Assembly: GCA_015492305.1 (NCBI GenBank) | Contig: WGFJ01000140.1 | Coordinates: 287 to 64,286 of the forward strand | Length of the DNA stretch: 64,000 nt | Direction: 5' to 3' | DNA from: Deltaproteobacteria bacterium | GTDB taxonomy: Bacteria; Desulfobacterota; GWC2-55-46; S146-80 | Shown here: positions 1 through 64,000 of the stretch, piece after piece | Layout of the letters: each line of letters opens with the position of its first letter | Numbering within the stretch: the stretch's first letter is position 1 | Made by a program: the position numbers and the translations under genes | Notes under the pieces: generated by a model | Told to the model about the DNA's origin: nothing | The model's input: the letters and a program-made list of their open reading frames with translations, nothing else | Databases searched by the model: none

Positions 1-159
1 CACTACGTGGTTGTCTTCGGATACGATGATGAAAGAAGGGAGGTCATCGTCCACTCGGGAAGGGAGAGGGGTAAGAGGTTGAGCTACAGCGAGTTCCTCA
101 AGATGTGGAAGGCAACCGATTACTGGACGCTTATACTCATCCCTGAGGGGGAAGATTGA
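1..159 (+). CDS. 3' fragment of an upstream gene (possible papain-like/C39-like cysteine peptidase C-terminus)
   Basis: Frame-1 ORF runs in from the window edge and ends with TGA at 157-159 (…HYVVVFGYDDERREVIVHSG…EFLKMW…*). The HxVVxxGYD-like motif only weakly suggests a C39-like fold. Confidence 0.3.
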   Translation, partial: HYVVVFGYDDERREVIVHSGRERGKRLSYSEFLKMWKATDYWTLILIPEGED

Positions 160-1334
160 AGCTTTACGACTTCATAGTCATAGGCGGAGGACCAACAGGG
201 CTCTACACGGCATGGCAGCTTGCCAGAAGGGGCTTTGAAGGGCTCGTTGTGGAAGAGCATCCCATCATCGGGGTGCCAAGGTATTGCAGCGGTGTGGTAG
301 GAAGGGAGGCCTTTGAGAGGTTTTCACTGCCCAGGGAGTCCATCCAGAGGGAGATGGAATCGGTTGTCATCTGCTCACCTTCAGGCAGGAGGCTCAGGAT
401 AGCAAGGGAGGATACAGGGGCCTACATCATAGACAGGAGCCTCTTTGATCAGGGCCTCTACACAAGGGCATCAGAAGAAGGGGTGAAGGTGAGGATATCA
501 TCACGGTGCAAGGATATCCGCGTGGGGACCAGGGGGGTGGAGATAACCCTTGAAAGCTTCGGCAAGAGGATGGATCTGATGTCAAGGGTGGTTGTGATTG
601 CAACAGGCGTGAACTATGCCTTCCACAGAAAGCTCGGTTTCAGGCCTCCCGGCATGTTCCTTGATACCTGTCAGGTAGATGTTGAGGGGGTCGGATTCCA
701 GGAGGTGGAGGTCTACCTTGGCAGGATGGTGGCCCCAAACTCCTTTGCCTGGGTGGTCCCGGTTACCGGTGGGGTGGCACGGGTGGGGGTGAGCACCTAC
801 AGGGATTCGAACCTCTACCTCCGCAGGTTCCTCTCCTCTCCAGCCCTGAGGGAGAGGGTCCTCAAGGTGAAGGGAAGGATGAAGAGGAAGCCCATACCCA
901 TAAGCCCTGTTGAGAGGAGCTACAGGGACAGGGTCATCCTCCTTGGAGATGCCGCAGGGCAGGTAAAGGTCACCACAGGAGGGGGGGTATTCTACGGTCT
1001 CCTGTGTGCAGAGGCTGCTGTGGATGTCCTCTCAGAGGCATTGAGGACCGACAGGTTCAACGGGACCTTCAGGGCCTATGAGAGGCTCTGGAGGGAAAGG
1101 ATAGGCAGGGAGTTGAGGATAGGGGCCATCTTCAGGAAGATCTTCTCCTGTCTTGAGGATGAGGAGATAGAGAGGCTCATCGACTTCGTCTCAACCGCTG
1201 AAGGACACCACCTCGTATCAACGAAGGGAAGCTTTGACTGGCATGGGAGGCTCCTCCTCGAGTTCCTGAAGGTCCCCTTCCTGTGGAAGGGTGCATACAG
1301 GGCCCTGAAAGGATACCTCAAGGACCTCAGGTGA
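156..1334 (+). CDS. FAD-dependent geranylgeranyl reductase family oxidoreductase
   Basis: N-terminal Rossmann GxGxxG motif (DFIVIGGGPTGLYTAWQLARRG), about 390 aa. TTG start overlaps the upstream stop as TTGA, with GAGGGGGAAG as ribosome-binding site. Confidence 0.7.
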   Translation: MKLYDFIVIGGGPTGLYTAWQLARRGFEGLVVEEHPIIGVPRYCSGVVGREAFERFSLPRESIQREMESVVICSPSGRRLRIAREDTGAYIIDRSLFDQGLYTRASEEGVKVRISSRCKDIRVGTRGVEITLESFGKRMDLMSRVVVIATGVNYAFHRKLGFRPPGMFLDTCQVDVEGVGFQEVEVYLGRMVAPNSFAWVVPVTGGVARVGVSTYRDSNLYLRRFLSSPALRERVLKVKGRMKRKPIPISPVERSYRDRVILLGDAAGQVKVTTGGGVFYGLLCAEAAVDVLSEALRTDRFNGTFRAYERLWRERIGRELRIGAIFRKIFSCLEDEEIERLIDFVSTAEGHHLVSTKGSFDWHGRLLLEFLKVPFLWKGAYRALKGYLKDLR

Positions 1335-1335
1335 A

Positions 1336-1977
1336 TCACCGGACCCGCCACTCTGAAAAGACCATCCTCAGCCTGTAACCCTCACCAACGGCCTCAACCT
1401 CCTTGAGCCCTCCCCCCTCAAAGGTGTTCTTCTGGCTGTATATGAGGTTGCCCTTTGCATAGACCCTGAAACCAAGGGGCACCCATCCATCAGGGTCCAT
1501 GACCAGCCTGAGATGAAGGCCTCCTGCCCTCAAGGTGAGGTGGTAAAGGCCTCCTTTCCTTTCAACACTCCCATCCTCTACTGTCACAGGCGGGTAGCCC
1601 AGGATGGCCGATGAGAGGGCAATGGGCACGATGGCTATGCCTTCAACAACAACCCTCCCACCAGGAGGGACCCTCCTTTTGTAGGACCTGTTATCCCGGA
1701 TGGCGAGGAAGGTGAGCCGTCCTCTGGAATAGGAAATGGAATAGAGGGGCCTCAGGAAGGGATCCACCACATCGATCCTGAAGGAACCATCAGGCCCTGC
1801 AGATACAAAGGCCTGCCCCACCACCTCCCTCTCTTCTGCCTGGAGGAGAAAGGAGGCATAACCGGAGACCTCACCCCTTGTCAACCTTCCATAGATTTCC
1901 TGAAGATCCTGGGGTGGAAGCTTGGCAGTAGCGCATCCGGAAAGCAGAAGGAGGAAGAGCCAGAAGGCCCGTCTCAC
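1336..1977 (-). CDS. lipoprotein, LolB/DUF4292-like
   Basis: Signal peptide with lipobox LLSGC. A beta-rich 213-aa protein immediately downstream of, and overlapping, a TPR protein, as is typical for LolB-like lipoproteins. Confidence 0.5.
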   Translation of the reverse strand: MRRAFWLFLLLLSGCATAKLPPQDLQEIYGRLTRGEVSGYASFLLQAEEREVVGQAFVSAGPDGSFRIDVVDPFLRPLYSISYSRGRLTFLAIRDNRSYKRRVPPGGRVVVEGIAIVPIALSSAILGYPPVTVEDGSVERKGGLYHLTLRAGGLHLRLVMDPDGWVPLGFRVYAKGNLIYSQKNTFEGGGLKEVEAVGEGYRLRMVFSEWRVR

Positions 1978-3662
1978 CGGGTAAGTCCCAGTTCCTTTTT
2001 GACCGCCTCGATCTTCTTCAGGACCTCATCCCTCTTCTCGAGGTCGTAGGACCTCTCATAGAGTTCCAGGGCCTTCTCCTTCATGCTCTTCTTGTAGTAA
2101 GCATCTCCAAGGTGTTCGGTTATGATGGGATCGTCAGGGGTATAACGGACAGCCTTCTCAAGGAGTTCTATGGCCTTCTCGTAGTTGCCCTTCTTGAAGT
2201 AGACCCAGCCAAGGCTGTCGATGATGTAACCACTGTTTGGCTTTATCTCCAGGGCCTTCTTTATCAACCTCTCTGCCTCATCAAGGAGGATACCCTTCTC
2301 CGCATAGGTGTAGCCAAGGTAGTTGAGGGCCTCCGCAAAGTCAGGTTTGAGGCTTATGCTCTTTTTCATCGCCTCTATCATCTTCTCGTCTTCGTCAAGG
2401 TCGTCGTAGAGGACACCCAGGGTAAAGTAAAGGTAGGGGTCATCGGGGTGGAGGGAAAGGGCCCTCTTGATACTCTCTATACCCTCCCTGATCCTCCCCG
2501 CCTCCTTGTAGACATTGGCAAGGATCCTGTAGACATCCACATTCTTTGTCTTCTTCGCAACCCCCTCAAAGTAGCTTATGGCCTCGTCAAGCATCCCCAT
2601 CTCCTTATAGATCATGGCTATCTGCAAGAGGGCATCCCTGTAAACAGGTGATGATGGGGGGATGGGCTTCAATACCTCAAGGGCCTTCTCATACTCACCC
2701 TTCTGGCTGTAGGCCACTCCAAGATAGTACCTCACCTCATGGGCCTGGGGATCTGCTGCAAGGGCAAGGTTGAACTGGGTTATGGCCTCATCCACCTTCC
2801 CCTGTTCCATGTATATGAGGCCTATCTTCACCATGGCGTCGACCTTGTTGCTGCCGAAGCGCTCAAGCTCCCTGTACTCCTTTATGGCCTCCTCGTACCT
2901 CTTCTCCCTTATGAGGAGCTGACCCAGCCTGCGGCGGAGGTTTTCATTGCCAGGCCTCAGCTGGAGCGCCCTCTTGTAGGCCTCTATGGCCTTATCCCTC
3001 TTGTTCATAAACTCATAGACAAGGCCAAGGTCTATCAGGGCACCGTAGAAGTCGGGGTGATACTCAAGGGCCTTGAGCAGATACTCTTCGGCCTTCTTGT
3101 AGTCGCCCTTGTCCGCATAGGCCCTTCCAAGGTAGTAATGGGCCATGACAGAATCGGGCTTTCTCTCCTTGTATTTGAGGAGGATCTCAATGGCCTTGTC
3201 ATACTCCTTGAGATCGCTGTAGAGGGCAGAGAGGAGTATGTAGGCCTTCTCGTTATCCGGATCGAGCTGGAGGACCTTCTTATACTCCTCTATGGCATCC
3301 CTTGTCCTCTTCTGGGCCGTATAGAGATCGCCAAGGAGGAGGTGGGCCTTACTGTAATCCTCGTGTTCAAGTGCCTCCTTGAGTTCCTTGATGGCCTCCT
3401 CTATCAGCCCCTTCCTCAGGTAGAGGGAGGCAAGCTCTGTGTGGAGGAGGGCAGAGAAGGGATCGGCCTTGAGGGCCTTCTTATACTCGGCGATGGCCTT
3501 GTCTATCTTCCCTTCTTTCAGGTAGAGCTGGGCTATGGCGTAGTGCTCATAGGGGTTACCACTCCTTGAAAAGAAGGAGAAGGCCCTGGCTTGAGAAAGG
3601 GGAAAAAAGAAAAGGGATAGGGTTATGATTGCAATAAAAAAGGACTTCCTATATATTAACAT
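1974..3662 (-). CDS. tetratricopeptide (TPR) repeat protein with N-terminal signal/anchor
   Basis: About 15 tandem 34-aa repeats with the A/L/Y/G/P pattern (…AxxxYxxALxxDP…). Hydrophobic N-terminus. Confidence 0.85.
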   Translation of the reverse strand: MLIYRKSFFIAIITLSLFFFPLSQARAFSFFSRSGNPYEHYAIAQLYLKEGKIDKAIAEYKKALKADPFSALLHTELASLYLRKGLIEEAIKELKEALEHEDYSKAHLLLGDLYTAQKRTRDAIEEYKKVLQLDPDNEKAYILLSALYSDLKEYDKAIEILLKYKERKPDSVMAHYYLGRAYADKGDYKKAEEYLLKALEYHPDFYGALIDLGLVYEFMNKRDKAIEAYKRALQLRPGNENLRRRLGQLLIREKRYEEAIKEYRELERFGSNKVDAMVKIGLIYMEQGKVDEAITQFNLALAADPQAHEVRYYLGVAYSQKGEYEKALEVLKPIPPSSPVYRDALLQIAMIYKEMGMLDEAISYFEGVAKKTKNVDVYRILANVYKEAGRIREGIESIKRALSLHPDDPYLYFTLGVLYDDLDEDEKMIEAMKKSISLKPDFAEALNYLGYTYAEKGILLDEAERLIKKALEIKPNSGYIIDSLGWVYFKKGNYEKAIELLEKAVRYTPDDPIITEHLGDAYYKKSMKEKALELYERSYDLEKRDEVLKKIEAVKKELGLTR

Positions 3663-3715
3663 GGCCTTAAAAATTAAGATATCACAGCCCCTCTGCGGAG
3701 GTCAACCTCTAAGTT

Positions 3716-4900
3716 ATGGAAACCCTGACGGCATTGCTCCTCATAGCCATCATCTCCTATGTGAGTAACAGGATCACCCCTGTCCTTGTGAGGCTCCCCA
3801 TAGGGGCCCAGCATGTCCTGTTTACAGGCACAGAATACCTCTTTCTCGGACTCCTCCTCGGTCCTTATCTGATAGGCTTTTTGTCGAAGGAGGTCCTTGA
3901 CCAACTCAGACCCTTTGTCAGTCTTGCCCTGGGTTGGATCGGACTCCTCTACGGTCTCCAGTTCAACTGGCGGGACATAAGGACCTTTCCCCTCATCTAC
4001 ATGCCCATAGCCTTCCTCCAGGCCCTGATAACCATGGGTATAGTCTTCATTGTCTTCTACCCTGTACTCGGTTATCTCCTTGGAGGGAACAGGCTCCTCT
4101 ATCCCCTTCTCATTGCCCTTTCCGCATCGGCCTCCCTCACCTCACCCTCTGCAATTGCGGTCCTTCACAGGAGGGTGGAGATAAAGGAAAGGGACCTCGT
4201 CACCCTTGTCAGGTACATATCCGGCATAGATAGCCTGATAGGTATAACCATCTTCGGCCTCACCTTTGCCATCTTCCACATCACCTACGGCTACAACCAG
4301 GGACTCCTACCACTGGAGTGGTTCCTGCTCACCATCGGCCTATCCCTCTTCCTTGCCATGATCTTTAACCTCTGCCTGCTCCTCCCTTTAACGAGCAATG
4401 AGTTTCTCGCTGTAACAACGGGGATGGTGGTATTCTCCAGCGGTGTGGCCTCCTTCCTCTACCTCTCTCCCCTCTTTGTGAGCATGGTCATGGGCCTCAT
4501 CATCGCGAATACCTCTTCAAAGCGTGAGATCCTCTATGAGAACCTGGTGAGGGGAGAAAGGCCCTTCTACATCATCTTCGTGATCATAGTTGGAGGGCTA
4601 TGGACTGTCGAGCCCCTCTGGGGAGGCATAGGGGCCCTCATATACACCCTTGCCAGGGTGGCCGGGAAGTACCTTGGAGGGATATACGCTACCGCGATCT
4701 TCAAACCCCCCTTTCCCATACCCAGAGACCTTGGCCTTGCCCTGCTCTCCCAGGGAGGGGTTGCCATTGCCATAGCAGCAAGCCTCCAGCAGACATACCA
4801 GACCACCCTCACGCCCACAGTAATGACCATCATCCTCACAGGGGTCATCATAAACGAATTCCTCGGTCCCAGATACCTTATGAAGGTCCTGAGCAAATGA
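3716..4900 (+). CDS. cation:proton antiporter (Na+/H+ exchanger family)
   Basis: Polytopic membrane protein of about 12 TM segments with a CPA-family layout. Confidence 0.6.
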   Translation: METLTALLLIAIISYVSNRITPVLVRLPIGAQHVLFTGTEYLFLGLLLGPYLIGFLSKEVLDQLRPFVSLALGWIGLLYGLQFNWRDIRTFPLIYMPIAFLQALITMGIVFIVFYPVLGYLLGGNRLLYPLLIALSASASLTSPSAIAVLHRRVEIKERDLVTLVRYISGIDSLIGITIFGLTFAIFHITYGYNQGLLPLEWFLLTIGLSLFLAMIFNLCLLLPLTSNEFLAVTTGMVVFSSGVASFLYLSPLFVSMVMGLIIANTSSKREILYENLVRGERPFYIIFVIIVGGLWTVEPLWGGIGALIYTLARVAGKYLGGIYATAIFKPPFPIPRDLGLALLSQGGVAIAIAASLQQTYQTTLTPTVMTIILTGVIINEFLGPRYLMKVLSK

Positions 4901-6198
4901 AGATGGGAAGGGTCTTTATACTCATCATCCTCTTCCTCTCCATGTTCATGCTCCTCAGATTCTTCGAAAAGGGGCTTGTCAACGAGGAGGCCCTGCCCAC
5001 ACTGTCCCTTGGCTTCGTGCTGGTCTCTGCCTTCCTCTTCGGAAAGACGGTGAAGGACTACAGCCTTCCCATGGTCACCGGCTATCTGATCCTTGGTATC
5101 CTCTCAGGCCCATATGTGATGAACCTCATCTCCCATGAAACAACACAGGCCCTCAGGCTGATAGACGAGATCGCCCTGAGCCTCATAGCCCTCACAGCCG
5201 GGGGTGAATTGAGGATGAAGGAGATGAGGAACCTGTGGAAACCCCTCTTTTACATCTCCCTTGTCCTTACAGGGGTGGTTACAGCAGGGATCGCCATCTT
5301 TACCTTCCTCTTTCTCTACCTCAAGCCACTCCCCGGTGCCGAGGGTCTTCTGGTCAACCTGTTCATAGGGCTCATACTCGGGATATGGGCTGTGAACAGC
5401 TCTCCAGACATCACCATCGGGGTGATCACAGAATACAGGGCAAAGGGAAAGTTGACGGAAACCATCCTTGGTGTCACCATCCTGAAGGATATACTGGTCA
5501 TAGCCCTCTTCACCATACTCCTTTCCTTCGGTCAGAACCTCTTTACCCCTGAGAGGGGAAGCGAACCTGTCTTCCCCCTCCTGGCCAGAAAGATCCTGGG
5601 TTCCTTCCTTGCAGGGACAGGCTTTGGATGGCTGATGGCCATGTACCTCAAGAGGGTAGGTAAGGAGGTTACCCTCTTTCTCGTGGGCTCAGCCCTCTTT
5701 ATTACATCCTTTTCCCACTCCTATGGCCTGGAACCCATCCTTGTGGCCGTTGCTGCAGGCTTCTTTGTGGAGAACTTCTCAGAGGAGGGGGAATCCTTCA
5801 TAAAGGCCGTTGAAAGGGGATCCCTGCCCATCTATGCCATCTTCTTTGCCATAGCAGGGGCCTCCCTTGATATAGAGGGTTTCAGGAGGATGTGGCTTAT
5901 AGGGGCCGTGTTTGCGGCCCTCAGGGTCCTCACCATCTATGTGGGAAGCAGATTCGGGGCCTCACTAGCTGAAGCGGAAAAGGAGATAGGCCATTACACC
6001 TGGCTTGGCCTCATCTCCCAGGCAGGGGTGACCCTTGGACTTGCCATCATGGTGGAAAGGAGGTTTCCCCTGTGGGGGATGGGGTTCAAGGAGCTTGCCC
6101 TTGCCATCATCGTCTTCAACCTCCTTCTGGGTCCCTTCACCCTCCAGTATGCCCTTAAGAGGGCAGGGGAGATAGAAGGGGGTCAGCCCTCAAGATAG
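4897..6198 (+). CDS. cation:proton antiporter (Na+/H+ exchanger family), second tandem copy
   Basis: ATG at 4897 overlaps the previous stop (ATGA). Membrane protein of about 433 aa with a CPA-like layout. The ORF-track N-terminal extension from 4600 lies inside the previous gene and was discarded. Confidence 0.6.
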   Translation: MKMGRVFILIILFLSMFMLLRFFEKGLVNEEALPTLSLGFVLVSAFLFGKTVKDYSLPMVTGYLILGILSGPYVMNLISHETTQALRLIDEIALSLIALTAGGELRMKEMRNLWKPLFYISLVLTGVVTAGIAIFTFLFLYLKPLPGAEGLLVNLFIGLILGIWAVNSSPDITIGVITEYRAKGKLTETILGVTILKDILVIALFTILLSFGQNLFTPERGSEPVFPLLARKILGSFLAGTGFGWLMAMYLKRVGKEVTLFLVGSALFITSFSHSYGLEPILVAVAAGFFVENFSEEGESFIKAVERGSLPIYAIFFAIAGASLDIEGFRRMWLIGAVFAALRVLTIYVGSRFGASLAEAEKEIGHYTWLGLISQAGVTLGLAIMVERRFPLWGMGFKELALAIIVFNLLLGPFTLQYALKRAGEIEGGQPSR

Positions 6199-6911
6199 AG
6201 CCAGAACTCCCTGTTCCCCTTTGCCCCTCTCAGGGGGGACTCTACCACCCCCTTTACCCTTAGACCAAGGGACCTGGAAAAGGTCTTCAACCTCTCTATC
6301 ACCTTCCTGTGTTTCTCAGGGTCCCTGACCACTCCTCCCTTTCCCACCTCCCCCTTACCCACCTCGAACTGGGGTTTGATAAGGGCAAGGATTATCCCCC
6401 CTTTCTTCAGGAACTCCATGGCCTTCGGTATCACCTTCTCAAGGGATATGAAGGAGACATCTATGGTGATGAGGTCGACCTTCTCACCCACCTCCTCGTA
6501 ATCAAGGTACCGGATGTTCCTCCTCTCCAAGAGGATGACCCTTTCGTCCTGCCTCAGCTTCCAGTCAAGGAGACCATAGCCCACATCAACGGCATAGACC
6601 TTCCTGGCACCGAACTTGAGGAGACAATCCGTAAAACCTCCTGTGCTGGCACCGATATCCATGGCCTTCTTCCCCTTCACATCTATGGAGAAGGCCTTCA
6701 GGGCCCCTTCAAGCTTTACCCCTCCACGGCTCACATAGGGAAGGGGTTCCACGATCCTTATGTCGCTATCTTCAGGGACAAGCTTCCCTGCCTTATCCAC
6801 GGGGACACCATCAACAAGGACCCGTCCCTCAAGGATGAGGGCCCTTGCCTTCTCCCTCGTCTCTACAAGCCCCTTTTCAAGGATGAGTTTATCGAGACGC
6901 TCTTTTCCCAA
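6183..6911 (-). CDS. tlyA: TlyA family rRNA (cytidine-2'-O)-methyltransferase
   Basis: S4 RNA-binding N-terminus followed by an FtsJ-like methyltransferase domain ([14 protein letters not shown]…DVSFISL). Confidence 0.85.
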
Positions 6912-8784
6912 GCCCTGTTTCCTGGAGGAGGAGGGATCTTGCTGAGGCCTTTATCCCCTCTTCGTCTATCCCGCACTGCTTCCTTAACTCCTCCTGGCTG
7001 CCGTGCCTGATGAAGGCATCGGGGATACCAAGCCTCCTTACAGTCACACCCCTTACGGATCTCCTCTCGAGCATCTCAAGGACAGCACTCCCGAAGCCAC
7101 CCATGAGGGTATTCTCCTCAACGGTAAGGATCCTGTTTGTCCTGTTGAGGTAGGAAAGGATGAGTTCCTCATCTATGGGCTTTGCAAAGCGGGCATTTAT
7201 GACCGCCACCTTGAACCCTTCCTTTTCAAGCTCTTCGGCAGCCTTAAGAGAGGGGTGTACCGTGCTCCCTATGGCAATGATCAGAAGGTCGGTACCGTCC
7301 TTCAGGACCTCACCCCTGCCAAGCTCTATGGAGCCGGTCTCAAAGGACCTGCCAACCCCCTTTCCTCTGGGATAGCGTATGGCCACAGGTCCCTTCAGTT
7401 CAAGGGCCTTCTCAAGCATGGCTGGCAACTCCACCTCATCCCTCGGGGCCATGACCACCATATTCGGTATATGCCTCAGATAGGAGAGATCGAACAGGCC
7501 GTGGTGGGTAGGCCCGTCTGCCCCCACGATACCTGCCCTGTCGATGGCGAAGATCACATGGAGGTCCTGAAGGCAGACATCATGGATGATCTGGTCAAAG
7601 GCCCTCTGGAGGAAGGTGGAGTATATGGCCACCACAGGGACGAATCCAGAGATGGCAAGGCCTGCAGCAAAGGTTACGGCATGCTGTTCGGCTATCCCCA
7701 CATCGAAGAACCTATCGGGGAAGACCCTGCTGAAGGCATCGAGCCCGGTCCCCTCGGGCATGGCTGCTGTTATGGCAACAATCCTCTCATCCCTTCTGGC
7801 AAGTTCTATGAGGGTACGGCTGAAGACCTCTGTGTAGGTTGGGACCTTCCCCCTGGAAAGGGGCTTACCCGTTGCAACATCAAATGGTCCCACACCGTGG
7901 AACCTGGATGGATCCTCCTCGGCAGGCCTGTAACCCTTGCCCTTCTTTGTAAGGACATGGACAAGGAGGGGTCCCTTTGCATCCTTTATACCCTCCAGTG
8001 TCTCTATCAGCTGGCCCATGTTGTGCCCGTCTATAGGACCGATGTAGTTGAAGCCAAGGCCTTCGAAGAGCATCCCAGGGGTCAGGAGGGATATAATGGA
8101 GTCCTCGGCCTTCTTGGCGATGGAGACCATCCCATCCCCTATCCTGGGTATGAAGTGAAGGAAGGACTGGATCTCCCTCTTAAGCTTGTTTGCAAACCTG
8201 CCCGTCACCTTCCTGCTGAGGAAGGAGGCAAGGGCCCCGACATTCCTGGCTATGGACATCTCGTTATCGTTGAGGATGACGATGATATCCTTCTTGAGGT
8301 GACCTGCCTGGTTCAGGGCCTCAAAGGCCATGCCGGCCGTCATGGCCCCATCCCCTATAACGGCGATCACCTTGTAGTCCTTTCCCTCAAGATCCCTGGC
8401 TGAGACCATACCGAGTCCGGCAGAGATAGAGGTGCTGCTGTGGCCGGCAACAAAGGCATCGTAGGGGCTCTCAGAGGGGGTGGTAAAACCGCTTATCCCC
8501 CCTGACTGCCTCAGGGTATGGAAGACCTTCCTCCTGCCTGTGAGGATCTTGTGGGCATAGGCCTGATGCCCCACATCCCATATGATCCTGTCCCTGGGGG
8601 CATCAAAGACACGGTGGATGGCTATGGCAAGCTCAACGGCACCAAGGCTTGACGCAAGGTGGCCGCCTGTCTTTGAGACCGTATCGATGATGAGTTCCCT
8701 TATCTCTCCTGCAAGGCTTGAGAGTTCCTCCAGGGAGAGGGACTTCAGGTCCTGTGGTCCGTCTATCCTCTCAAGGATGCTCAT
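6889..8784 (-). CDS. dxs: 1-deoxy-D-xylulose-5-phosphate synthase
   Basis: DXS-typical N-terminus ([13 protein letters not shown]…[16 protein letters not shown]), transketolase-like TPP domains, 631 aa. Confidence 0.95.
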
Positions 8785-9665
8785 TTTGTCCTCTTCCCTA
8801 TGTATCTTGCAATGGCAGAGAGGGTTGAAGCCCGCTCACCCAGCACCGAAAGGGAGGATATGGCCCGATCGATGAGCTCCTCAACCCTCCTCTTCGATTC
8901 ATCAAGGCCCACAAGGGAAGGGTATGTGGCCTTCCCCTTCAGGGCATCCACCCCTGTCTCCTTGCCCATGACCTCCCTCTCACCCTCCACATCGAGTATA
9001 TCATCCACTATCTGAAAGGCAAGACCCACGGCCTCCCCGTAGTCTGTGAGGGCCTGCAACTCCCTTGCACCTGCCCCGGCCATCATGGCACCTGCCCTTA
9101 TGGAGGCAAGTATGAGGGCCCCTGTCTTGTGGATGTGGATGTATTCAAGGGTGGGGAAGTCAACGCTTTTCCCCTGCGACTCTATGTCAACGGCCTGCCC
9201 GCCAACCATACCCATGGAACCTGCAGCCCTGGCTATCTCCCTCACCACCCTCATGACCTTGGAGGGATCATGGTCCTCATCCATCGCAGCTATCACCTCA
9301 AAGGCCAGGGTAAGGAGGGCATCACCAGCCAGGATGGCCATGGCCTCCCCGTAGACCTTGTGGCAGGTGGGTTTCCCCCTCCTCCAGTCATCATCATCCA
9401 TTGCAGGGAGGTCGTCGTGTATGAGCGAATAGGTGTGGATGAGTTCTATGGCACATGCAAGGGGCATGACCTCTTCACCCCTTCTGCCGAGGGCTTCAGC
9501 GGTTGCGATGGTGAATATGGGCCTTATCCTCTTGCCACCTGCAAAGGTGCTGTACCGCATTGCCCTGTGAAGGGTCCTGGGGAAGTCCTCTTCCCCCGGG
9601 AGATACCTCTCAAGGGCCTCCTCCACCTCGACCCTTTTCTCCTCAAGGTACCTTTCAATATCCAA
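8781..9665 (-). CDS. ispA: (2E,6E)-farnesyl diphosphate synthase / polyprenyl synthetase
   Basis: Both Asp-rich motifs present ([17 protein letters not shown] and the second DDxxD). Classic ispA-dxs linkage. Confidence 0.9.
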
Positions 9666-9677
9666 AGAAACCTCCTT

Positions 9678-10718
9678 TCAGGGAGACCTGATAGAGGATA
9701 GGGGCACAAGCTCTATGCCCTCCTCCTCAAAGACAGGTAGCATCTCCCTTATGGCCTTTACCGTTGAAGGACGGGGATGCCCTATGGCGATGGCAACCCC
9801 CTTTCTCTTTGCCTTCTCCATGAGCCTCCTCAACTGCCCCTTGATGTAGTCCACATCCCTCTTGTTATCTATAAAGACATCCCTTTCCAGTGCCCTGATC
9901 CCCATCTTCCTTGCAAGGAGATAGCCCTTGGAATCAGGGGTTGTCTTGCTGTCAAGGTAGAGAAGCCCCCTGCCCTTCAGTTCCCCGAGGACAACCTTCA
10001 TGAGCCTCTGGTCTGCACTGAACCTGGATCCCATATGGTTGTTCACCCCTGTTAGATAGGGAAGGGCCTCAAGATCCCTTCTTACCATCTCCCTCACCTC
10101 TTCCTCAGACATATTGGTAAAAAGGGCCCCCTTACCCGGGTCCTCTCCGGGATCCCTTGCTTCCATGGGAAGGTGGAGGAGTACCTCCCTTCCCCTCTTC
10201 CTTGCTTCCTCTGCAATCCATCTCGAGTAGGGACGATAGGGGAGGATGGAAAGGGTCACTGGAAGCTCTATCACCTCCTCGGCTATCCTCGGGTTGTGCC
10301 CCAAGTCGTCTATGACAATGGCCACCCTGGCCCTGTAGGCCTTGGGAGGATAGAGGATGATCCTCCTCACCAGCCTGTCCCCCTCAAGGACCCTCAAGGC
10401 GGTATAACCCTTCCATGCCTCTGCAATCACAGTTGCCCTGTATCCTGCCCTGTTAAGGGCCCTCTCCATCCCCTTCCTCACCTCTTCAGGATGGAGCCCT
10501 TTCGGCAGGACAAAGGCCATGGCCTCACCCTTTTTCTCCTTCAGACCCATGGGAAGGAGGGCTCCCCTGATAAGGCCATCTATACTTCTTGCAGGGACCC
10601 TTCCCTTCCGGGGCTCCTCCCTCAAGAAGACCAGGGAAACCACCACAGCCACAACGATGAGAAAGGCCCCACCTATAAAGAGCAAGGGGGCCTTCTTCTT
10701 CCTTTTTCGCCTCGCCAT
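9678..10718 (-). CDS. divergent polysaccharide deacetylase family protein (YibQ-like)
   Basis: N-terminal membrane anchor followed by a YibQ/DUF610-like domain (AIVIDDLGHN…LPY…NHMGSRFS). Conserved position after ctpA. Confidence 0.65.
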   Translation of the reverse strand: MARRKRKKKAPLLFIGGAFLIVVAVVVSLVFLREEPRKGRVPARSIDGLIRGALLPMGLKEKKGEAMAFVLPKGLHPEEVRKGMERALNRAGYRATVIAEAWKGYTALRVLEGDRLVRRIILYPPKAYRARVAIVIDDLGHNPRIAEEVIELPVTLSILPYRPYSRWIAEEARKRGREVLLHLPMEARDPGEDPGKGALFTNMSEEEVREMVRRDLEALPYLTGVNNHMGSRFSADQRLMKVVLGELKGRGLLYLDSKTTPDSKGYLLARKMGIRALERDVFIDNKRDVDYIKGQLRRLMEKAKRKGVAIAIGHPRPSTVKAIREMLPVFEEEGIELVPLSSIRSP

Positions 10719-10719
10719 A

Positions 10720-12006
10720 TCAGAAGGCGAACTGCTCTTTGAAGATGTACCACCCCTTTAGATAGTCGAGGGCCGTCTTCAACTGGAAGTCCTCTATCTC
10801 CTCTTCTCCTTTGGCCTTTTTCTCTTCCTTCCCCTCACCCTTGGGCCCTTCGAGATGGCCCTCAAGGTCCTTTTCCCTGGGGTGCTTGACTTCCGGCTTC
10901 TTCTCCACCACCCTCTCCTCCACCACGATATCTGGAACTATGCCTCGGGCCTGGATGGAGACCCCTGAGGGTGTGTAGTATTTGGAGGTGGTTATCCTGA
11001 GGGCCGAACCATCTTCAAGGGGGATGATGGACTGGACAGAGCCCTTCCCGAAGGTGGTGGTCCCCATGATGACTGCCCTCTTGTGATCCTTAAGGGCCCC
11101 TGCCACTATCTCAGAGGCACTTGCACTGCCACCGTTTACAAGGACGATCATGGGATAGGTGGGCTCCGTTCCATCCATCTTTGCCTCAAAGCGCATCTCC
11201 TGCTCCTTTATCCTTCCCTTGGTGTACACGATAAGGCCTTTGGTAAGGAAGATATCGGATACAGAAACAGCCTGATCCAGAAGGCCACCGGGGTTGTTTC
11301 TAAGATCAAGGATGAGCCCTTTTAGCCCTCCTGATTCCTCCTCCAATCCTTTGAGGGCCTTCTTCAGTTCCTCATCGGTGCCCTGCTGGAAGTTTATGAT
11401 CCTCACATAACCAAAACCATCTTCAAGGAGCCTTGATTTAACACTCCTGATGTGGATGATGTCCCTTACGATCTCAAAGGGCCTCGGCTTCTCAAAGCCC
11501 TCCCTCATGATCCATATGGTCACCTTCGTTCCCTTCGGCCCCCTGAGAAGCTTGACGGCCTCGTTGAGGGTCATGCCCTTGGTGGGCTTGTCCTCGATTT
11601 TGACGATCTTGTCCCCTGCCTTTATCCCTGCCCTGTAGGCGGGTGTGTCCTCTATGGGGGACACAACCGTGAGGACACCATCCTTTATGGTTATCTCTAT
11701 GCCAAGCCCCCCAAAGGTCCCCCTTGTCTCCACCTGCATCTCCCTGTACTCCTCAGGGGTCATAAAGGAGGAATGGGGATCAAGGTTGGTTACCATCCCC
11801 TTTATGGCGTTGTAGATGAGCTCTGATGGGTCCACCTCTTCAACATAGCTATCCTCAACGATCGTCAGGGCCTCTGTGAATATCTTTATCTTTTCATAGG
11901 TCTTCCTGGAGACCGCATAGACACCAGGGCTTACCGTTGCCACTGTAACCCCGAAGATGATGAAAAAGAGTGTGATGAATGTTACCTTTTTGATACCCCT
12001 TTCCAT
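10720..12006 (-). CDS. ctpA: carboxyl-terminal processing protease (S41)
   Basis: PDZ domain plus S41 catalytic core (NPGGLLDQAV…GGSASASEIVAGALKD). Start moved to the internal ATG at 12006, which sits behind a strong GGAAGGAGGA ribosome-binding site and opens a signal peptide. Confidence 0.9.
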   Translation of the reverse strand: MERGIKKVTFITLFFIIFGVTVATVSPGVYAVSRKTYEKIKIFTEALTIVEDSYVEEVDPSELIYNAIKGMVTNLDPHSSFMTPEEYREMQVETRGTFGGLGIEITIKDGVLTVVSPIEDTPAYRAGIKAGDKIVKIEDKPTKGMTLNEAVKLLRGPKGTKVTIWIMREGFEKPRPFEIVRDIIHIRSVKSRLLEDGFGYVRIINFQQGTDEELKKALKGLEEESGGLKGLILDLRNNPGGLLDQAVSVSDIFLTKGLIVYTKGRIKEQEMRFEAKMDGTEPTYPMIVLVNGGSASASEIVAGALKDHKRAVIMGTTTFGKGSVQSIIPLEDGSALRITTSKYYTPSGVSIQARGIVPDIVVEERVVEKKPEVKHPREKDLEGHLEGPKGEGKEEKKAKGEEEIEDFQLKTALDYLKGWYIFKEQFAF

Positions 12007-12023
12007 GTAGATCCTCCTTCCTT

Positions 12024-13187
12024 TTATCTCATAGAGACCCACTCAAGGGGGTCCCTTGGCATACCGTGGTACCGTATCTCAAAGTAGAGGCGGGGTCCTT
12101 TCAGGGACCCTGTATCTCCCACAAGGGCCACTACCTCACCCTTTTCCACCTCCTCCCCGACCTTCTTGAGTATCTCCGAGAGGTGGGCAAAGACGGTGTA
12201 GTACCCGTCTCCATGGTCGATGATCATGGTGAGACCGTATCCACCGAACCAGTCGGCAAATATGACCTTCCCATGGTATACTGCCCTTACCTTCGCACCC
12301 ATGGGTGCCTTTATCTCTATCCCCTTGTTGAATATGGGGGCATTGAACCTTGGATCTCTCCTCTTCCCGTAGAAGGAGACAACCGTCCCCTTTACAGGCA
12401 TCTTGAGGGAGCCCTTCATGGATGGAAAGCCCCTTCCAGAAGACCCCCTTCCATACCTCCTCCTCAACTCCTCTATCCTTGATGTGAGTCTCAGGGAGGC
12501 ATCCTCCATCTCCTTGAGGGCTATAAGGCTGAGTTCTCTATTGCTCCTTATGGTCCTGAGGACCTTCCTCCTCCTGGCCTTCTGAGAGAGCAGTTCACGT
12601 CTTCTGTCCCTGAGTCTTTCCTTTAACGCAAGCAGCCCCTTTTCCCTCTTTCTGAGCCGCTCCACTTCAGAGGCCAGTTCCTCCTGTATGGTGTGGTATG
12701 TCTCCATGAGGTTGAGATCATACCTTGCAAGGGCCTCAAGGTATCGGTACCTGCGCTCAAGGGAGGGCAGGTCCTGAGAGGAGAAGAGGAAGTCCACCAT
12801 CCTTCCCCTCTGCATCTTGTAGGCCACAACCACCCTCTGCTTCAACCTCTCCCTGAGGGAGACCTTCTTTGCCCTCAACCCCTCTATCCTCTCCTTAAGG
12901 AGTCTTACCTCTCCTTTCAGGTCCTCTATCCTCTCCTCTACCTCCCTGAGGGCCCTCTCCTTCTCCTTGATCTCCCTGTCCATGGCGGCTATGGCCTCAA
13001 TGAGGGACCTCTCCTTCAACCCGAGGGCCCTGAGCCTCTCCTTTCTTGCCCTGATGGCATCCTGCAACTCCACCAGTTCCCTCTCTTTCCTGACAAGCTC
13101 CTTCTTGAGCCCCCCTGCCTCACCCCAGACCCTGAGGGGGACAAGGAGGGTAAGGAGGGTAAGGGGCAATATCCACCAACTCCTCAC
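12024..13187 (-). CDS. envC: murein hydrolase activator EnvC-like M23 peptidase with coiled-coil region
   Basis: Signal peptide, a long coiled-coil region, and a C-terminal LytM/M23 domain (IIDHGDGYYTVFAHLSE). Confidence 0.85.
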   Translation of the reverse strand: MRSWWILPLTLLTLLVPLRVWGEAGGLKKELVRKERELVELQDAIRARKERLRALGLKERSLIEAIAAMDREIKEKERALREVEERIEDLKGEVRLLKERIEGLRAKKVSLRERLKQRVVVAYKMQRGRMVDFLFSSQDLPSLERRYRYLEALARYDLNLMETYHTIQEELASEVERLRKREKGLLALKERLRDRRRELLSQKARRRKVLRTIRSNRELSLIALKEMEDASLRLTSRIEELRRRYGRGSSGRGFPSMKGSLKMPVKGTVVSFYGKRRDPRFNAPIFNKGIEIKAPMGAKVRAVYHGKVIFADWFGGYGLTMIIDHGDGYYTVFAHLSEILKKVGEEVEKGEVVALVGDTGSLKGPRLYFEIRYHGMPRDPLEWVSMR

Positions 13188-13188
13188 C

Positions 13189-14097
13189 TCAGGCTGCCTC
13201 CAGAAACCTCTTCACGGCAAAGGAACTGCCGGCGATCCCAAGGGCCCCACCAAGGAGGACCATGAAGAGGAGAAGCCCTGCCATGGGCACACGTGGAGAG
13301 GGGTTGCCACTCAGTATCATGAAGAAGGGACCGAGTTTCGGGAAGATCGCAGAATGCAACCCAAGGACTATGAGGGCACCTGTAAAGGCACCTATCGTGC
13401 CCTGAAGGAAGCCTTCTATAAGGAAGGGCATCTTTATGAACCTTTCCGTGGCACCAACGAGTTCCATGATCTCTATCTCATCCTTCCTCGAAAACATGGT
13501 CAGCCTGATGGTATTTGAGACGATAAGCACAATGGTGAGGAAGAGGAAGAGGCTCAGGGCAACAAGGGATACCCTGAAGAGCTTCAGGATGGTGGCAAGC
13601 CTCTTTAACCATTGCCCTCCAAAATCCACATCCTCAACCCCCTTGAGCCTCCCTATCTCCCTGGCTATCCTCTCCACACCCTCCACCTCCATGCCACTCC
13701 TCACTCTCACCTCAAGCGAAGATGGAAGGGGGTTCTCGTCAAGGTCCTCCACCACATCGGAAAGGCTTGAAAGCTCCCTTTTGAAGAGTCTGTAGGCCTC
13801 TTCCTTTGAAATATACCTTACTCCTTCAACTCCGTCAATAGCCCTGATCCGGTCCATGAGTGCCTTCAGGGTGGCCCTATCGATCCCTTCCTCCAGGTAT
13901 GCACTGATACCCATCCTCTCCTCCCACCTGTCAACCACCCCTTTTGTGTAGAGGAAGAGGAGGGAGAAGATCCCGAAGATGGCCATGGAGAAGGTGATGA
14001 TAACTACCGTGACTATGTTAAGGAACAGGTGCCTCTTTATGCCCTTCAGCGCCTTTGCGAGGAAGTAGTAAGGATAGTTAACCCCCCTCATCACCAT
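13189..14097 (-). CDS. ftsX: cell division permease-like protein FtsX
   Basis: Four-TM FtsX architecture immediately after ftsE. Confidence 0.85.
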   Translation of the reverse strand: MVMRGVNYPYYFLAKALKGIKRHLFLNIVTVVIITFSMAIFGIFSLLFLYTKGVVDRWEERMGISAYLEEGIDRATLKALMDRIRAIDGVEGVRYISKEEAYRLFKRELSSLSDVVEDLDENPLPSSLEVRVRSGMEVEGVERIAREIGRLKGVEDVDFGGQWLKRLATILKLFRVSLVALSLFLFLTIVLIVSNTIRLTMFSRKDEIEIMELVGATERFIKMPFLIEGFLQGTIGAFTGALIVLGLHSAIFPKLGPFFMILSGNPSPRVPMAGLLLFMVLLGGALGIAGSSFAVKRFLEAA

Positions 14098-14117
14098 CCC
14101 ATGAGACCCCTGAAGGA

Positions 14118-14798
14118 TCAGGTCCCCTCCGCCACCCTCTCTGTGGCCTCAACAACCCTGCCCCTGTCAAGGCCAATGACCCTGTTACCGTATCTTGAGA
14201 CCAGTTCGTAGTTATGGGTGGCCATCACTATGGTGGTGCCCCTGGTGTTGATCTCCTCAAATATCTCCATGATGCGGCATGCCATCTCGTTATCCAGGTT
14301 GCCTGTAGGTTCATCGGCAAGGAGTATCTTCGGTTCCTTTACAAGGGCCCTTGCTATGGCCACCCTCTGCTGCTCACCACCGGAAAGGACAGCGGCCTTC
14401 CTGGCCATCTTGCCGTGGAGCCCCACCATCCCGAGGACACGGAGGACCCTCTTCCTTATCTCCCTTGGCGGTGTGCCAAGGGCCTCCAGGGCAAAGGCGA
14501 CATTTTCATAGACCGTCCAGTGAGGTATGAGCTTGAAGTCCTGGAATACAAGACCTATGTTCCTCCTGAAGAAGGGCACCTCCTTCCTGGGAAGCTTGAT
14601 GAGGTTCCTCCCATCTATGATGATCTGACCGGAGGTGGGTCTCTCCTCACGGAAGAGGAGGCGTAAAAGGGTGGTCTTCCCGGCCCCGCTTGGCCCTGTG
14701 AGAAAGGCAAACTCACCCTTCTCTATGTGGAGACTGACCTCGTGAAGGGCTGTTACCCCTTCGGGATACCTCTTTGAGACCCTAAAAAGACGGATCAT
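14118..14798 (-). CDS. ftsE: cell division ATP-binding protein FtsE
   Basis: ABC ATPase with Walker A (GPSGAGKTT), signature motif (LSGGEQQR) and Walker B. Confidence 0.9.
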
Positions 14799-14806
14799 CT
14801 GGCACC

Positions 14807-15235
14807 TTATGGATGCTCCTCAACCCAGATCTCTCCCTTCTCGGTGAACTCCTTCTTCCATATAGGTGTGATCCTTTTGAGCTCGGATATGCACCACTCA
14901 CAGCACATGAAGGCATCGTTTCTGTGCTGGGAGGCAACAACTATCAGGACGATGTTCTCCCCTATGCCTATCTTTCCGACCCTGTGGACAATGGCAACCT
15001 CAAGGACGTTGAAGTTCTTAAGGGCCCTGTTCCTGATCTCGGCAAGCTTCTTCTCTGCCATGCCTTCATAGTGTTCAAACTCAAGGCCCTGAATCCTCTC
15101 CCCCCTCGATATGTCCCTTCCTGTTCCAAGGAATGTGACAACAGCCCCTATGGCCTTTGAGGTCTTCTTGACCCGTTCTATCTCCTCATCTATGGAGAAA
15201 TCCTCCCTCTGGACCCTTACCATCTCCATCATCAA
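14807..15235 (-). CDS. moaE: molybdopterin synthase catalytic subunit MoaE
   Basis: MoaE-like 142-aa protein overlapping moaD. Confidence 0.75.
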   Translation of the reverse strand: MMMEMVRVQREDFSIDEEIERVKKTSKAIGAVVTFLGTGRDISRGERIQGLEFEHYEGMAEKKLAEIRNRALKNFNVLEVAIVHRVGKIGIGENIVLIVVASQHRNDAFMCCEWCISELKRITPIWKKEFTEKGEIWVEEHP

Positions 15236-15480
15236 CCTCCTGAAAAGGGTGGAAGGAAGGCCACCTCATCTCCGTCCTTTATCACCGTTTCAGGGGTGGC
15301 AAACTCCTGGTTGACCGAGACAAGAAGCCTCCGCCCCCTCAGGTACTCCTCCATCTGGGGAAACATCTCCATCACCTTCTCCTCCAGATCCCTGAGGGTG
15401 ATGTTCCCGGAAACGGGTATCTCCACCACCTCTTTGCCCACCCGGTCTTTGAGAATGGCAAAGAATCTTACCCTTACCAT
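15232..15480 (-). CDS. moaD: molybdopterin synthase sulfur-carrier subunit MoaD (ThiS/MoaD fold)
   Basis: An 82-aa protein ending in Gly-Gly that is translationally coupled to moaE. Confidence 0.75.
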   Translation of the reverse strand: MVRVRFFAILKDRVGKEVVEIPVSGNITLRDLEEKVMEMFPQMEEYLRGRRLLVSVNQEFATPETVIKDGDEVAFLPPFSGG

Positions 15481-15606
15481 AGCATCTCTCCATCAGATTT
15501 TGTAAATATTACCAGAATATGGGAAAAAGACCAATGAAAATCGTTTCATCAAGGAGGGAGGTCCCTCCCAGATATGGCAGATCAGGAAGGAACCACGGGA
15601 GGGAAG

Positions 15607-16509
15607 CTATCTAATTTGTGGCACGATCCACTTTCCATCTATGCGACAGGCAAGACCGTAGTATCTCCCTTTTATATCCCCTGAGGTGACGGTCTGGCGG
15701 TACCTGCGGCAGTAGAGGCCACCCTTTGTCCTGAAGGTACCGAGAGACACCACCTCTCCAGACACGCCACTATCAGGATCGGCCCACCTCACTGGCACAC
15801 CACTTCTGTTGAACTCAAGGGCCCTCTGAAAGCTGTCATCCATAAGTCTCACTGCCTGTTGAGGGAGACTGTCACGGGGTGGAAGGACTGCAAGGAGTTC
15901 CACCCGTCTTTCAGGCTTCCTCTTCACATTCCTGATAAACACCACATAGTGTCCCACCTCCGGGACGTAGTACCAGGTTCGTATCTCCCGTAACCTGTAT
16001 CTCCTGTTAAACCTCTTGCACTCGATCTTCCATGCATTGAAGTCTCCTATAAGTACAGATATACGCTCCCCACCAATCACCCTACAGAACCAGTACCTGT
16101 AGTAAGGCCTTTCAGGTCCATCAAGCTCCCGCCACCGTCCTTTTTCAAGGAAGTTAAAGGACCTGCCAGGATACAGAGGCCAGAGAGAGTCTGATCCATC
16201 TTTGCCGAAGACACCTGGAAGGGGAGAGAAGGACCTCCTGCCCTCTCTTTTCCTTGTCTTCCAGGATGAAGCAGGCAGTATGAAATCCCTTGATCCCCTG
16301 TAGATCTTTCCACGGTGATTCACCCAGAAGACCTCTCCTCCCCTTACCTCTGTAACCCTTTCCCATCCTCCATTGGAGTATAGATAGGTAGTGCCTTTGA
16401 CATAAAGGGGAAGGTCCGGTCCCTGGAGATCAGGCCTTACACCCTGTATCCCCCCAATACAGCCTGGAAGTACAGCTATCAGCAGAAGGAGAATTACGAT
16501 ACGACCCAT
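15607..16509 (-). CDS. lipoprotein with C-terminal 17-kDa-surface-antigen-like domain
   Basis: Lipobox LPGC. C-terminus …GTFRTKGGLYCRRYRQTV…GRYYGLACRIDGKWIV carries the YCRxY / ACRxxDGxW motif pattern I recognise from 17-kDa surface-antigen (COG4520-type) domains. Confidence 0.6.
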   Translation of the reverse strand: MGRIVILLLLIAVLPGCIGGIQGVRPDLQGPDLPLYVKGTTYLYSNGGWERVTEVRGGEVFWVNHRGKIYRGSRDFILPASSWKTRKREGRRSFSPLPGVFGKDGSDSLWPLYPGRSFNFLEKGRWRELDGPERPYYRYWFCRVIGGERISVLIGDFNAWKIECKRFNRRYRLREIRTWYYVPEVGHYVVFIRNVKRKPERRVELLAVLPPRDSLPQQAVRLMDDSFQRALEFNRSGVPVRWADPDSGVSGEVVSLGTFRTKGGLYCRRYRQTVTSGDIKGRYYGLACRIDGKWIVPQIR

Positions 16510-16523
16510 CGATCAAACCCCTC

Positions 16524-17159
16524 CTACATGTTTTTGTCCACATCTCCAAAGAGTATCATCCTGGTCCTCCACCGCCCTTCAGGGGTCCTGTATGCAAGTC
16601 CATACACCTCCTGCCTACCCCTCCCATGGACCACCTCTATCCGATACTGTCGATAGTAACGTCCCTCCCTGTCCCGGTAGGTCTTTACAGGGGTAACAAC
16701 GACCCTGTAACCATTCCTCTGTGGTGTCCAGACCATGGACTTGCCACTTACATTAAACTCGAGGACCTCATTCACCACATCATCCAGTTCAGTCTGGAAG
16801 GGCAGAGAGAGCGCCGGTTGCCTCACCCTTTCCCTGTCCAGTAACAGGCCTGCCCCAAACCCAAGGATTACCATCACAATCCCTGCAGCGATCCTGATCA
16901 GTCCCGATCTGAGACCGTTCTTCCCACTTTCTACCCTGTGGGACCTTATCCCATCCACCACCTCTTCCGGCACCTCTTCTTCATTCAAAAGCCTCTTCAT
17001 GCTGGCCTTCAGCCTTGCATTCACACATACCGCCTCAAGAAAGCGGGCCCGCACCTCTCCATCCCTTCTCAGGGCCTCTTCAACCTCATCCATCTCCTGA
17101 GGCTCCAGCTCCCCATCGATATAGGCTGAAAGCCTGATCTCATCGACCCTCCTATTCAT
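16524..17159 (-). CDS. anti-sigma factor (single TM) with periplasmic 17-kDa-antigen-like domain
   Basis: N-terminal anti-sigma domain (LSAYIDGELEPQEMDEVEEAL), one TM segment, and a C-terminal domain (…YYRQYRIEVVHGRGRQEVYGLAYRTPEGRWRT) homologous to the C-terminus of the downstream lipoprotein. Overlaps the ECF sigma stop. Confidence 0.7.
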   Translation of the reverse strand: MNRRVDEIRLSAYIDGELEPQEMDEVEEALRRDGEVRARFLEAVCVNARLKASMKRLLNEEEVPEEVVDGIRSHRVESGKNGLRSGLIRIAAGIVMVILGFGAGLLLDRERVRQPALSLPFQTELDDVVNEVLEFNVSGKSMVWTPQRNGYRVVVTPVKTYRDREGRYYRQYRIEVVHGRGRQEVYGLAYRTPEGRWRTRMILFGDVDKNM

Positions 17160-17724
17160 CGTTGCACACCTCCTCAGCAGCCCTGTAACTCCTGGCCCTT
17201 AGGTTGCCGTAAAACAGATCGGCCAGCATCTTTCTGGCCCTCGCAACACGGCTTGCCACAGTTCCTGCTGGTATGCCAAGGATATCTGCAGTCTCTGCGT
17301 AGGAGTATCCCTCCACACATACCAGCATGATGACCACCCTGTGTTCCTCCGGAAGAAGTCCAAAGGCCTTCCTGATATCCAGGGATATATCTATCGGGAC
17401 CTCCCTCCTCTTCCTCTCCATGCCTGCTTCGTAGATGGCATTCCTGTTGTAAAGGTTCTGGGTCCTTGTCCTGCGGAGCCCATCGAGCCAGCAGGTATAG
17501 AGGATCCTGAAGACCCAGCCATCGAAGTTCGTGCCATCCTTGAACTGATCGAAACGGCTGAGGACCTTCTCACAGGCCATCTGAACCAGTTCATCTGCCC
17601 TTTCCCCATCCTTGGCGATACCCATGGCAAAGCGCCGCAGGCGCGGAAGGAGGTCAACAAGCCTGTCCTTGAGCATCTCCTTCCGCACTTTGCCATCCAT
17701 GGAGGGTCCCCCCTGTGACCTCAC
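17152..17724 (-). CDS. RNA polymerase ECF-type sigma-70 factor
   Basis: Sigma-70 region 2 and region 4 motifs (…FDGWVFRILYTCWLD…; LPEEHRVVIMLVCVEGYSYAETADILGIPAGTVASR). Confidence 0.9.
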   Translation of the reverse strand: MRSQGGPSMDGKVRKEMLKDRLVDLLPRLRRFAMGIAKDGERADELVQMACEKVLSRFDQFKDGTNFDGWVFRILYTCWLDGLRRTRTQNLYNRNAIYEAGMERKRREVPIDISLDIRKAFGLLPEEHRVVIMLVCVEGYSYAETADILGIPAGTVASRVARARKMLADLFYGNLRARSYRAAEEVCNDE

Positions 17725-18443
17725 CGGATCCCACCCGGGGCCTGACCGGAAGGTGAGGTGCCTGTAGTCCCTTCTGTTGAACCACCACCTGTTGAACCGG
17801 TTGCACCACCTCCAGTCTGATCAGAGGCGGTTCCGGATGAACCCCAGTTGCCGACAAGTCCAGCCTCCTCGGCAGCCGAGACTGGAGAGAGATCACCGAT
17901 ACCACCTATCCCAATACCTACAGAACCGGGACCACTACCCTGACCCATGGAGTGGCTCTCATCATCGTTGTGGCTACCTCTGGATGAGCTATGGTCATCC
18001 GAGTCGTGCCCCTCATCACTTGAATGATCGTCATCTTCACCCTCATTGTGGTCATCTCCAGAGTGATCATCGTCCTCACCATCGTGGCCTGAACTGTCAT
18101 CGCTGCCATCACCATCGTCATCGCCATCGCTACTGCCGTCGTCATCCCCAGAGCCGCCATCACCACTATCACCATCATCACCACTGCTGTCACCATCGCC
18201 GCTATCACCGTCACCGCCGCCATCACCGTCACCATCCCCACCATCGCCGCCTCCGTCTCCCCCACCATCTCCATCTCCACCATCATCCGCCATGGTTACA
18301 GACTTGGACCATCCCATCTTCTTTGCATCGAAGTGGTATGGAAAGGCAATGATTGCAAGGGCGTAAAAGAACACAAGGAAGGTAAAAACCATCCTCTGGA
18401 CCGGGCCCCTGCAGCTGGCAAAGAGTTCTCTCAACCATGTCAT
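17721..18443 (-). CDS. membrane-anchored low-complexity acidic protein (Asp/Gly/Ser/His-rich), possible metal-binding protein
   Basis: One N-terminal TM helix followed by about 200 aa of D/G/S repeats and an H-D-E-rich block (HDGEDDDHSGDDHNEGEDDDHSSDEGHDSDDH). Same strand as its neighbours and its stop overlaps the ECF sigma start. The alternative frames of the repeat tract give implausible H/R-rich or M/V/T-rich ORFs. Confidence 0.45.
   Translation of the reverse strand: MTWLRELFASCRGPVQRMVFTFLVFFYALAIIAFPYHFDAKKMGWSKSVTMADDGGDGDGGGDGGGDGGDGDGDGGGDGDSGDGDSSGDDGDSGDGGSGDDDGSSDGDDDGDGSDDSSGHDGEDDDHSGDDHNEGEDDDHSSDEGHDSDDHSSSRGSHNDDESHSMGQGSGPGSVGIGIGGIGDLSPVSAAEEAGLVGNWGSSGTASDQTGGGATGSTGGGSTEGTTGTSPSGQAPGGIR
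17990..18290. repeat. imperfect GAT/GGT/GGC-type triplet-repeat tract (coding microsatellite)
   Basis: About 300 bp of 3-nt periodic low-complexity DNA that gives rise to the D/G-rich protein and to the spurious overlapping ORFs on both strands. Confidence 0.7.
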
Positions 18444-18538
18444 GGCTCAAACCTCCTTCCTCAAAGTCTCCTCTCACCCTTTATAACGATCCAGAGGGGT
18501 ATTTTCTTCCACCCTTATCGGAGCCCCTTCACAATCCT

Positions 18539-19633
18539 TTAACCCTGCCGATGCCTGTACCACACATTGCAGGTCCCATCGAAGGATACCATGCAGGGCC
18601 CATAAGGGGTTTGGGGGGTGCACCTCCTGCCAAAGAGGGGGCAGGAGGGAGGATCTATCTTGCCTATCATGATGAGGTGGCAGGAACAGCCAGGGTTGAG
18701 ATCAAGGGAAGGCTCTCTCAAATCGATGGAGAAGCGCTTCCTTGCATCGATCCTGTCATATTCACCCTTCAAGATAAGCCCTGACCTTGGAAGCCTTCCT
18801 ATCCCCCTCCAGTAGGCATCCGAAACGGTGAAGACCTCCGCCATTGCCTCCTTTGCCTTCCTGTTGCCAGCCTCCTTTACAGCCCTCCTGTATGCGTTCT
18901 CACACAGGGCCTTACCATCCTTTATCTGCCTTCCTATCATGAGGATCGCCGTAAGCACATCAACAGGCTCAAAACCTGCCGACACAACAGGCATCCCGTA
19001 TGCCTCTGGGAAGATCCGGTACTCCTCAAGGCCCATCACGGTGGTCACATGACCGGGGATGATGAACCCGTCTATCCTTATATCACCCACACCAAGGAGG
19101 AACTCCATGGCAGGGGGGATGAGTCTGTGGGACACGAGGAAACTCAGGTTCCTGGGCACCCCCTGAAGGATCATGGCCGCCACCCCGCAGGCGGTGGTCT
19201 CGAAACCAACGGAAAAGAAGACCACCTCCTCTGTGGGATTCCTCTCCGCAAGCTGGAGGGCATCGAAGGGGCTGTAAACGATCCTCACATCCCCGCCCCT
19301 TGCCTTTGCATCCAGGAGGGAACCGGAAGGGGTTGGTATCCTCACCATGTCCCCAAAGGTGGCGAGGATCACCCCCTTTTCAAGGGAGAGCCTCATGGCC
19401 ATCTCTATGTCCTCCACAGGGCAGACACAGACAGGGCATCCAGGCCCTGCTATCACCCTGATGGTCGAGGGAAGGAGTTCTCTCAGGCCAAAACGGGCTA
19501 TACTGTTCTCATGGGTCCCGCAGACATGCATGATCCTTATGGACCTTGGCATGGAGAGGGACCTCAGGGCTTCAACAACCCTTTCCACAAGGGCGCTATC
19601 TCTGAAAGGCTCAACAACCCCCATGGTCTTCAA
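18539..19633 (-). CDS. hypD: [NiFe]-hydrogenase maturation factor HypD
   Basis: HypD hallmark motifs MHVCGTHE and GPGCPVCV, plus C-terminal Cys motifs. 364 aa. Confidence 0.9.
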   Translation of the reverse strand: MKTMGVVEPFRDSALVERVVEALRSLSMPRSIRIMHVCGTHENSIARFGLRELLPSTIRVIAGPGCPVCVCPVEDIEMAMRLSLEKGVILATFGDMVRIPTPSGSLLDAKARGGDVRIVYSPFDALQLAERNPTEEVVFFSVGFETTACGVAAMILQGVPRNLSFLVSHRLIPPAMEFLLGVGDIRIDGFIIPGHVTTVMGLEEYRIFPEAYGMPVVSAGFEPVDVLTAILMIGRQIKDGKALCENAYRRAVKEAGNRKAKEAMAEVFTVSDAYWRGIGRLPRSGLILKGEYDRIDARKRFSIDLREPSLDLNPGCSCHLIMIGKIDPPSCPLFGRRCTPQTPYGPCMVSFDGTCNVWYRHRQG

Positions 19634-21503
19634 GGATGGTGGGATCCGGTATCCGCACAGGTCTTATCCCCTCGAGGTCTCCCTCAAGCCCCTCAGGGAT
19701 GTCAAAGCTGCTCCTCACAAGGGAAGGCAGATCTGGAGGAAGGGAAGAGGTTGCCTTCCTGAAAAGCTCTGCATAGAGGGAAAGTTTCTTCCTCCTCCCG
19801 GAAGGGGTATCGTTGTGGCGCATCGTGAGCCTCGGGATCATGTAAAGGGCCTCTTCAAGGGTATGGGCCACATAGAGGAGGCTCGAGGGATGGGTGGTAA
19901 CCTCAAGGGTCTCATCGAGACGGGCATCCCTTATGAGGGACACCTCCTCACCCTCGAACCTTACACCGTATCCCCTTCCCCTTGGCCCGAGAAGCACCGG
20001 GATGCCAAGCCTCATGGCACCGAACAGTGTGGCAAGGGCCTTCTGGGTGAAGCCACCCCACAGGACCAGAAGGGCCCCGACCCTGTTCAATATGTAGTCG
20101 GCTATCCCCCTGTAGTTCCCCTCGATAGGGCGATGGGAGACCACAGAGGCTATCTTTATGCAGGCACCGATGAAGTGGGAGGCAGAAAGGCAGGAACCGA
20201 GGTTCACCAGATTGCCGGCATCGAAATCATCCCCATGGGCCTGGAAGAGAGGGCTACCCTTGCCTATCTCTATGGCCGAACACCCCCCTGTTGCCACCAC
20301 AAAACCCATGGAGAGGAGTTCCCTTGCAAGCCTCTGGATATCCGATGGGTCCTCTTCAGGACAGCCGAAGAGCCCAACAAGTCCCGGTATCTCGCCCATC
20401 ACTATGGAAGGGGCTATCCCCCTTATCTCCCCATCCCTCACAGGGCCTCTGCCTATCCTCAAGATCCCCCTTTCTCCTTCCATCTTCTTACTGTCGAAGC
20501 TGGAGGCAACTATGAGAGAGACCTCTGCCGCCTTTCCTTTATGGAAGATGACCCCCTTCCCCTCAAGGGATAGTCTTTCTGCTGCCTCTTCCGGTGACAG
20601 TGGAGTGAGGTCCTTGAGGCCAAGGACGGTCTCCTGGGCCGTTGCGATGACGGGTATACCCATCCTGCCAGCCGTCTCCACCACATCTGGCCTGATACAC
20701 TGGGTATCGAGGATCACAAGGTCCGCTATACCGGAGGCAACTATGGGTATCTGATCCGCCTGGTTCCCTATGATCCTGAGGCCGTGGTGGTGGCGGGAGA
20801 GATCATGGGCTGCACAGCAAAGCCCCCCGACATCGATCTTCCCCTCAAGGCCCCTCTCCTTCAAGAGCCTCAGGATCTCAACACCCACATGGGAGTTGTG
20901 GCCTATGACAAGGATAAGGGGCCTCCCTTTCCCTCCTATACCAGCAAGGGGGGAGTTGGATTCACCCCTTGGCATACCAAGGGCAGAGATCTGGATCACA
21001 TCACCCACCTCAAGGGCAAGGTTGTCAAGCATACCTGCATGGAGGGCCTTGCTCACAAAGTCAAGAAGCTCCCCTTCCCCACCGTAGTGGATCGATGAGA
21101 GCAGGTGTGCCAGCTCTTCCTCTATGTAGTCTATTATGGCCTCAACCTCACCTGCCCTCTCCGGTCTCGCACCTGTGATGAGGGTGCAGAGGGGGGTCCT
21201 GATGCCACTTTTCCCCATGTCTATAGAAAAGTCCCCGAACCTCTCGGTAAGGTCCCTGAAAACCCTCCTTGCAAGGGAGGTATGTCCTGAAAGACCGATA
21301 ACCACTTGGAGGAGAAGAGCCCTTCCCAGAAAGCCCTCCCTCTTGATACCGCACCTGCCCTTTCCCCCTTCTTTGAAGCTGCATGGACCAAGGGCACAGA
21401 GGGTACAGACCTTCGATGGAAGGGAGAGGTGGGGTTTGTATGTCCTGAGTAGCCTCAGATCCCAGCTTCTAAGGGTGGAGATGTCGGGAAGGCCAGAGAT
21501 CAT
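19611..21503 (-). CDS. Ni-CODH/HCP-superfamily protein, CooS-like (carbon-monoxide dehydrogenase catalytic-subunit family)
   Basis: N-terminal C-x2-C-x4-GPC-x9-CG motif (CTLCALGPC…GRCG) as in CooS B/D-cluster ligands. Later GHN…GLCCAAHDL…DTQCIRP…GGC…GSC blocks align with CooS C-cluster ligand positions. 630 aa. The 3' end overlaps hypD by 23 bp. Confidence 0.55.
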   Translation of the reverse strand: MISGLPDISTLRSWDLRLLRTYKPHLSLPSKVCTLCALGPCSFKEGGKGRCGIKREGFLGRALLLQVVIGLSGHTSLARRVFRDLTERFGDFSIDMGKSGIRTPLCTLITGARPERAGEVEAIIDYIEEELAHLLSSIHYGGEGELLDFVSKALHAGMLDNLALEVGDVIQISALGMPRGESNSPLAGIGGKGRPLILVIGHNSHVGVEILRLLKERGLEGKIDVGGLCCAAHDLSRHHHGLRIIGNQADQIPIVASGIADLVILDTQCIRPDVVETAGRMGIPVIATAQETVLGLKDLTPLSPEEAAERLSLEGKGVIFHKGKAAEVSLIVASSFDSKKMEGERGILRIGRGPVRDGEIRGIAPSIVMGEIPGLVGLFGCPEEDPSDIQRLARELLSMGFVVATGGCSAIEIGKGSPLFQAHGDDFDAGNLVNLGSCLSASHFIGACIKIASVVSHRPIEGNYRGIADYILNRVGALLVLWGGFTQKALATLFGAMRLGIPVLLGPRGRGYGVRFEGEEVSLIRDARLDETLEVTTHPSSLLYVAHTLEEALYMIPRLTMRHNDTPSGRRKKLSLYAELFRKATSSLPPDLPSLVRSSFDIPEGLEGDLEGIRPVRIPDPTILEDHGGC

Positions 21504-21614
21504 ACCGTTGAGGATACCACTCCAGAGGCAGGGGGGTCAAGGTGTAGTCCCCAATCCAACCCCTCGGTAGAAAAAGGTTTCATAGAGGTTGACTATTGTG
21601 ATATATTTTCCCGG

Positions 21615-22013
21615 ATGCGAAGGATAACCGAAAGATGGCTAAAGCAGGCAGAGGCAGACCTTTCTGCAGCAATGGATAGCCTTGAAGATGGGCATTATGA
21701 GTGGTGCTGTTTTCAAGCACAGCAATCAGCAGAAAAGGCCCTGAAGGCCTTTTTATACGAACATGGCTATACATCAGTAATCACCCATTCTTTAAAGGAA
21801 CTTATAAGGGAGTGCTCGAAGATAGAAGGAGGCCTTTCCTCTCTTTCTACAGAGGCAAGGAAACTTGATATGTTCTACATTCCCACAAGGTATCCTAACG
21901 GTCTGGGTGGAGACCTTGCTCCAGTTGAATTTTATGAAGAGGAAGATGCAAGGGAATGCCTAAGCTATGCAGAATCGATATTGAAAGAAGTGAAGAAGTA
22001 CTTGAAGAGTTGA
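21615..22013 (+). CDS. HEPN domain protein (putative toxin/RNase component)
   Basis: HEPN-like helical protein of 132 aa paired with a downstream nucleotidyltransferase. Lies in a local AT-rich islet. Confidence 0.6.
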   Translation: MRRITERWLKQAEADLSAAMDSLEDGHYEWCCFQAQQSAEKALKAFLYEHGYTSVITHSLKELIRECSKIEGGLSSLSTEARKLDMFYIPTRYPNGLGGDLAPVEFYEEEDARECLSYAESILKEVKKYLKS

Positions 22014-22291
22014 AAGGGTTCATCAATAAACTGAAGGAAACCCTCCCAGTGGATGAGGTCTATCTATACGGTTCTTTTGCAAAGGGCCAGGTCCATGAAG
22101 GCAGTGACATTGATCTCATAATAGTGGGTAACTTTCGAGAGAGATTCTTTGAGAGGATAGGAAGGATACTCGACATGACAGATCTGCCTGTAGAACCCCT
22201 TGTCTATACCCATGAAGAGTTTCAAAGGATGAAGGATGAAGGGAATCCCTTTATCAAAGAAGTGCTGAAAGAAGCGAAAAAACTTCTGTAG
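21956..22291 (+). CDS. nucleotidyltransferase (MNT) domain protein, partner of HEPN
   Basis: Pol-beta-like nucleotidyltransferase motif GSFAKG…SDIDL. An alternative TTG start at 22010 would give a 4-bp TTGA overlap with the HEPN stop. Confidence 0.65.
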   Translation: MPKLCRIDIERSEEVLEELKGFINKLKETLPVDEVYLYGSFAKGQVHEGSDIDLIIVGNFRERFFERIGRILDMTDLPVEPLVYTHEEFQRMKDEGNPFIKEVLKEAKKLL

Positions 22292-22356
22292 AGAGAACCC
22301 CCCATGCTTCAGGACAGATGGTGTGCGCTGATGGTGGATCGCAGGAAATGGATGCC

Positions 22357-22623
22357 TCAATCATCAAAGCCCGAACCAATCCTTCGCCCCGAGGTGCCGT
22401 AGGGGCTCTGCTCCTGGAAGAGGTCCTCTATCAGATCAAGGGTCTCCCTTGCAGCCTCCTCATCGATCTTACCAATGGCAAAGCCTGCATGGACAAGGAT
22501 GTAGTCCCCCTCCCTCACATCCTCAAGGAGGAGGAGGGATACCTCCCTCTCCACACCCCTGTATTCCACAATCCCTGATCCATCCCTTATCCTCTTCACC
22601 TTCATGGGGATGGCAAGGCACAT
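22357..22623 (-). CDS. hypC: hydrogenase maturation factor HypC/HupF
   Basis: Starts MCLAIP (the essential Cys2). 88 aa. Confidence 0.9.
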   Translation of the reverse strand: MCLAIPMKVKRIRDGSGIVEYRGVEREVSLLLLEDVREGDYILVHAGFAIGKIDEEAARETLDLIEDLFQEQSPYGTSGRRIGSGFDD

Positions 22624-22965
22624 TCAATCCACCTCCATGTAGAGGACCCTCATCTCGTCATCACCTGTAACCCTGAACCGCCTGCCCCTGCAGATGGGAC
22701 AGGAAAATACAAAGCCCTCCACCTCAAACCTGCCACCACAGTCGCTGCACAACCCCTTCACAGGTTCCTTATCCACCTCAAGGAAGGCCGCACTGGCCAC
22801 GGTCCCCTTCTTGAGGGCATCGAAGCAGAAGGTAAGGGAGGAAGGTTCCACACAGGAAAATCCCCCTATCCTCACACTTACCTTCTTCACCCTTGCCACA
22901 CCCTCCCTCCTTGCGTGGTCCTCAACTATCCTGAGGATGCTCCTTGCTATTGCAAGTTCATGCAC
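22624..22965 (-). CDS. hypA: hydrogenase nickel-insertion protein HypA
   Basis: N-terminal MHE motif and a zinc site CxxC…CxxC (CSDCGG…CPIC). 113 aa. Confidence 0.9.
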   Translation of the reverse strand: MHELAIARSILRIVEDHARREGVARVKKVSVRIGGFSCVEPSSLTFCFDALKKGTVASAAFLEVDKEPVKGLCSDCGGRFEVEGFVFSCPICRGRRFRVTGDDEMRVLYMEVD

Positions 22966-23414
22966 CTCCTGACCTCCCTGAGGACAACCTCTGCTGCCTT
23001 CGGAATGGAGGCCTCCACCTCAGGGGTAAGGCCTATCCCCTGACATACCCTGCCAGGTTCTATCCCCACGATCCTCCCCTCAGGCCTCCTCCCTTTCATC
23101 AGGGTAAAGAGGGAGAAGACCTCCCTCAGGTCCACCTCGTGGAGGGAAAGCTTCTGGGCCGTCCTTGATGGGACCTCACTTATGTCGAAGGTGTAGATGG
23201 AGCCAGGCCTTCCACCGCCCCTGAAGGCATCCACCACCACAATACCATCCGCACCTTCAAGGTAAGGGAAGAGCTTGAGGCCACCTGTTCCTCCATCGAT
23301 GGCCTCAACACCTTCTGGCAGGCCCCCCTTTTCCAGGAGGTACTCCACCACCCTGACACCCACAGCCTCATCACCCATGAGGAGATTGCCCACCCCTATC
23401 ACCCTTACCCTCAT
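22947..23414 (-). CDS. hyaD: hydrogenase maturation endopeptidase (HyaD/HybD family)
   Basis: Start moved to the internal ATG (MRVRVIGVGNLLMGDEAVGVRVVE…), which matches the protease N-terminus consensus and abuts the cytochrome b stop (overlap at 23414). The His-rich ORF extension upstream is judged non-coding. Confidence 0.8.
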   Translation of the reverse strand: MRVRVIGVGNLLMGDEAVGVRVVEYLLEKGGLPEGVEAIDGGTGGLKLFPYLEGADGIVVVDAFRGGGRPGSIYTFDISEVPSRTAQKLSLHEVDLREVFSLFTLMKGRRPEGRIVGIEPGRVCQGIGLTPEVEASIPKAAEVVLREVRRCMNLQ

Positions 23415-24061
23415 TACTGCGATCCCCTGACCTTCTTCAGCTTGTACCCTGTGAAGATGGATGTGAAGGTCCTGTCCCTGTCGGTAAGGTCCTTGAGTAT
23501 CCCCATGTATATGTGGACAGGGATGGTGATGATAAAGATCCACATCACCGCAAAGTGGATGAGTCTTGTTACAGGCATACCTCCCAGAAGCCTGTTCACC
23601 CATCCGAAGGCGGCCTGAGAATCAAAGAGGCCAAAAACACTGCCGCTGTAGAGGGCAAAGCCTGTGAAGATCTGGACGATTATGAGGAGTCCCCACACAA
23701 AGTAGGTGAGGGCCTGAAGGGGGTTGAACCTCTCGTAGTCCTTGTGGGTATCCTTGAGGAAGAGATAATAACCCAGGATATCGGGTATATCCCTTATGAG
23801 GCTCCACCTTGGCAGCAGGGCACCGATATCGTTGAAGTATATGTAGGCTATGAGGCTCAGGATGAGGATGTACATGGAGAGGAAGTGGAGGAACCTCATC
23901 CAGCTCATCAGGTAACCACCCTCACTCCCTGGGATGAAGGGTGCATAGATGTAGTACCCGGTGAAGATGAGGACGAAGATGGCGATGGCCCTCACCCAGT
24001 GGTTTATCCTGTATGCAAGGTTCCACTCATAGACAAGCTCGTATCTCTCCTTAGCCATCAC
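23414..24061 (-). CDS. hyaC: Ni/Fe-hydrogenase b-type cytochrome subunit
   Basis: Four-TM cytochrome b (…NHWVRAIAIFVLIFTGYYIY…) placed after the large subunit. Confidence 0.85.
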   Translation of the reverse strand: MMAKERYELVYEWNLAYRINHWVRAIAIFVLIFTGYYIYAPFIPGSEGGYLMSWMRFLHFLSMYILILSLIAYIYFNDIGALLPRWSLIRDIPDILGYYLFLKDTHKDYERFNPLQALTYFVWGLLIIVQIFTGFALYSGSVFGLFDSQAAFGWVNRLLGGMPVTRLIHFAVMWIFIITIPVHIYMGILKDLTDRDRTFTSIFTGYKLKKVRGSQ

Positions 24062-24068
24062 CCACCTC

Positions 24069-25661
24069 CTACGAGACCCTGAACCTGTAGACCTCGTTTG
24101 TTTCAGGGTCTATTATGTGGACGGTACAGGCGATACAGGGATCAAAGGAGTGAACAACCCTGAGGACCTCAAGGGGCCTCTTGGGGTCCACCACAGGTGT
24201 TCCAATGAGGGCCTCCTCAATGGGTCCCCTCACCCCGTTCCCATCCCTGGGGGAGACATTCCACGCCGTGGGGGTGATCACCTGATACCTTTCGACCCTG
24301 CCATTCTTCAGGGTGTACCAGTGGCCAAGGGCACCCCTCGGTGCCTCCCACAGACCCACCCCTTCACCTGAATCAGGTGGTTCGTGGGGGGTAAACATCT
24401 CCTTCCTTCCGGCCTTGAGATTCTCGATGAGTTCCATGGTCCACTCCACCATGGAATCGGCTATGAGCTTTGCCTCAAGGGCCCTTGCAGCTGCCCTTCC
24501 AAGGGTGGACATGAGGACATCGTATCTTCCGGAAAGGCCAAGTCTGTCAAGGGTATTATCTATGAGGGTCCTTGCCTTCTCCCTCCCGGACACATAGGCA
24601 ACGAGCATCCTCGCCAGGGCCCCTACCTCCATGGGCCTGTCTCCAAGCCTCGGTGCCTTCGCCCAGCTGTATTTGGCCTCGGTGTCGTAACCTGTAAAAT
24701 CGGGCTCTGTCACACCTTTGCTTGGGTGGAGGGCCGGCCCGTCCTTGTACCAGCTATGGGTCACATGTTCCCTCACATCCTCCTGGTTTACCTCATTGCG
24801 CTTGAGTTCCCAGTTGTATATGGCACCCATGGGGAGGGTCCTCTTTGTGGGATCGAAGCTCTTGTCCTCAAAGACTCCCCAGGCAAGGAAGTTTCCAACA
24901 CCCTTTCCGATGGTGGCATACTCCAGGTAGTAAGGCGCTATGGCTATTACATCCTCCACAAAGACCTCATCTATCCACTTCTGTATCTTCTTGAGCCTGA
25001 AGAGGAAGTTCTGGAGATCCTCAACACCAGGGGTGCATGTCACCCCTCCAGGTGGTGTCCCCTGGATCATGGGCATCTTCCCGCCGAAGAAGGCAGAAAG
25101 GTGAGAGGCCTCAGCCTGCATCTCAAGGGCCTCAAGGTAATGGGCCACAACAAGGAGGTTCAGATCAGGTGGGAGCTTGTATGCAGGATGGCCCCAGTAG
25201 GCGTTTGCAAAGGGACCGAGTTGTCCGCTCTCCACAAAGGCCTTGAGCCTTGCCTGGACATCCTTCAGGTACTTTTCGCGGGGCAGGGCATTTAGAGCAC
25301 TCACAACATCCACATAGTCAAGCCCGTTCAGGTGGTAGAACCAGAGGATATGGGAATGGAGGAACTGGGAACCTTCCACAAGGTTCCTTATGATCCTTCC
25401 ATTGTCAGGGGGCCTTATGCCGTAGGAATCCTCAATGCACATGGCTGATGTATGGGCATGGGAGGTGGGGCAGACCCCGCAGATCCGCTGGGTGAGGATC
25501 CACGCATCCCGCGGATCCCTTCCCTCAAGGATGATCTCAAACCCCCTGAAGAGGGTTCCAGAGGTCCATGCATCCTTCACCTTGCCATCTTCCACCTCAA
25601 CCTCTATGCCGAGATGGCCCTCTATCCTGGGGATGGGATCTATGACTACCCTCTTTGCCAT
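24069..25661 (-). CDS. hyaB: [NiFe] hydrogenase large subunit, group 1 (membrane-bound uptake type)
   Basis: N-terminal RIEGH, the L1 motif RICGVCPTSH, and C-terminal DPCIACTVH followed by a cleavable tail. Confidence 0.9.
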   Translation of the reverse strand: MAKRVVIDPIPRIEGHLGIEVEVEDGKVKDAWTSGTLFRGFEIILEGRDPRDAWILTQRICGVCPTSHAHTSAMCIEDSYGIRPPDNGRIIRNLVEGSQFLHSHILWFYHLNGLDYVDVVSALNALPREKYLKDVQARLKAFVESGQLGPFANAYWGHPAYKLPPDLNLLVVAHYLEALEMQAEASHLSAFFGGKMPMIQGTPPGGVTCTPGVEDLQNFLFRLKKIQKWIDEVFVEDVIAIAPYYLEYATIGKGVGNFLAWGVFEDKSFDPTKRTLPMGAIYNWELKRNEVNQEDVREHVTHSWYKDGPALHPSKGVTEPDFTGYDTEAKYSWAKAPRLGDRPMEVGALARMLVAYVSGREKARTLIDNTLDRLGLSGRYDVLMSTLGRAAARALEAKLIADSMVEWTMELIENLKAGRKEMFTPHEPPDSGEGVGLWEAPRGALGHWYTLKNGRVERYQVITPTAWNVSPRDGNGVRGPIEEALIGTPVVDPKRPLEVLRVVHSFDPCIACTVHIIDPETNEVYRFRVS

Positions 25662-26725
25662 TACTCCTCACCCCCTTCCTTCTTGCCCTTTGTCCTGCCC
25701 TTCAGGGCTGAAGCCACAAAGTGGATACCTATGCCAGCAGCCGTTGCAACACCAAGGGTGGCACCTATCTTGTCTGCCGTATTCTCCACACCCTTGAAGA
25801 TGGGGATGGCAACACCTGGCAGTGCAGCCCTGAAGGGGCTGAAGGCATCAGGCCATCCAGGCTCGGTACAGCCTGTGCACCCGTAGCCTGTCTGAACACA
25901 CCAGCTTATCTTGTCGTTCCACCTCACAAGGGGACAGTTTGAAAAGGTATTCGGTCCCTTGCAGCCCATCTTGTAAAGGCATTTCCTCTCCCAGGCCTCC
26001 TCTGAACCGAACTCCTCCACAAAGACACCCTGATCGAAGTGGGCCCTCCTCGGACAGTTGTCGTGTATCCTTGTACCGTAGATCATCTTTGGCCTTCCAT
26101 ACCTGTCCAGTTCAGGAAGCCTTCCGAAGAGGAGGTTGTGGACGATGGTGGCAATCACCCATTCAGGGTTGACAGGACATCCCGGAAGATTCACCACCTG
26201 CCTCCCGAGGTACTCCCCGACCCCCTTGATACCGGCAGGGTTCGGCCTTGCCCCTGGCACCCCTCCATAGGTGGCACATGCACCGATGGCTATTATGGCC
26301 TTCGCCTTTTCAGAGGCCTCCTTCAGGATATCCATCATATCCCTTCTCCCTATCATCCCGTATCCACGCTTCGTGGGGACCCCTCCCTCTACGATGAGGA
26401 AGTAACCCCCTTCTTCTATGGATCTCTTCAGGATCTCTTCTGACTGGGTGCCTGCTGCAGCCATGATGGTCTCATGGTAGTCGATGCTCAGGATGTCAAG
26501 GACGAGTTCGGCAGCAGATGGATAGGTGGCTTTGATCACCGATTCGGTGCATCCTGTATCGGATGCGAAGTGGAGCCACACAACGGAAGGTCTTCTGGAG
26601 GCCTTCTCTATGGCCGATGCAATCTTCGGGATGTAGAGGTCGGAAAGGCCGAGCATGGAGGCAAGGAGCCCGCAGAACCTGAGGAACTCCCTTCGGTCAA
26701 GCTCTTTCAAAAGATAGTGCTTCAT
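25661..26725 (-). CDS. hyaA: [NiFe] hydrogenase small subunit, group 1, Tat-exported
   Basis: Twin-arginine signal (RREFLRF), Fe-S cluster cysteines, and a C-terminal hydrophobic anchor. Start set at MKHYLL, which has an AAAGGAGGGGG ribosome-binding site. Confidence 0.9.
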   Translation of the reverse strand: MKHYLLKELDRREFLRFCGLLASMLGLSDLYIPKIASAIEKASRRPSVVWLHFASDTGCTESVIKATYPSAAELVLDILSIDYHETIMAAAGTQSEEILKRSIEEGGYFLIVEGGVPTKRGYGMIGRRDMMDILKEASEKAKAIIAIGACATYGGVPGARPNPAGIKGVGEYLGRQVVNLPGCPVNPEWVIATIVHNLLFGRLPELDRYGRPKMIYGTRIHDNCPRRAHFDQGVFVEEFGSEEAWERKCLYKMGCKGPNTFSNCPLVRWNDKISWCVQTGYGCTGCTEPGWPDAFSPFRAALPGVAIPIFKGVENTADKIGATLGVATAAGIGIHFVASALKGRTKGKKEGGEE

Positions 26726-26807
26726 ACACCCCCCTCCTTTCAGCAAACGGTCCTAATACACCTGCCTCAACAGTCTATCACCTCCTTCCTCAAAGGACTT
26801 TTTTAAA

Positions 26808-26813
26808 ATTATA
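26808..26813 (-). promoter_or_regulatory. putative -10 element (TATAAT on minus strand) upstream of hyaA
   Basis: Perfect TATAAT in the 89-bp AT-rich gap between the two hydrogenase operons. The -35 is weak (ATGCAA). Confidence 0.3.
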
Positions 26814-26835
26814 GCAGATCATTACAACCTTTGCA

Positions 26836-28116
26836 TTAATCCCTTCTTATTTCAACCTTCAGGAGATGGGTGGAACAGGATATGCAGGGATCGTAGTTCC
26901 TTATGGTCTGTTCACTCCTGAAGGTGAGTTCCTCCTCTGCCATGTGGAGGTTCATCTCCACAAACTTCCTCAGGTCCTCCTCCATGACCCCCTGGTTCTG
27001 GGAGGTGGGTGGAACTATCTTTGCATCCCTTATTATGCCCCTACCGTCTATGGTGTACCTGTGGTAGAGTATCCCCCTTGGAGCCTCGGTGCATCCGTAT
27101 CCAGTGCCTTCCCTGACCTCAAATTCAATCGATGCCTCCCCTGGCTCTTCATACCCCTCAACGATACCCACTGCCTCATCGAAGGCATGGAGTATCTCAA
27201 TGGTCCTCACCACTATGGAAAGGAAGGGATTCCTGCAGGGAGGGACAAGACCCACCTCCCTTGCAATCTCCCTTGCAATGGGCCTCAACCTCTCGAAGTT
27301 CAGGTTGAACCTTGCAAGGGGTCCAACAAGGTAATGGCCCCTTTCCTTCAATCTGGAGTGGAGGGCCGTTGAATGGGGGACCTGCTCCTCCACGAAGTGG
27401 TCGTCATAATCCCTCACATCTATGTCAAGGCCCTTGTTCGAGACAATCCTCCCCTCATTCATGGGGTATTCATCGGGATGGGAGAGGGCCACAAACTCGT
27501 AGTCCCTCTCAAGATCAGGGAAGGGCAGGGTCGAAGCCCATCTCACCATCTCCACCGCCAGATCCCTTCCCCTTTTGAGGTCCTCAAGTATCCCCCTGAG
27601 CTCCTCCTTCCCCGGCACCCTGTAGAATCCCCCCACCCTGAGGTTCACAGGGTGGATCTCCCTCCCACCCACAAGGGCCACAAGGGCATTGCCTATGCGC
27701 TTTAGATTCAGCCCTTTCTCCACCACATCCCTGTGGTCCCCTGCCATCTCCATGGCGCTCTGGTAACCAAGGAAGTCAGGGGCATGGAGGAGGAAGACAT
27801 GGAGGGCATGGCTCTCGATCCACTCCCCGCAGTAGATAAGCCTCCTCAGGGTCCTGAGACCGCCGCCCACCTTCACACCCAGAAGGTCCTCCATGGCATG
27901 GGATGAGCTCATCTGGTAGGCCACAGGGCATATGCCACATATCCTTGCCGTTATGTCAGGGGCCTCGTCGAAACGTCTGCCCCTCAGGAAGGCCTCAAAG
28001 AACCTTGGCGGTTCAAAGATGTTCAACCTCACCTCCTGCACCTTCCCGCCCTTCACCCTCACATAGATCCCTCCCTCACCTTCCACACGGGCAAGGTTAC
28101 CCACCTTTATCCTCAT
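26836..28116 (-). CDS. [NiFe] hydrogenase large subunit, group 3b (sulfhydrogenase alpha-like)
   Basis: RICGICP…H motif and C-terminal DPCISCSTH. Size of 426 aa matches the short cytoplasmic group-3 type. Confidence 0.85.
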
Positions 28117-28892
28117 GCCCCCTCCCCTTCAAAGGACCTTGCAAAGGGTGCAAGGGCCCCTTCTATGTTGAAGGTCCTGAGTCTCCTTACAAGTTCCTCC
28201 CTCTCCATGCCGTATCTTTCGATCCACCATCTGCCAAGGGATTCCATGTTCACCGTCTCCGAAGGGCCGTAACATCCGTAGCACCCCCTCCTGTAGGAAG
28301 GACAGATGGCACCGCAACCGCCATGGGTCACGGGTCCCATGCAGGGCACCCCCTCTGATACCATGACGCAGACATTGTCCTTCATCTTGCACTCAAGGCA
28401 CAGGCTGTGGGAGGGGATGCTGGGGGTGCGACCGTTAAGGAGGGAGATCAGGACATATAGGAGCTGGTGCTTGTTTATGGGGCAACCCCTCAACTCAAGG
28501 TCAACCTTCACATGATGGGATACAGGGGTTGAATCCTTAAGGGTATCGATGTACTCGGGCCTTGCATACACAAGGGATGTAAACTCCTCAACATCCCTCA
28601 GGTTCCTCAGGGCCTGTATCCCCCCTGCCGTTGCACAGGCCCCTATGGCTATGAGGTACCTTGAGGCCCTCCTTATCCTTTTTATCCTTTCCACATCATG
28701 GGGTGTTGTGATGGAACCCTCTACAAGGGAGATGTGGTATGGCCCCTTCTCAACCCTTCGTGAGGCCTCAAGGAAGTAGGCCACCTCCACCGCCTCTGAA
28801 AGGGGCAGGAGTTCCTCCTCGCAGTCAAGGAGGCTGAGCTGGCACCCGTCACAGGAGGCAAACTTCCACACAGCAAGCCTTATCTTCCTCAT
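28113..28892 (-). CDS. [NiFe] hydrogenase small subunit, group 3b (delta-like)
   Basis: N-terminal CDGCQ, proximal and distal Fe-S cysteines, 259 aa. Overlaps its neighbours by 4 bp. Confidence 0.8.
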
Positions 28893-29713
28893 ACCTCCTT
28901 CCTCCAGATGAGTTCCTTCACCGTGTCATACCTGAAGACAGGACCATCCTTACACACAAAGTAGGGTCCAAACTGACAGTGGCCGCAAAGCCCTATGGCG
29001 CACTTCATATTCCTCTCCATGGAGAGGAATATCTTCTCCTCCTTCAGTCCTGCCTCCATAAGGGCCCTCACGGTAAAGCGCATCATCACCTCGGGTCCAC
29101 ATACCATGGCTGTTGTGTGGTATGGATCGAAGCGGGCCCTCTCAATAAGGGCCGTTACCACACCAACATTGCCCTTCCATGTGGAGGATGCGGAATCCAC
29201 GGTCACATCCACATACATGTCGAACCTCCCCCTCCACCTGTGGAGTTCCCTCTTGTAGAGGAGGTCATCCGGTGTCCTTGCACCGTAGAGGAGGAGGAAT
29301 CTGCCAAAGTCCTTCCTCCTTGAGAGGACATCGTAGACCACAGGCCTTAAAGGGGCAAGCCCAACCCCCCCTGCCACAAGGAGGATATCGTCACCCCTGG
29401 CCTCATCCACAGGCCATGGGTTACCAAAGGGCCCCCTCACGCCTATGGGGTCCCCCTTTTTCAGTCTCCCTATAAGGCCCGTGACAGAACCCACCATCCT
29501 CACCGTATGGACCACCCTGTCCATCTTTCCAGGGTCTCCGCTTATGGAGATGGGCACCTCCCCTGCACCAGGGAGGTAGAGCATGTTGAACTGACCCGGC
29601 CTGAACCGGAAGGGCCTCCCGTAGCCTTCCAGGGTAAGGGTCACAACATCCCCTGTCTCCCTCCTTATCTGTCCTACAGAGAGGATGGCTGGAATGAGGG
29701 GGTGGCCCATCAC
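28889..29713 (-). CDS. sulfhydrogenase gamma-like FAD/NAD(P)-binding subunit with [2Fe-2S] site
   Basis: PyrK-like oxidoreductase fold with C-terminal [10 protein letters not shown]. Confidence 0.75.
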
Positions 29714-30180
29714 CTTCCCTTTGGAGATCCGTAGACATCAAGGAGCTGCAGCCTTGTTGCCTGGAGCCTCTTATACATGATGTAGCTGAAGCGTTTCAGG
29801 AACTCATAGCCGAGTTCGTGGTCCTCCTCGCACTTCTTCCTGAGACAGTTGCCGTCAAGGGCAAGGGCCCTTGTGAGCTCCAGTGCCCTTGCATCAAAGA
29901 TCCAGTGGTATGGAGGTATGAGCCAGGAAAAGCCAAGGATGTCACCGTCATGGAGGGTCTGGATGGTTATGGGTGGCCTTCCCGGCACCCCTATCTCGAT
30001 GGCCACCCTCCCATACCTGATGAGGTAGAAGTAGTCTGCCTCCTCCCCTTCACGGAATATGTACTCCCCTTCGTTGAACCTCACATTCCTTGCACAGGAA
30101 ACGATCCTCTTCAGGATATCCTCCCTAAGCCCCTTGGAGAAGGGATGTTCCCTTAAAAGGCGCTCAAGATCCTCCATCAT
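29710..30180 (-). CDS. cyclic nucleotide-binding domain protein
   Basis: cNMP-binding beta-barrel motif (FREGEEADYFYLIRYGRVAIEI). ATG start at 30180 overlaps the upstream stop as ATGA, and the stop overlaps the gamma-subunit start. Confidence 0.6.
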   Translation of the reverse strand: MMEDLERLLREHPFSKGLREDILKRIVSCARNVRFNEGEYIFREGEEADYFYLIRYGRVAIEIGVPGRPPITIQTLHDGDILGFSWLIPPYHWIFDARALELTRALALDGNCLRKKCEEDHELGYEFLKRFSYIMYKRLQATRLQLLDVYGSPKGR

Positions 30181-31271
30181 CCACCTCCCTTTCTCAATTC
30201 CTCCACCACCTCGGTAATGTCTATCCCCACAGGACACCATGTTATGCACCTGCCACACCCCACACACCCAGGGGTGCCGAACTGATCTATCCAGGTGGCA
30301 AGCTTATGGGTGATCCAGTGGCGGTACCTTGAAGCTATGGAAGAGCGGATACTCCCTCCATGGAGGTATGTGAAGTCAAGGGTGAAGCAGGAATCCCATC
30401 TCTGCCACCTCTCTGCCGATCCATCGAGGGCCATCCTGTCCTCAAGGGTGGTACAGAAGCAGGTGGGGCACACAAAGGTGCAGTTCCCGCAGGCAAGGCA
30501 CCTCTTTTCCACATCCCTCCAGTATGGATGATCATGGCTCCTGTAGAGGAGTTCCTTGAGTCCATCCCTCTCAAGGGCCCTTCCCATCCTCCCCTTTGCC
30601 CCTTCGATAAGCCCCTCAGCCTCCCTTATCTGCGCTGGAGAGGCCTCCATCGATGGTATCCTCTCCAGAAGGCCCTTTCCCCTCTGTGAGCCTGCCTGTA
30701 TGAGGAAGTAGTGCTCCTTGCCAGAGACCTCTGTGAGGATGAGGTCGGCACCATCTCCTACCTCTGGGCCTGTCCCCATGGACAGACAGAAACATGTACC
30801 CCCTGGATGGGTGCAGTTCACCGCTATTATGAGGCTTTTCTCCCTCCTCCTGAGGTAGTGGGGGTCCCTGTACTCACCTTCTAAAAGGACCCTGTCCCGG
30901 ATGGAGATCCCTGCTACATCGCAGGGTCTTACAAGGAAGGCAAACCCCGGATCATCCCCATCCTCCTCTTCAACCCCTCTTCCATCGGATGAGACCCTGA
31001 AGAGGAGCCTTTCAGGGGGATTGAGAAAGTATTTCGGTGAACCCGGACCAACCGCGTAACCGAAAAAGAGATCCCCTTCCTGTCTCAGACGATACCTACC
31101 TGCCCCCTGCTCATCCCTGTATCCCTCGGGCAGGTCCCCTATGGACCCTATCTCCCCGTAGTGTATTGCACCATCCCTTACAAGGGGACCCACGACCGTG
31201 TAACCCTCTTCCCTGAGGGCCCTTAAGAGCCCTTCAAGGCCTTCCTTTCCTATCACCCTTACGGTCATCAT
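30177..31271 (-). CDS. sulfhydrogenase beta-like 4Fe-4S subunit
   Basis: Ferredoxin-type cysteine clusters (CLACGNCTFVCPTCFC; GCVGCGRCITWCP). 364 aa. Confidence 0.75.
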   Translation of the reverse strand: MMTVRVIGKEGLEGLLRALREEGYTVVGPLVRDGAIHYGEIGSIGDLPEGYRDEQGAGRYRLRQEGDLFFGYAVGPGSPKYFLNPPERLLFRVSSDGRGVEEEDGDDPGFAFLVRPCDVAGISIRDRVLLEGEYRDPHYLRRREKSLIIAVNCTHPGGTCFCLSMGTGPEVGDGADLILTEVSGKEHYFLIQAGSQRGKGLLERIPSMEASPAQIREAEGLIEGAKGRMGRALERDGLKELLYRSHDHPYWRDVEKRCLACGNCTFVCPTCFCTTLEDRMALDGSAERWQRWDSCFTLDFTYLHGGSIRSSIASRYRHWITHKLATWIDQFGTPGCVGCGRCITWCPVGIDITEVVEELRKGGG

Positions 31272-31290
31272 GTCTTTAAGAGCAGGGCCT

Positions 31291-31677
31291 TCAAGGGGTC
31301 CTTCCCTTTGAGGAGACCCTGATTATGGTCTTCAGGTTCCCCCTGGGGTTGAAATCCCCTATGACCTCTATGAATCTCGGCTTCAGGACCTTCTGAAGGT
31401 CGTCGTATATCCTGTTTGTAGCCGCCTCATGGGAGATGTACCGGTCCCTGAAGGAGTTGAGGTAGAGCTTCAGGGACTTGAGCTCGACTATGTACCTGTC
31501 GGGGATGTAGTTGATCCTTATGGTGGCATAGTCTGGATAGCCAGACCTCGGACAGAGGCAGCTGAACTCTGGAAAGGAGAGCTCTATGAGATAGTCCCTG
31601 TCAGGACAGGGGTTCTCCCATACCTCAAGCCTCACCTCCTTTATGGCCTTCTCTCCATACCTGAGTCCGTCTGCCAT
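31291..31677 (-). CDS. queF: NADPH-dependent 7-cyano-7-deazaguanine reductase (preQ1 synthase)
   Basis: QueF motifs [19 protein letters not shown] and [13 protein letters not shown]. Start set at the internal MADGLRY, giving a type-I size of 129 aa. Confidence 0.8.
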
Positions 31678-31746
31678 ACCCAAATTATAGTGTAAAAGAC
31701 ACCCTAAAGGAAGTCCTTTCCAATAGTCCTTGAAAGGGGGGATGAT

Positions 31747-32289
31747 TTGAGGTATAACCCTCTCTCTAAAGCCATGATCACTAACAAAGGGAACATGCTC
31801 TTTCCAACCATCTTCATGGCCCTTGCGGCTGCTGTACTCCTGTACGCTGGTTACAGGAAAGGGGTCCATGTGAAGGGGCTTATGTGGGGGCTCACAATGA
31901 CCCTCAAGATCCTTCCCCTCGTCTTCCTCGCACTCCTTGTGGCAGGGATGGTTCAGCTCCTCATACCCAGGGAGTCCATCTCGGCATGGATCGGATCAGG
32001 GGCAGGGCTGAGGGGTATCATACTTGGTTCCATAGCCGGAAGCCTCTCCCCTGGAGGCCCCTATGTGAGCCTTCCCATAGCCCTTGCACTCCTCCACTCA
32101 GGTGCAAGTATAGGGACGGTGGTGTCCTTCCTTACAGCCTGGTCCCTTATGGCTGTCTCAAGGCTTCCCATGGAGATCGGTTTCCTCGGGTGGAAGGTCA
32201 CGGTGATACGGGTGATGAGCACATTCTTCTTCCCACCTGTTGCAGGCCTTATCGCCCAGACCCTCTTCGGTAGCAGGACAGGAGGATAG
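31747..32289 (+). CDS. small polytopic membrane protein, putative permease
   Basis: Four to five predicted TM segments. First gene of a plus-strand block and adjacent to the nrdD-like start. Confidence 0.35.
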
Positions 32290-32291
32290 AG

Positions 32292-34247
32292 ATGACCGAC
32301 CCCTCCGATCTCCCAAGGGAGAGGATAACGGACCTCACCCTCTTTGTAAGGACATCATCGGAGGAGATGAGTCCCTGGAACAGGGAGAGGATAGTGGATG
32401 CCCTCATGAGGGAAACCCCACTTGACTACGAGTCAGCCGTTGCCATAAGCAGGGAGATAGAAGACTTCATCTTCCGGTCCGGATTGAGGCACATAACCAC
32501 ACCCCTCATAAGGGAACTCGTGGACACCAAGCTGATCGAAAGGGGCTTTGAGGGTATCTACAGGAGGCACAGGAGGCTTGGAGTACCCGTCTACGATGTG
32601 GAGAACCTCCTCTTCCATTCAGGGAAGGAGAATGCCAACATACCCCACTCACCAGAGGCATCCAGCCACATACTTTCAGAACTGATAAAGAAGGAGTATG
32701 CCCTTGAAGCGGTCTTCTCCCCTGAGGTGAGGGATGCCCACATCAGGGGAGACATACACATCCATGGCCTTGGTTTCATAGACAGGCCTTACTCCACCTA
32801 TCAAAACCTCGAGGGCCTCAAGGAAGGAGGCCTTGACCTTTCCTTTCCCCCTGTTAAGGCAGGACCTGCCAGACATGCAGATGCACTCCTGTCCCAGATG
32901 ATAAGGCTCTCAAGCCTCCTTCAGGCCCACTATGCAGCCTCCATAGGGTGGTACGGTGTCAACCTGTCCTTTGCCCCCTATCTCAGGGGGATGGACTACA
33001 GAGGAATAAGGCAGATCGCCCAGAGGATGGTCTTTGAATTCTCCCAGCTTGGGGCAGGCAGGGGTGGACAGGCCATATTCTCAACGATCCACATAGACCT
33101 CAAGCCTTCCCGGGGTGCTACAGCCATAGGACCGGGTGGCAGTCGATGCGGCACCTACGGGGATTACAGGAAAGAGGCAAGGCTCTTTGCCATGGCCCTT
33201 ATGGAGGTCTACAGGGAGGGGGATGCCTCTGGCAAGCCCCTCTTCTTCCCCCAGCCCTGGTTCCACATATGGGAAGAAACCCTGGAGGATAGAGAACTCC
33301 TGTCGTTGCTCCTGGCTGTGTGTCAGGAAAAGGGTGTGCCCCACATCCTCTTTGAAAGAGGGGATGGAAGGACCCTTCTGGAAGGTCCCTTCCCCTCCAT
33401 CTCCATCCTCCAGAATGTGAGCATCAACCTCCCGAGGATCGGATACCGGATCAGAGGAGGGCAGGATCCGGATAGGGAGCTTGAAAGGGTGGTGGAGATT
33501 GCCATAAGGGCCCATGTCGAGAAGAGGGAGTTCCTCAGAAGGCTTGCAGAAAAGGAGAAGGGACCACTGAGCTTTGTGGTGGAAAAGGGCTTCTTCTCCC
33601 CGGACAGGGCAGTGGCCTTTGTGGGTATAATAGGCCTTCCCGAGTACCTTCATATCATCGGAAAGGAGGGGGATGGAGGGGAGGCGGCAGGGGTCCTCAA
33701 AAGGCTTGAGAGGCTGGTAACCCGGATGGGCAAGAGGCACATGCTTCAGGCCTGCCTCACCCAGACCCCTGGGGAGAGCACGGCCCACCGCTTTGCAAAG
33801 CTCGACCTCAAGTACCATGCCCCTCTGAGTGGAAGGAACATAAGGGGTGACATCGCAAAGGGAGAGATCTATTACAACACATCCCTCCTGCCCATCTCTT
33901 CCGAGGTGGAGCCCTTTGAGAGGGCAAGGTACGAGGGGGCCTTGCAGCCCCACATAAGGGGGGAGACCTTTACCAACATCTATCTCGAAGGAAGGCCCTT
34001 CAGGGAGGACTTCATAGAGAGGCTCTTCAGGAAAACAGGGGTAAGGTCCATCTCCCTGTCTCCGGACTTTACCTTGTGCATGGACTGTGGTATCTCCATA
34101 GAGGGGATCCGGGAAAGGTGCGGGTCCTGCGGTTCCAGCAGGGTCGACTACATCTCAAGGGTTACAACCTACTACTCCCTTCTCTCCAACTGGAACAGGG
34201 GGAAGGTGGGAGAATGGAAGGAGAGGTTCAGATGGAAGGGCTGGTAA
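32292..34247 (+). CDS. anaerobic ribonucleoside-triphosphate reductase (NrdD)-like protein with atypical radical-site motif
   Basis: Length of 651 aa, an ATP-cone-like N-terminus, and a C-terminal Zn ribbon (CMDCG…CGSCG). This is followed by SRVTTYYS where NrdD carries the RVCGY glycyl-radical motif. Confidence 0.5.
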   Translation: MTDPSDLPRERITDLTLFVRTSSEEMSPWNRERIVDALMRETPLDYESAVAISREIEDFIFRSGLRHITTPLIRELVDTKLIERGFEGIYRRHRRLGVPVYDVENLLFHSGKENANIPHSPEASSHILSELIKKEYALEAVFSPEVRDAHIRGDIHIHGLGFIDRPYSTYQNLEGLKEGGLDLSFPPVKAGPARHADALLSQMIRLSSLLQAHYAASIGWYGVNLSFAPYLRGMDYRGIRQIAQRMVFEFSQLGAGRGGQAIFSTIHIDLKPSRGATAIGPGGSRCGTYGDYRKEARLFAMALMEVYREGDASGKPLFFPQPWFHIWEETLEDRELLSLLLAVCQEKGVPHILFERGDGRTLLEGPFPSISILQNVSINLPRIGYRIRGGQDPDRELERVVEIAIRAHVEKREFLRRLAEKEKGPLSFVVEKGFFSPDRAVAFVGIIGLPEYLHIIGKEGDGGEAAGVLKRLERLVTRMGKRHMLQACLTQTPGESTAHRFAKLDLKYHAPLSGRNIRGDIAKGEIYYNTSLLPISSEVEPFERARYEGALQPHIRGETFTNIYLEGRPFREDFIERLFRKTGVRSISLSPDFTLCMDCGISIEGIRERCGSCGSSRVDYISRVTTYYSLLSNWNRGKVGEWKERFRWKGW

Positions 34248-34822
34248 CAAAGGTTTATAAAGAGAGCATAGCCGTCAAGGAGGCCTTTTTCAAGGAGGAG
34301 ACCCACAGGATCATCGAGGTGGCAAGCCTCATAGCCGAGACCTTCACCAGAGGAAACAAACTACTCCTCATTGGAAATGGCGGAAGCGCTGCAGATGCCC
34401 AGCACATAGCCGCTGAGTTTGTAAACCGTTTCAGGATCGAGAGACCTCCACTGCCTGCCCTTGCCCTCACAACGGACACATCCATCATAACGAGTATAGG
34501 GAACGATTACGAGTTCAGACAGATCTTCGCAAAGCAGGTGAAGGCCCTTGGAAAGGAGGGAGACATCCTCATGGCCATAAGCACAAGCGGCTCCTCACCC
34601 AACATACTGGAAGCCATAAAGGCGGCAAGGAAGATGGATATAAAAGTGATCGGCCTTACAGGCAGGGATGGAGGTGAGATGGCCGGGATGGTGGATATAC
34701 CCCTTGTGGTGAGGAGTGATAACACACCAAGGATACAGGAAGTCCACATCACCGTTGGACACATCCTCTGTGAACTCGTGGATTACATCCTCTTCAAAAA
34801 GCCCCTTGAGGAGGTGGAATGA
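34232..34822 (+). CDS. gmhA: SIS-domain phosphoheptose isomerase
   Basis: GmhA-like motifs (LLIGNGGSAADAQHIAAEF…ISTSGSSPN). Start set at the ATG that has a GGAAGGAGAGG ribosome-binding site; 34214 is an alternative. Confidence 0.8.
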   Translation: MEGLVTKVYKESIAVKEAFFKEETHRIIEVASLIAETFTRGNKLLLIGNGGSAADAQHIAAEFVNRFRIERPPLPALALTTDTSIITSIGNDYEFRQIFAKQVKALGKEGDILMAISTSGSSPNILEAIKAARKMDIKVIGLTGRDGGEMAGMVDIPLVVRSDNTPRIQEVHITVGHILCELVDYILFKKPLEEVE

Positions 34823-35757
34823 AGAGGTGGGAACCCCTCTCCTTTGAAGGGGTGAAGAGGAGATCCATAGGGGAGAGGGCAAGCAAGGTAAGGGAAGGGG
34901 ACCTCGCCACACCCCTGAAGAAGGGAGCCTCCTTAAGGGAGTTCCTGGAAGGGCTCCCTGACATCCTCGGAGCAAGGGACCTCATAGCCCTTGCAAAGGA
35001 GATAGGGGAATCGAGGAAGAAGGGAAGGCCAGTCATCCTCGGGATGGGTGCCCATGTCATAAAGACCGGTCTTTCCCCGGTGATCATAGACCTCATGGAG
35101 GAAGACATCATCACAGGTGTTGCCATGAATGGTGCCGGGATCGTCCATGACTTCGAGCTTGCCCTTGCCGGAAAGACATCGGAGGATGTGGACAGGGAGA
35201 TAGACGAGGGGATGTTCGGCATGACCGAAGAAACGGGAAAGATCCTGAACAGCGCCATAAAGAGAGGGGTTGAGAGGGGCTACGGCATAGGGGAGGCCGT
35301 GGGCAGGGAGATACTGGAGTCCTGCCCGAACAGGGAGATCAGCATCCTTGCGGCAGGGGTGAGGCTGAACAAGCCTGTAACCGTCCATGTGGCCCTTGGC
35401 ACCGACATCATCCACATCCACCCTGAGGTGGACGGGAAGGCCATAGGGGAGGGAGGGATGAGGGACTTCCGCATATTCTGTGGCCTTGTTAAAGACCTCG
35501 AAGGAGGGGCCTACATCAATGCGGGATCTGCTGTGATACTGCCAGAGGTCTTCCTGAAGGCCCTTACCCTTGTGAGGAACCTCGGCTACAGGGTGGAAAG
35601 GTTTGTCACGGCAAACATGGACTTCATCCAGCACTATAGACCCCTTACCAATGTGGTAAGGAGGCCCACAAAGAAGGGAGGAAAGGGTTTTTCACTAACA
35701 GGCCACCATGAGATAATGCTCCCCCTCCTTGCAGCCGCCGTAAAGGAGTATATGTGA
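34819..35757 (+). CDS. deoxyhypusine synthase family protein (DHS-like NAD-binding)
   Basis: The segment LGMGAHVIKTGLSPVIIDLMEEDIITGVAMNGAGIVHDFELAL aligns by eye with the DHS core (LGLAGAMVPAG…VTTGANLTHD). Confidence 0.55.
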   Translation: MKRWEPLSFEGVKRRSIGERASKVREGDLATPLKKGASLREFLEGLPDILGARDLIALAKEIGESRKKGRPVILGMGAHVIKTGLSPVIIDLMEEDIITGVAMNGAGIVHDFELALAGKTSEDVDREIDEGMFGMTEETGKILNSAIKRGVERGYGIGEAVGREILESCPNREISILAAGVRLNKPVTVHVALGTDIIHIHPEVDGKAIGEGGMRDFRIFCGLVKDLEGGAYINAGSAVILPEVFLKALTLVRNLGYRVERFVTANMDFIQHYRPLTNVVRRPTKKGGKGFSLTGHHEIMLPLLAAAVKEYM

Positions 35758-35761
35758 GGCC

Positions 35762-36979
35762 CTACGCCTCTATTGTCCTTCCCTTCCTCGGGATCACTAC
35801 TATCTTCGATGGATCAACGGTGTAGCGGAGACGATCCTTCTTCGGATCAAAGCCTATCTCCTCACCCTCCTCTATTACATTGTGCTTGTCCACAATCACC
35901 CTCTTCAACCTGCACCCCTTCTTGAGAACAACACCCTCCATGATGATACACTCCTCAACAGAAGCACCTTCCTCAACAACCACACCGCTCCTGAGGATCG
36001 AATCCCTGATAAGGCCCCCATGGATCACCGTTCCCTCTGCAATGGAGGAGTTCACCACCTCTCCACCGAAGATCCTCACAGAGGGACCACCTTCAACGCC
36101 GGAATGGATGGGCCAGTCCTGATTGTCCAGTTCGAACCTTGGCTCTTTGCCGAGCATGTCCATGTGGGCGTTGAAGTAGGAGGATATGGTCCCCACATCC
36201 CTCCAGTAGGCCCTCTCCTCGTAGGGTCTTATGCCTGGAACCACGTTGGTCGCAAAGTCATAGGCATAGACCCTACCGGTCCTCACAAGGTCCGGTATCA
36301 CATGGGCACCGAAGTCGTGTTGATCCTTCTTCTGGGCCTTTATAAGGGCCTCTACAAGGACATCCCTGTTGAAGATGTAATTCCCCATGGAGACATAGGC
36401 CATGGATGGGTTGCCGGGCATGGGAGTGGGACTTTCAGGCTTTTCCTGAAACCCAACAATCCTGTTCTCCTCATCTGCCACGATCACACCAAAGGCAGAT
36501 GCCTCTTCAAGGGGCACAGGCCTTGCGGCCACGGTAACAGAAGCCCCCCTGGAGAGGTGGAAATCCACCATCTGCCTCACATCCATCCTGTATATGTGAT
36601 CTGCGCCAAAGATGATGACGATCTCAGGGTTGTGGTCGTTTATGAGGTTTATGTTCTGAAAGACCGCATCCGCTGTCCCCTGAAACCACTCAGGTCCCAC
36701 CCTCATCTGGGGAGGGACTATGGCTATAAAGTGATCCCTCACAAGGGGGGAAAAGACCCAGTTCTGCCTCACGTGCTCGATAAGGGACTGGGATTTGTAC
36801 TGGACAAGGAGGTATATGGAGTAGATGTGGGAGTTTATGAGGTTGCTGAGCACGAAATCCACGATCCTGAACCTCCCACCGAAGGGGACAGCAGGCTTCG
36901 AGCGGTAGGCTGTAAGGGGATAGAGCCTCTCCCCCTTTCCCCCGGCAAGGACAAAGGCAAGTATCTTTGGATGGGCCAA
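35762..36979 (-). CDS. glgC: glucose-1-phosphate adenylyltransferase
   Basis: N-terminal LAGGKGERLYPLT…KPAVPFGG, with a left-handed beta-helix C-terminus. TTG start. Confidence 0.9.
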   Translation of the reverse strand: MAHPKILAFVLAGGKGERLYPLTAYRSKPAVPFGGRFRIVDFVLSNLINSHIYSIYLLVQYKSQSLIEHVRQNWVFSPLVRDHFIAIVPPQMRVGPEWFQGTADAVFQNINLINDHNPEIVIIFGADHIYRMDVRQMVDFHLSRGASVTVAARPVPLEEASAFGVIVADEENRIVGFQEKPESPTPMPGNPSMAYVSMGNYIFNRDVLVEALIKAQKKDQHDFGAHVIPDLVRTGRVYAYDFATNVVPGIRPYEERAYWRDVGTISSYFNAHMDMLGKEPRFELDNQDWPIHSGVEGGPSVRIFGGEVVNSSIAEGTVIHGGLIRDSILRSGVVVEEGASVEECIIMEGVVLKKGCRLKRVIVDKHNVIEEGEEIGFDPKKDRLRYTVDPSKIVVIPRKGRTIEA

Positions 36980-37082
36980 GGACCACCTCCTTCTGGAATC
37001 TCGCCAAGATTATAGCATCCCTTCTGCAGAAGGACAAGTGAGGGCAGGATCCGTTGATGATGAAATCAAAGGCAAAAGGTGG

Positions 37083-37088
37083 TATAGT
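37083..37088 (+). promoter_or_regulatory. putative extended -10 (TGgTATAGT) immediately upstream of ku
   Basis: TATAGT preceded by TG and ending 6 nt before the ku ATG at 37095, which implies a leaderless transcript. The -35 is poor. Confidence 0.25.
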
Positions 37089-37094
37089 TATGGT

Positions 37095-37862
37095 ATGAAG
37101 GCGATCTGGAAGGGAAGCATAACCCTTGCCCTGGTGAGCATCCCTGTCAAGGTCTACGGGGCCACCCACCACAGGGGCATAAGCTTCAGGCTCCTCCACA
37201 GGCCCTGCTCTACCCCCTTGAGATACGAGAAGTTCTGTCCCACCTGCAACAGGGAGGTTGGAAGGGAAGAGATAGTCCATGGCTACGAATACGAGAAGGG
37301 GAGGTTTGTGACCATCACCGATGAAGAGCTTGAAAAGGTGGCCATCAAGACCTCCAAGGCCATAGAGATCCTGAAGTTTGTGGATCCCAGGGAGGTGGAA
37401 CCCACCTTCTACGACAGGGCCTTCTACCTTGAACCCCAGGAAGGGGGTGAGAGGGCCTACACCCTCCTCAGGGAGATCATGAGGATGACCGACAAGGTAG
37501 GTCTTGCAAAGATAGCCATGAGGGAGAGGGAGCACATAGGGGTGATAAGGATCTGGGGGAAGACGCTCGTCCTCCACACCCTTTACTACGCGGACGAGGT
37601 CATGAGGCCAGAGGCCCTGCACATCCCAGAGGGAATCCGTCTCGAAGAGGAGGAACTTTCCCTTGCAAGGGAACTGGTCAAGCACTTCACAGGCCCCTTT
37701 GACATCGAGAGATACCACGATGAGTTCAGGGAATCCCTCATGGAACTCATAAGGGCAAAGATAGAAGGTAAGGAGATAAAGGTCCCCCCGAAGAGGGAGG
37801 TCGAGAAGGTTGTAAGCCTCATGGAGGCCCTGAAGAAGAGCCTGGAAAAGAAGGCGGTATAG
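37095..37862 (+). CDS. ku: Ku protein (non-homologous end joining)
   Basis: Canonical N-terminus MKAIWKGSITLALVSIPVKVY. The upstream ORF-track GTG extension was rejected. Confidence 0.9.
   Translation: MKAIWKGSITLALVSIPVKVYGATHHRGISFRLLHRPCSTPLRYEKFCPTCNREVGREEIVHGYEYEKGRFVTITDEELEKVAIKTSKAIEILKFVDPREVEPTFYDRAFYLEPQEGGERAYTLLREIMRMTDKVGLAKIAMREREHIGVIRIWGKTLVLHTLYYADEVMRPEALHIPEGIRLEEEELSLARELVKHFTGPFDIERYHDEFRESLMELIRAKIEGKEIKVPPKREVEKVVSLMEALKKSLEKKAV
37818..37858. repeat. 41-bp direct repeat, copy 1 (encodes the Ku C-terminus)
   Basis: CTCATGGAGGCCCTGAAGAAGAGCCTGGAAAAGAAGGCGGT is identical to 38438-38478. Confidence 0.95.
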
Positions 37863-37875
37863 CCTGCTGCAAACC

Positions 37876-38199
37876 TTGAGTGCCGATATCCTGGAATTTA
37901 TCCGGTCTTGCGTAAGAGATCACAGGGTGTATTGGACCTATCATGTCAATATGCGGTTGAGGGAACGCTTCATACCCCGTAAAGCCATCCTGGCTTCGGT
38001 GGATTCATATGAGATAATCGAAGAGTATCCGGATGATAAATACTTACCGAGCTATCTGATCTATGCAGAGTACGAAGGGGAGGTCTTCCATATCCACATC
38101 GCTACCGACATGGATAACAACAACATAAGGATAGTGACGGCCTATAAGCCCACCATAGATAAGTGGGAGAAGGATTTCAAAACAAGGAGGAAGAAATGA
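37876..38199 (+). CDS. DUF4258-like protein (putative toxin-antitoxin component)
   Basis: A 107-aa protein that I recognise as DUF4258-like. Lower-GC codon usage than its surroundings. Confidence 0.5.
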   Translation: MSADILEFIRSCVRDHRVYWTYHVNMRLRERFIPRKAILASVDSYEIIEEYPDDKYLPSYLIYAEYEGEVFHIHIATDMDNNNIRIVTAYKPTIDKWEKDFKTRRKK

Positions 38200-38417
38200 A
38201 TTGCCGTATCTGTGGGGGAAAGCTGGAGAGTGTTATCACCGATATGCCCTTCAAGGTCAGGAACAACTCCATCGTTATCATAAAAAAACTGCCCCTTCTA
38301 CAGTGCAAAAACTGCAATGAATACCTCATCGAGGATGCCGTGATGGAAAAGGTGGATGAGATCCTGGCCAGAGTCGACCAGACAGCAGAGCTTGAGGTCC
38401 TAAGCTATGCTGTATAA
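38196..38417 (+). CDS. YgiT-type zinc-finger protein (MqsA-like N-terminal domain), putative antitoxin
   Basis: Start set at MNCRICGG. Carries CxxC…CxxC (CRICGG…CKNCNE), as in YgiT/MqsA zinc-finger domains. Confidence 0.55.
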   Translation: MNCRICGGKLESVITDMPFKVRNNSIVIIKKLPLLQCKNCNEYLIEDAVMEKVDEILARVDQTAELEVLSYAV

Positions 38418-38437
38418 AGAACATATGGACCTTTGGT

Positions 38438-38478
38438 CTCATGGAGGCCCTGAAGAAGAGCCTGGAAAAGAAGGCGGT
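38438..38478. repeat. 41-bp direct repeat, copy 2 (encodes the LigD C-terminus on the minus strand)
   Basis: Identical to 37818-37858. The minus-strand translation …PPSFPGSSSGPP* forms the ligase C-terminus. Confidence 0.95.
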
Positions 38479-39410
38479 GTGAGGCACTCTTCAGGTCCCT
38501 TATCATCCCTTATGCCCTTGAAGGAAGGGGCCCTGAGTTTCCCATCCACAGTCCACTCCTGAAAGGAGACCCTTACCACCATCTCGGGCCTGCACCAGAA
38601 GACCCTCCTCTTCAACCTCGGTTCCACCTCAAAGGGGCAACTCCCTGTTGCAAGCCTCTTCAGCCTCTTGTTGATCACCTCCATATCCCTTGCATCGAAG
38701 CCTGTTCCCACCTGTCCGATGTGGACAAGCCTCCCTTTATGAAAGAGGCCAAGGACAAGGGAGCCAAAAAGACCCCTTCTCTCCCCCTCACCCTCAAGGT
38801 AACCGCACACAACGGCATCCACATCCATCACCCCCTTCACCTTGAGCCAGTAGCTCGACCTTACTCCGGGCAGATAGGGGCTATCCTTCCTCTTTGCCAT
38901 TATCCCCTCGAACCCAAGGGAAAGTGCCTCTCTGTAAAGGGCCTTTCCCCTTGGATAGACCTCCGAGAGGATCACATTCTCACCAAGGGGAAAAAGCCCT
39001 TCAAGTATCCTTCTCCTCTCCACAAGGGGCATCTTCATCAGGTCCTTTCCATCTATGGAGAGGAGATCGAAGACCACATATGTAGCAGGCAGGATACGGG
39101 AAAGGATCTCCACCCTGAAGGGATCCTCCACATGCTCCCTTTCCTGGAGCTTCCTGAAGTCTGGCCTCCCACCTTCAAGGACCACTATCTCACCATCAAG
39201 GATGGCTGAAGATGCCCTCAAGGATGCGGGAAGATCCCGGAACTCTGGATACCTCCTGGTTATGTCCAGGAGCCTCCTGTTCTGCAGCCTGACCCTCCCC
39301 TCCTCAACAAAGGCAATGCACCTTGTGCCGTCCCACTTCAGTTCATAGAGGTAGTCCTCTGAATCTATGGGAGGGGAAGACAGGGCAAGCATGGGGCGGA
39401 TCTGCTTCAT
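38439..39410 (-). CDS. ligD: ATP-dependent DNA ligase (LigD ligase-domain-only type)
   Basis: Adenylation motif I (ELKWDGTRC) and the downstream ligase motifs. 323 aa with no polymerase or phosphoesterase domains. Confidence 0.85.
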   Translation of the reverse strand: MKQIRPMLALSSPPIDSEDYLYELKWDGTRCIAFVEEGRVRLQNRRLLDITRRYPEFRDLPASLRASSAILDGEIVVLEGGRPDFRKLQEREHVEDPFRVEILSRILPATYVVFDLLSIDGKDLMKMPLVERRRILEGLFPLGENVILSEVYPRGKALYREALSLGFEGIMAKRKDSPYLPGVRSSYWLKVKGVMDVDAVVCGYLEGEGERRGLFGSLVLGLFHKGRLVHIGQVGTGFDARDMEVINKRLKRLATGSCPFEVEPRLKRRVFWCRPEMVVRVSFQEWTVDGKLRAPSFKGIRDDKGPEECLTPPSFPGSSSGPP

Positions 39411-39550
39411 ACCCCTTTAATACACCAATCCCTCCTCTTTGTATAGCCTTTCATGCGGGATCTACAAAAGGGTTTGAATCGGTCCCGCTAAGTGCTAAAA
39501 TAAAAGATCCTTTAGAGGGGTTAAGACAGGATTCTCTACAAGGAGTGGGT

Positions 39551-40654
39551 ATGAAGGTTTGCAACAAGGTGAAAGAGGCCTTCCAGGAGAAGGCCCTCTG
39601 GGATGACTGGAGATGGCAGTTCAGGAACAGGATAAGGGACCTTGAAGGCCTGAAGCGTTTCGTAAACCTCACACCTGAAGAGGAGGCAGGTATAAGGTGG
39701 GCCGAAGAGAGGTTCCCCATGGCCATAACCCCCTACCTCCTCTCCCTTATAGATCCCCTTGATCCCGAGTGCCCCGTAAGGAAGCAGGTGATCCCGAGGA
39801 TAGATGAGGCCTTTGTAGCCAGAGGGGACCTCTCTGACCCCTGCGGGGAGGAAAGCCATTCCCCTGTCCCTGGCCTTGTCCACAGGTATCCTGACAGGGT
39901 CCTTCTCCTTGTAACCGACACCTGCGCCTCCTACTGCAGGTACTGCACAAGGAGAAGGAGGGTAGGAGAAGAGGAAAGGGACAGCAGCATTGAGGAAGCC
40001 ATAGAGTACATCAGAAAGAACAGGTCCGTCAGGGACGTCCTCCTTTCCGGTGGAGACCCCCTGATACTGAGCACCGAAAGGCTTGAGGCCATCCTCAAGA
40101 GGATAAGGGAGATACCCCATGTGGAGATAATAAGGATAGGCACAAGGGTGCCTGTAAACCTCCCCCAGAGGATAGATCAGGACCTTACAGGGATGCTCAG
40201 AAGGTATCATCCCATCTTCATGAGCATCCACTTCAGCCATCCAAAGGAGATCACACCGGAGTGTGGAAGGGCCCTCTCGGCCCTTGCAGATGCAGGGATA
40301 CCCCTCGGGAGCCAGACGGTCCTCCTCAGGGGCATAAACGATGATCCCGAGACCATGAAGACCCTGATGCATGGACTCCTCAAGCACAGGGTACGCCCCT
40401 ACTACCTCTACCAGGCAGACCTCGTCCCAGGGACATCCCACTTCAGGACCCCTGTGAGAAAGGGGATAGAGATCATAGAGAGGCTGAGGGGATTCACAAC
40501 GGGCTATGCCGTTCCCACCTTTGTGATAGATGCCCCTGGAGGCGGGGGCAAGGTCCCTGTTGGGCCTGAATATGTGATAAAGATGGACAAGGGGAAGGTC
40601 CTCTTCAGGAACTACGAGGGCAAGACCTTTGAGTATATAGAGCCAGAGGAATGA
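39551..40654 (+). CDS. KamA-family radical SAM protein (lysine 2,3-aminomutase-like)
   Basis: CxxxCxxC in the KamA context (TDTCASYCRYCTRR) and KamA family blocks. Start set at the MKVCNKV ATG, giving 367 aa. Confidence 0.8.
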   Translation: MKVCNKVKEAFQEKALWDDWRWQFRNRIRDLEGLKRFVNLTPEEEAGIRWAEERFPMAITPYLLSLIDPLDPECPVRKQVIPRIDEAFVARGDLSDPCGEESHSPVPGLVHRYPDRVLLLVTDTCASYCRYCTRRRRVGEEERDSSIEEAIEYIRKNRSVRDVLLSGGDPLILSTERLEAILKRIREIPHVEIIRIGTRVPVNLPQRIDQDLTGMLRRYHPIFMSIHFSHPKEITPECGRALSALADAGIPLGSQTVLLRGINDDPETMKTLMHGLLKHRVRPYYLYQADLVPGTSHFRTPVRKGIEIIERLRGFTTGYAVPTFVIDAPGGGGKVPVGPEYVIKMDKGKVLFRNYEGKTFEYIEPEE

Positions 40655-42178
40655 CTACGTGAGGGCCCTGTCAAGGGTCCTGTACTGGATGGCCTCGGAG
40701 AGGTGGGGAGGTCTTATCTCGGATGAACCATCAAGGTCGGCAACGGTTCTGGCCACCTTGAGGATCCTGGTGTAGGCCCTTGCGGAGAGTCCAAGCCTCT
40801 CCACAGCAACCTCAAGGAGCCTTTTACACTCACTATCCAGCCTGCAGTACCTCCTTATGAGCCTCAGGGGCATCTGGGCATTTGAATGGATGCCTGTCCC
40901 CTTAAAGCGCTCCCTTTGCATAGACCTTGCCCTCTCAACCCTTTCCTTTATGCTTTCAGACCCTTCCCCTTCCCCCTCCGCGGATAGATCCCTGTAGCTC
41001 AAGGAAGGGACATCCAGGTGGATGTCTATCCTGTCCAGGATGGGACCGGATATCTTGGATCTGTAACGCTGTATCTGGAGGGGCGTACACCTGCACTGGT
41101 GCCGACTATCCCCCCAGAAACCGCAGGGACATGGGTTCATGGCCGCTATGAGCATGAAACGGGCCGGGTAGGTGATGGACTGGACAGCCCTTGAGATGGT
41201 CACCCTCCCGTCCTCAAGGGGCTGTCTCAGCACCTCCAACACATTCTTCCTGAACTCGGGGAACTCGTCAAGGAAGAGGACCCCGTTATGGGCAAGGGAT
41301 ATCTCCCCTGGCCTCGGGATGCTTCCCCCTCCCACAAGGGCGATATCCGATATGGTGTGATGGGGTGCCCTGAAGGGTCTCCTCATTATAAGACCCGTCC
41401 TGCCATCGAGGAGGCCGACCACGCTGTAGATCTTCGTAACCTCAAGGGCCTCTTCAAAGGTCATGTCCGGGAGGATGGTGGGGACCCTCCGTGCAAGCAT
41501 GGTCTTTCCAGCCCCTGGAGGCCCTATCATGATCACATTGTGGCCTCCTGCAGCAGCCACCTCAAGGGCCCTCTTTGCGTACTCCTGCCCCTTTACCTCG
41601 GAAAAATCCACATCCTCACCGTCTTCTATCCCCCTTTCCCCTTCCCCATGGAAGGGTTCGATGGTCCTTTCCCCTCTCAGGTGCTCCACCAGATGGGAGA
41701 GGGTCTTCACCCCTATGGCCTCCGTCCCCTCCACAAGGGATGCCTCCGGGCAGTTCCCTTCCGGAAGGAAGATGGTCCTCACCCCCTTCTTTCTGGCCAT
41801 GATGGCCATGGGAAGGACACCCTTGACGGTCTTCACCCTTCCATCAAGGGCAAGCTCCCCAAGGATGAGGGATGATGAGACCCTTTCCTGGGGTATGACC
41901 CCCTGGGCCGCAAGGATGGCTACCGCTGTGGGGAGATCGAAGAGGCTTCCTTCCTTCTTTATATCGGCAGGGGCAAGGTTTACAGTGACCCTTCCCGATG
42001 GGAAGGGATAACCGGAGTTCTTGATGGCCGCCTTTACCCTGTCCCTGCTCTCCTTTACAGCGCTGTCAGGGAGACCAACGGTGGAAAAGACCGGAAGCCC
42101 CTGAGATATATCCACCTCCACCTCAACAAGGCAGGCATCGATCCCTATGAGGGTGGCGCTTAAGGTCCTTGAAAGCAA
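40655..42178 (-). CDS. YifB/ComM family Mg-chelatase-like AAA+ ATPase
   Basis: N-terminal Lon-like substrate domain, Walker A ([13 protein letters not shown]), and the family C-terminal domain. 507 aa. Confidence 0.85.
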
Positions 42179-42188
42179 GGGCCTCTCC

Positions 42189-42806
42189 TCAACCTCCCTT
42201 TCTGCCTATCTGGAAGGGGAAATCGCCATATGGGTCAAAGTCATCTGCCTTGGGAGGGTTCTCCTCAAGCCACTTCTCGTAAAGTCTCCTGCGCCTTTCA
42301 GACTCCTCTTCCCATTTGGCCCATCTCTCCTCCATTGCCTCCCTTTCCCTCTTGAAGAGGGCAAGACGGTTCTCCCATCCACCGTCCTTCCTCAGCTCCT
42401 CTGCCACATAGGGGTAAAACCTCCTCACCCACTCAGGAAGGAGCATGAGCCTCACCTTCACAGGGAGGACCTTCACATAAAAGGGCAGCTCCATATCCTC
42501 AACGAGGAAGGCCTTTATGGCATATGGGAAGTCCACCCAGTACCAGAAGGCCCTCTTGCCCTTCCCCATTACGGTGGCATCATCAGGGAAGTGTCCTGGT
42601 AGCGCATTGTTTGTCATGAGAAGGTGGTCATGGACGAGATAGGCCTCCTCTATGACCGGTTTGTATTCGGCAATACCGCCAAAGGCCATCTCTGGCATGT
42701 CATGATCAAGGCGCAGGGTGTATCTCAGATGGCCCTTCACAAGGCCGGTAAAAAGGTATGCCAGAAGGCCTGCAATCACCAGGGTTCCAAGTATGTACCT
42801 CTTCAT
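42189..42806 (-). CDS. hypothetical membrane-anchored protein
   Basis: N-terminal TM helix, a W/Y/F-rich body and a charged coiled C-terminal tail. Sits 10 bp upstream of the YifB-like gene on the same strand. Confidence 0.4.
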
Positions 42807-42974
42807 CCAGACCCCCTACTTCAAAATTTGTAGTAAGCATGTAGTATGCCATAGATACCCAGGAAAGTCAATCCTTATAGAACCACAGGCCATGAACCTA
42901 TTTTTTACCATTGTTCTCAACCAGTCAAGCCTTTTGTCTTGTAAAAACCTCGCTCAGAAGAGAAAATATACCGG

Positions 42975-43709
42975 ATGAGGAGGTTCTTCAGTCAGGAGAT
43001 AGATGAGAAAAAAGGCACCATACTCCTCAATGGTGAAGAGTACCACCATCTGCGTGATGTCCTCAGGCTCTCTGAAGGGGAAAGGGTCATCGTCCTGGAT
43101 GGCAGGGGGAGGGAGTATCTTGCCTCTGTGGAGGAATTGAAAAAGGGTAAGGGGGTGCTCCGGATCCTGGATGTAAGGGTTGCAAGGGCTCCAGGGATCA
43201 GGGTATCCCTTGCCCAGGCCTTACCAAAGGCCTCCAAGATGGATCTCATAGTCCAGAAGACCACCGAACTCGGGGTCTGGGAGGTGTACCCCCTTTTCAC
43301 CGAAAGATCCATACCAAGGTTGAAGGGACAAAGGGCAGAGGAGAGGGTAAAAAGGTGGAGAAGGATAGCCATAGAGGCCATAAAGCAGTGCCGATCCCCC
43401 TTCCTGCCCTCGATCCATCCCATCCACTCCTTTGAGGAATTCCTCAAGCTCCCCTTTGATGGCCTGAAGCTCCTCTTCTGGGAAGGTGAGGAAAGGAGGA
43501 GGTTGAGGGACCTTGAAGATCCTATAAGGTCATCAGATGCCCTCCTTGTGGCCATAGGCCCTGAAGGAGGCTTCTCTGAAAAGGAGGTGGACATGGCCTC
43601 CCAGGCAGGCTTCATCACTGTGGGTCTTGGCGAGAGGGTCCTGAGGACAGAAACGGCCCCTATATCCATCATCTCTATCCTCCTTTACATAGGTGGAGAG
43701 ATGGGTTAG
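42975..43709 (+). CDS. rsmE: 16S rRNA (uracil1498-N3)-methyltransferase
   Basis: RsmE-like PUA plus SPOUT fold (…GPEGGFSEKEV…). 244 aa. Confidence 0.8.
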   Translation: MRRFFSQEIDEKKGTILLNGEEYHHLRDVLRLSEGERVIVLDGRGREYLASVEELKKGKGVLRILDVRVARAPGIRVSLAQALPKASKMDLIVQKTTELGVWEVYPLFTERSIPRLKGQRAEERVKRWRRIAIEAIKQCRSPFLPSIHPIHSFEEFLKLPFDGLKLLFWEGEERRRLRDLEDPIRSSDALLVAIGPEGGFSEKEVDMASQAGFITVGLGERVLRTETAPISIISILLYIGGEMG

Positions 43710-43768
43710 TTCTTTTGAAACTTCTTCACCATTCTGCTAAAATGAGAAAAACAGGAAAGGAGGGAGCC

Positions 43769-44437
43769 ATGGCTGAAAGATGGAAGGAGGAAAGGGAGAG
43801 GTATGAGAAGAAGGTAGAAGAAAAGCTGAAGGAATGGAGAGAAGGGCTGAAAGGGATCGAAGAGGGGATCAAAGGGCTTACCGGAAAGGCAAGGGAAACA
43901 TCTGAGAGCGCCCTCCAGGAACTGAAAGAGATGGTTGAGAATGCCCAGGAAAGGCTGAAGGGGTTGAGGGAGAAGGGTGAAGAGGCCTGGAAGGAAGGAA
44001 AGGAAAGCATGAACAAGCTCCTCAAAGGGATCGAGGATTCCTATGGGGAGCTAAAAGAGAGGGTGGAAAAGGGTGTTGGAACGGCGAGGGAAGAGATGGC
44101 CAGGCTCCAGGAAAAGGTGAGTGTATCCACCCTCTGGGAGAGGATAGAGAAAGGGCTTGATGAGGCATGGGAGGCCTCAAAGAAGACAGCCCAGTGGGTT
44201 ACAAAGGAGGTTGGCAAGGCCACGAAGAAGACGAAACTCGTCATAGAAAACCACAGGATACAGGGTCAGATAACGAAACTCCTCGCCCAGGTGGGAAATG
44301 AGGTATACACCACCATAGTCAAGGAAGGAAAGAGGAGCTTTGTCCCCAATTCGGAGGTGAAGGACCTCCTTGAAAGGGTAAAAGGACTTGAGGAGGAGAT
44401 GAACAAGAACCTCGAGGAGATGAAAAAGGAACCCTGA
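43769..44437 (+). CDS. coiled-coil protein (phasin/apolipoprotein-like amphipathic helices)
   Basis: Highly charged E/K/L-rich heptad-repeat protein. Start set at the ATG that has an AAAGGAGGGAG ribosome-binding site. Confidence 0.45.
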   Translation: MAERWKEERERYEKKVEEKLKEWREGLKGIEEGIKGLTGKARETSESALQELKEMVENAQERLKGLREKGEEAWKEGKESMNKLLKGIEDSYGELKERVEKGVGTAREEMARLQEKVSVSTLWERIEKGLDEAWEASKKTAQWVTKEVGKATKKTKLVIENHRIQGQITKLLAQVGNEVYTTIVKEGKRSFVPNSEVKDLLERVKGLEEEMNKNLEEMKKEP

Positions 44438-44457
44438 GGCCCTGGTCCCGATGGATT

Positions 44458-45057
44458 ATGGCAAATCTCATAACCCTCTTAAGGCTTCCCCTTCTGTTTG
44501 CGGTCATCCTCCTCATCTACATGGAGGGACCCTTGAGGTTTTTGGCGCCCCCCTTGATTGCCATCCTCTTTTTGATGGACTGGATGGACGGGCTCGTTGC
44601 AAGACAAAGGGCAGAGGTATCCGAACTTGGAAGCATACTTGACATAGCCATAGACAGGGTTGTGGAAAGCCTCCTGTGGGTGGTATTTGCGGATATAGAC
44701 ATGGTCCCTGTATGGGCCCCCCTCCTCGTCATAACAAGGGGATTCATCGGTGACACCATAAGGGGATATGCCCTCTCAAAGGGGCTAACCCCTTTTGAGA
44801 TGATGGAGTCCGGGATAGGTCACTTCCTCGTCTCCTCAAGGTTCATGAGGGGCCTTTACGGGATTGCAAAGGTAACCATCTTCGTCACCCTCTCTCTGGT
44901 CCTCGCCCTGAAGCCATATGTGGGAGAGATACCCAGGGGGGTGGAATCCTCCATGTACTGGGGTGTTGTCCTTGTTGTTGGGCTGTGTGTCCTGAGGGGG
45001 TTGCCAGTGGTTATTGAGGGAAGGAGGCTCTTCTCCTACGGGGGGAAGTCCCTGTGA
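44458..45057 (+). CDS. CDP-alcohol phosphatidyltransferase family protein
   Basis: Membrane protein carrying the D-G-x2-A-R motif (DWMDGLVAR…). Confidence 0.75.
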   Translation: MANLITLLRLPLLFAVILLIYMEGPLRFLAPPLIAILFLMDWMDGLVARQRAEVSELGSILDIAIDRVVESLLWVVFADIDMVPVWAPLLVITRGFIGDTIRGYALSKGLTPFEMMESGIGHFLVSSRFMRGLYGIAKVTIFVTLSLVLALKPYVGEIPRGVESSMYWGVVLVVGLCVLRGLPVVIEGRRLFSYGGKSL

Positions 45058-45740
45058 GAAGGGCTGCATTCTTCGATCTTGACGGCACCCTTTTGGAGGG
45101 ATCGAGTGAGAGGGTCTTTATAAGGTATCTGATCGAGAGGAAGGCAATGGGTCTCAAAGGGCTCTTTCGCCTCCTTCCCCCTCTTCGGAGGGATCTGGTA
45201 AGGGCTATGAAGGGAAACAAGCTCTACCTGAAGGATATGGATGCAGGGTATGTAGAGGCCCTCTCCCTGAGGTGTTTCAGAGAGAGGATATCCCCGCTCC
45301 TGTCACCCCCTGTGATTGAGAGGGTTGAATTCCACAGGAAGAGGGGCGATCTCCTTGTTCTCCTTACAGGTTCACTGGAGTTCCTTGCAGAACCTGTGGG
45401 GTCCCACCTGGGGATCCCTGTGGTCATTGCAACAAGGCTTGGAAGGGCAAATGGCTCACTCACAGGCACCATACAAGGGCTCCACCCCTATGGGGATAAC
45501 AAGCTAAAGCTGCTCCGAGAGTTATCTGAAAGGGAGGGAATCGATCTCAAAGGGTCATGGGCATACGGTAACAGCTTTTCCGATCGAAAGGTGCTAAAGG
45601 CCGTTGGAAACCCGGTTGCCGTCAACCCGGATCCCCTCCTGTGGTTCCTTGCAAGGATGAAAGGATGGGAGATAATCACAACCAGGGAGGTGTGCCATGG
45701 CGAGAAAGAAGGCCCTTCTTGTAATAGACATGCTCAATGA
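45054..45740 (+). CDS. HAD-IB family hydrolase (phosphoserine phosphatase-like)
   Basis: DLDGT motif at the N-terminus and a HAD-IB cap. Confidence 0.7.
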   Translation: MRRAAFFDLDGTLLEGSSERVFIRYLIERKAMGLKGLFRLLPPLRRDLVRAMKGNKLYLKDMDAGYVEALSLRCFRERISPLLSPPVIERVEFHRKRGDLLVLLTGSLEFLAEPVGSHLGIPVVIATRLGRANGSLTGTIQGLHPYGDNKLKLLRELSEREGIDLKGSWAYGNSFSDRKVLKAVGNPVAVNPDPLLWFLARMKGWEIITTREVCHGEKEGPSCNRHAQ

Positions 45741-46215
45741 CTTTGTGAGGGAAGGGGCCCCACTTGAGGTCCCTGAAACAAGGAAGATCATACCCAACAT
45801 AGCAAAGAGGATAGAAGAGGCAAGGAAGGAAGGGATACCTGTCATATACCTCTGCGACAACCACAGGGAGGATGACCCTGAGTTCAAGGTGTGGCCAAGA
45901 CACGCCGTTAAGGGGACAAAGGGGGCCGAAGTGGTGGAGGAACTCAGGCCCCAGCCAGGAGATATGGTTGTTCCAAAGGTCAGCTATTCCGGTTTCTTCC
46001 AGACCGACCTTGATGAAAGGCTGAAGTCCTTAGAGGTAGAGGAACTCATCCTCACCGGGTGTGTAACCAACATATGCGTCCTCTACACCGCTGTGGATGC
46101 CTATATGAGGGGTTACTACGTGGATGTTCCAGAAGACTCTGTGGCAGCCCTTAACCCTGAAGACCACCGCTTCGCCCTGAGGCAGATAAAGGAAGTGTTG
46201 AAACCAAGGCGCTGA
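45697..46215 (+). CDS. isochorismatase-family cysteine hydrolase (nicotinamidase-like)
   Basis: [11 protein letters not shown]-terminus with a catalytic Cys in the context [10 protein letters not shown]. Confidence 0.75.
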
Positions 46216-46219
46216 TTCT

Positions 46220-47344
46220 GTGAGGCAGGATATCAAACTCTTTAAGGTAATAGGAATACAGATCTCCATAGACTACTCGTGGTTCATCATCTTTGCACTT
46301 GTTGCCTGGAGCCTTGCCCAGGGATACTTCCCCTACTTCAGACCCGGCCTTACCGTGGGAAGCTACTGGTTCATGGGCTTCCTCTCCTCCCTCCTCCTCT
46401 TTGCCTCCGTTGTGGTCCATGAACTCTGCCATTCCTATGTGGCAAAGAGGATGGGGGTGGATATAAAGGAGATCACCCTCTTCATCTTCGGTGGTGTGGC
46501 CCAGCTATCCAGGGAACCGGACAGGGCCGAAGAGGAACTGAAGATAGCCATAGCCGGTCCTGCTGCAAGCATTGCCCTTGCCGTATTCTTCTTCCTCCTG
46601 ACAAAGGCGGTAGCGACCCTCCACCCCACTTCCATATTCATCGACATCTTCCGCTACACCTTCATCATCAACATAGTCCTTGCCGTCTTCAACCTCATAC
46701 CTGGCTTCCCCCTCGACGGTGGGAGGATACTCAGGGCCATATGGTGGTGGAAGACGGCAGACCTTGAGAGGGCCACCCAGGTGGCAAGCAATGCTGGAAA
46801 GGCGTTCTCCACCTTCCTCATATTCCTGGGGATACTCCAGATCCTCAGGCTGAACATAATAGGCGGTGTATGGGCCATACTCATAGGTATGTTCCTCCGC
46901 CAGGCAGCGGAAAGCAGCTATCAGCAACTGGTTGTAAAGAGGATACTGTGGGGTATAAAGGTGAGGGACATAATGACAAGGGACCCGGTAGCCGTGGATA
47001 GCACCATGCCCCTTGAGAGGGTGGTGGAGGAGTACTTCTTCCATCATCCCTACGTGAGCTATCCCGTCCTTGAAGGCGGGAAGGTGATCGGTCTCCTCAC
47101 CCTCCAGGACATAAGGAGGGTGCCAAAGGAGGAATGGGGAAGGCTCACAGCAGGTGAGGTTGTGGAGAGGCTCGATGAGGACCTCTTCCTGCACCCTGAT
47201 GACAGGGTATCGGAGGCCCTTGAGAAGATGATAAACCTGGGCAGGGGTAGGCTGGTCGTTGTTGAAGGAGAGAGGCTCACTGGCATCGTGACAAGGAGGG
47301 ATATAATGAAACTCCTCGAGGTGAGGAGGATCGTTGGAGGGTGA
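46220..47344 (+). CDS. site-2 protease (M50) family protein with tandem CBS domains
   Basis: HExxH in a TM helix (HELCHSY), an LDG motif, and a C-terminal CBS pair. Confidence 0.85.
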
Positions 47345-47723
47345 AAGGGACCTGAAACTGAGGCCCATAGGCTTCATCGTCTCTCCCTACAAGACCATGG
47401 AGGAGGCACCAAGGCAGGGCTTCCTCTCCCGGCAGCCATCAAGGATCGTCATCTACGAGGCATACAGGAAGGGCCTTGATGGCATCAAGGCAGGGATGGA
47501 GCTGGATGTCCTGTACTGGATGGACAGGGCGGAAAGGGAAAGGCTCTACAGCGAAGGAAAGGGACGGGGGGTCTTCCTCACCCGAAGCCCCCACAGACCA
47601 AACCCCATCGGGGTCTCCACCGTAAAGGTCCTTGAAGTGGGGGATGGGGAAGTGGTTGTGAGGGGTCTTGATGCCATCGATGGGACCCCTGTGCTGGACA
47701 TAAAACCTGCCATCAAGGGATAG
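47334..47723 (+). CDS. TrmO/TsaA-family tRNA methyltransferase (UPF0066)
   Basis: [10 protein letters not shown]…[11 protein letters not shown] family signature. 129 aa. Confidence 0.7.
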
Positions 47724-47724
47724 G

Positions 47725-49473
47725 ATGGAGAATTCAGAGATAGCAAGGATCCTCAACGAGATCGCCGATCTTCTGGAGATCAAGGGCGACAACCCCTTCA
47801 GGATACGCTCCTACAGGAATGCAGCCCTCACCATAGAGAACCTGCCCTTCCACCTGGAGACAATGGTAAGGGAGGATGAGTCAAGACTGGACGAAATACC
47901 CAGGATAGGTAAGGGGCTCCACGAAAAGATAGTGGAGATAGTGAATACAGGAAGGTGCAGGTACCATGAAGACCTCCTGAAGGAGATACCCCATTCCCTC
48001 CTCGATCTCCTCAGGATCTCCGGTCTCGGACCGAAGAAGGTCCAGACCCTGTGGAAGGAGCTTGGTGTCACCAGTATCGACGACCTCGAGAGGGTGCTTA
48101 AGGCCGGCCTCATAAAGAAACTCCCCGGCATGGGGGCAAAGACGGAGGAGAAGATCCTGAGGTCCCTTGAGGAATTCAAGAAAAGGATGGGAAGGTTCAA
48201 GCTTGCAACCGCCCTCACCTACGCCCAGGCCCTTGTCTCCTATCTGCGGGAACTGGACGGTATCTACCAGGTGGAGCCTGCAGGCAGTCTGAGGAGGAGG
48301 AAGGACACCATAGGTGACATCGATATCCTTGTTACCTGCAGAAAGGGAGTCCCTGTGATGGAGAGGTTCGTGAATTACAGGGAGGTCAGGGAGGTCCTCG
48401 CAAAGGGTGATACCAAATCCAGTGTCATCCTCAAGTGCGGGATCCAGACCGATCTAAGGGTCCTGAGCAAGGAATCGTTCGGGGCGGCCCTCCATTACTT
48501 CACCGGCTCAAAGAACCACAACATAGCCATAAGGGAGAGGGCCAGGAAGAGGGGACTCAAGATAAGCGAATACGGCATATTCAGGGAGGATACAGGTGAG
48601 AGGATAGGAGGGGAGAGGGAGGAGGATGTCTTCAGGTCTGTGGGACTGCCCTTCATAGCCCCTGAACTCAGAGAGAACAGGGGAGAGATAGAGGCAGCAG
48701 AAGAGGGAAGGCTCCCGAAGCTCATCGAGTTGAGGGATATCAAGGGGGACCTCCAGATCCATACAAGGGAGAGTGACGGGGCAAACACCATTGAGGAGAT
48801 GGCTGCCTCGGCCCTTGAGATGGGTTACCAATACATCGCCATAACGGAGCACTCAAAGGCCGTTAGCGTTGCAAAGGGGCTCGATGAGGGAAGGGTCCTT
48901 GAACATATGAAGAGGATTGAAGAGGTGGACAGGAGGTTCAAGGAGAAGGGTCTGAGGGTGCTCAAGGGGATAGAGGTGGACATACTCCCCTCCGGAGACC
49001 TCGATCTGGATGGTGAGGTCCTGAAGAGGCTCGATATCGTTGTCGGCGCCGTCCATTCGAAGTTCAACATGACAAAGGAGGAGATGACGGAAAGGGTGAT
49101 AAGGGCCATTGAGACGGGCCTTATCGACATCCTTGCCCATCCCACAGGAAGGCTCATAGGTGAGAGGGAGCCCTACCCCATCGACATGGAGAGGGTCATG
49201 GATGTGGCAAAGAGGTTCGGCGTCATCATGGAGCTCAATGCCTATCCCGATCGCCTTGACCTCAACGACATCCACTGCAAGCTTGCCAAGGACAAGGGGG
49301 TCATGGTGGCCATCTCCACAGACTCACACAACAGGATGCACCTGTGGAACATGAAGTACGGGATCTACACGGCAAGAAGGGGATGGCTCGAGAAGGAGGA
49401 TGTACTCAACACAAGGAGCTACACGGACCTCTTGAAGGTCATAGAGGAGAGGAGGGGGCTTCCCTCTCCATGA
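47725..49473 (+). CDS. polX: DNA polymerase X with C-terminal PHP 3'-5' exonuclease domain
   Basis: N-terminal HhH (IADLLEIKG…FRIRSYRNAA), Pol-beta nucleotidyltransferase GS…DIDIL, and C-terminal PHP His motifs. Confidence 0.9.
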   Translation: MENSEIARILNEIADLLEIKGDNPFRIRSYRNAALTIENLPFHLETMVREDESRLDEIPRIGKGLHEKIVEIVNTGRCRYHEDLLKEIPHSLLDLLRISGLGPKKVQTLWKELGVTSIDDLERVLKAGLIKKLPGMGAKTEEKILRSLEEFKKRMGRFKLATALTYAQALVSYLRELDGIYQVEPAGSLRRRKDTIGDIDILVTCRKGVPVMERFVNYREVREVLAKGDTKSSVILKCGIQTDLRVLSKESFGAALHYFTGSKNHNIAIRERARKRGLKISEYGIFREDTGERIGGEREEDVFRSVGLPFIAPELRENRGEIEAAEEGRLPKLIELRDIKGDLQIHTRESDGANTIEEMAASALEMGYQYIAITEHSKAVSVAKGLDEGRVLEHMKRIEEVDRRFKEKGLRVLKGIEVDILPSGDLDLDGEVLKRLDIVVGAVHSKFNMTKEEMTERVIRAIETGLIDILAHPTGRLIGEREPYPIDMERVMDVAKRFGVIMELNAYPDRLDLNDIHCKLAKDKGVMVAISTDSHNRMHLWNMKYGIYTARRGWLEKEDVLNTRSYTDLLKVIEERRGLPSP

Positions 49474-49479
49474 GCCCCC

Positions 49480-51084
49480 TTACTCCTCGTAGAAGCTCTT
49501 GAGGAGCTTTATCCTGCTCGGGTGGCGAAGCCTCTTTATGGCCTTGGCTTCTATCTGCCTTATCCTCTCCCTTGTAACACCAAGGACCTGTCCCACATCC
49601 TCGAGGGTGTGATCATGCTTTTCGCCTATCCCGAACCTCATCCTCAGCACCTTCTCCTCCCTCGGGCTCAATGTGGCAAGGACCTTGCGCGTGAGCTCTG
49701 CAAGATTCCTCTCCACCGCATAGTCTGCAGGTGATACGGCCTTCTCATCCTCTATGAAGTCTCCGAGGGAACTCTCCTCATCGTCACCTATGGGTGTCTC
49801 AAGGGACAGGGTCTGCTTTGTGAGCCTCAGGGTCTTCCTCACCTTGGATGCAGGTATGCCAAGCCTCTCACCGATCTCTTCAGGGGTTGGCTCCCTGCCG
49901 AGCTCCTTCAGGAGCTGCCTTGAGGTCTGAAGGAGCCTGTTTATGGTCTCTATCATGTGGACAGGGATCCTTATGGTCCTGCCATAATCTGCAATGGCCC
50001 TTGTTATGGCCTGACGGATCCACCAGGTCGCATAGGTGCTGAACTTGTAACCCTTTCTGTAATCGAACTTGTCCACCGCCTTCATAAGGCCTATGTTGCC
50101 TTCCTGAACCAGATCGGAGAACTTGAGGCCCAGGTTCACATACTTCTTGGCGATGCTGATGACCAGACGCAGGTTGGCTTCGATGAGCTTGTTCTTGGCC
50201 CTCTTGACCATCCACTTGTACACCTTCAGGTCCTTGGTAAGGGCCTTGAGTTCCTCCCATCCCATACCAAGGGTCCTTGTGGCAACCTCTATCCTGCGCC
50301 TTGCCCTCTCCTTCCTCCTCTCATCCTCGCCTCTGGCGATGATCTCCTGCTCCTTTTCAAGGAGATTGACAAGCCTTTCCAGCCTCTCAGCCATCCTCTC
50401 TATCCAGTTCTGACTTATGTTCAGATCGTAGAGGATCTTCTGTATCTGCCTGTTGAGGACGGTCAGCCTCCCCTTGAGGGATGCCCTCCTCCGTGGAGGG
50501 AGATCCCTGGCTGAAAGGGCCTCAAGGACCTGCCTCTTCTTTGCCGACAGGCCCTCCAGTTCCTCTATCTTCTTCAGGACCCCCTCCACATACTCCTCGT
50601 TGTAGGAGATCCCCTCCTCTATATCTTCGATGAAGTCTTTGAGGGAAACCTTTCCCTTCTTGAGCAATCTTCCAAACTTGAGGACCTCCCTTTCTGCAAA
50701 GATGGTGGAAAGGAGGAGCTTCCTCATCTCCCTCTTTCCTTCCTCCATCTGCTTTGCCAGCATGATCTCTGCCTCACGGCTGAGCAGCGGTATGGCCCCC
50801 ATCTCCCTCATGTATATCCTCACCGGGTCCTCTGTCCGCTCTATCTCAAAGAGTTCCTCCTTTTCCTCTTCCTCCTCAAGCTCATACTCCTCCTTTGCCT
50901 TGGAGGCATCATCGACCACATCTATCCCCATCTCCCCGAGGGTCTCAAGGAAGTTATCTATCTCGTCTACGGAAAAATCCTCATCAGGTATGGCATCATT
51001 TATCTCATCATAGGTGAGGAACCCTCTGCTCCTACCCTTGTTTATGAGCTGTCTCACATCCTCCTTTATATCCTTTGACATCAA
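49480..51084 (-). CDS. rpoD: RNA polymerase primary sigma factor
   Basis: Region 1.1 through region 4 present, including the RpoD box and …[28 protein letters not shown]…. Confidence 0.95.
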
Positions 51085-51213
51085 GACCTCCTTAATGTAA
51101 AGTATTCTACATCAAGATTACTACAAAAGCCCCTCACTGTCAAGTTGAGGGCCTTTTCCCTTGACATCGGGAAAGGGATTAGGTATTTTTGTAGTAAAAG
51201 GAAGGTAGAAACT

Positions 51214-51411
51214 ATGGCTAAAGCCCCTGCTGGGAAAAAGATCCTCAACACCCATATATCGGTTGAAGAGTACAACTTTTTAAAAGATATGGCAGCGAGA
51301 AACGCTATGACTATTACAATGTACCTCAGGGGTTTGATAAGGGCCGAAATGGACAAGTTGAGTAAAGAGTCTAACCTCAAAAGACTCCCCAAGGTTCAGG
51401 GCCTTAGATAA
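51214..51411 (+). CDS. putative small ribbon-helix-helix (CopG/Arc-like) protein
   Basis: A 65-aa ORF with a beta-strand (KKILNTHIS) followed by two helices. AAGGAAGG ribosome-binding site. Codon usage (AGA, TTA, ATT, ACT) differs from the rest of the genome. Confidence 0.3.
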   Translation: MAKAPAGKKILNTHISVEEYNFLKDMAARNAMTITMYLRGLIRAEMDKLSKESNLKRLPKVQGLR

Positions 51412-51468
51412 CCTTCCAAATTATATTAATATAATACATTCAGGACCAAAAGACAAGGAAAATTTTCC

Positions 51469-51497
51469 TTGACACTTTATCAAGGATGGTTTAAAAG
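51469..51497 (+). promoter_or_regulatory. putative sigma70-like promoter for rplM-rpsI (TTGACA-17-TAAAAG)
   Basis: Perfect -35 TTGACA with a 17-nt spacer and an imperfect -10, lying 40 bp upstream of rplM. Confidence 0.3.
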
Positions 51498-51536
51498 ATC
51501 CTTCTACTTTTCGAAAAAGACTGGAGGGTTTCCGTC

Positions 51537-51971
51537 ATGATGAAAACCACTTTCCCGACAAAGGAAGGGATAGAAAGGAAGTGGTTCCTTGTTGATGCAC
51601 AGGGTAAGACCCTTGGAAGGCTGGCATCACAGATAGCCAAGATCCTGAGGGGGAAGACAAAGCCAACCTACACGCCCCATCTTGACACCGGTGACTTTGT
51701 GGTTGTTGTCAACGCCGAGAAGGTGGCTGTAACAGGCAGAAAGCTCACGGACAAGGTCTACTACTGGCATTCCATGTACCCAGGGGGGCTTAAGTCAAGG
51801 ACCCTGAAGCAGCTACTGGAGGAAAAGCCTGAAGAGGTGATAATCCGTGCCGTAAAGGGGATGCTGCCCAAGACGCCCCTTGGACGGAAGATGCTGAAGA
51901 AGCTCAAGGTCTACAGAGGACCAGATCATCCCCATCAGGCCCAGAGGCCTCAGGAGATAGACCTGGTTTAG
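51537..51971 (+). CDS. rplM: 50S ribosomal protein L13
   Basis: L13 signature ([16 protein letters not shown]…). Confidence 0.95.
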
Positions 51972-51997
51972 ACCATAAATAAGAAAAGGGTGAGGAT

Positions 51998-52393
51998 ATG
52001 GAAGAGAAGAGATACTACGCAACGGGCAGGAGGAAGACATCGGTAGCACGGGTCTGGTTGATCCCCGGCGAAGGGGGCACCATCACGGTGAACGACAGGC
52101 CTGTGGAGGAGTACTTTGGCAGGCCAACCCTCATAAAGCTCATCCAGCAACCCCTGGAGCTTACAAATGCCCTCTCCCGCTACAGTGTCAAGGCAACGGT
52201 AAGTGGAGGCGGGATATCAAGCCAGGCCGGTGCCATAAGGCATGGTCTGGGCAGAGCCCTTGCAGAACTCTTCCCCGACTACAGACCGACCCTCAAGAAG
52301 CTTGGTCTCCTCACCAGGGACCCGAGGATGAAGGAGCGCAAGAAGTACGGCCAGCCCGGGGCAAGGAAGAAATTCCAGTGGACAAAGAGATAG
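51998..52393 (+). CDS. rpsI: 30S ribosomal protein S9
   Basis: S9 signature (GGGISSQAGAIRHG…RKKFQWTKR). Confidence 0.95.
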   Translation: MEEKRYYATGRRKTSVARVWLIPGEGGTITVNDRPVEEYFGRPTLIKLIQQPLELTNALSRYSVKATVSGGGISSQAGAIRHGLGRALAELFPDYRPTLKKLGLLTRDPRMKERKKYGQPGARKKFQWTKR

Positions 52394-52409
52394 GGTAGGA
52401 TCCCACCGG

Positions 52410-52444
52410 AAGGGGAAGGCAGAGGCCTTCCCCTTTTGTTTTTG
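52410..52444 (+). terminator. Rho-independent terminator after rpsI
   Basis: Perfect 11-bp GC-rich stem AAGGGGAAGGC / GCCTTCCCCTT with an AGAG loop, followed by TTGTTTTTGG. Confidence 0.8.
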
Positions 52445-52454
52445 GTTCGATCAG

Positions 52455-53477
52455 ATGATAGATGTCGGAGTGATAGGGGCAAGTGGCTACACAGGCCTGG
52501 AATTGTTGAGGCTCCTCTCCACCCATCCAGAGGTCCGCATAACCTTCGTAACTTCCCGTCAGTACAGGGGCTTGAAGGTCGAAGATGTATTCCCCCCTTT
52601 CAGGGGGCTTCTCTCTCTCACCTTCTCAGACCCTTCAGAGGTCCCTGACAGACCAGCTGACATCGTCTTCACAGCCCTGCCCCATCTGGAATCGATGAAG
52701 ATTGTGCCCCGCATCCTTGAGAGGGGGATCAGGGTCATAGACCTCAGTGCAGACTTCAGACTCAAGGATCCTGAACTCTACAGGGGGTTCTACGGTGACC
52801 ACGATGCCCCTCACCTCTTGAGGGAATCCATCTATGGTGTGCCTGAACTCCACAGGGAGGAGATCAGGAAGGGCAGGTTGATAGCAAACCCTGGATGCTA
52901 TGCCATCGCCTCCATACTCGGCCTTGCCCCCCTTGCAGGTAGAGGTCTCCTAAAGGGGATGGCTATCGTTGATGCCAAGTCAGGGGTCTCTGGAGCAGGT
53001 AGGGCCCCTACCCTTACAAACTCATTCGTAGAGGTCAATGAAGCCTTCAGCCCCTACAAAGTGGCCCGGCACAGACACACCCCTGAGATAGAGCAGGAGA
53101 TAGAGGCCATCAAGGGGTCGGCGGTAAGGATACTCTTCGTGCCCCACCTCCTCCCTGTGAACAGGGGCATCCTCGCAACCATCTACACGCCCTGGGATGG
53201 GGATGATGCATCCCTCCACAGCCTTTACAGCGATTTCTACCACGATGAACCCTTTGTCCACATCCTGCCACCGGACAGGCTACCCAACATAGCCTATGTG
53301 AGAGGTTCCAACAACTGCATGATCTCCACAAGGGTGGACAGGAGATCGGGCAATGCCATAATCCTTGTTGCCATCGACAACCTGGGGAAAGGAGCTGCAG
53401 GCAACGCCGTGCAGAACATGAACATCGCTGCAAACCTTCCTGAGGAAATGGGGCTCACCCCTCCCTTCTACCCTTGA
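52455..53477 (+). CDS. argC: N-acetyl-gamma-glutamyl-phosphate reductase
   Basis: N-terminal GASGYTGLEL and the catalytic Cys in PGCYA. Confidence 0.9.
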   Translation: MIDVGVIGASGYTGLELLRLLSTHPEVRITFVTSRQYRGLKVEDVFPPFRGLLSLTFSDPSEVPDRPADIVFTALPHLESMKIVPRILERGIRVIDLSADFRLKDPELYRGFYGDHDAPHLLRESIYGVPELHREEIRKGRLIANPGCYAIASILGLAPLAGRGLLKGMAIVDAKSGVSGAGRAPTLTNSFVEVNEAFSPYKVARHRHTPEIEQEIEAIKGSAVRILFVPHLLPVNRGILATIYTPWDGDDASLHSLYSDFYHDEPFVHILPPDRLPNIAYVRGSNNCMISTRVDRRSGNAIILVAIDNLGKGAAGNAVQNMNIAANLPEEMGLTPPFYP

Positions 53478-53519
53478 AATGACTTGACATACCTCCACCT
53501 TTCTATTATGAATTAGGCT

Positions 53520-55076
53520 ATGAGCCGCACGAAGGGGCCCGAAAGGGAGAGGTGGAGTTCCAGGGTTGGTCTCATCCTCGCCATGGCAGGCAACGCCATA
53601 GGCCTTGGCAACTTCCTCAGATTCCCTGTGCAGGCCGTTGAGAACGGTGGCGGTGCCTACATCATACCCTACTTCATATCCTTCATACTCCTTGGCATAC
53701 CCCTTATGTGGATAGAGTGGAGCATAGGCAGGTATGGTGGCTCCCTCAACCACGGTACCGCACCGGGTATGTTCGATGCCCTCTGGAAGAATCCGATAGC
53801 CAAATACATAGGTATCCTCGGCATATTCATTCCCCTTATAATCCTCACCTACTACACCTACATTGCCTCCTGGACCCTTGCCTTTTCCATCTTCTCCCTC
53901 CTCGGCCTCCTGCCAGAGGGAAGGATTGCGGATGGCATAACCCCAGCCCAGTATCTCAAGCCCTTTGAGGAGTATCTTGGTAGCTTCATAGGGGCCACAG
54001 GGAAGGGTATCTTCCTGACACCGGATCTGTGGGCTTACATATTCTTCCTCTTCACCGTTGCCTTCAGCCTCTACATACTCTCAAGGGGTGTGGCAGGCGG
54101 GATAGAGAGGCTTGCAGACTTTGCCATCCCCACCCTCTTTGTGATGGCCCTGATCCTCTTTGTAAGGGTCCTCACCCTTGAATCGCCCACAGGTGCGGAT
54201 GTCTCCCCTGTGGATGGGCTGGCATTCCTCTGGGAACCCAGGTTCGAGGGCCTGACAAGTCCAAAGGTCTGGCTTGCAGCGGCAGGGCAGATATTCTTCA
54301 CCTTAAGCCTTGGCCTCGGGGCCATACTCACCTATGCAAGCTACCTAAGGAGGGATGACGACATAGCCCTCAACGGACTCACCACGGCCTCCCTCAATGA
54401 GTTTGCAGAGATCGTCCTTGGCGGGACCATATCCATAGTATCTGCTGTCGTATTCTTCGGTGTAGCCGGTGCGAAGGATGCAGCAAGCGGGGCCTTCAAG
54501 CTCGGCTTCATAAGCATGCCGGCCATCCTCTCCCACATGCCCCTTGGCAACCTTTTCGGCTTCATGTGGTTCTTCCTCCTCTTCTTTGCTGCGATCACAT
54601 CCGTCATGGCCCTTTCCCAGCCGGTCATTGCCTTCTTTGAGGATGAGCTCTTCTGGAGCAGGAAGAAATCCGTTGCCGTCCTTGGCATCATCTTCTTCGT
54701 ATCAGCCCACCTCCCCATATTCCTGAAGGGGGCCCTTGATGAGATGGACTTCTGGGCAGGGACCTTCGGCCTTGTTGTCTTTGCCCTCTTCGAGGTGGTG
54801 ATATTCGTGTGGATCTTCGGTTCCGAGAGGGCATGGGAGGAGATAAACAGGAGCGCCCAGATAAGGATACCCCACATCTTCTACTTCATCATGAAGTACA
54901 TAACCCCCCTGTTCCTCATAGTGATCCTTGCAACCTGGAGCTACACGGAACTTCCCAAGGTCCTGGCAAAGAAGGATGGGACCATATGGATCACAAGGAT
55001 ATTCCTCATCCTCGTGCTCCTGGGCCTCTTTGCCCTTGTGAGGATGGCCTGGGAGAAGAGGGAGGCAAAGGGATGA
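53520..55076 (+). CDS. sodium-dependent transporter, NSS (SNF) family
   Basis: NSS signature at the N-terminus (MAGNAIGLGNFLRFP) and 12 TM segments. Confidence 0.9.
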   Translation: MSRTKGPERERWSSRVGLILAMAGNAIGLGNFLRFPVQAVENGGGAYIIPYFISFILLGIPLMWIEWSIGRYGGSLNHGTAPGMFDALWKNPIAKYIGILGIFIPLIILTYYTYIASWTLAFSIFSLLGLLPEGRIADGITPAQYLKPFEEYLGSFIGATGKGIFLTPDLWAYIFFLFTVAFSLYILSRGVAGGIERLADFAIPTLFVMALILFVRVLTLESPTGADVSPVDGLAFLWEPRFEGLTSPKVWLAAAGQIFFTLSLGLGAILTYASYLRRDDDIALNGLTTASLNEFAEIVLGGTISIVSAVVFFGVAGAKDAASGAFKLGFISMPAILSHMPLGNLFGFMWFFLLFFAAITSVMALSQPVIAFFEDELFWSRKKSVAVLGIIFFVSAHLPIFLKGALDEMDFWAGTFGLVVFALFEVVIFVWIFGSERAWEEINRSAQIRIPHIFYFIMKYITPLFLIVILATWSYTELPKVLAKKDGTIWITRIFLILVLLGLFALVRMAWEKREAKG

Positions 55077-55168
55077 GCCTTTCTGGCTGGATCATGCTCA
55101 TCCTGTCCTGGGGGGTAGTGACTGCCCTTGTGGCCTTCTGCTTTTACAAGGTCTTTACAGCAAGATAA
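55073..55168 (+). CDS. putative NSS-associated small membrane protein (31 aa)
   Basis: ATG overlaps the transporter stop as ATGA. Single TM (MSLSGWIMLILSWGVVTALVAFCFYKVFTAR). Confidence 0.4.
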   Translation: MSLSGWIMLILSWGVVTALVAFCFYKVFTAR

Positions 55169-55203
55169 GCCATTCTGAAAGTATCCCTAAAGGAGGAAAA
55201 GAC

Positions 55204-56586
55204 GTGCATAGAGATGTGGATTCCCTCTACCAGTCCCTCAAAGGCATCATGGAAGGGAGGGAAGGGAAGGTAGAGGTAGTGGACAGGGAGAGGTTCATAA
55301 AAGGCCTTGATGACCTGGTAAGGGAAGGGGTCTTCAACCCAGAAAGGGAGGTGAGGGGCCACGCAAGGTGGATCATACGGTCAGCGGCACTCTCGGATGG
55401 CATACATCCCTCCTCCATCATCGACCTCTACGATGCCATGGGAAGGGAAGAGGTTGGAGGCTTCACGGTCCCTGCCATAAACATAAGGGGATTGACCTAC
55501 GACATGGCAAGGGCCGTATTCAGGGCTGCCATGGAGGGGGAGGTTGGTGCCTTTATATTCGAGATCGCAAGGTCTGAGATGGGCTATACGGACCAATCCC
55601 CTTCCGAGTACTCGGCTGTGATCATGGCTGCTGCCCTGCGGGAGGGCTTCAGGGGCCCTGTCTTCATACAGGGTGATCACTTCCAGGTGAAGAGGGATCG
55701 CTTCAAGGGGGATAGAGAGGTAGAAATAGAGGAACTCAAGGCACTCATAAGGAGATCGATAGCATCCGGTTTCTACAACATCGACATAGATGCATCCACC
55801 CTGGTGGATCTGGAGAAGAAAGGTCTCGTGGAACAGCAGAGGGACAACTTTGAGATCACCGCCCTCTTCACCGACTACATACGATCAGTGGAACCCGAAG
55901 GGATAACCATAACCATCGGGGGGGAGATAGGGGAGGTGGGTGGCAAGAACTCCACACCTGAGGAACTGAGGGCCTTTATGGATGGATACCTATCAAGCCT
56001 CGGGAAGGGGGTAAAGGGACTCAGCAAGATAAGCGTTCAGACAGGTACAACCCATGGAGGCGTTGTCCTTCCGGATGGTTCCATAGCGAGGGTGAAGATC
56101 GACTTCGACACACTTGAAAGGCTCTCAAAGATCGCAAGGAAGGAGTATGGCCTTGCAGGCTGCGTCCAGCACGGGGCCTCGACCCTCCCTGATGAGGCCT
56201 TCCACCTCTTCCCTGAAAAGGGAACGGCAGAGATCCATCTTGCCACAGCCTTTCAGAACATGGTCTACGATGATCCATCCTTTCCGCATGACCTGAGGGA
56301 GGAGATCTACTCCTACCTCAAAGAGAAGCACAGAGGGGAATGGAAGGAGGGCGAGACGGAGGAACAGTTCATCTACAAGACGAGGAAGAAGGCCTTCGGC
56401 CCCTTCAAGAAGAGGTTCTGGGATCTTCCGGAAGCCTACCGGGAGGGCTTGAGGGAACGGTTGAAGGACCGGTTCCTCTTCCTCTTTGAGAAGTTGAAGG
56501 TCTTCGGAACAAAGGAGATAGTGGATAGATGGGTGAAACCGCTACCCACCAGGATCGACCTCCAGGGGGAGATAGAAAACTCGTGA
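55204..56586 (+). CDS. class II fructose-bisphosphate aldolase family protein (long form)
   Basis: Class II aldolase blocks (VPAINIRG…; IQGDHF; …HG…GG). GTG start with an AAAGGAGG ribosome-binding site. 460 aa. Confidence 0.75.
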   Translation: MHRDVDSLYQSLKGIMEGREGKVEVVDRERFIKGLDDLVREGVFNPEREVRGHARWIIRSAALSDGIHPSSIIDLYDAMGREEVGGFTVPAINIRGLTYDMARAVFRAAMEGEVGAFIFEIARSEMGYTDQSPSEYSAVIMAAALREGFRGPVFIQGDHFQVKRDRFKGDREVEIEELKALIRRSIASGFYNIDIDASTLVDLEKKGLVEQQRDNFEITALFTDYIRSVEPEGITITIGGEIGEVGGKNSTPEELRAFMDGYLSSLGKGVKGLSKISVQTGTTHGGVVLPDGSIARVKIDFDTLERLSKIARKEYGLAGCVQHGASTLPDEAFHLFPEKGTAEIHLATAFQNMVYDDPSFPHDLREEIYSYLKEKHRGEWKEGETEEQFIYKTRKKAFGPFKKRFWDLPEAYREGLRERLKDRFLFLFEKLKVFGTKEIVDRWVKPLPTRIDLQGEIENS

Positions 56587-56596
56587 GGAGGAAGTC

Positions 56597-57625
56597 ATGA
56601 AGATAGGTGTCCTTACAGGCGGTGGGGATTGCCCTGGTTTGAATGCAGCCATAAGGGCTGTTGTGAGGAGGGCCATCCAGTACGACTACGAGGTGATAGG
56701 CATTAGGGATGGATGGAAGGGCCTTGTTGATGTGGATCTGATCCCCCTTACCAGGGACTCTGTATCGGGCATCCATGTGAAGGGAGGCACCATCCTCGGC
56801 ACCTCCAGGACCAACCCATTCAAGGATGAGGACACAGCCAGCCGGGTGATAGAGAACATAAAGGGTTGTGGATTCGATGCCCTGGTGTGCATAGGTGGAA
56901 ACGATACCCTTGGTGTGGCAGACAAGCTCTACAAGAGGGGGATCAACACCGTTGGCGTCCCCAAGACGATAGACAACGACCTCTGCGGTACGGACTACAC
57001 CTTTGGTTTCGACACAGCCGTATCCATCGTCACCGAGGCCATAGACCGCCTTCACTCCACCACAGAGGCCCACCACAGGGTCATGGTGGTGGAGGTGATG
57101 GGAAGACACGCAGGGTGGATAGCCACATACGGAGGGCTTGCAGGAGGGGCCCACCTCATTCTGATACCAGAAAAGCCCTTCACCCTTGATGATGTCTGCA
57201 GGGTCATCGAGAGGAGGCGGGCAAGGGGAAAGTACTTCAGCATCATTGTGGTTGCAGAGGGGGCGAAACCAGAGGGTCTTGAGGGCTATATAACAAGGGA
57301 GAGCAAGAGGGATGAATTCGGGAATGTCATACTCGGTGGCATAGGGTGGTTCCTTGCAGAGGAGATAGAGAAGAGGACCGGCATGGAAACGAGGTATGTG
57401 GTCCTCGGCCACCTGCAGAGGGGTGGAACACCCACGGCCTTCGACAGGATACTTGCCACACGTCTGGGTGTGGCAGCGGTGGATCTCGTGAAGGATGGTG
57501 TATTCGGCAGGATGGTGGCCCTCCAGGGAAACCGTATCACCCATATCCCCCTTGAAGAGGGGGTGAAGGAGATAAAGCAGGTGGATATGGACCTATACAG
57601 GGTGGCAGAGGTCTTCTTCGGGTAG
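56597..57625 (+). CDS. pfk: 6-phosphofructokinase, probably pyrophosphate-dependent
   Basis: PFK N-terminus GVLTGGGDCPGLNAAIR. The nucleotide-specificity positions read GGND and PKTIDND, that is Asp at the E. coli Gly104 position and Lys at the Gly124 position, which is the PPi-PFK pattern. Confidence 0.85.
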   Translation: MKIGVLTGGGDCPGLNAAIRAVVRRAIQYDYEVIGIRDGWKGLVDVDLIPLTRDSVSGIHVKGGTILGTSRTNPFKDEDTASRVIENIKGCGFDALVCIGGNDTLGVADKLYKRGINTVGVPKTIDNDLCGTDYTFGFDTAVSIVTEAIDRLHSTTEAHHRVMVVEVMGRHAGWIATYGGLAGGAHLILIPEKPFTLDDVCRVIERRRARGKYFSIIVVAEGAKPEGLEGYITRESKRDEFGNVILGGIGWFLAEEIEKRTGMETRYVVLGHLQRGGTPTAFDRILATRLGVAAVDLVKDGVFGRMVALQGNRITHIPLEEGVKEIKQVDMDLYRVAEVFFG

Positions 57626-57994
57626 ATGGCAGACTCTGTGAGGGTAGACAAGTGGCTCTGGGCTGCAAGGTTCTTCAAGACAAGATCCCTTGCCCAGAAG
57701 GCCTGTAATGGTGGAAAGGTGGATGTAAACGGGGTAGCAGCAAAACCCCACAAACCCGTAAGGGTGGGAGACATCGTGGAGTTTACCCTGGGTGAGTGGA
57801 GGAGGAAGGTAAGGGTCCTGAAACTCTCGGAACAACGGGGGCCTGCCCCTGTTGCAAGAGAGCTATACGAGGATATGAGCCCTCCCCCTCCAAGGAGGGA
57901 AAGGGCCTTTGCTCCACCACCTCTCCGTGAAAGGGGTTCAGGAAGACCCACCAAGAAGGAAAGGAGACAGCTGAAGAAGTTAAGAGGAAGGTGA
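57626..57994 (+). CDS. hslR: ribosome-associated heat-shock protein Hsp15 (S4 domain)
   Basis: Family N-terminus [19 protein letters not shown]… followed by a basic C-terminal tail. Confidence 0.8.
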
Positions 57995-58897
57995 GGCAGC
58001 CTTCTTCCTTGCGTCTACACCGAATCTTTCGGCGAGCTCATCGGCAAGGGCCTGTATCCTCTCTATCTCCCTCTTCCCCTCCTCGCTCTTGAAGAGATGG
58101 GCAAACCTCTTCTGTAGCTTCAGGTACTCCACAACAGGCTTCCTCTTTGCAAGTCTCTTCACATTGGTTATCTTCCCGTTTTCCATCTCATAGAGGGGGA
58201 AGAGCCCGGTCTCCACAACGAGCTTTGCGATCTTTATGGTAAGGGCAGGGTCGCTCCCCCACCCCAGGGGACAGGGCACATAGAGGTGGATATACTTGGG
58301 CCCCCTGATGGAGAGGGCCTTCTTCACCTTCCTCTGAAGGTCCTGGGGATAGCCCACAGATGCTGTGGCCACATACGGGATGTGATGGGCCGCCGCTATG
58401 GCAGGCATGTCCTTCTTGTTGGTCCTGTTGCCCCATGATTGCTTACCGGCAGGGCTTGTTGTGGTATGGGCATCGAGCGGTGTAAGCCCGCTCCTCTGGA
58501 CACCTGTGTTCATGTAGGCCTCATTGTCGTAGCATATGTAGAGGACATTGTCCCCCCTCTCGAGCATACCGCTCAAGGCCTGAAGACCTATATCGGCCGT
58601 TCCACCATCCCCACCCTGGGCTATGATATTGATATCCTCTTTACCCATGGCCTTCAGGGCTGCAGCAACACCTGATGCCACGGCTGCTGCATTCTCAAAG
58701 AGGGAGTGTATCCATGGTATCTCCCATGATGACTGGGGATACCTTGAAGAGAAGACCTCAAGGCACCCTGTAGCACAGGTGGCTATCGTCTTTGGACCTG
58801 CTGCATTCAGCACAAGCCTTGCACCAAGGGCCTCCCCGCAGCCTGTACAGGCCGTGTGACCCGGTGCAAAGAGGTTCTGGTTGTAAAGGTTACGCAT
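57980..58897 (-). CDS. porB: pyruvate:ferredoxin oxidoreductase beta subunit (TPP-binding)
   Basis: TPP motif GDGG…N. Sits 3' of porA. Confidence 0.9.
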
Positions 58898-60068
58898 ATC
58901 TCCTTCCCTCCACTTCTTCTTTCAGATCCAGGAAGACAGGCTCCATCGTATCCACCTCATACAGGGAAAGGGCCTGTCTCACCGTTCCCTCGTTCACCTC
59001 CCTGCCGCCAAGGCCAGCCACAAACCCCTTGACCTTTGGGGCCTTTTCGAGGCCATAGAGGGCCTCCTTCACATCTGCCGCAAGTCCCCCTGTAGAGCCA
59101 AGGGATATATCCTTCTCGATCACGATCACCCCTTCCATACCTTTGAGGGCCTCCCTCACAGCCTCCTTGGGGAAGGGCCTGTAAGACCTTACCTTCAGGG
59201 CCCCTACCTTCCGTCCTTCCTTCCTGAGTCTGTCCACCGTATCCTTTATCACCCCCACAGCGGTACCCATGGATACGATGGCTATATCTGCATCGTCGAG
59301 TCTGTAAGGCTCTATCAGCCCTCCAGAGTACCTGCCGAAGACGGAGGAGAACTCCTCTGCCACCTCTTCGATGACCCCCTTTGCCCTCTCCATGGCCATC
59401 TGGATCTGGTACCTTGTCTCCATGTAGCCCTCCGGGCCCATGAGATAGCCAAAGGTAAGGGGGTTTTCGGGGGTGAGGTAGTGCTGGGGTTTATAGGGCG
59501 GGAGGAAACGATCCACCTCCTCCTGGGAGGGTATATCAACGGGCTCTATGGAATGGGTGATCAGGAACCCATCCATGCAGACCATAACAGGGAGCATGAT
59601 ATCCTCCCTCTCTGCTATCCTGTAGGCCTGTATGTGCATGTCACAGGCCTCCTGGTTGTCCTCGGCATACAGCTGGATCCATCCTGTATCCCTTGCAGCC
59701 ATGGAGTCCTGGTAGTCGTTCCAGATGTTTATGGGTGCGGAGACAGCCCTGTTCACCCCGCCAAGGACAACAGGGAGCCTGAGGCCTGCAATGTTGTAGA
59801 GGACCTCAACCATGAGGAGCATCCCCTGGGATGTGGTGGCTGTATATGTCCTTGCCCCTGTTGCACTTGCCCCGAGGACAACAGAGGCTGCGGAGTGTTC
59901 ACTCTCCACATTCACATACTCGGCCTTCAGTTCCCCATCGGCCACCATCTTTGCAAGGGCTTCCACTATGTGGGTCTGGGGTGTTATAGGATAGGCGGCT
60001 ACCACAAGGGGCCTGCACAGCTTCACCACCTCTGCAACGGCCTTCGAACCTTCAATGGCCTTTAGCAT
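58890..60068 (-). CDS. porA: pyruvate:ferredoxin oxidoreductase alpha subunit
   Basis: PorA-like N-terminus (…YPITPQT…SEHSAAS…). Confidence 0.9.
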
Positions 60069-60069
60069 C

Positions 60070-60333
60070 TCACACCTCCTCTCTCACCATCTCTATGTCA
60101 TTGACAGGGCATTCCTCAGCACATATACCACACCCCTTACAGTAATCCGGGTCTGCCTGATAGGTTGCCTCCTTCCCCTTACCCGATCCGGAGACACAAC
60201 CCTCGGGACAGAAGATGACACAGTTGTTGCACCCTATACATTTGTCGTGGAGGTATTTGGGCCAGAAGACCCTCCAGCTTCCTGTCTTGTTCTCCCTGCT
60301 TGTGCCAGGTATGGCAAAGACATTGAGCTCCAT
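60070..60333 (-). CDS. porD: pyruvate:ferredoxin oxidoreductase delta subunit (2x[4Fe-4S] ferredoxin)
   Basis: Two CxxCxxCxxxCP motifs in 87 aa. Confidence 0.9.
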   Translation of the reverse strand: MELNVFAIPGTSRENKTGSWRVFWPKYLHDKCIGCNNCVIFCPEGCVSGSGKGKEATYQADPDYCKGCGICAEECPVNDIEMVREEV

Positions 60334-60336
60334 GTT

Positions 60337-60876
60337 TCACCCCTTCATCCTTTTATATGCCTCCTCTGCTGCCTTTATGTTCTTTTCGGCAAGAGGAGGA
60401 GGAAACCTCTCCATGATGCCCTTCTTTATGCCATCAAGGCTCACAACACCGGTTGCACCTGCGAAGGCACCCAGAAGGGTCGTATTCGGTATGGGCCTTC
60501 CAAGGATCTCGAGGGCTATGGTGGTGGCCGGGATGGTAAGGACCTTGAAGCCATTGCCTATGTGGAGTTCCTGAGGGGCCTTTTCTGTATTCACTATGAC
60601 CATCCCCCCCTCTTTGAGGCCCTTAAGGACATCCACACCCTGGAAGAGGGTGGGGTCCTGGATGATGAGGTAGTCAGGGGTGTAGACCTGCGTCTTCGAT
60701 CTCACCTTGCCATCACTTATCTTCACATAGGCCTCAACAGGGGCCCCCATCCTCTCTGAACCAAAACTGGGAAAGGCTTGGGAGTATTTTCCATCGCAGA
60801 AGGCAGCCACTGCAAGGAGCTCTGCAGCGGTAACAACCCCCTGCCCCCCCCTTCCATGGATCCTTATCTCCTTCAT
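60337..60876 (-). CDS. porG: pyruvate:ferredoxin oxidoreductase gamma subunit
   Basis: Start set at MKEIRIHGRGGQGVV, the typical gamma-subunit N-terminus, with a GGAGGAG ribosome-binding site. Confidence 0.85.
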   Translation of the reverse strand: MKEIRIHGRGGQGVVTAAELLAVAAFCDGKYSQAFPSFGSERMGAPVEAYVKISDGKVRSKTQVYTPDYLIIQDPTLFQGVDVLKGLKEGGMVIVNTEKAPQELHIGNGFKVLTIPATTIALEILGRPIPNTTLLGAFAGATGVVSLDGIKKGIMERFPPPLAEKNIKAAEEAYKRMKG

Positions 60877-60912
60877 CCGCTCCTCCTGATAAGGGATAGA
60901 GGACTCTAAAAT

Positions 60913-60940
60913 ATCATAAAGGGCAGGGTTTGAAAAGTCA
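60913..60940 (-). promoter_or_regulatory. putative sigma70-like promoter for porGDAB (TTGACT-17-TATGAT)
   Basis: On the minus strand, -35 lies at 60940..60935 and -10 at 60918..60913. The TSS would then sit about 30 nt upstream of the porG ATG. Confidence 0.45.
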
Positions 60941-60943
60941 AAA

Positions 60944-61717
60944 TTGAAGCCATCCAGTCCCTCTGGCGGGTTGACCATCAGGGGTCCTTATGCTACAATC
61001 CCCGTCGTGTTCACCTTCCGGATCGCATCAACAGACAGGGAGAAGGAAGAGATATACAGGCTCAGGTACCAGGTGTATTGCCTTGAGTGCGGATACGAAT
61101 CGCCCGAGGACTACCCTGATGGCCTGGAGACCGACGAATATGATAGATACTCTGTCCATTTCCTTGCCGTTGATGGTGATCAGAATGTCGTTGGCACTGT
61201 AAGGCTCATCCTCCATTCGGAACTCGGCTTCCCCATAGAGAAGCACTGCAGGTTCCATGTGGATGTTTCAAAGATCCCCCACAACACCCTTGCAGAGATA
61301 TCGCGTCTTGCCATCAGCAAGATGTACAGAAGAAGGGCCTACGACAGACTCTACGGGGAGAGTGAACTCCACATGAAGAAACCCAACCTCTATGAGAGGA
61401 GGCACCGCCACGAAATCCTGCTTGGCCTTTTGAAGGTCATGTACAGGGAGAGCAAGTGGCTCGGCCTTACCCACTGGTATGCCGTAATGGAGGATAGTCT
61501 CTTTGAGCTGCTCAAGCGCTACGGCTTCCTCTTCAATCGCATAGGGGAGAAGGTGGATTACCACGGCATAAGGGCCCCCTATGTGGCAAGGATAGGGAAC
61601 ATAGAGAGCCTCATAGCAAGGACAAGACCAGAGCTCTTCCAGTTCTTCACCGACTGGAAGAGGCTTATCACCATCAACTCGGAGGATATACCCCCCTTGA
61701 GGAATACCTTCAAATAA
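60944..61717 (+). CDS. GNAT-like N-acyl amino acid synthase / PEP-CTERM-exosortase-system-associated acyltransferase family
   Basis: Family-typical N-terminus (FRIASTDREKEEIYRLRYQVYCLECGY…DEYD…FLAV). True start uncertain: the TTG at 60944 or the GTG at 61007, which lies just downstream of the predicted promoter. Confidence 0.55.
   Translation: MKPSSPSGGLTIRGPYATIPVVFTFRIASTDREKEEIYRLRYQVYCLECGYESPEDYPDGLETDEYDRYSVHFLAVDGDQNVVGTVRLILHSELGFPIEKHCRFHVDVSKIPHNTLAEISRLAISKMYRRRAYDRLYGESELHMKKPNLYERRHRHEILLGLLKVMYRESKWLGLTHWYAVMEDSLFELLKRYGFLFNRIGEKVDYHGIRAPYVARIGNIESLIARTRPELFQFFTDWKRLITINSEDIPPLRNTFK
60971..60999 (+). promoter_or_regulatory. putative divergent sigma70-like promoter (TTGACC-17-TACAAT) for the acyltransferase gene
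   Basis: Near-consensus hexamers with an exact 17-nt spacer. Lies inside the ORF-track N-terminal extension of the next gene. Confidence 0.4.
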
Positions 61718-61810
61718 AGGATGGATCCCTTCCCTTTAACCCTTGAAGAAACCTATTCTTTATGGTATCTTCCTTCCATTCAGGAAAATTTCCCATGGTA
61801 AGGACCCATC

Positions 61811-62449
61811 ATGGCTTCGGTTAAGAAACCTGTAAAGGTCGTTGTGGCCCTGAGTAATGACCTCTTAAACGAAGGGATATGCAGACTGCTCTCCGATGCC
61901 GATGACATCGAAACACAGGTGCTCAAATACGGTTCCTCCCCTTCACACCTCTTTGAGAAATCTCCCCCTGATCTCATCCTTGTCGACTTCATCACCCTCT
62001 TCAACACCTTCTACGAGGTGAGGGACATAAACTGGAAGGGTAGCTTTATCCTTATAGATACTGCCTGCGGGGAGGAGAACATAGTCTCTGCCCTCCTCAG
62101 GTTCAGGCTTGCAGGTATACTAAAGGGAGATACCACCCCGGAGATGCTCAAGAAGTGCATAAGGGTCGTATCTAAGGGGGAGGTATGGATGGACAACAAG
62201 ACCATAGGTGATATACTAAAGGGGCTTTCAACAGGTGGTCCAAAGCCTTATGTCACCCAGAAGCTCTCCCACAGGGAGCGGGAGATAGTGTCCCTTGTAA
62301 GCCAGGGCTACAGGAACAAGGAGATAAGCGCAAAGCTCGGGATAAGCGAACAGACAGTGAAGTCCCATCTCTACAAGATATTTCAGAAGCTGAACATCCA
62401 GAACAGGGCCCAGTTGATCGTCTACGCCATGAAGCACAACCTCCTTTAG
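61811..62449 (+). CDS. LuxR-family transcriptional regulator with N-terminal receiver-like domain (EpsA-like)
   Basis: C-terminal GerE/LuxR helix-turn-helix (LSHREREIVSLVSQGYRNKEISAKLGISEQTVKSHL). The receiver-like N-terminus lacks a clear phosphorylation signature. Confidence 0.75.
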   Translation: MASVKKPVKVVVALSNDLLNEGICRLLSDADDIETQVLKYGSSPSHLFEKSPPDLILVDFITLFNTFYEVRDINWKGSFILIDTACGEENIVSALLRFRLAGILKGDTTPEMLKKCIRVVSKGEVWMDNKTIGDILKGLSTGGPKPYVTQKLSHREREIVSLVSQGYRNKEISAKLGISEQTVKSHLYKIFQKLNIQNRAQLIVYAMKHNLL

Positions 62450-62536
62450 ACCCTGCCACTCATGGATTAGCCCCCTCTATCTAACACTAAAGTTTTAACA
62501 CTTTTTACAAAAATATCCTCCCCTTTAGTTTAACTC

Positions 62537-62551
62537 TTTACAGTCTGTAAA
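62537..62551. promoter_or_regulatory. 15-bp perfect palindrome TTTACAGtCTGTAAA upstream of the TPR lipoprotein gene
   Basis: A perfect inverted repeat in the AT-rich 200-bp leader, suggesting an operator for a dimeric regulator. The LuxR-type regulator encoded immediately upstream is a candidate. Confidence 0.35.
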
Positions 62552-62652
62552 TTTAACCCCCTCGATTAGCAAAATTCTATCCCCTTGGTGATTGATAGGT
62601 CCCTGCCTTTTCCCTATAGTTTTATCTAAAAATCGAAAAAGGCGGTGAAGAG

Positions 62653-64000
62653 ATGTCCAGGCTGGTAGTGGTATCACTGCTCCTCCTTTCCATCCTTGGC
62701 TGCGGTAAGGATACATCCGTAGAGGCTGAAAAGCACTTCAAGAGGGCCACAGAATATCAGCAAGAAGGCAATCTGAGGGGTGCATTCATAGAGCTAAAGA
62801 ACGCCGTGGATCTCGCACCTGATCGGGTGGACTACAGGAAGGAGCTTGCCCTTGTCTACTACAAGCTCGGACGGTATGAATCGGCCCTCAAGGAGTTTGA
62901 GGCCGTCCTCAAGGAAGACCCTGCCTCAAAGGATTCCCTCCTTTACATCAGCAGGATATACCTTGAGAAAGGCCAGTTCGACAAGGCCCTTGAATCTGCC
63001 CAGAGGCTCCTCGATGCAGGGGGGCCATCAAGAGAGGCCCTCTATGTAATGGCCTCTGCACGGATGGGCAAAGGGGACCTCCAGAAGGCAAAGAAGATGT
63101 ACTTGAAGATCCTTGAGATGGAGCCCAGTGACAGTAAGGCCCTCTTGGGGCTTGCCAGGGTCTACACAGAAGAGGGGAACTACGAGGAGGCGGAAAGGCA
63201 GATCAAGAGGGCAAAGGAAGGTGGAGAGTCCATCGATATCCTCTACGCCGAGGCAGAGCTTGAGGCCAGGCGCTCAAGGTACAAGGAGGCTGCAGAGATA
63301 CTCAAGAGGATCCTGGAGATGGACCCCGATCAGCCAAGGGCCTATATACTGCTCACCACAGCCTATCTTGGCCTTAAGGACTTTGAGAAGGCCAAGGAGG
63401 AGGCTGAGGAACTCATCAAGAGATATCCCAAAAGGCCAGAAGGTTATTACTTCAAAGGCCTCTCCCTCCTTTCAGGAACCAACAGGGTAAAGGAGGCCAT
63501 CGAGTACCTTCAGAAGGCAACCACCATCTATCCTGGATACCTTCTTGCCCATTACTTCCTTGCCCTTGCCCACTACAAGGATCGCAACTACGAACAGGCC
63601 ATAAGCGAACTCCAGATGGTCCTCAACATAGATCCCAACTTCCACAGGGCCCGCTTACCCCTTGCCATCCTCTACCTCACAAAGGGGTATCTCGACGATG
63701 CCCTCAGGGAGGCGGGAAGGGCCGTTGAAAAGGACCCCAAGAATCCCCTTGCCCACAATATCCTTGGAACAGCCTACATCATGAAGGGGGAACACGACAG
63801 GGGGCTTGAAGAGTTCAAAAAGGCCCTTGACCTGGACCCGGACTTCACCGACACCTACGCAAGGCTTGGTGGTTACTACCTCACAACGGGTAACATCGAG
63901 GAGGCCATAAAGGAGTACAGGGCAGCCCTGAAGATAGATCCAAGACTCCTCAACATAAGGATCTTCCTCGGAATGGCCCACATGAGGAAGGGAGAGTACG
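62653..64000 (+). CDS. TPR-repeat lipoprotein (PrsT-like, PEP-CTERM system type), 5' part; continues beyond the window
   Basis: Lipoprotein signal (LLLSILGCGKD) followed by uninterrupted TPR repeats to the window edge, with no stop codon. Confidence 0.7.
   Translation, partial: MSRLVVVSLLLLSILGCGKDTSVEAEKHFKRATEYQQEGNLRGAFIELKNAVDLAPDRVDYRKELALVYYKLGRYESALKEFEAVLKEDPASKDSLLYISRIYLEKGQFDKALESAQRLLDAGGPSREALYVMASARMGKGDLQKAKKMYLKILEMEPSDSKALLGLARVYTEEGNYEEAERQIKRAKEGGESIDILYAEAELEARRSRYKEAAEILKRILEMDPDQPRAYILLTTAYLGLKDFEKAKEEAEELIKRYPKRPEGYYFKGLSLLSGTNRVKEAIEYLQKATTIYPGYLLAHYFLALAHYKDRNYEQAISELQMVLNIDPNFHRARLPLAILYLTKGYLDDALREAGRAVEKDPKNPLAHNILGTAYIMKGEHDRGLEEFKKALDLDPDFTDTYARLGGYYLTTGNIEEAIKEYRAALKIDPRLLNIRIFLGMAHMRKGEY

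Follow-up and report, generated by a model that had tools for sequence, protein, structure and literature searches.

In soils, sediments and hot springs, the group 3b [NiFe]-hydrogenases belong to the most widespread hydrogenases, and they are usually depicted with four subunits, after the Pyrococcus prototype. The operon studied here raises the question of what a fifth gene, which encodes a small protein with a cyclic-nucleotide-binding (CNB) domain and lies between the genes for the beta and gamma subunits, contributes to such an enzyme. An earlier note on this DNA took the protein for a stand-alone cNMP sensor, possibly an allosteric regulatory subunit, and regarded such an arrangement as unusual. 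In the window, which is the whole 64,000-nucleotide stretch that was analyzed, the operon is organized as follows.

30177..31271, minus strand: beta subunit, 364 aa, with a Fer4_22 4Fe-4S dicluster domain, AsrA/HydB/ShyB-like
30177..30189, minus strand: beta/CNB junction, with the Shine-Dalgarno sequence GGGAGGTGG at 30181-30189 and ATGATG over the beta TGA stop at 30177-30179
29710..30180, minus strand: gene for the CNB-fold accessory protein (ORF list, Pfam PF00027, AF2 model, Foldseek)
29708..29713, minus strand: CNB/gamma junction, where the CNB TGA at 29710-29712 overlaps the gamma GTG at 29711-29713 (GTGA)
28889..29713, minus strand: gamma subunit, 274 aa, NAD_binding_1 and DHODB_Fe-S_bind, an AsrB/HydG-like FAD/NAD(P)-binding, 2Fe-2S domain protein
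28113..28892, minus strand: delta subunit, 259 aa, the hydrogenase small subunit, Oxidored_q6
26836..28116, minus strand: alpha subunit, 426 aa, the [NiFe] large subunit, NiFeSe_Hases, closest to sulfhydrogenase alpha

According to the ORF list and its translation, the CNB gene encodes 156 aa from the ATG at 30180, in which case ATGA is shared by the beta TGA and the CNB start. However, a second in-frame ATG at 30177 matches the family N-terminus "ME(T/D)LE" and is better spaced from the Shine-Dalgarno sequence than the ATG at 30180, and for these two reasons the protein is probably 155 aa long, starting at 30177 with a 1-nt TGATG overlap with beta. The gamma gene has an alternative ATG start as well, at 29708-29710. 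The overlaps reported earlier on both sides of the gene, ATGA toward beta and GTGA toward gamma, are both present. Translational coupling is real, yet it is not special to the CNB gene, as the same 4-nt overlap occurs at 4/4 internal junctions of the operon. We found neither a promoter-like site nor a plausible terminator inside the operon, and an Rfam scan of the whole window gave 0 matches at gathering thresholds.

The best NCBIfam matches of the operon's subunits were ShyA/B/C/D and HydA/B/G/D, and the best PDB relatives of alpha were the alpha subunits of Pyrococcus/Thermococcus sulfhydrogenase I (E=3e-69). The archaeal sulfhydrogenases I/II (Pyrococcus furiosus HydBGDA/ShyBCDA; Thermococcus kodakarensis) have alpha, beta, gamma and delta subunits homologous to those of the window. 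Their operons consist of four genes and have no CNB gene, and the archaeal sulfhydrogenase entries 9nez, 9e1j, 9e15 and 5yxy were absent from the PDB matches to the CNB protein. When compared with the archaeal equivalog cut-offs (NCBIfam NF0408xx), the subunits scored 288 vs 700 bits (alpha), 160 vs 690 (beta), 177 vs 650 (gamma, HydG) and 180 vs 460 (delta). These scores lie far under the cut-offs, and we therefore assigned the operon to the bacterial clade and not to the archaeal enzymes. The features of a group 3b operon are present, namely alpha, delta, an AsrA-like beta and an AsrB-like gamma, with sulfhydrogenases as nearest relatives, and clusters of identical organization have been classed as group 3b (PMC11879354, PMC13332983, PMC12319191).

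The only domain detected in the CNB protein was Pfam cNMP_binding (PF00027), at residues 33-119 (E=5.9e-14, 52.3 bits vs a cut-off of 27.5); Pfam showed no further meaningful domain and no HTH. The AF2 model (pLDDT 89.9, pTM 0.84) is a beta-roll followed by a 30-residue C-helix, with which the model ends, so that the earlier description of a CNB-domain protein without a DNA-binding domain between beta and gamma was borne out.

29731..29820, minus strand: long C-terminal helix, residues 121-150 (translation, DSSP on the AF2 model, conservation)

This helix, which ends in a conserved A-T-R-L-Q-L-L-D-V-Y and whose hydrophobic end is conserved, corresponds to the CRP/FNR dimerization helix, and no winged helix follows it in the AF2 model. 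A Foldseek search with the model returned 638 PDB matches at E<=0.001, with CNB domains throughout among the matches listed; these included the CRP/FNR factors MtbCRP, GlxR and DNR, over 141-150 aligned columns. While CRP, GlxR, M. tuberculosis CRP, DNR and FNR share the effector domain and long C-helix with the CNB protein, CRP/FNR factors also have a winged-helix DNA-binding domain, whereas the CNB protein stops at the C-helix and is without the cAMP contacts. It thus has the beta-roll and the long C-helix of a CRP/FNR-type effector domain and no DNA-binding domain. JGI pipelines label members of the family "CRP/FNR family". Tandem CNB-CNB paralogues also exist, and P0121 and P0152 carry 3-5 related modules in tandem. 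We considered the tandem proteins as evidence from hydrogenase operons and rejected them: P0122 adjoins RND efflux genes, and they are therefore paralogues of weak relevance to dimerization.

We then asked how common the fifth gene is, using a survey of 54 bacterial beta-gamma-delta-alpha operons that was baited with the hydrogenase small subunit (delta) and was therefore independent of the CNB gene. The CNB gene was located between beta and gamma in 52 of them. The earlier view that canonical group 3b operons carry no insert is accordingly true only of the prototypes from archaea and of some few lineages of bacteria, and in the bacterial clade sampled the CNB gene is the normal fifth gene. 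It spans roughly ten bacterial phyla or classes, was found in the same place in 5/6 genome loci from different phyla, and also occurs there on Burkholderia and Rhodococcus plasmids. Junctions overlapped or were <50 nt in most of 38 complete operons. Mean pairwise identity in complete operons was 0.54 for CNB, vs 0.57 for beta and 0.59 for gamma, and CNB divergence correlated with that of the subunits (r=0.73 with gamma, 0.55-0.61 with the others). The family (~153 aa) comprises 761 clusters at 50% identity (E<=1e-30). The window gene, which has all three family traits (the beta-gamma location, the cassette described below and a C-helix end of the form A-T-R-L-Q-L-L-D-x-Y), is a typical member of a widespread, uncharacterized family and not an exceptional one. 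Brief mentions of the gene exist for Frankia, Rhodococcus equi and a methanotroph, each time within a group 3b cluster (PMC11879354, PMC13332983, PMC12319191), and in the searchable literature we found no purification, structure or genetics of the CNB protein or of a CNB-bearing group 3b enzyme.

Some operons do without the gene. It was absent from L015 and L051 of the survey, from Streptomyces L010, and from M. smegmatis Hyd3 as annotated (MSMEG_3931-3927; PMC2799521), which indicates that the protein is not essential for catalysis. We searched beta and gamma of L015 and L051 for a docking-site signature in the form of a compensating deletion or substitution and saw none; among the CNB-less operons, only the beta of Streptomyces L010 lacks ~85 N-terminal residues. 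The beta/gamma-like genes of Ilyobacter L011 are part of an Hdr/Mvh-like cluster that has no CNB gene, and this locus is therefore uninformative for group 3b. Close CNB homologues also occur apart from any hydrogenase gene (L005, L012).

Natural gene fusions also bear on the relation between the CNB protein and beta. In 13 protein clusters (P0142, P0274-P0285), a full beta and a full CNB module are joined in frame (Pfam Fer4_22 plus cNMP_binding), with the CNB module at the beta C-terminus. The fusion proteins are 539-546 aa long, with one of 720 aa, and are 49-76% identical to P0142. The P0142/P0271 fusion was found in three independent assemblies, and the fusion genes of L094 and L096 differ at 51/1629 nt with no indel. 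A second, free CNB copy follows the fusion in 3/4 operons inspected: in L096, L097 and L098 the order is fusion, free CNB gene, then gamma-delta-alpha-HycI-HypF, which implies two CNB modules per beta. AF2 modeling of a natural beta::CNB fusion (13 fusion rows) folded both halves (pTM 0.63, linker pLDDT <50) and gave no committed docking geometry. Gene fusion and synteny together establish functional linkage and make contact likely; they do not define stoichiometry or mechanism. Because synteny, co-divergence and natural beta::CNB fusions all point to a physical subunit, we consider it reasonably likely that the product of the gene is a fifth subunit, accessory and non-catalytic, of the bacterial group 3b (NAD(P)-linked, Hyh/sulfhydrogenase-type) [NiFe]-hydrogenase, docked on beta. 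The regulatory subunit that had been proposed earlier is thus plausible as a physical component of the enzyme, although not in its cNMP-sensing part.

Alternatively, the CNB protein may be an assembly or maturation chaperone for beta-gamma, involved in Fe-S/flavin insertion or docking and absent from the mature complex. Many small proteins encoded within operons serve in assembly, some lineages dispense with the gene, and HoxI, the CNB-fold protein of the Cupriavidus soluble hydrogenase that is compared below, itself dissociates readily from its enzyme (PMC3189943). We regard this explanation as unlikely, since a permanent covalent fusion to beta that is kept down to 49% identity speaks against a transient role, and the dedicated maturation genes (HycI, Hyp) sit elsewhere in the operons. 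We know of no chaperone role for the CNB fold.

The position of the gene within a structural operon, with codons overlapping two subunit genes, also argues against a ligand-binding regulator that is no part of the enzyme and controls hydrogenase expression in trans, for instance as a heterodimer with a full-length CRP/FNR protein. The CRP-like C-helix could mediate such heterodimers, the Frankia gene has been annotated as a "small transcriptional regulator" (PMC11879354), and stand-alone homologues in Actinomycetota adjoin hypoxia/dormancy-type genes (USP, WS/DGAT, AdhE, G6PD). However, the protein is fused to beta in 13 clusters, its conservation equals that of the structural subunits and its divergence tracks theirs, and no conserved HTH partner gene was found nearby. 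We give this possibility only a small chance.

A comparably small chance attaches to an FNR-like sensor that would inform the enzyme of O2 or redox state, with H12, C29, C112, C117 and H121 either coordinating an Fe-S cluster or metal or forming a redox disulfide. These five residues, all of which the secondary structure of the AF2 model places in the alpha-helical subdomain, are 93-100% conserved in the 120 closest homologues and 76-96% conserved in 51 operon copies. The pattern is not universal, however: L022 and L031 lack all three cysteines, L061 lacks two, and both C29 and C112 are missing from the in-operon copy of Rhodococcus and from the free copy in fusion operons. The fusion clade has lost C112/H121 and gained a conserved C-K-T-C in the linker, a gain that could favor such a sensor. 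The FNR-type arrangement, Cys-x2-Cys-x5-Cys plus one central Cys, was not found in the CNB protein, and its pattern is unlike it. An FNR-like metal/Fe-S site was downgraded in our analysis because the Cys/His residues are dispensable in several lineages, both in the hydrogenase-baited sample and in the fusion clade. H12/C29/C112/C117/H121 is a lineage-specific, unexplained feature.

The part of the protein in which a cyclic nucleotide would be bound is the phosphate-binding cassette.

29902..29934, minus strand: degenerate phosphate-binding cassette, residues 83-93, GFSWLIPPYHW (translation, conservation, HMM alignment)

Binding of cAMP or cGMP was judged by two elements of the cassette, Gly-Glu, which contacts the ribose 2'-OH, and Arg-Ser/Thr, which contacts the cyclic phosphate. 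An HMM alignment to the CNB-A domain of PKG I-beta placed the PKG Glu opposite W/F84 and the PKG Arg opposite W93. The canonical Glu position is Phe84 here and, in 51 relatives, Trp in 42, Ala in 5, Leu in 2, Phe in 1 and Ile in 1, with Glu in 0/51. The canonical Arg position is Trp93 here and Trp in 42/51 relatives; the six relatives with R/K at this position are without the Glu and without a following Ser/Thr, and the position after the canonical Arg is variable in the family. The cassette has become rich in Trp and Pro, with the general form G-[WF]-S-W-x-x-P-P-Y-x-W. The family consensus is G-W-S-W-L-I-P-P-Y-x-W, from which the window copy differs slightly in having F84 (mostly W elsewhere), and it is also atypical at I94 (mostly H/R/Q/K). 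Free, fused, actinobacterial and stand-alone copies have only two features in common, the G-W-S-W-x-x-P-P-Y-x-W cassette and the ATR(L/M)QLLD helix end. The alignment of the cassette thus removed the basis for the earlier idea of a cNMP sensor, as the conserved contacts are lost (Glu to Phe84, Arg to Trp93), and because both are replaced family-wide by aromatic residues, sensing of cAMP or cGMP is, judging from sequence, very unlikely. A genuine cAMP/cGMP sensor gating the hydrogenase allosterically can accordingly be set aside as highly improbable, for while the fold is bona fide CNB and, 3mdp aside, its best matches in sequence and structure are PKG/PKA/CRP domains, neither of the two hallmark phosphate contacts is left, alignments to PKG and PKA end or drop in score at the cassette, and 3mdp, the closest solved relative, shares the degenerate skeleton.

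This closest solved structure (3mdp; Gmet_1532 of Geobacter metallireducens, from structural genomics, labeled a "putative cyclic nucleotide-binding protein") matched the CNB model with a Foldseek E=1e-11, a TM of 0.90 on the target and an rmsd of 1.7 A at 30% identity. It is likewise a CNB domain that stands alone and is about as large, with a cassette skeleton G-x-S-x-L-I-x-P-Y-H-x without Glu or Arg, and it lacks the cassette Trp residues, the cysteines and the C-helix end of the CNB protein. Cyclic AMP-independent PKA regulatory subunits of trypanosomes (6flo, 6hyi, 6hyq, 6h4g) were also among the structural matches. These have an altered cassette, do not bind cAMP and are described as inosine- or guanosine-bound; as they bind other small molecules, a degenerate cassette does not exclude a ligand. 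Unlike the CNB protein, they are eukaryotic, have their CNB domains in tandem and regulate a kinase, and since their cassettes have no sequence similarity to that of the CNB protein, they serve only as a conceptual analogue.

In function, the nearest precedent is HoxI of Cupriavidus necator (Ralstonia eutropha) H16, from the group 3d NAD+-reducing [NiFe]-hydrogenase HoxHYFUI2. HoxI is a cNMP-fold protein that attaches, as a homodimer, to the diaphorase module of this soluble enzyme (PMC3702609, PMC3189943), and this precedent, together with the prior mentions in group 3b clusters, weakens the earlier suggestion that a CNB subunit would be unusual. Like the CNB protein, HoxI (167 aa) consists of a CNB fold only and has no DNA-binding domain; its gene belongs to the structural operon of a cytoplasmic NAD(P)-linked [NiFe]-hydrogenase, and its cassette is without the canonical Arg. 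However, HoxI retains the Glu of G-E-L, and both the Trp cassette and cysteines are missing from it (GELGFIDQTPH vs GFSWLIPPYHW in the CNB protein). Its gene comes after hoxW at the end of the operon, whereas the CNB gene lies between beta and gamma, and its partner is the NuoEFG-like FMN diaphorase HoxFU, in contrast to the AsrAB-like FAD beta-gamma pair here. NADPH-dependent activation is a further hallmark of HoxI, whose properties are given here after PMC3702609, PMC3189943 and PMC12319191. The two proteins are 22-23% identical (pairwise BLASTP E=7e-8; hhalign probability 83% over 102 columns), and tblastn at E<=1e-3 did not recover HoxI although pHG1 was in the collection searched. Orthology was rejected on the basis of the low identity, the differing cassettes and the tblastn result. 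HoxI is an analogue and not an orthologue, and the two are best seen as an independent, parallel recruitment.

If the CNB protein is an accessory subunit docked on beta, it would be made in step with the enzyme subunits, dock on the AsrA-like 4Fe-4S beta of the beta-gamma diaphorase module and probably pair via its C-helix. Such pairing would place two CNB modules on each beta or, alternatively, link two alpha-delta-gamma-beta protomers through a CNB homodimer. The two CNB modules per operon in the fusion clade and, weakly, the tandem CNB-CNB paralogues lend dimerization indirect support. The invariant aromatic cassette may be a docking surface or, alternatively, a pocket for a non-cNMP ligand, for which a nicotinamide or adenine nucleotide would be a candidate by analogy with what has been proposed for HoxI. 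The role of the subunit may be to stabilize or allosterically tune NAD(P)(H)-hydrogenase electron flow, with no part in catalysis. A more far-reaching reading, which we put forward only tentatively and think rather doubtful, is that group 3b hydrogenases are five-subunit enzymes in which the Trp-pocket CNB subunit binds a non-cNMP metabolite and gates electron flow or H2 direction, with a redox/metal site added in the lineages that have the cysteines. NAD(P)H, a nucleoside or a flavin are examples of such a metabolite, and recruitment would be independent of HoxI. This layer of control would have been missed because the only bacterial model studied (M. smegmatis Hyh) and the archaeal enzymes have no CNB gene.

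Most bacterial group 3b operons, then, encode a fifth, highly conserved protein that is likely tied physically to beta. The CNB gene should not be named a CRP/FNR transcriptional regulator or a cAMP-binding protein in annotation, and it should be co-expressed when bacterial group 3b enzymes are produced heterologously or studied structurally. After HoxI, the protein represents a second, apparently independent, case in which a CNB fold was recruited as a subunit of a hydrogenase, and is relevant to how H2 production and consumption are tuned to the redox or nucleotide state of the cell. If true, the five-subunit reading would mean that a general layer of allosteric control has so far been missed in these enzymes.

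The CNB gene is embedded in a [NiFe]-hydrogenase operon that reads, from 5′ to 3′:

364 aa, minus strand: beta, Fer4_22 domain, AsrA/HydB/ShyB-like
29710..30180, minus strand: CNB ORF, from the ORF list and the sequence
274 aa, minus strand: gamma, NAD_binding_1 and DHODB_Fe-S_bind domains, AsrB/HydG-like
259 aa, minus strand: delta (small subunit), Oxidored_q6 domain
426 aa, minus strand: alpha (large subunit), NiFeSe_Hases domain

Among solved structures, alpha is closest to the Pyrococcus/Thermococcus sulfhydrogenase I alpha subunits, which justifies the group 3b-type label; all four subunits fall far short of the archaeal equivalog cut-offs, placing the operon in the bacterial clade. PF00027 (cNMP_binding) covers CNB residues 33-119 (E=5.9e-14, 52.3 bits, cut-off 27.5), and the Pfam scan found no DNA-binding domain in the protein. 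The gene overlaps its neighbors by ATGA at the upstream junction and GTGA at the downstream junction. These analyses confirmed an earlier note's description of a CNB ORF without a DNA-binding domain that overlaps both flanking genes. A second ATG, at 30177, is a better fit to the family N-terminus and is better spaced relative to the Shine-Dalgarno sequence GGGAGGTGG; a start there gives a 155-aa protein and a 1-nt overlap. Since an identical 4-nt overlap occurs at all internal junctions, and no promoter-like site or plausible terminator was found inside the operon, translational coupling is not peculiar to the CNB gene.

Several further features surround the operon:

23414-26746, minus strand: second, respiratory-type [NiFe]-hydrogenase cluster, starting 89 nt 3′ of the group 3b alpha gene
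25661-26746, minus strand: its small subunit, 361 aa, with an N-terminal RREFLRF twin-arginine-like motif
24069-25661, minus strand: its large subunit, 530 aa
23414-24061, minus strand: its cytochrome b-like membrane subunit, 215 aa
31291-31869, minus strand: QueF (nitrile reductase) ORF, listed at 192 aa, ending 19 nt upstream of beta
32292-36979: class III ribonucleotide reductase NrdD, SIS-domain protein, 312-aa ORF, GlgC-like nucleotidyltransferase, ArsP-like permease and queF, a neighborhood conserved in an 85%-identical relative (L093, Logan run ERR14788038)

The two hydrogenases are not separated by a maturation protease gene; several inspected related operons have one 3′ of alpha (L008, L009, L098). 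The QueF Pfam domain occupies ORF residues 112-188 and QueF of L093 was called at 132 aa, so the true start is probably internal. Transcription of queF together with the hydrogenase operon is possible. No Rfam family reached gathering score in the 64-kb window, meaning that tRNA, rRNA and riboswitch matches are absent throughout, the region 5′ of queF included.

The CNB insert had been thought unusual, a view that our surveys did not support. The family is very large, with members of ~153 aa: 7160 proteins (90%-identity clusters) match at E<=1e-5 and 761 50%-identity clusters at E<=1e-30, with source names including Anaerolineae, Blastocatellia/Acidobacteriota, Armatimonadetes and Ignavibacteria. 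The order beta-CNB-gamma-delta-alpha was present in five of the six genome loci found with the CNB protein as query (Ignavibacteriota, Bacteroidota, Nitrospinaceae, Calditrichaeota and one uncultured bacterium), as well as on Burkholderia and Rhodococcus plasmids. To avoid bias, a metagenome scan (alignment A2) was baited with delta instead. Among the 54 loci that had gamma and enough upstream DNA, all belonging to the same clade as the window (delta identity 61-68%), the CNB gene was immediately 5′ of gamma in 52 (45 complete, 7 cut by contig ends). Beta abuts gamma in the other two (L015 and L051), with no matching deletion in either subunit. The same survey yielded two loci in which the beta-gamma module is altogether absent upstream of delta (L054 and L069, 2384-8041 in the latter); there a distant (~30% identical) delta-alpha-like pair precedes the group 3b-like delta-alpha and replaces beta-CNB-gamma, a different architecture for a closely related hydrogenase dimer.

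Among more distant Actinomycetota, operons occur both with and without the insert. It is carried by the Rhodococcus operon and by a Frankia group 3b cluster (PMC11879354), and is lacking from that of Streptomyces sp. NBC_01450 (L010) and, as annotated, from M. smegmatis Hyd3/Hyh, where beta-gamma-delta-alpha-protease are numbered consecutively MSMEG_3931-3927 (PMC2799521). The NBC_01450 beta (5995-6888, 297 aa) is without the N-terminal ~85 residues present in all CNB-bearing operons, and a CNB homolog (39% identity) lies ~20 kb away on the same replicon. That the gene is dispensable in some lineages suggests an accessory or regulatory rather than catalytic role.

The earlier proposal of a physically linked subunit was strengthened by gene position and coupling, co-divergence, gene fusions and the HoxI precedent, evidence that is indirect but converging, and we consider the CNB protein a probable hydrogenase subunit on these comparative grounds. 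In 38 complete operons, mean pairwise identity was 0.54 for CNB, 0.57 for beta, 0.59 for gamma, 0.71 for delta and 0.67 for alpha, and the CNB distance matrix correlated with the subunit matrices, most strongly with that of gamma (r=0.73). An exhaustive profile search identified a 542-aa fusion protein, P0142, in which a complete beta that has the two ferredoxin Cys motifs is joined by a ~12-residue linker to a complete CNB module (residues 390-540). This fusion occurs in three independent assemblies (L094 and L096 differ at 51 of 1629 nt, with no indel), and searching with P0142 gave 13 fusion clusters (P0142 and P0274-P0285) at 49-76% identity to P0142, all with Fer4_22 and cNMP_binding, indicating that it is old and maintained. 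Loci L094, L096, L097, L098 and L099 represent this clade (proteins P0142, P0271 and P0274-P0284). AF2 modeling of the fusion from 13 naturally paired rows folded both halves (pTM 0.63) with a disordered linker and gave no docking geometry.

A second, unfused CNB gene comes after the fusion gene in L096, L097 and L098, and gamma, delta, alpha, HycI and HypF come next; this arrangement implies two CNB modules per beta. Such a stoichiometry would fit a CRP-like pair formed via the conserved C-helix, and recalls HoxI2 of the Cupriavidus enzyme. In L099 (6001-8437), gamma directly follows the fusion, with no delta or alpha within 5 kb downstream; this arrangement links the module to the beta-gamma diaphorase pair and not to the [NiFe] dimer, and here beta-gamma-CNB may serve a non-hydrogenase enzyme. 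A 515-aa Pyr_redox_2 flavoprotein is encoded upstream. In L100 (6001-8163), the 720-aa P0285 comprises beta, CNB and ~185 further residues, with delta and fragmented alpha-like ORFs directly 3′ of it. Either part of gamma has been added to make a triple fusion, or error-prone assembly has produced an artefact.

Alignment of the cassette, the check suggested in the earlier note, did not support the proposed role as an allosteric cyclic-nucleotide sensor. When the family profile was aligned with CNB-A of PKG I-beta, a cGMP-binding domain, the cassette G-W-S-W-L-I-P-P-Y-x-W-x-F-D-A-R-A paired gap-free with G-E-L-A-I-L-Y-N-C-T-R-T-A-T-V-K-T, with the PKG Glu opposite W/F84 and the Arg-Thr opposite W93 and a variable residue. 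Across 51 full-length copies, each from an independently sampled locus, residue 84 is W in 42, A in 5, L in 2, F in 1, I in 1 and Glu in none; position 93 is W in 42, R in 3, K in 3 and A, C or Y in one each, the R/K variants lacking both Glu and Ser/Thr. Judging from these replacements, the protein almost certainly does not bind cAMP or cGMP. The cassette is nevertheless its most constrained part, and is thus functional, though not as a cyclic-phosphate site; it is retained in the beta-fused copies, a divergent Rhodococcus in-operon copy and a stand-alone Streptomyces copy. Structural matches to the CNB model include the nucleoside-binding, cAMP-independent PKA-R domains of trypanosomes, an illustration that cassette degeneracy does not preclude binding of another ligand.

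The AF2 model is confident (pLDDT 89.9, pTM 0.84) and consists of a CNB beta-roll plus a C-terminal helix of 30 residues, its last element. The best structural match is 3mdp (Gmet_1532), a CNB protein that stands alone, is uncharacterised and shares the degenerate cassette skeleton; PKG, DNR, MtbCRP and GlxR come next. Lacking an HTH, the protein is not a CRP/FNR transcription factor. Nor is it an FNR-type sensor, as its Cys pattern differs and is not universal: H12/C29/C112/C117/H121 are strongly conserved among close relatives; several operon copies and the fusion clade have lost them. In the fused module C112/H121 are lost and C29/H12 often so, and the linker has a conserved C-K-T-C (12 of 13 clusters) that may compensate as a metal or redox site.

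One methanotroph group 3b cluster has its CNB gene labeled "HoxI" (PMC12319191). HoxI of the Cupriavidus soluble hydrogenase, a CNB-fold protein that attaches to the diaphorase module as a homodimer, provides a precedent for such a subunit (PMC3702609, PMC3189943). Orthology to HoxI is ruled out by 22-23% identity, an hhalign probability of 83%, the cassette and the operon position. HoxI keeps the Glu, lacks the Trp cassette and has no cysteine, its gene is differently placed, and the partner diaphorases are unrelated (AsrAB-like FAD/Fe-S beta-gamma versus NuoEFG-like FMN HoxFU). By analogy, the CNB protein may still work like HoxI.

Some close homologs are encoded away from any hydrogenase gene. 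One in an Actinomycetota MAG (L005; 58% identity, intact cassette) adjoins wax-ester synthase/DGAT and AdhE, and one on a Streptomyces plasmid (L012; 41% identity, intact cassette) adjoins a universal stress protein, carbonic anhydrase and glucose-6-phosphate dehydrogenase; both neighborhoods are typical of a hypoxia/dormancy regulon. Tandem CNB-CNB proteins of 303-348 aa (P0122, P0124 and P0125; L095 and a JGI contig) carry a GWSW..PP..W cassette per half. P0122 adjoins an RND efflux system (OEP, CusB/CzcB-like, ACR_tran) rather than a hydrogenase, so the module is also found covalently paired, as a pseudo-dimer, in a different setting. P0121 (840 aa) and P0152 (532 aa) have 3-5 tandem 3mdp-like degenerate modules with the cassette GWSAVMEPYVYTASAW, followed by a C-terminal domain of unknown function.

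The CNB gene of the window typifies a widespread family, noticed before but uncharacterised; three papers mention the gene in group 3b clusters (Frankia, PMC11879354; Rhodococcus equi, PMC13332983; a methanotroph, PMC12319191), and none of them analyzes it. What the Trp cassette binds or touches is a modestly interesting question at the level of the family. In practice, the gene should be annotated as encoding a hydrogenase accessory subunit and co-expressed with the enzyme.

Follow-up and report, generated by a model that had tools for sequence, protein, structure and literature searches.

Glycyl radical enzymes (GREs) generally have a catalytic Cys in a loop opposite the radical residue. In class III ribonucleotide reductases (RNRs), an NxN flap covers the substrate and the Tyr that follows the radical Gly has a described role (PMC11226230), while the roles of the triphosphate-motif residues have been described for T. 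maritima NrdD (PMC4493059). In the aminoacyl radical enzymes (AAREs), the GRE glycine is replaced by Ala, Ser or Thr, and a search of class III RNRs in the same study found Gly alone at the radical position (Fu et al., 2024; PMC11528403). The locus described here encodes a class III RNR paralogue with Thr at that position. It lies in a 64,000-nucleotide stretch of DNA, referred to below as the window, and its features are as follows.

31730–31758, + strand: promoter-like block upstream of the operon (TTGAAA, 17 nt, TATAAC with GG before it)
31747–32289, + strand: permease-like gene, ArsP_1-type and half-length (Pfam PF03773, 49.3 bits, profile positions 11–137 of 294)
32292–34247, + strand: NrdD-like gene, 651 aa (Pfam NRDD, PF13597), a predicted radical-dead class III RNR paralogue
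32343–32564, + strand: degenerate ATP-cone-like N-terminal domain, residues 18–91 (PF03477, E 9.4e-6)
32622–32657, + strand: NxN flap GKENANIPHSPE, residues 111–122, retained and aligning with the ENAN flap of P. copri NrdD
32757–32768, + strand: triphosphate motif H156-I-H158-G159, HxHD changed to HxHG, mapped on T. maritima Y112-x-H114-D115 (PMC4493059)
32781–32795, + strand: DRPYS, with Ser168 in place of the beta-strand Cys (T. maritima Cys125, T4 Cys79); DRPYC in canonical relatives
33354–33398, + strand: Cys-free residual loop, residues 355–369; canonical relatives have SECCRL and about 19 more residues
34077–34130, + strand: Zn ribbon CxxC...CxxC (C596, C599, C610, C613), retained
34158–34175, + strand: R-V-T-T-Y-Y, with Thr626 at the glycyl-radical position (codon ACC, 34167–34169) and Tyr627 retained
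34232–34822, + strand: gmhA, a SIS gene, 196 aa (TIGR00441 and Pfam SIS_2; 34232 is the called start)
34819–35757, + strand: gene for a GSU2086-family protein, 312 aa (NF052581)

An ORF check of the window recovered the four genes at the coordinates given in an earlier note on this DNA. Only 2 nt separate the permease stop from the NrdD-like start, the stop region of the NrdD-like gene overlaps gmhA by 16 nt, and gmhA overlaps the GSU2086-family gene by 4 nt. We infer that the block at 31730–31758 acts as a promoter; in an alignment of upstream regions, CCTTG.AA and GGTAT are invariant at all four loci of the Thr type (see below). A consensus promoter scanner did not call this block because its -10 hexamer ends in C. 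The permease start at TTG 31747 is doubtful, since it falls inside the block, and translation probably begins at ATG 31774 or ATG 31795 instead.

The NrdD hallmarks that the earlier note had read in the 651-aa protein were borne out by profile and structure searches. Pfam NRDD matches it end to end (residues 113–647, 289.9 bits), and an AF2 model (pLDDT 82.4, pTM 0.81) gives the NrdD fold, with class III RNRs making up all of the top 36 Foldseek matches in the PDB. Every NCBIfam NrdD equivalog nonetheless scores below its cut-off, both TIGR02487 (240.6 vs. 326.35) and seven other NrdD models. The C-terminal Zn ribbon is present as claimed; its four Cys are invariant in the relatives' alignment, and no other Cys is conserved among the four lineages of the Thr type. 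The proposed ATP-cone-like N-terminus is less secure, as the PF03477 match is above the cut-off but only marginally so (26.5 vs. 25.8 bits). Within this region LFVRTS...W.R..I..AL is invariant across canonical and degenerate relatives, and the N-terminal domain has a dN/dS of 0.08–0.14, the lowest of any region in two of three pairwise comparisons and the second lowest in the remaining one.

The replacement of the radical Gly by Thr is real and not a register shift, because RVTTY pairs with RITGY in P. copri NrdD and with RIVGY in T. maritima NrdD when the proteins are aligned pairwise with HMMER. It would take two substitutions to turn the Thr626 codon into any Gly codon, and Thr is also found at this position in three other lineages. 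The finger-loop Cys, whose fate the earlier note had left to alignment, have been deleted: MAFFT and hmmalign both show a gap in place of SECCRL and the ~19 residues after it, a motif that in canonical relatives aligns with T. maritima 328-SCCR-331 and T4 MGC290R. What remains (residues 355–369) is modeled by AF2 as coil between strands 351–354 and 370–379. The DRPYC of canonical relatives aligns with T. maritima ..PYC125 (PMC4493059 for the T. maritima sites), and in the triphosphate motif H156 and H158 are kept while Asp has become Gly159 (aligned via P0048 and T. maritima NrdD); HxHG is typical of the degenerate NrdD clade. No activase was noted nearby before, and that observation now extends to the whole window, where a search with an NrdG2 query gave no match. 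No Trx-like gene, second NrdD or canonical nrdD/nrdG was found there, and its single CxxxCxxC radical-SAM gene (39323–40654) encodes a KamA-like aminomutase. Nor was an activase found at the three other Thr-type loci.

The NrdD-like protein is, to judge from its sequence, unable to reduce ribonucleotides. The suggestion of a pseudo-enzymatic RNR scaffold thus fits, and the case for a radical-dead protein is stronger than the earlier note knew, because the SCCR motif with its thiyl-radical Cys and the beta-strand Cys are gone as well. Could Thr626 itself carry the radical, making this protein a class III counterpart of the AAREs? PFL-type homologues have been shown to hold a stable C-alpha radical on any of three residues, of which Thr is one (PMC11528403), and Thr626 and its flanks are strictly conserved down to 57% identity. 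The AAREs, however, were activated by partner activating enzymes in experiments (PMC11528403), whereas here no activase is encoded in the 64 kb or at the other three Thr-type loci; no Cys is conserved outside the Zn ribbon, the SCCR motif being deleted, and sister forms with Gln, Arg, Lys, Asn or Asp point to a general loss of radical function. A threonyl-radical enzyme is therefore very improbable.

The residues for substrate recognition have fared differently. H156, H158, E495, Y627 and the NxN flap are invariant in the relatives' alignment, including flap positions E113, A115, N116, P118, H119 and P121, and three polar residues of the active site (N375, N379 and E495) survive as well, Glu495 sitting on the phosphate-binding helix. 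We lean toward reading the protein as a non-catalytic, nucleotide-binding pseudoenzyme derived from an SCCR-type class III RNR, whose radical chemistry has been lost and which is kept by selection. Nucleotide binding without catalysis is suggested because the fold and most recognition elements are retained and the radical elements are lost, and a regulatory role is likewise predicted. Nothing is left of the radical machinery of its thioredoxin-type (SCCR-motif) class III RNR ancestor: Thr626 stands in place of the Gly and Ser168 in place of the beta-strand Cys, both finger-loop Cys are deleted, no activase gene lies next to it, and regulation through NrdR boxes is lost. Still in place are the barrel, the Zn ribbon and the cone-like N-terminus, along with most residues that recognize the substrate, namely the flap, both His, Glu495 and Tyr627. 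The protein may serve as a sensor, regulator or scaffold, with the flap and C-terminal domain passing between order and disorder upon nucleotide binding; co-transcription with gmhA and the GSU2086-family gene would then be inherited synteny.

The gene is maintained by purifying selection and is not decaying, because all four Thr-type lineages (the other three at 81, 68, and 57% identity) keep RVTTYYS, as they do DRPYST, and its dN/dS (0.127–0.188) is low, like that of neighboring genes (0.08–0.17, with gmhA at 0.10 and the permease at 0.09–0.14). These values also bear on whether the gene is a recently inactivated nrdD, a functionless relic on its way to loss. The disappearance of all catalytic residues and of the activase, together with the long branches, is what such a relic should look like. 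Against this, the ORF is intact in all four lineages, which share 318 invariant positions at identities as low as 57%, dN/dS (0.13–0.19, rounded) resembles that of neighboring housekeeping genes, the promoter-like block is conserved, and more than 100 related degenerate clusters are full length. We consider the relic reading close to refuted.

Both downstream genes could be assigned to families. The SIS neighbor is GmhA-like as proposed, passing the TIGR00441 equivalog cut-off for sedoheptulose-7-phosphate isomerase (214.8 vs. 209.45 bits) with 116 bits to Pfam SIS_2; the DiaA model gives 168 vs. 352. The last gene had been called a DHS-family protein. That label holds at the level of fold, since the best Foldseek match of its AF2 model (pLDDT 88.4) is P. 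horikoshii DHS (E 8e-10, TM 0.61, 16% identity), but not of family: NF052581 (GSU2086) matches at full length with 420.9 bits vs. 250, and the DHS models fall below their cut-offs (Pfam DS, PF01916, 21.1 vs. 27; TIGR00321, 19.8 vs. 304). It shares a DHS-like Rossmann fold with deoxyhypusine synthase, at just 12–17% identity. Nor is it unusual in bacteria, as had been thought, with at least 8000 candidates, every scored one at E<=1e-20.

The GSU2086 family usually adjoins gmhA. In Geobacter, a heptose/LPS operon contains the pair together with hldE. The pair comes after an intact canonical nrdD-nrdG in relatives L061 and L082, and probably also in L063, where SIS alone was matched; in L175 it occurs without any nrdD. 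The GSU2086-family gene is not adjacent in Syntrophales. Conservation of the four-gene cluster is thus partial: gmhA and the GSU2086-family gene follow the NrdD-like gene in all four Thr-type lineages, but the permease, upstream of it in L001, L003 and L171, is missing in L174. Because the pair is widespread, follows canonical nrdD-nrdG and occurs without nrdD, and because the permease can be missing, the sugar- or polyamine-modifying pathway suggested in the earlier note finds no support. The gmhA-GSU2086 adjacency is probably inherited synteny, with no sign of a shared pathway.

Put as an enzyme hypothesis, that pathway idea would make the NrdD-like protein a new enzyme, or a subunit of one, that uses no radical and modifies a heptose or nucleotide-sugar together with GmhA and the GSU2086-family protein. 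The overlapping NrdD-like, gmhA and GSU2086-family ORFs suggest translational coupling in four of four Thr-type lineages, 21 of the 23 Gly-replaced loci have a SIS gene after them, and the polar residues N375, N379 and E495 are kept. We nevertheless regard this as quite unlikely, given that the pair also follows intact nrdD-nrdG (L061, L082), occurs without nrdD (L175) or with hldE (Geobacter), that Arg-type relatives have no SIS neighbor, and that the GSU2086-family gene is not adjacent in Syntrophales. NrdD and gmhA genes are neighbors in three different settings, the canonical, the HD-linked and the Thr-type one, and this recurrence could mark a functional link instead of inheritance.

The wider family puts the pseudoenzyme reading in context. 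Among 108 clusters around P0148, the Gly position is Gln in 80, Arg in 18 and Gly in 5, and Lys, Asn and Asp also occur there in degenerate paralogues. The Thr type is one uncommon branch among these degenerate NrdD paralogues, which far outnumber it; they have long branches in a tree whose deep nodes have bootstrap values <50%. An nrdG gene lies downstream of 0 of 23 loci with Gln, Lys, Asn or Thr in place of Gly vs. 71 of 107 intact loci, and a SAMHD1-type HD gene lies upstream of 15 of 23 Gly-replaced loci vs. 1 of 103 intact ones. Syntrophales degenerate genes are usually preceded by this HD phosphohydrolase gene, which is absent from Thr-type loci; Arg-type relatives stand alone. There is accordingly no constant partner protein, as the HD gene, the permease (L174) and the neighbors of Arg-type genes are each missing somewhere. 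The density of NrdR boxes is 0.77 per kb in the regions upstream of canonical genes and at background levels at degenerate ones.

These observations also bear on whether the protein is a non-catalytic partner subunit, pairing through the conserved dimer helices of NrdD with a canonical partner from elsewhere in the genome and tuning its allostery or activity. Canonical relatives show the same conserved barrel and N-terminal regions, the gene is under purifying selection, and the P. copri NrdD dimer has one active monomer at a time (PMC11226230), which makes it conceivable that one subunit of a dimer could be dead. However, the degenerate genes are not co-regulated with RNR genes, because their NrdR boxes are lost; the degenerate branches are long, and the 64-kb window holds no canonical nrdD/nrdG. 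We judge such a heterodimer unlikely. More doubtful than the pseudoenzyme reading itself is a generalization of it, in which the degenerate paralogues, the Thr-type branch among them, would form an unrecognised class of (d)NTP-sensing pseudoenzymes whose substrate and effector pockets, mobile flap and C-terminal domain act as a nucleotide-responsive switch on partners, e.g., the SAMHD1-type dNTP phosphohydrolase whose gene lies immediately upstream in Syntrophales. If true, anaerobes would gain a second, RNR-derived layer of nucleotide-pool control.

The degenerate NrdD family is not described in the literature searched, and such sequences seem to have been overlooked by the 2024 survey, because it reported Gly alone in class III RNRs (PMC11528403). 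All named members that we encountered are annotated as “anaerobic ribonucleoside-triphosphate reductase.” Recognizing the family corrects a systematic misannotation; metabolic reconstructions may credit these anaerobes with an RNR they lack. The family, which is still under selection, shows clearly how an RNR can become a pseudoenzyme, and it is a natural experiment that separates the parts of NrdD for nucleotide recognition from those for radical chemistry.

Compared with known systems, the NrdD-like protein has the same fold as T. maritima and N. bacilliformis NrdD (NrdD2/NrdDh-like; Foldseek TM 0.64–0.73 to 4coi, 4coj, 4col and 4u3e). With thioredoxin-type NrdD it shares the Zn ribbon, NxN flap, two His, Y167 (= Tyr124), phosphate-helix Glu and the Tyr after the radical position. 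It differs in having no radical Gly, SCCR pair, beta-strand Cys or HxHD Asp, and its locus in having no adjacent activase, thioredoxin-like genes or NrdR boxes; the closest canonical relatives (44–47% identity) have SECCRL and nrdD/Trx-like/nrdG2 operons. With AAREs it shares Thr at the radical position of an otherwise conserved glycyl-radical-type motif, but those proteins are PFL-type (IPR004184) and experimentally activated by partner enzymes, whereas this one has lost the Cys residues and no activase was found nearby. The HD-linked Syntrophales/Thermodesulfobacteriota clade (Gln/Arg/Lys; 45–49% identity) has DRPYS, HxHG, QL(x)xxRGGQ and a downstream SIS/gmhA gene in common with it, and likewise has no nrdG or NrdR boxes. 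Genes of that clade usually come after a SAMHD1-type HD gene and before grpE-dnaK, and many encode a longer, sometimes still Cys-containing loop; the Thr-type clade, in contrast, is marked by Thr and by a shorter loop, and its loci have a GSU2086-family gene downstream but no HD gene.

The gene under study is the second of four consecutive forward-strand open reading frames (ORFs), all of which lie where the earlier note had placed them:

31747-32289, + strand: ArsP_1-type half permease, 180 aa
32292-34247, + strand: NrdD-like protein, a class III ribonucleotide reductase (RNR) homologue, 651 aa
34232-34822, + strand: SIS-domain protein (GmhA), 196 aa by the called start
34819-35757, + strand: GSU2086-family protein, 312 aa

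The NrdD-like and SIS genes overlap by 16 nt and the SIS and GSU2086-family genes by 4 nt, and the flanking genes, queF (preQ1 synthase) and glgC, are on the opposite strand. The window belongs to a metagenome scaffold of 102.8 kb (ENA ERZ23495063, REYS20-1). Upstream of the operon lies a block, CCTTGaAA-N17-GGTATAAC (31730-31758 in the window), that is conserved at all four loci of what we call the Thr-type branch (the window and comparison loci L171, L003 and L174, with Thr at the glycyl-radical position) and that, from its sequence, looks like a sigma-70 promoter. A consensus promoter and terminator scan missed this block, and its number of sites was not above that in shuffled sequence. The TTG at 31747, which starts the longest permease ORF, falls between the -35-like and -10-like elements of the block; the ATG at 31774 or the one at 31795, the latter with AAGGGA just before it, is therefore the likelier start and probably the real one. 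The permease is missing from L174 and so is not constant among Thr-type loci. An Rfam scan of positions 30000-38000 (E ≤ 0.1) gave no match.

As for the wider surroundings, queF measures 192 aa as the longest ORF vs. 128 aa as called in the source assembly, and directly upstream of it (about 22900-31271) are two [NiFe]-hydrogenase gene sets. One includes a cytochrome b and the maturation genes hypA, hypC and hycI; the other is sulfhydrogenase-like, with four genes and an inserted gene for a cNMP-binding protein, and also adjoins the NrdD-like operon in L003. Genes for Ku (37038-37862), an ATP-dependent, LigD-like DNA ligase (38439-39410) and a PolX-PHP polymerase (47725-49473) lie within about 12 kb and probably make up a bacterial system for non-homologous end joining. 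Two small overlapping ORFs (37876-38417) separate ku from the ligase gene; they encode a 107-aa DUF4258 protein and a protein of 84 aa with CxxC...CxxC, and resemble a toxin-antitoxin pair.

That the 651-aa protein is an NrdD homologue, as first noticed from the sequence, was supported by both profile and structure searches. The Pfam NRDD model matches residues 113-647 at 289.9 bits, with a marginal ATP-cone match (26.5 bits vs. a cut-off of 25.8). An AlphaFold2 (AF2) model (45 relatives; mean pLDDT 82.4, pTM 0.81) has only class III RNRs among its best 36 PDB matches (e.g., 8p2s_B, E = 9e-27), and T. maritima NrdD chains match it at TM 0.64-0.73. The protein nevertheless scores below the curated cut-off in all eight matching NCBIfam NrdD equivalog models (for TIGR02487, 240.6 vs. 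326.35).

In HMMER alignments to solved NrdDs, its RVTTY stands opposite RITGY of the P. copri enzyme and RIVGY of the T. maritima enzyme, and the glycyl-radical position is therefore Thr626, which confirms the proposed loss of the radical Gly. The Thr codon (ACC, 34167-34169) is two substitutions away from any Gly codon. Of 120 aligned homologues, 100 are canonical, with DRPYC(S), SECCRL and RITGYF conserved; the window protein instead reads DRPYST and RVTTYY and is short of about 19 residues where SECCRL would lie. An alignment of the canonical relative P0048 with T. maritima NrdD matches SECCRL to T. maritima 328-SCCR-331 and to T4 288-MGCR-291, which contains the thiyl-radical Cys290, and DRPYC to T. 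maritima Cys125 and T4 Cys79 (PMC4493059). As to the fate of the finger-loop Cys, on which the earlier note had wanted an answer, SECCRL is absent, and the AF2 model retains between two strands only a Cys-free loop of 15 residues (355-369). The triphosphate motif HxHD (Y112-x-H114-D115 in T. maritima) reads H156-I-H158-G159, and the four Zn-ribbon Cys are the only Cys conserved across the four Thr-type lineages. We consider it highly probable that the protein cannot act as an RNR.

The absence of an NrdG-like activase nearby, also remarked on before, held for the whole window. We searched the 64 kb by tblastn with an NrdG2 activase, a thioredoxin-like protein, a canonical NrdD and a SAMHD1-type HD protein as queries, and the only match was the NrdD-like gene itself, with no activase, thioredoxin-like gene, second NrdD or HD gene. 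The sole CxxxCxxC radical-SAM gene in the window encodes a KamA-like aminomutase (39323-40654). Pfam found no RNR of another class in the ten largest other window ORFs, although 64 kb says little about the whole genome. An RNR that uses a threonyl radical at Thr626 is very unlikely, because the protein has no Cys available, no activase lies nearby, and its sister proteins have other residues there (Gln, Arg, Lys, Asn or Asp). Fu et al., who surveyed radical enzymes with a residue other than Gly at the radical position, state that their search of class III RNRs (IPR012833) gave only Gly (PMC11528403).

Loss of catalytic residues could also mark a decaying gene, which is all but ruled out by the consistency of the Thr-type branch and by dN/dS. 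The proteins of L171, L003 and L174 (81%, 68% and 57% identical to that of the window) all have DRPYST, RVTTYYS and no loop Cys, and the four-lineage alignment contains 318 invariant columns. Nei-Gojobori dN/dS of the NrdD-like gene is 0.127 for the window vs. L171 and 0.188 vs. L003, with values of 0.08-0.17 for the neighbouring SIS, GSU2086-family, permease and glgC genes. Purifying selection thus maintains the gene, whose product is a radical-dead NrdD paralogue. The branch is rare: its four lineages are all metagenomic, and no further Thr-type relative was found in GTDB representatives or JGI metagenomes, where the best match was 47-48% identical. In a neighbor-joining tree it forms a clade with 100% bootstrap support among long-branch degenerate forms, beside a clade linked to an upstream HD gene; deeper groupings have bootstrap values of only 9-42%. 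DRPYS, HxHG and QL (not QQ) before RGGQ are common to the Thr, Gln and Arg types, and these shared derived characters suggest common ancestry.

Degenerate forms proved to be numerous. In the first homologue set, 20 of 120 proteins lack the Gly (15 Gln, 3 Thr, 1 Arg and 1 Asn), and when 50%-identity representatives were searched exhaustively, further variants with Arg, Asp, Ile, Glu and Asn emerged. A search centred on the Arg-type representative P0148 returned 108 clusters, with Gln (80), Arg (18), Gly (5), Lys (2), His, Leu and Cys (1 each) at the Gly position; Ser replaces the strand Cys in 89 of them, and HxHG is the rule. When ten representatives from the exhaustive search were tested against NCBIfam, nine fell below the NrdD cut-offs, and the Gly-retaining P0152 exceeded that of TIGR02487 with a score of 354. 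Wherever the source gives a name, it is "anaerobic ribonucleoside-triphosphate reductase" or a close variant. Gly-less NrdD homologues were not found in the full-text literature searched, which covered few papers from subscription journals; they go unmentioned in RNR reviews and phylogenies (PMC4390871, PMC9531940, PMC9669993, PMC3019208) and in a 2026 review of glycyl radical enzymes (PMC13450708). The Thr-type branch is an entry point to a large, mislabelled NrdD-like family without a description in that literature.

The exhaustive search also yielded about 35 representatives of 740-770 aa that are missing both the loop Cys and the entire C-terminal domain. This group (including P0183, P0194, P0206, P0207, P0214 and P0229) has no Zn or glycyl domain and mostly "DRLH" in place of DRPYC; the three members tested (P0207, P0214 and P0229) have a clear N-terminal ATP-cone, matching RNR cone regions at E = 1e-14 to 1e-30. 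These proteins may be a further type of radical-less NrdD derivative that arose independently. Separately, an otherwise canonical NrdD at L087 (VGSH01000116.1; DRPYCS, SECCRL, nrdG downstream) reads RVTSHG at the Gly motif, probably because of a frameshift or a misassembly close to the 3' end rather than as a real variant.

We sorted about 170 loci by catalytic residues and gene context; they came from GTDB representative genomes, JGI metagenomes and individual look-ups.

Gene context of intact and degenerate nrdD loci. The three sites are the radical Gly, the finger-loop Cys (SECCRL) and the beta-strand Cys (DRPYC).
Intact loci, all three sites (n = 127): nrdG downstream 71/107; HD upstream 1/103; SIS/gmhA downstream 4/107
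Gly replaced by Q/K/N/T (n = 25): nrdG downstream 0/23; HD upstream 15/23; SIS/gmhA downstream 21/23

Intact loci often have a small MJ0307-type thioredoxin gene between nrdD and nrdG; at the canonical Thermodesulfobacteriota loci with NrdR-box-like sites (see below) the order is nrdD, this thioredoxin gene and nrdG2, consistent with a thioredoxin-dependent class III RNR. Syntrophales loci frequently show overlap between the HD gene and the start of the NrdD-like gene, with the SIS gene and then grpE-dnaK downstream. A 472-aa SAMHD1-family HD gene is directly upstream in L004 (6230-7648), L006 (6577-7992), L007 (6357-7775) and about 25 other loci, and the HD protein matches EF1143-type and SAMHD1 dNTP triphosphohydrolases (E = 1e-26 to 1e-14). 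In Syntrophales the two genes look like a fixed pair of a dNTPase homologue with a dead RNR homologue. Radical Gly and strand Cys are still present in HD-linked L049, L106, L111, L113, L114, L120 and L124; L049 has all three sites intact (RCCRLDF), and the other six read SECG, with Gly at the Cys aligned with T4 Cys290. These members, which share the HD / SIS / grpE context, may work with an activase encoded elsewhere or may be intermediate stages of the loss. Because some members retain the Gly and one or more Cys, erosion of catalytic residues within the HD-linked clade appears to have been stepwise. Arg-type genes (P0148 and P0293) stand alone beside ribD.

Regulation differs as well. NrdR-box-like sites (ACACWATATATWGTGT, up to three mismatches) occur at 55 of the 127 canonical genes (e.g., L008, L016, L019 and L028), scanned from -500 to +250, at a density of 0.77 per kb vs. 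a background of 0.0086 per kb; 14 canonical loci have two or more, spaced 31 bp apart in the examples listed. Degenerate loci (n = 44), scanned to -2600, gave two matches in 113 kb, which is background level. One of these, a weak intergenic site in the window (31678-31693, three mismatches), is not conserved in L003, L171 or L174 and is taken as a chance match rather than an NrdR box.

The permease and the two downstream genes had suggested a sugar- or polyamine-modifying pathway. The SIS protein does merit its GmhA-like label, as it passes the gmhA equivalog cut-off (214.8 vs. 209.45); an identity as DiaA was rejected (168 vs. 352). The 312-aa protein, described as belonging to the deoxyhypusine synthase (DHS) family, is DHS-like in fold: its confident AF2 model (pLDDT 88.4) best matches P. 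horikoshii DHS (E = 8e-10, TM 0.61, 16% identity). The assignment fails at the family level, where DHS models score it far below their cut-offs and the GSU2086 family model NF052581 passes (420.9 vs. 250). Nor is such a protein unusual in bacteria, since the GSU2086 family has at least 8000 candidates, every scored one at E ≤ 1e-20; the best 120 are 61-77% identical, and the named proteins among them are from Thermodesulfobacteriota ("Deltaproteobacteria") and Nitrospirota. GSU2086 of G. sulfurreducens is flanked by hldE and gmhA in an operon that the authors describe as one for sugar biosynthesis (PMC5585712). The usual setting of the family is heptose synthesis, where the protein could supply a missing step.

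The GSU2086-family gene directly follows SIS/gmhA in the window (34819-35757), L061 (13898-14905), L174 (6889-7857) and L175 (8001-9014), often with argH next (L174, L175). Conservation of the four-gene cluster is partial: the gmhA-GSU2086 pair recurs, and the permease does not always accompany it (L174). The pair also follows canonical nrdD-nrdG in L061 and L082 and occurs without nrdD upstream in L175, which leaves the pathway idea unsupported. Only nrdG and SIS were matched in L063, whose contig ends soon after, and L024, L028 and L034 have a GSU2086-family gene after nrdD-trx-nrdG. The simplest reading of the adjacency is inheritance: nrdD...gmhA-GSU2086 would be an old neighbourhood from which the window lineage lost nrdG, its nrdD degenerating where it stood. 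There may also be a functional tie between NrdD-family proteins and the SIS gene, as their adjacency persists in three different contexts.

The likeliest role for the NrdD-like protein would be that of a non-catalytic nucleotide-binding sensor, regulator or scaffold, which we put at slightly better than an even chance if broadly defined and regard as tentative under narrower definitions. Across canonical and degenerate relatives alike, invariant features include the motif KENAN.PH.PE (residues 112-122), H156 and H158, N375 and N379 in QNVxxNLPR, E495 in TPxEST, the Zn ribbon, Y627 next to the former Gly, and N635, G637 and K638 of WNxGK, with W634 nearly so. ENAN of P. copri NrdD forms the "NxN flap", which closes over bound substrate; in that enzyme the triphosphate is bound by HxHD and the loop and helix after the third-last strand, and the Tyr after the radical Gly hydrogen-bonds a Glu of the post-strand loop, which bridges to substrate and flap (PMC11226230). 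Barring the Asp-to-Gly change, most of the network by which nucleotide binding is coupled to ordering of the flap and of the C-terminal domain is therefore intact, and because it is retained we infer that the NrdD-like protein would still bind a nucleotide.

Follow-up and report, generated by a model that had tools for sequence, protein, structure and literature searches.

Genes and repeats between ku and the DNA ligase gene

The locus lies in a window of 64 kb, the whole stretch of DNA that was analysed, and its features are listed in Table 1. The Ku protein matches TIGR02772 (Ku_bact) with an E-value of 7e-87, where the profile begins at residue 21 of the 274-aa ORF, and PF02735 with an E-value of 6e-46. 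The ligase matches TIGR02779 (E 7e-86) in an alignment that ends at residue 309 of 323, as well as PF01068 and PF04679. The polymerase/primase and phosphoesterase features of multidomain LigD are absent and the protein scores under the cut-offs of the full-length LigD models; the product that the first-pass annotation called LigD is a ligase-domain-only protein. With a Ku of homodimer type next to an ATP-dependent ligase of the NHEJ clade, the two genes form a bacterial NHEJ locus, whose convergent order is kept in relatives.

Table 1. Features of the ku-ligase locus (positions in the window; R, 41-bp direct repeat).
Feature	Position	Strand	Description
ku	37095..37862	+	255 aa from ATG 37095; 274 aa from upstream GTG 37038
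Direct repeat copy 1 (left junction)	37818..37858	+	Encodes LMEALKKSLEKKA and GT of Val; identical in L001 and L002
Inserted unique DNA	37859..38437	+	579 bp; 17 nt, then two ORFs that overlap, then 20 nt
DUF4258 toxin-like gene	37876..38199	+	107 aa; PF14076, E 1.8e-16
YgiT/MqsA-type zinc-ribbon gene	38196..38417	+	73 aa; TIGR03831, E 3.7e-10, above cut-off
Direct repeat copy 2 (right junction)	38438..38478	+	Minus strand codes for PPSFPGSSSGPP and the ligase TGA (38439-38441)
NHEJ ATP-dependent DNA ligase gene	38439..39410	-	323 aa, ligase domain only
Left junction, window			GTAAGC-R-ATAGCCTGC
Right junction, window			CCTTTGGT-R-GTGAGGCAC

The 41-bp direct repeat (R, CTCATGGAGGCCCTGAAGAAGAGCCTGGAAAAGAAGGCGGT) is perfect, as first reported, with 100% identity between its copies and a spacing of 620 bp from start to start. 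No other exact direct repeat of at least 20 bp exists in the window, where neither a further copy of R nor a second R-flanked cassette was found, and none of 100 dinucleotide shuffles gave two matches to R, even with three mismatches allowed. Among JGI metagenome contigs, a 24-mer of R matched three distant Ku genes only (about 30% amino acid identity), through the common codons of LKKSLEKK, and these matches were uninformative. The final 41 sense bases of ku are copy 1 (Ku C-terminus ...LMEALKKSLEKKAV), which agrees with the annotation for the 41 coding bases but not for the stop, since the third base of the last Val codon and the TAG (ATAG, 37859-37862) lie outside the repeat and are borne by the insert. 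The assignment of copy 2 to the ligase C-terminus stands for the last 12 residues and the TGA, on the minus strand. The GTGA that directly follows copy 2 is a vestigial in-frame Val-stop, the original ku end.

The last 14 residues of the ligase (LTPPSFPGSSSGPP) arise by read-through, where the frame continues antisense to the ku 3' end. Clade ligases mostly stop two to five residues past a conserved ...PEEC, and in seven of the nine closest convergent relatives examined the ku/ligase overlap is just 4 bp, the two stop codons sharing TTAA in six cases and TTAG in one. Judged from these sequences, the repeat-encoded ligase tail is an unconserved read-through. As the tail lies beyond the ligase profile and the relatives show short tails and 4-bp overlaps, the intact frames need not mean selection on the ligase tail.

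The inserted DNA has the lower GC content that had been noted, 45.8% compared to 54.1% for the window, 8 points under its surroundings. Its two ORFs are its only content: transposase, integrase and other mobile elements are absent, and no recombinase is found in or beside the 620-bp unit. No promoter-like or terminator-like site was found on the plus strand of the insert, and no terminal inverted repeats at its ends. R shows no dyad symmetry or hairpin, and folding was no better than in shuffles (z of -0.14 for R, -0.56 for the junctions and -1.98 for the right junction).

A putative MqsR/MqsA-like pair

The PF14076 and TIGR03831 matches agree with the initial naming of the two genes as DUF4258 and YgiT-type. 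The DUF4258 gene starts with TTG, 13 nt past the ku stop, and shows no obvious Shine-Dalgarno sequence, so that its expression may be weak. In the toxin, residues H23, R27, R31 and H72 are invariant. The genes are co-directional and translationally coupled, the ATG of the zinc-ribbon gene overlapping the toxin stop in an ATGA (38196-38199). The 73-aa protein has four cysteines (CxxC...CxxC) and is devoid of an HTH domain; it reaches 23.6 bits against the MqsA-family model TIGR03830, whose cut-off is 61.8, and shows a weak sequence match, with an E-value of about 0.03, to the MqsA N-terminal domain structures 3hi2 and 3ga8. The DUF4258 protein is a member of the BECR, or RelE/MqsR-like, RNase fold, and the 73-aa protein is predicted to be an MqsA N-terminal zinc-ribbon, that is, the toxin-binding domain. 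Together they make a putative RNase toxin with its binding antitoxin, of the MqsR/MqsA type. PADLOC gave no match to a known defence system.

The pair differs from E. coli MqsR/MqsA (ygiU/ygiT) in that its toxin is assigned to Pfam DUF4258 and is no member of the MqsR family, and in that the cassette lacks a promoter of its own. Furthermore, an antitoxin without the C-terminal HTH, under the TIGR03830 cut-off, cannot carry out operator binding and autoregulation as MqsA does. Since just 17 nt precede the pair, which lacks both a promoter-like site and a DNA-binding domain, its transcription is probably by read-through from ku.

As a clear Pfam member with an MqsA-like zinc-finger partner, the toxin resembles the DUF4258 (PF14076)/Ntox49 family of BECR fold. 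The same type of partner is found fused to the toxin in DUF4258-MqsA fusions (Gerdes 2025, PMC11980606; bioRxiv 10.64898/2026.08.28.747851), and the activity and target of the family are tabulated as 'Unknown', without references, in PMC11980606. The gene order tabulated there for the family is A/T, whereas the subfamily described here has T/A.

Filled and empty sites

The filled structure was also found in two further assemblies, L001 and L002, which are 99.6-99.9% identical to the window. L001 differs from it by 14 SNPs in 12.2 kb and L002 by 8 in 2 kb; one SNP among the three filled assemblies falls inside the cassette. In exact-protein look-ups, the antitoxin retrieved L001 and L002, and the toxin and the ligase gave no match. 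A de Bruijn assembler could have produced such a structure by threading a separate small molecule that carries the 41-mer into an empty chromosome, as 41 bp is within the range of assembler k-mers. This artefact is very unlikely: the same structure is seen in three assemblies, at least two of them (L001 and L002) from different data sets with SNP differences, the scaffold of L001 has 102 kb, a replicon of 620 bp is hardly plausible, and the frames are exactly kept at both junctions.

Three contigs of related species (L095, L099 and L100), with ligases 76-84% identical at the amino acid level, show the empty site: a ku/ligase antisense overlap of 44 bp with one copy of R and no cassette. L095, with an 84% identical ligase, carries R with 41 of 41 positions conserved and reads ...GTGAGC-R-GTAG-TGCACTC..., while in L099 and L100 (Ku 77% and ligase 76% identical amino acids) R is conserved at 37 of 41 positions and is also followed by GTAG-TGCACTC. 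L099 and L001 come from the same ENA sample. In a further relative, L101, the overlap is 38 bp. L095, L099 and L100 show the direct convergent overlap without a cassette that the first-pass annotation had predicted for orthologous sites, except that the overlap, counting both stops, is 44 bp and not 41.

The filled site is equal to the empty site plus 620 bp, namely the 579 unique bp and 41 bp of the overlap that are present a second time. When the 579 bp and one R were removed in silico, the sequence became colinear with L095 (81.5% identity over 1,092 columns) and L100 (75%); an empty site of the window would read GTAAGC-R-GTGAGGCAC, and a circle CCTTTGGT-R-ATAGCCTGC. By virtue of the second 41-bp copy, ku ends in the left copy and the ligase in the right one, and both ORFs remain whole. 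Three adjacent substitutions after copy 2 (AGT to GAG relative to all empty sites) are accounted for by no model. The cassette is absent from 80 other ligase loci of related NHEJ loci that were examined. Given the empty sites, this absence and the foreign composition of the insert, insertion with duplication of the overlap, as had been proposed, is the parsimonious reading.

The opposite polarity, with the cassette and repeat ancestral and the empty sites derived by precise excision between the two copies of R, is barely credible. Such excision would give exactly the empty-site sequence, and R of L095 is identical at all 41 positions in spite of flanks of about 81% identity; nevertheless, three or more independent losses (in the lineages of L095, L099/L100 and L101, in addition to the distant relatives with 4-bp overlaps) would be needed against one gain, and the cassette GC content is that of foreign DNA, 8 points under its surroundings. 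A two-step origin, in which a tandem duplication of the overlap uncoupled the gene ends and an unrelated insertion later took place at the junction of the copies, involves steps that are ordinary singly, and selection would tolerate an insertion at this junction only. It requires two rare events at the same nucleotide, an R-R tandem intermediate is present in no relative, and the difference between ATAG and GTGA is left over, so that we consider it highly improbable.

The cassette family in other contexts

The cassette family is large, with more than 1,700 DUF4258/Zn-ribbon cassettes. The same pair of 107-aa and 73-aa proteins is encoded in L083, L084, L093 and L106, with a consistent T/A gene order. 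The search for cassette and repeat elsewhere, suggested by the annotation, thus recovered the pair but not the repeat: no flanking direct repeats of at least 10-11 bp were found around the family members of L083, L084, L089, L093, L094 and L106, and the cassette family is therefore not a repeat-generating element as such. Nucleotide homology to family members covers 37885-38416 only, stopping at the ORF ends, and the non-coding ends are not conserved. In four other contexts, the family has no relation to NHEJ and no flanking direct repeats of at least 10-11 bp, so that the idea of a module targeting the NHEJ locus is not supported.

A transposon, IS or MITE was rejected by the lack of terminal inverted repeats and of conserved ends, a duplication of 41 bp (not <15 bp) and the presence of just one copy in the window. 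We also rejected an integron cassette and a hairpin att site, because there is no attC and no structure, with 20 nt after the antitoxin stop.

Site-specific integration would make the 620 bp a non-autonomous element with an attP of ku-3'-end sequence, entering an attB in the overlap by means of a tyrosine or serine recombinase acting in trans, with the two copies of R as attL and attR cores. The identical 41-bp core and an element-side arm that restores the target gene's stop, a trait of elements that enter gene 3' ends, are in accordance with this. In addition, perfect conservation between the window and L095 extends furthest at R (46 bp, the next run being 23), and the longest such run with L099/L100 (25 bp) is also at R. 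This conservation is explicable by dual coding. No recombinase is present in or beside the element, though one encoded elsewhere in the genome could act on it, R has no symmetry or hairpin and no other copy in the window, and family members lack conserved ends or repeats. Moreover, searches for relatives gave none in phage and IMG/VR collections and three matches at 29-36% identity in plasmids. We regard this route as quite unlikely.

In the independent locus of one relative, L008, a different toxin-antitoxin (TA) pair (BrnT/BrnA) is placed after the ligase gene and flanked by a 173-nt repeat of the ligase 3' end, whose copies are 84% identical. The distal copy has retained an open frame with a stop codon and is nearest to the ligase of another lineage (91% compared to 82%). 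Among about 20 close relatives, L008 is the only one with a TA pair beside the ligase; L006, L009, L010, L011 and L014 carry other inserts or none. We therefore rejected the NHEJ locus as a general hot spot of TA insertion. Nothing points to a functional link between the cassette and NHEJ.

Origin of the duplication

Judged by its features, the event belongs to the class of insertions with long target duplication without mobility genes. Its best overall explanation, which we hold with good confidence, is the horizontal insertion of a minimal, promoterless, type II TA-like cassette into the 44-bp ku/ligase overlap. As to the duplication itself, we favor the homology-assisted capture of a fragment that brought a ku 3' end with it. 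The incoming DNA would have contained a homologue of the ku 3' end, the repeat followed by A-TAG, already adjoining the cassette, and it may have been integrated by a single crossover of RecA type, from a circularised fragment, or by one-sided homology-facilitated illegitimate recombination. Under both routes the homologous segment would be left as a direct repeat automatically. A transposase producing a 41-bp staggered cut is less likely than homology-assisted recombination.

The bases next to the two copies bear on this point. The A-TAG after copy 1 is the Val-TAG ku end of all four long-overlap relatives, and copy 2 is followed by G-TGA; the two ku ends of 47 bp therefore resemble homologues of different origin more than a strict duplicate. 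Against this, the distance to L100 is alike for ku and the ligase (77 and 75% at the nucleotide level), a lack of discordance that gives no sign of an import of ku, or of part of it, with the cassette. Since neither a donor with the cassette beside ku was found nor an excised or circular form is visible in the assemblies, the homology-assisted step is one that we infer.

The duplication could instead have arisen de novo, if a staggered break of about 41 nt in the overlap was filled in and a blunt 579-bp fragment was ligated, for example by the cell's own Ku and ligase, A-TAG being the lucky first bases of the insert. The perfect identity of the copies, their sharp boundaries, insert flanks without homology to anything else and the NHEJ system encoded at the insertion site itself are in line with this origin. 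For a pure 41-bp target duplication, the chance that an in-frame stop follows at once is about 3/64; the chance of about 1.6-5% for such a stop, and for the clade-typical TAG, right after R speaks against it, although a coincidence of about 5% is still compatible. If the duplication comprised 45 bp (R and GTAG), four substitutions would be needed in about five sites, versus none in the other 82 repeat positions. Furthermore, the analogous repeat of L008 is homeologous (84%), a feature not expected from fill-in. The surrogate stop on the insert side and the homeologous 173-nt repeat of L008 hint at homology-assisted events rather than true target-site duplications, and de novo duplication appears somewhat unlikely.

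A further reading, very unlikely in our view, takes the 620 bp of R and cassette as a mobile unit of minimal size, passed between related Nitrospirota, that has no recombinase of its own. A circle would be excised through the long repeats and re-enter a target by means of host RecA or of Ku/ligase end-joining, leaving its own version of the overlap behind. If true, this would explain an overlap identical at 41 of 41 positions between species that are otherwise about 81% identical, and it would extend the 'long target duplication' life cycle that has been put forward for restriction-modification (RM) units to promoterless TA cassettes hitch-hiking on host transcripts.

Comparison with known insertions and implications

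The insertion of RM units without mobility genes, with target duplications of 46-47 bp to about 400 bp, is known from previous work (PMC2853133, PMC3874152), and this long-duplication mode was described by Nobusato et al. (2000, Gene 259:99) and Furuta, Abe & Kobayashi (2010, PMC2853133) and reviewed by Mruk & Kobayashi (PMC3874152). The repeats of RM units exceed 30 bp (46-47 bp in examples from Haemophilus and Thermus); they are unique in the genome, present once at the empty site and often placed over a gene 3' end. The cassette resembles them as a small addiction-type unit with repeats of >30 bp that are single-copy at the empty site, a deviating GC content and no transposase or integrase. 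In the terms of Furuta et al. (2010), it has repeats of >30 bp, a related empty site and an insert of <20 kb without mobility genes. It differs in that the cargo is a TA-like pair and not an RM unit, although the formal mode matches, and in that the duplicated segment is the overlap of convergent genes, whose left copy is completed by insert bases that restore the stop. In the literature, we found no paper that describes the long-target-duplication mode for a type II TA cassette.

The locus also shares features with integrative elements of gene 3' ends (tRNA/tmRNA-type att sites), in which the repeat is the target 3' end and the element side restores the stop. In contrast to them, the unit has 620 bp only and no integrase, R lacks dyad symmetry, and evidence of excision was not found. 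TA pairs are common integron cargo, and the cassette is like integron TA cassettes in being minimal, promoterless, composed of ORFs only and expressed from outside. Nevertheless, attC, an integron integrase and a cassette array are absent, and a 41-bp duplication at an insert is not made by integron insertion.

The locus is a clean but fairly ordinary case of a known kind of insertion and no new class of system. It provides a documented natural pair of filled and empty sites for the entry of a two-gene addiction-type cassette without transposase or integrase, in which the insertion lies within the overlap of two ORFs of essential length and neither is damaged. The system would be a simple one, with 41 bp of homology, a 620-bp unit, an HTH-less antitoxin and a cassette without a promoter, for which transcription of ku is presumably required. 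An insertion mode so far described for restriction-modification units is now extended to TA-like cargo.

The cassette junction and its two gene ends

The first-pass annotation had described a perfect 41-bp direct repeat (R, CTCATGGAGGCCCTGAAGAAGAGCCTGGAAAAGAAGGCGGT) on both sides of a lower-GC insert with DUF4258-like and YgiT-type genes, between convergent ku and ligD. The two copies of R show 0 mismatches, R was the sole exact direct repeat of at least 20 bp in the 64 kb according to a k-mer census, and none of the shuffled windows contained two matches to it with 3 mismatches allowed. The GC content of the 579-bp insert is 45.8%, compared with 54.1% for the window, and both genes were recovered by profile matches, so this part of the description stands.

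The gene ends needed some correction. The Ku C-terminus (...LMEALKKSLEKKAV*) is encoded by copy 1 up to base 2 of the final Val codon, but bases 1-4 of the insert (ATAG) finish this codon and provide the stop. Copy 2 does encode the ligase tail, although the protein is ligase-only and not a multidomain LigD. Its C-terminus reads ...GPEEC-LTPPSFPGSSSGPP*, and since the ligase profile ends at residue 309, the 14-residue tail, of which 12 residues are R-derived, lies outside the conserved domain.

Features of the ku-ligase junction, the window and the compared loci (window positions unless a locus is named)
Feature	Position	Strand	Profile match
glgC-like nucleotidyl-transferase gene	35762-36979	-	PF00483 (in L001)
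ku	ATG 37095, stop TAG 37860-37862	+	TIGR02772, E 7e-87
R, copy 1 (left)	37818-37858		
DUF4258 gene, 107 aa, TTG start	37876-38199	+	PF14076, E 1.8e-16
Zinc-finger gene, 73 aa	38196-38417	+	TIGR03831 YgiT-type, E 3.7e-10
R, copy 2 (right)	38438-38478		
ATP-dependent ligase, 323 aa	38439-39410	-	TIGR02779 NHEJ ligase domain, E 7e-86
26-nt exact inverted match	2870-2895 and 63897-63922	opposite	
Perfect palindrome, about 26 nt	near 29019 (~29007-29032)		
4-bp ligase/ku overlap (L004, L007, L012, L013, L015, L017, L025)	near locus position 6927-6936		
Ligase-ku spacer, 53 bp	L006:6931-6983		
Ligase-ku insert, 2.5 kb	L010:6927-9483		
15-bp inverted repeat	L093 ~470-485 and ~1056-1071		
Second TA insertion	L008:3057-4146		
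BrnT and CopG-type antitoxin	L008 3335-3616 and 3618-3881		PF04365 and PF12441

The exact 73-aa protein is also encoded on a 102-kb ENA scaffold (L001) and a 2-kb NCBI MAG contig (L002), which match the window at 99.9 and 99.6% identity, respectively, and contain both copies of R. The three sequences differ mutually by SNPs, one of them inside the cassette (38145). Since three non-identical assemblies have the same structure, a graph-threading artefact of assembly is very unlikely, and it ranks last among the explanations considered here.

In the window and L001, the glgC-like gene separates ku from a 312-aa gene, while in L099, a contig of a relative, ku comes straight after the homologous gene (317 aa); a look at the borders of the glgC-like gene (35749-37076) gave no flanking repeat of 8 bp or longer. 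The window also shows a 26-nt exact inverted match (CCCTGTACTCCTTTATGGCCTCCTCG) with its copies 61 kb apart, and a perfect palindrome; no tRNA genes were found in it.

Cassette genes and their family

Judged by its homologues, the 107-aa protein is a member of a large, tightly conserved family (>1,700 homologues at E < 1e-5, mostly of exactly 107 aa and 64-77% identical end to end). This constant length and end-to-end identity validate the TTG start, which the gene caller missed in L001. The toxin gene has no Shine-Dalgarno sequence and starts with TTG (37876 in the window; L001:5681-5756), compared with ATG in L083, L084, L093 and L106, the homologues with starts that were read, which accounts for the truncated 82-aa toxin annotated in L001 and L002. 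The TTG is 13 nt from the ku stop, the toxin stop overlaps the start of the 73-aa gene as ATGA, and the 73-aa stop is 20 nt from copy 2 of R; in every context examined, the 73-aa partner follows the 107-aa gene with a 4-bp overlap. The 73-aa protein contains two CxxC pairs, shows a weak sequence match to the MqsA N-terminal domain (E about 0.03), and misses the cut-off of the HTH-containing MqsA-family model (23.6 versus 61.8 bits).

DUF4258 is listed as a putative type II toxin family of BECR fold, and DUF4258-MqsA fusions are known (PMC11980606); a 2026 preprint equates DUF4258 with Ntox49, in a colicin-like branch. The cassette is best described as an MqsR/MqsA-like module, with predicted toxicity and neutralisation, whose antitoxin keeps the toxin-binding zinc ribbon alone and differs from MqsA in lacking the HTH domain. 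Just 17 nt of insert lie upstream of the toxin start, and neither a sigma-70-like promoter nor a terminator was predicted on the cassette strand; together with an antitoxin devoid of a DNA-binding domain, this points to expression by read-through from ku. The toxin gene of L084 likewise begins 6 nt past a thioredoxin gene. In L093, the two arms of a perfect inverted repeat of 15 bp (GTTAGATGAAATGCC / GGCATTTCATCTAAC) enclose the DUF4258/zinc-ribbon pair, a feature that the other loci did not show.

Empty sites in relatives

A scan at one genome per species gave 80 ligase loci, and the cassette was absent from all except L001 and L002. The closest matches were Nitrospirota/Thermodesulfovibrionales MAGs with ligases 55-63% identical. 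In seven of them, the convergent ligase and ku genes overlap by exactly 4 bp via their stop codons, as TTAA six times and as TTAG once, which at first seemed at odds with an ancestral overlap of 41 bp. L006 shows a ligase-ku spacer with an inverted repeat (GGAGTATTGGA...TCCAATACTCC) that may be a bidirectional terminator in place of the overlap, and the insert of L010 holds three ORFs, two of them paralogues of 235-244 aa with a 300-nt repeat that is 79% identical.

Nearer relatives were obtained by protein searches. The ligase P0122 is 84% identical to that of the window and shares its tail (TTPPSFPGSSSGPP); on the contig of P0122 (L095, 1,093 bp), ku ends in ...VVSLMEALKKSLEKKAV and has a 44-bp overlap with the 3' end of the ligase gene, with the cassette-free junction ...GTGAGC-R-GTAG-TGCACTC... 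(R 41/41 identical). The Ku protein P0242 (77% identical) is encoded on L099, from the same ENA sample as L001, and on L100; both show a 44-bp overlap with a single R (37/41) followed by GTAG-TGCACTC, and no cassette. In L101 (ligase 64% identical) the overlap with ku is 38 bp. L095, L099 and L100 thus show the direct 3' overlap without cassette that had been predicted for orthologous loci, although it measures 44 bp there instead of about 41. After in-silico removal of the 579 bp and one R, the window was colinear across the junction with L095 (81.5%, 1,092 columns) and L100 (75%, 1,761 columns), as insertion with duplication of the overlap entails.

These overlaps, and the fact that clade ligases mostly terminate 2-5 residues past ...PEEC, mark the long ku/ligase overlap as a derived trait of a small subclade. 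In the window's subclade a small deletion took away the ligase stop, extending the ligase 12-14 codons into ku antisense (38-44 bp of overlap). The window's lineage gained the cassette within the long overlap; a single gain is far more parsimonious than an ancestral cassette with at least three losses, each precise, and the lower GC agrees; an ancestral cassette is accordingly given very little credence.

Integration of the cassette and origin of the repeat

The insert is essentially the two ORFs, and its 69-73% nucleotide identity to other family members extends from toxin codon 4 to the antitoxin stop, with none beyond. It has no terminal inverted repeats, recombinase gene or attC-like hairpin (R folding z-score -0.14), no second copy in the window and no match in PADLOC, and plasmid, phage and IMG/VR collections yielded no close relatives. 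Four other genomic contexts in which the family occurs have no connection with NHEJ and no flanking direct repeats. The proposed targeting of the NHEJ locus is therefore unsupported. Between the window and L095, no perfectly conserved run is longer than the overlap (46 bp, next longest 23), and the same holds between the window and L099/L100 (25 bp). R may be a recombination site, or may have been homogenised as an element passed, but dual coding suffices to explain this conservation, as one strand encodes Ku's conserved C-terminus and the opposite strand the ligase ORF. A site-specific recombinase acting in trans is considered improbable, and an origin in two steps even more so.

The outcome is a small addiction-type unit without a mobility gene; its flanking repeat exceeds 30 bp, occurs once where the site is empty, and overlaps the 3' end of a gene. 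Formally this is the "insertion with long target duplication" that Kobayashi's group coined for restriction-modification units, with repeats of 46 bp and 47 bp among the Haemophilus and Thermus examples and of up to about 400 bp in others (PMC2853133, PMC3874152); the cargo here is a TA-like pair instead. No report of this for a type II TA cassette was found in the literature searched, which was of limited coverage.

The A-TAG after the left copy corresponds to the Val-TAG ku end of all four long-overlap relatives (GTG TAG), while the right copy is followed by G-TGA, and from this difference the two 47-bp "ku ends" look like homologues of two sources. On an unrelated Nitrospiraceae MAG contig, CAZXCW010000172.1 (L008), a different, BrnT/BrnA-type pair is inserted directly past an NHEJ ligase. 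The ligase 3' end is repeated in direct orientation on both sides of the pair, over 173 nt and at just 84% identity. In the distal copy, the frame is still open and the stop codon is retained (15 synonymous versus 11 non-synonymous codon differences). This copy is 91% identical to another lineage's ligase versus 82% to its own, and when 60 bp of its downstream flank are included, it matches L103 at 83% identity. Upstream of the insertion, L103 and L008 are 94-98% identical. The BrnTA pair is absent from the close relatives L102-L105. L008 is a second, independent TA cassette with a duplicated gene end at an NHEJ ligase.

The surrogate stop codon and this parallel suggest that R is not a simple fill-in duplication, and both sites fit import of DNA bearing part of the 3' end of the adjacent gene. 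Such DNA would have integrated through one crossover with a circularised fragment or through one-sided homology-facilitated illegitimate recombination, either of which would leave the homologous segment as a direct repeat. We tentatively prefer this homology-assisted capture, at somewhat less than even chance. Against it, the search revealed no donor with the cassette beside ku, ku and ligase show equal divergence from L100 and thus no sign of an imported ku segment, and three adjacent differences (AGT to GAG) past the right copy are unaccounted for. Fill-in of a staggered break is a possible but less likely source of R. A pure 41-bp duplication makes the immediate in-frame stop a coincidence of about 5%, and a 45-bp duplication of ancestral sequence implies four substitutions in five sites, compared with zero in the 82 remaining repeat positions.

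The described structure is real, and the model of insertion with overlap duplication passes its own test. There is no evidence here for a new element type or a functional link to NHEJ; the locus exemplifies, cleanly and with good controls, a known kind of event, the gain of a TA-like cassette by insertion with long target duplication, with the twist that the cassette lies inside a convergent NHEJ gene overlap and the insert supplies a surrogate stop codon.
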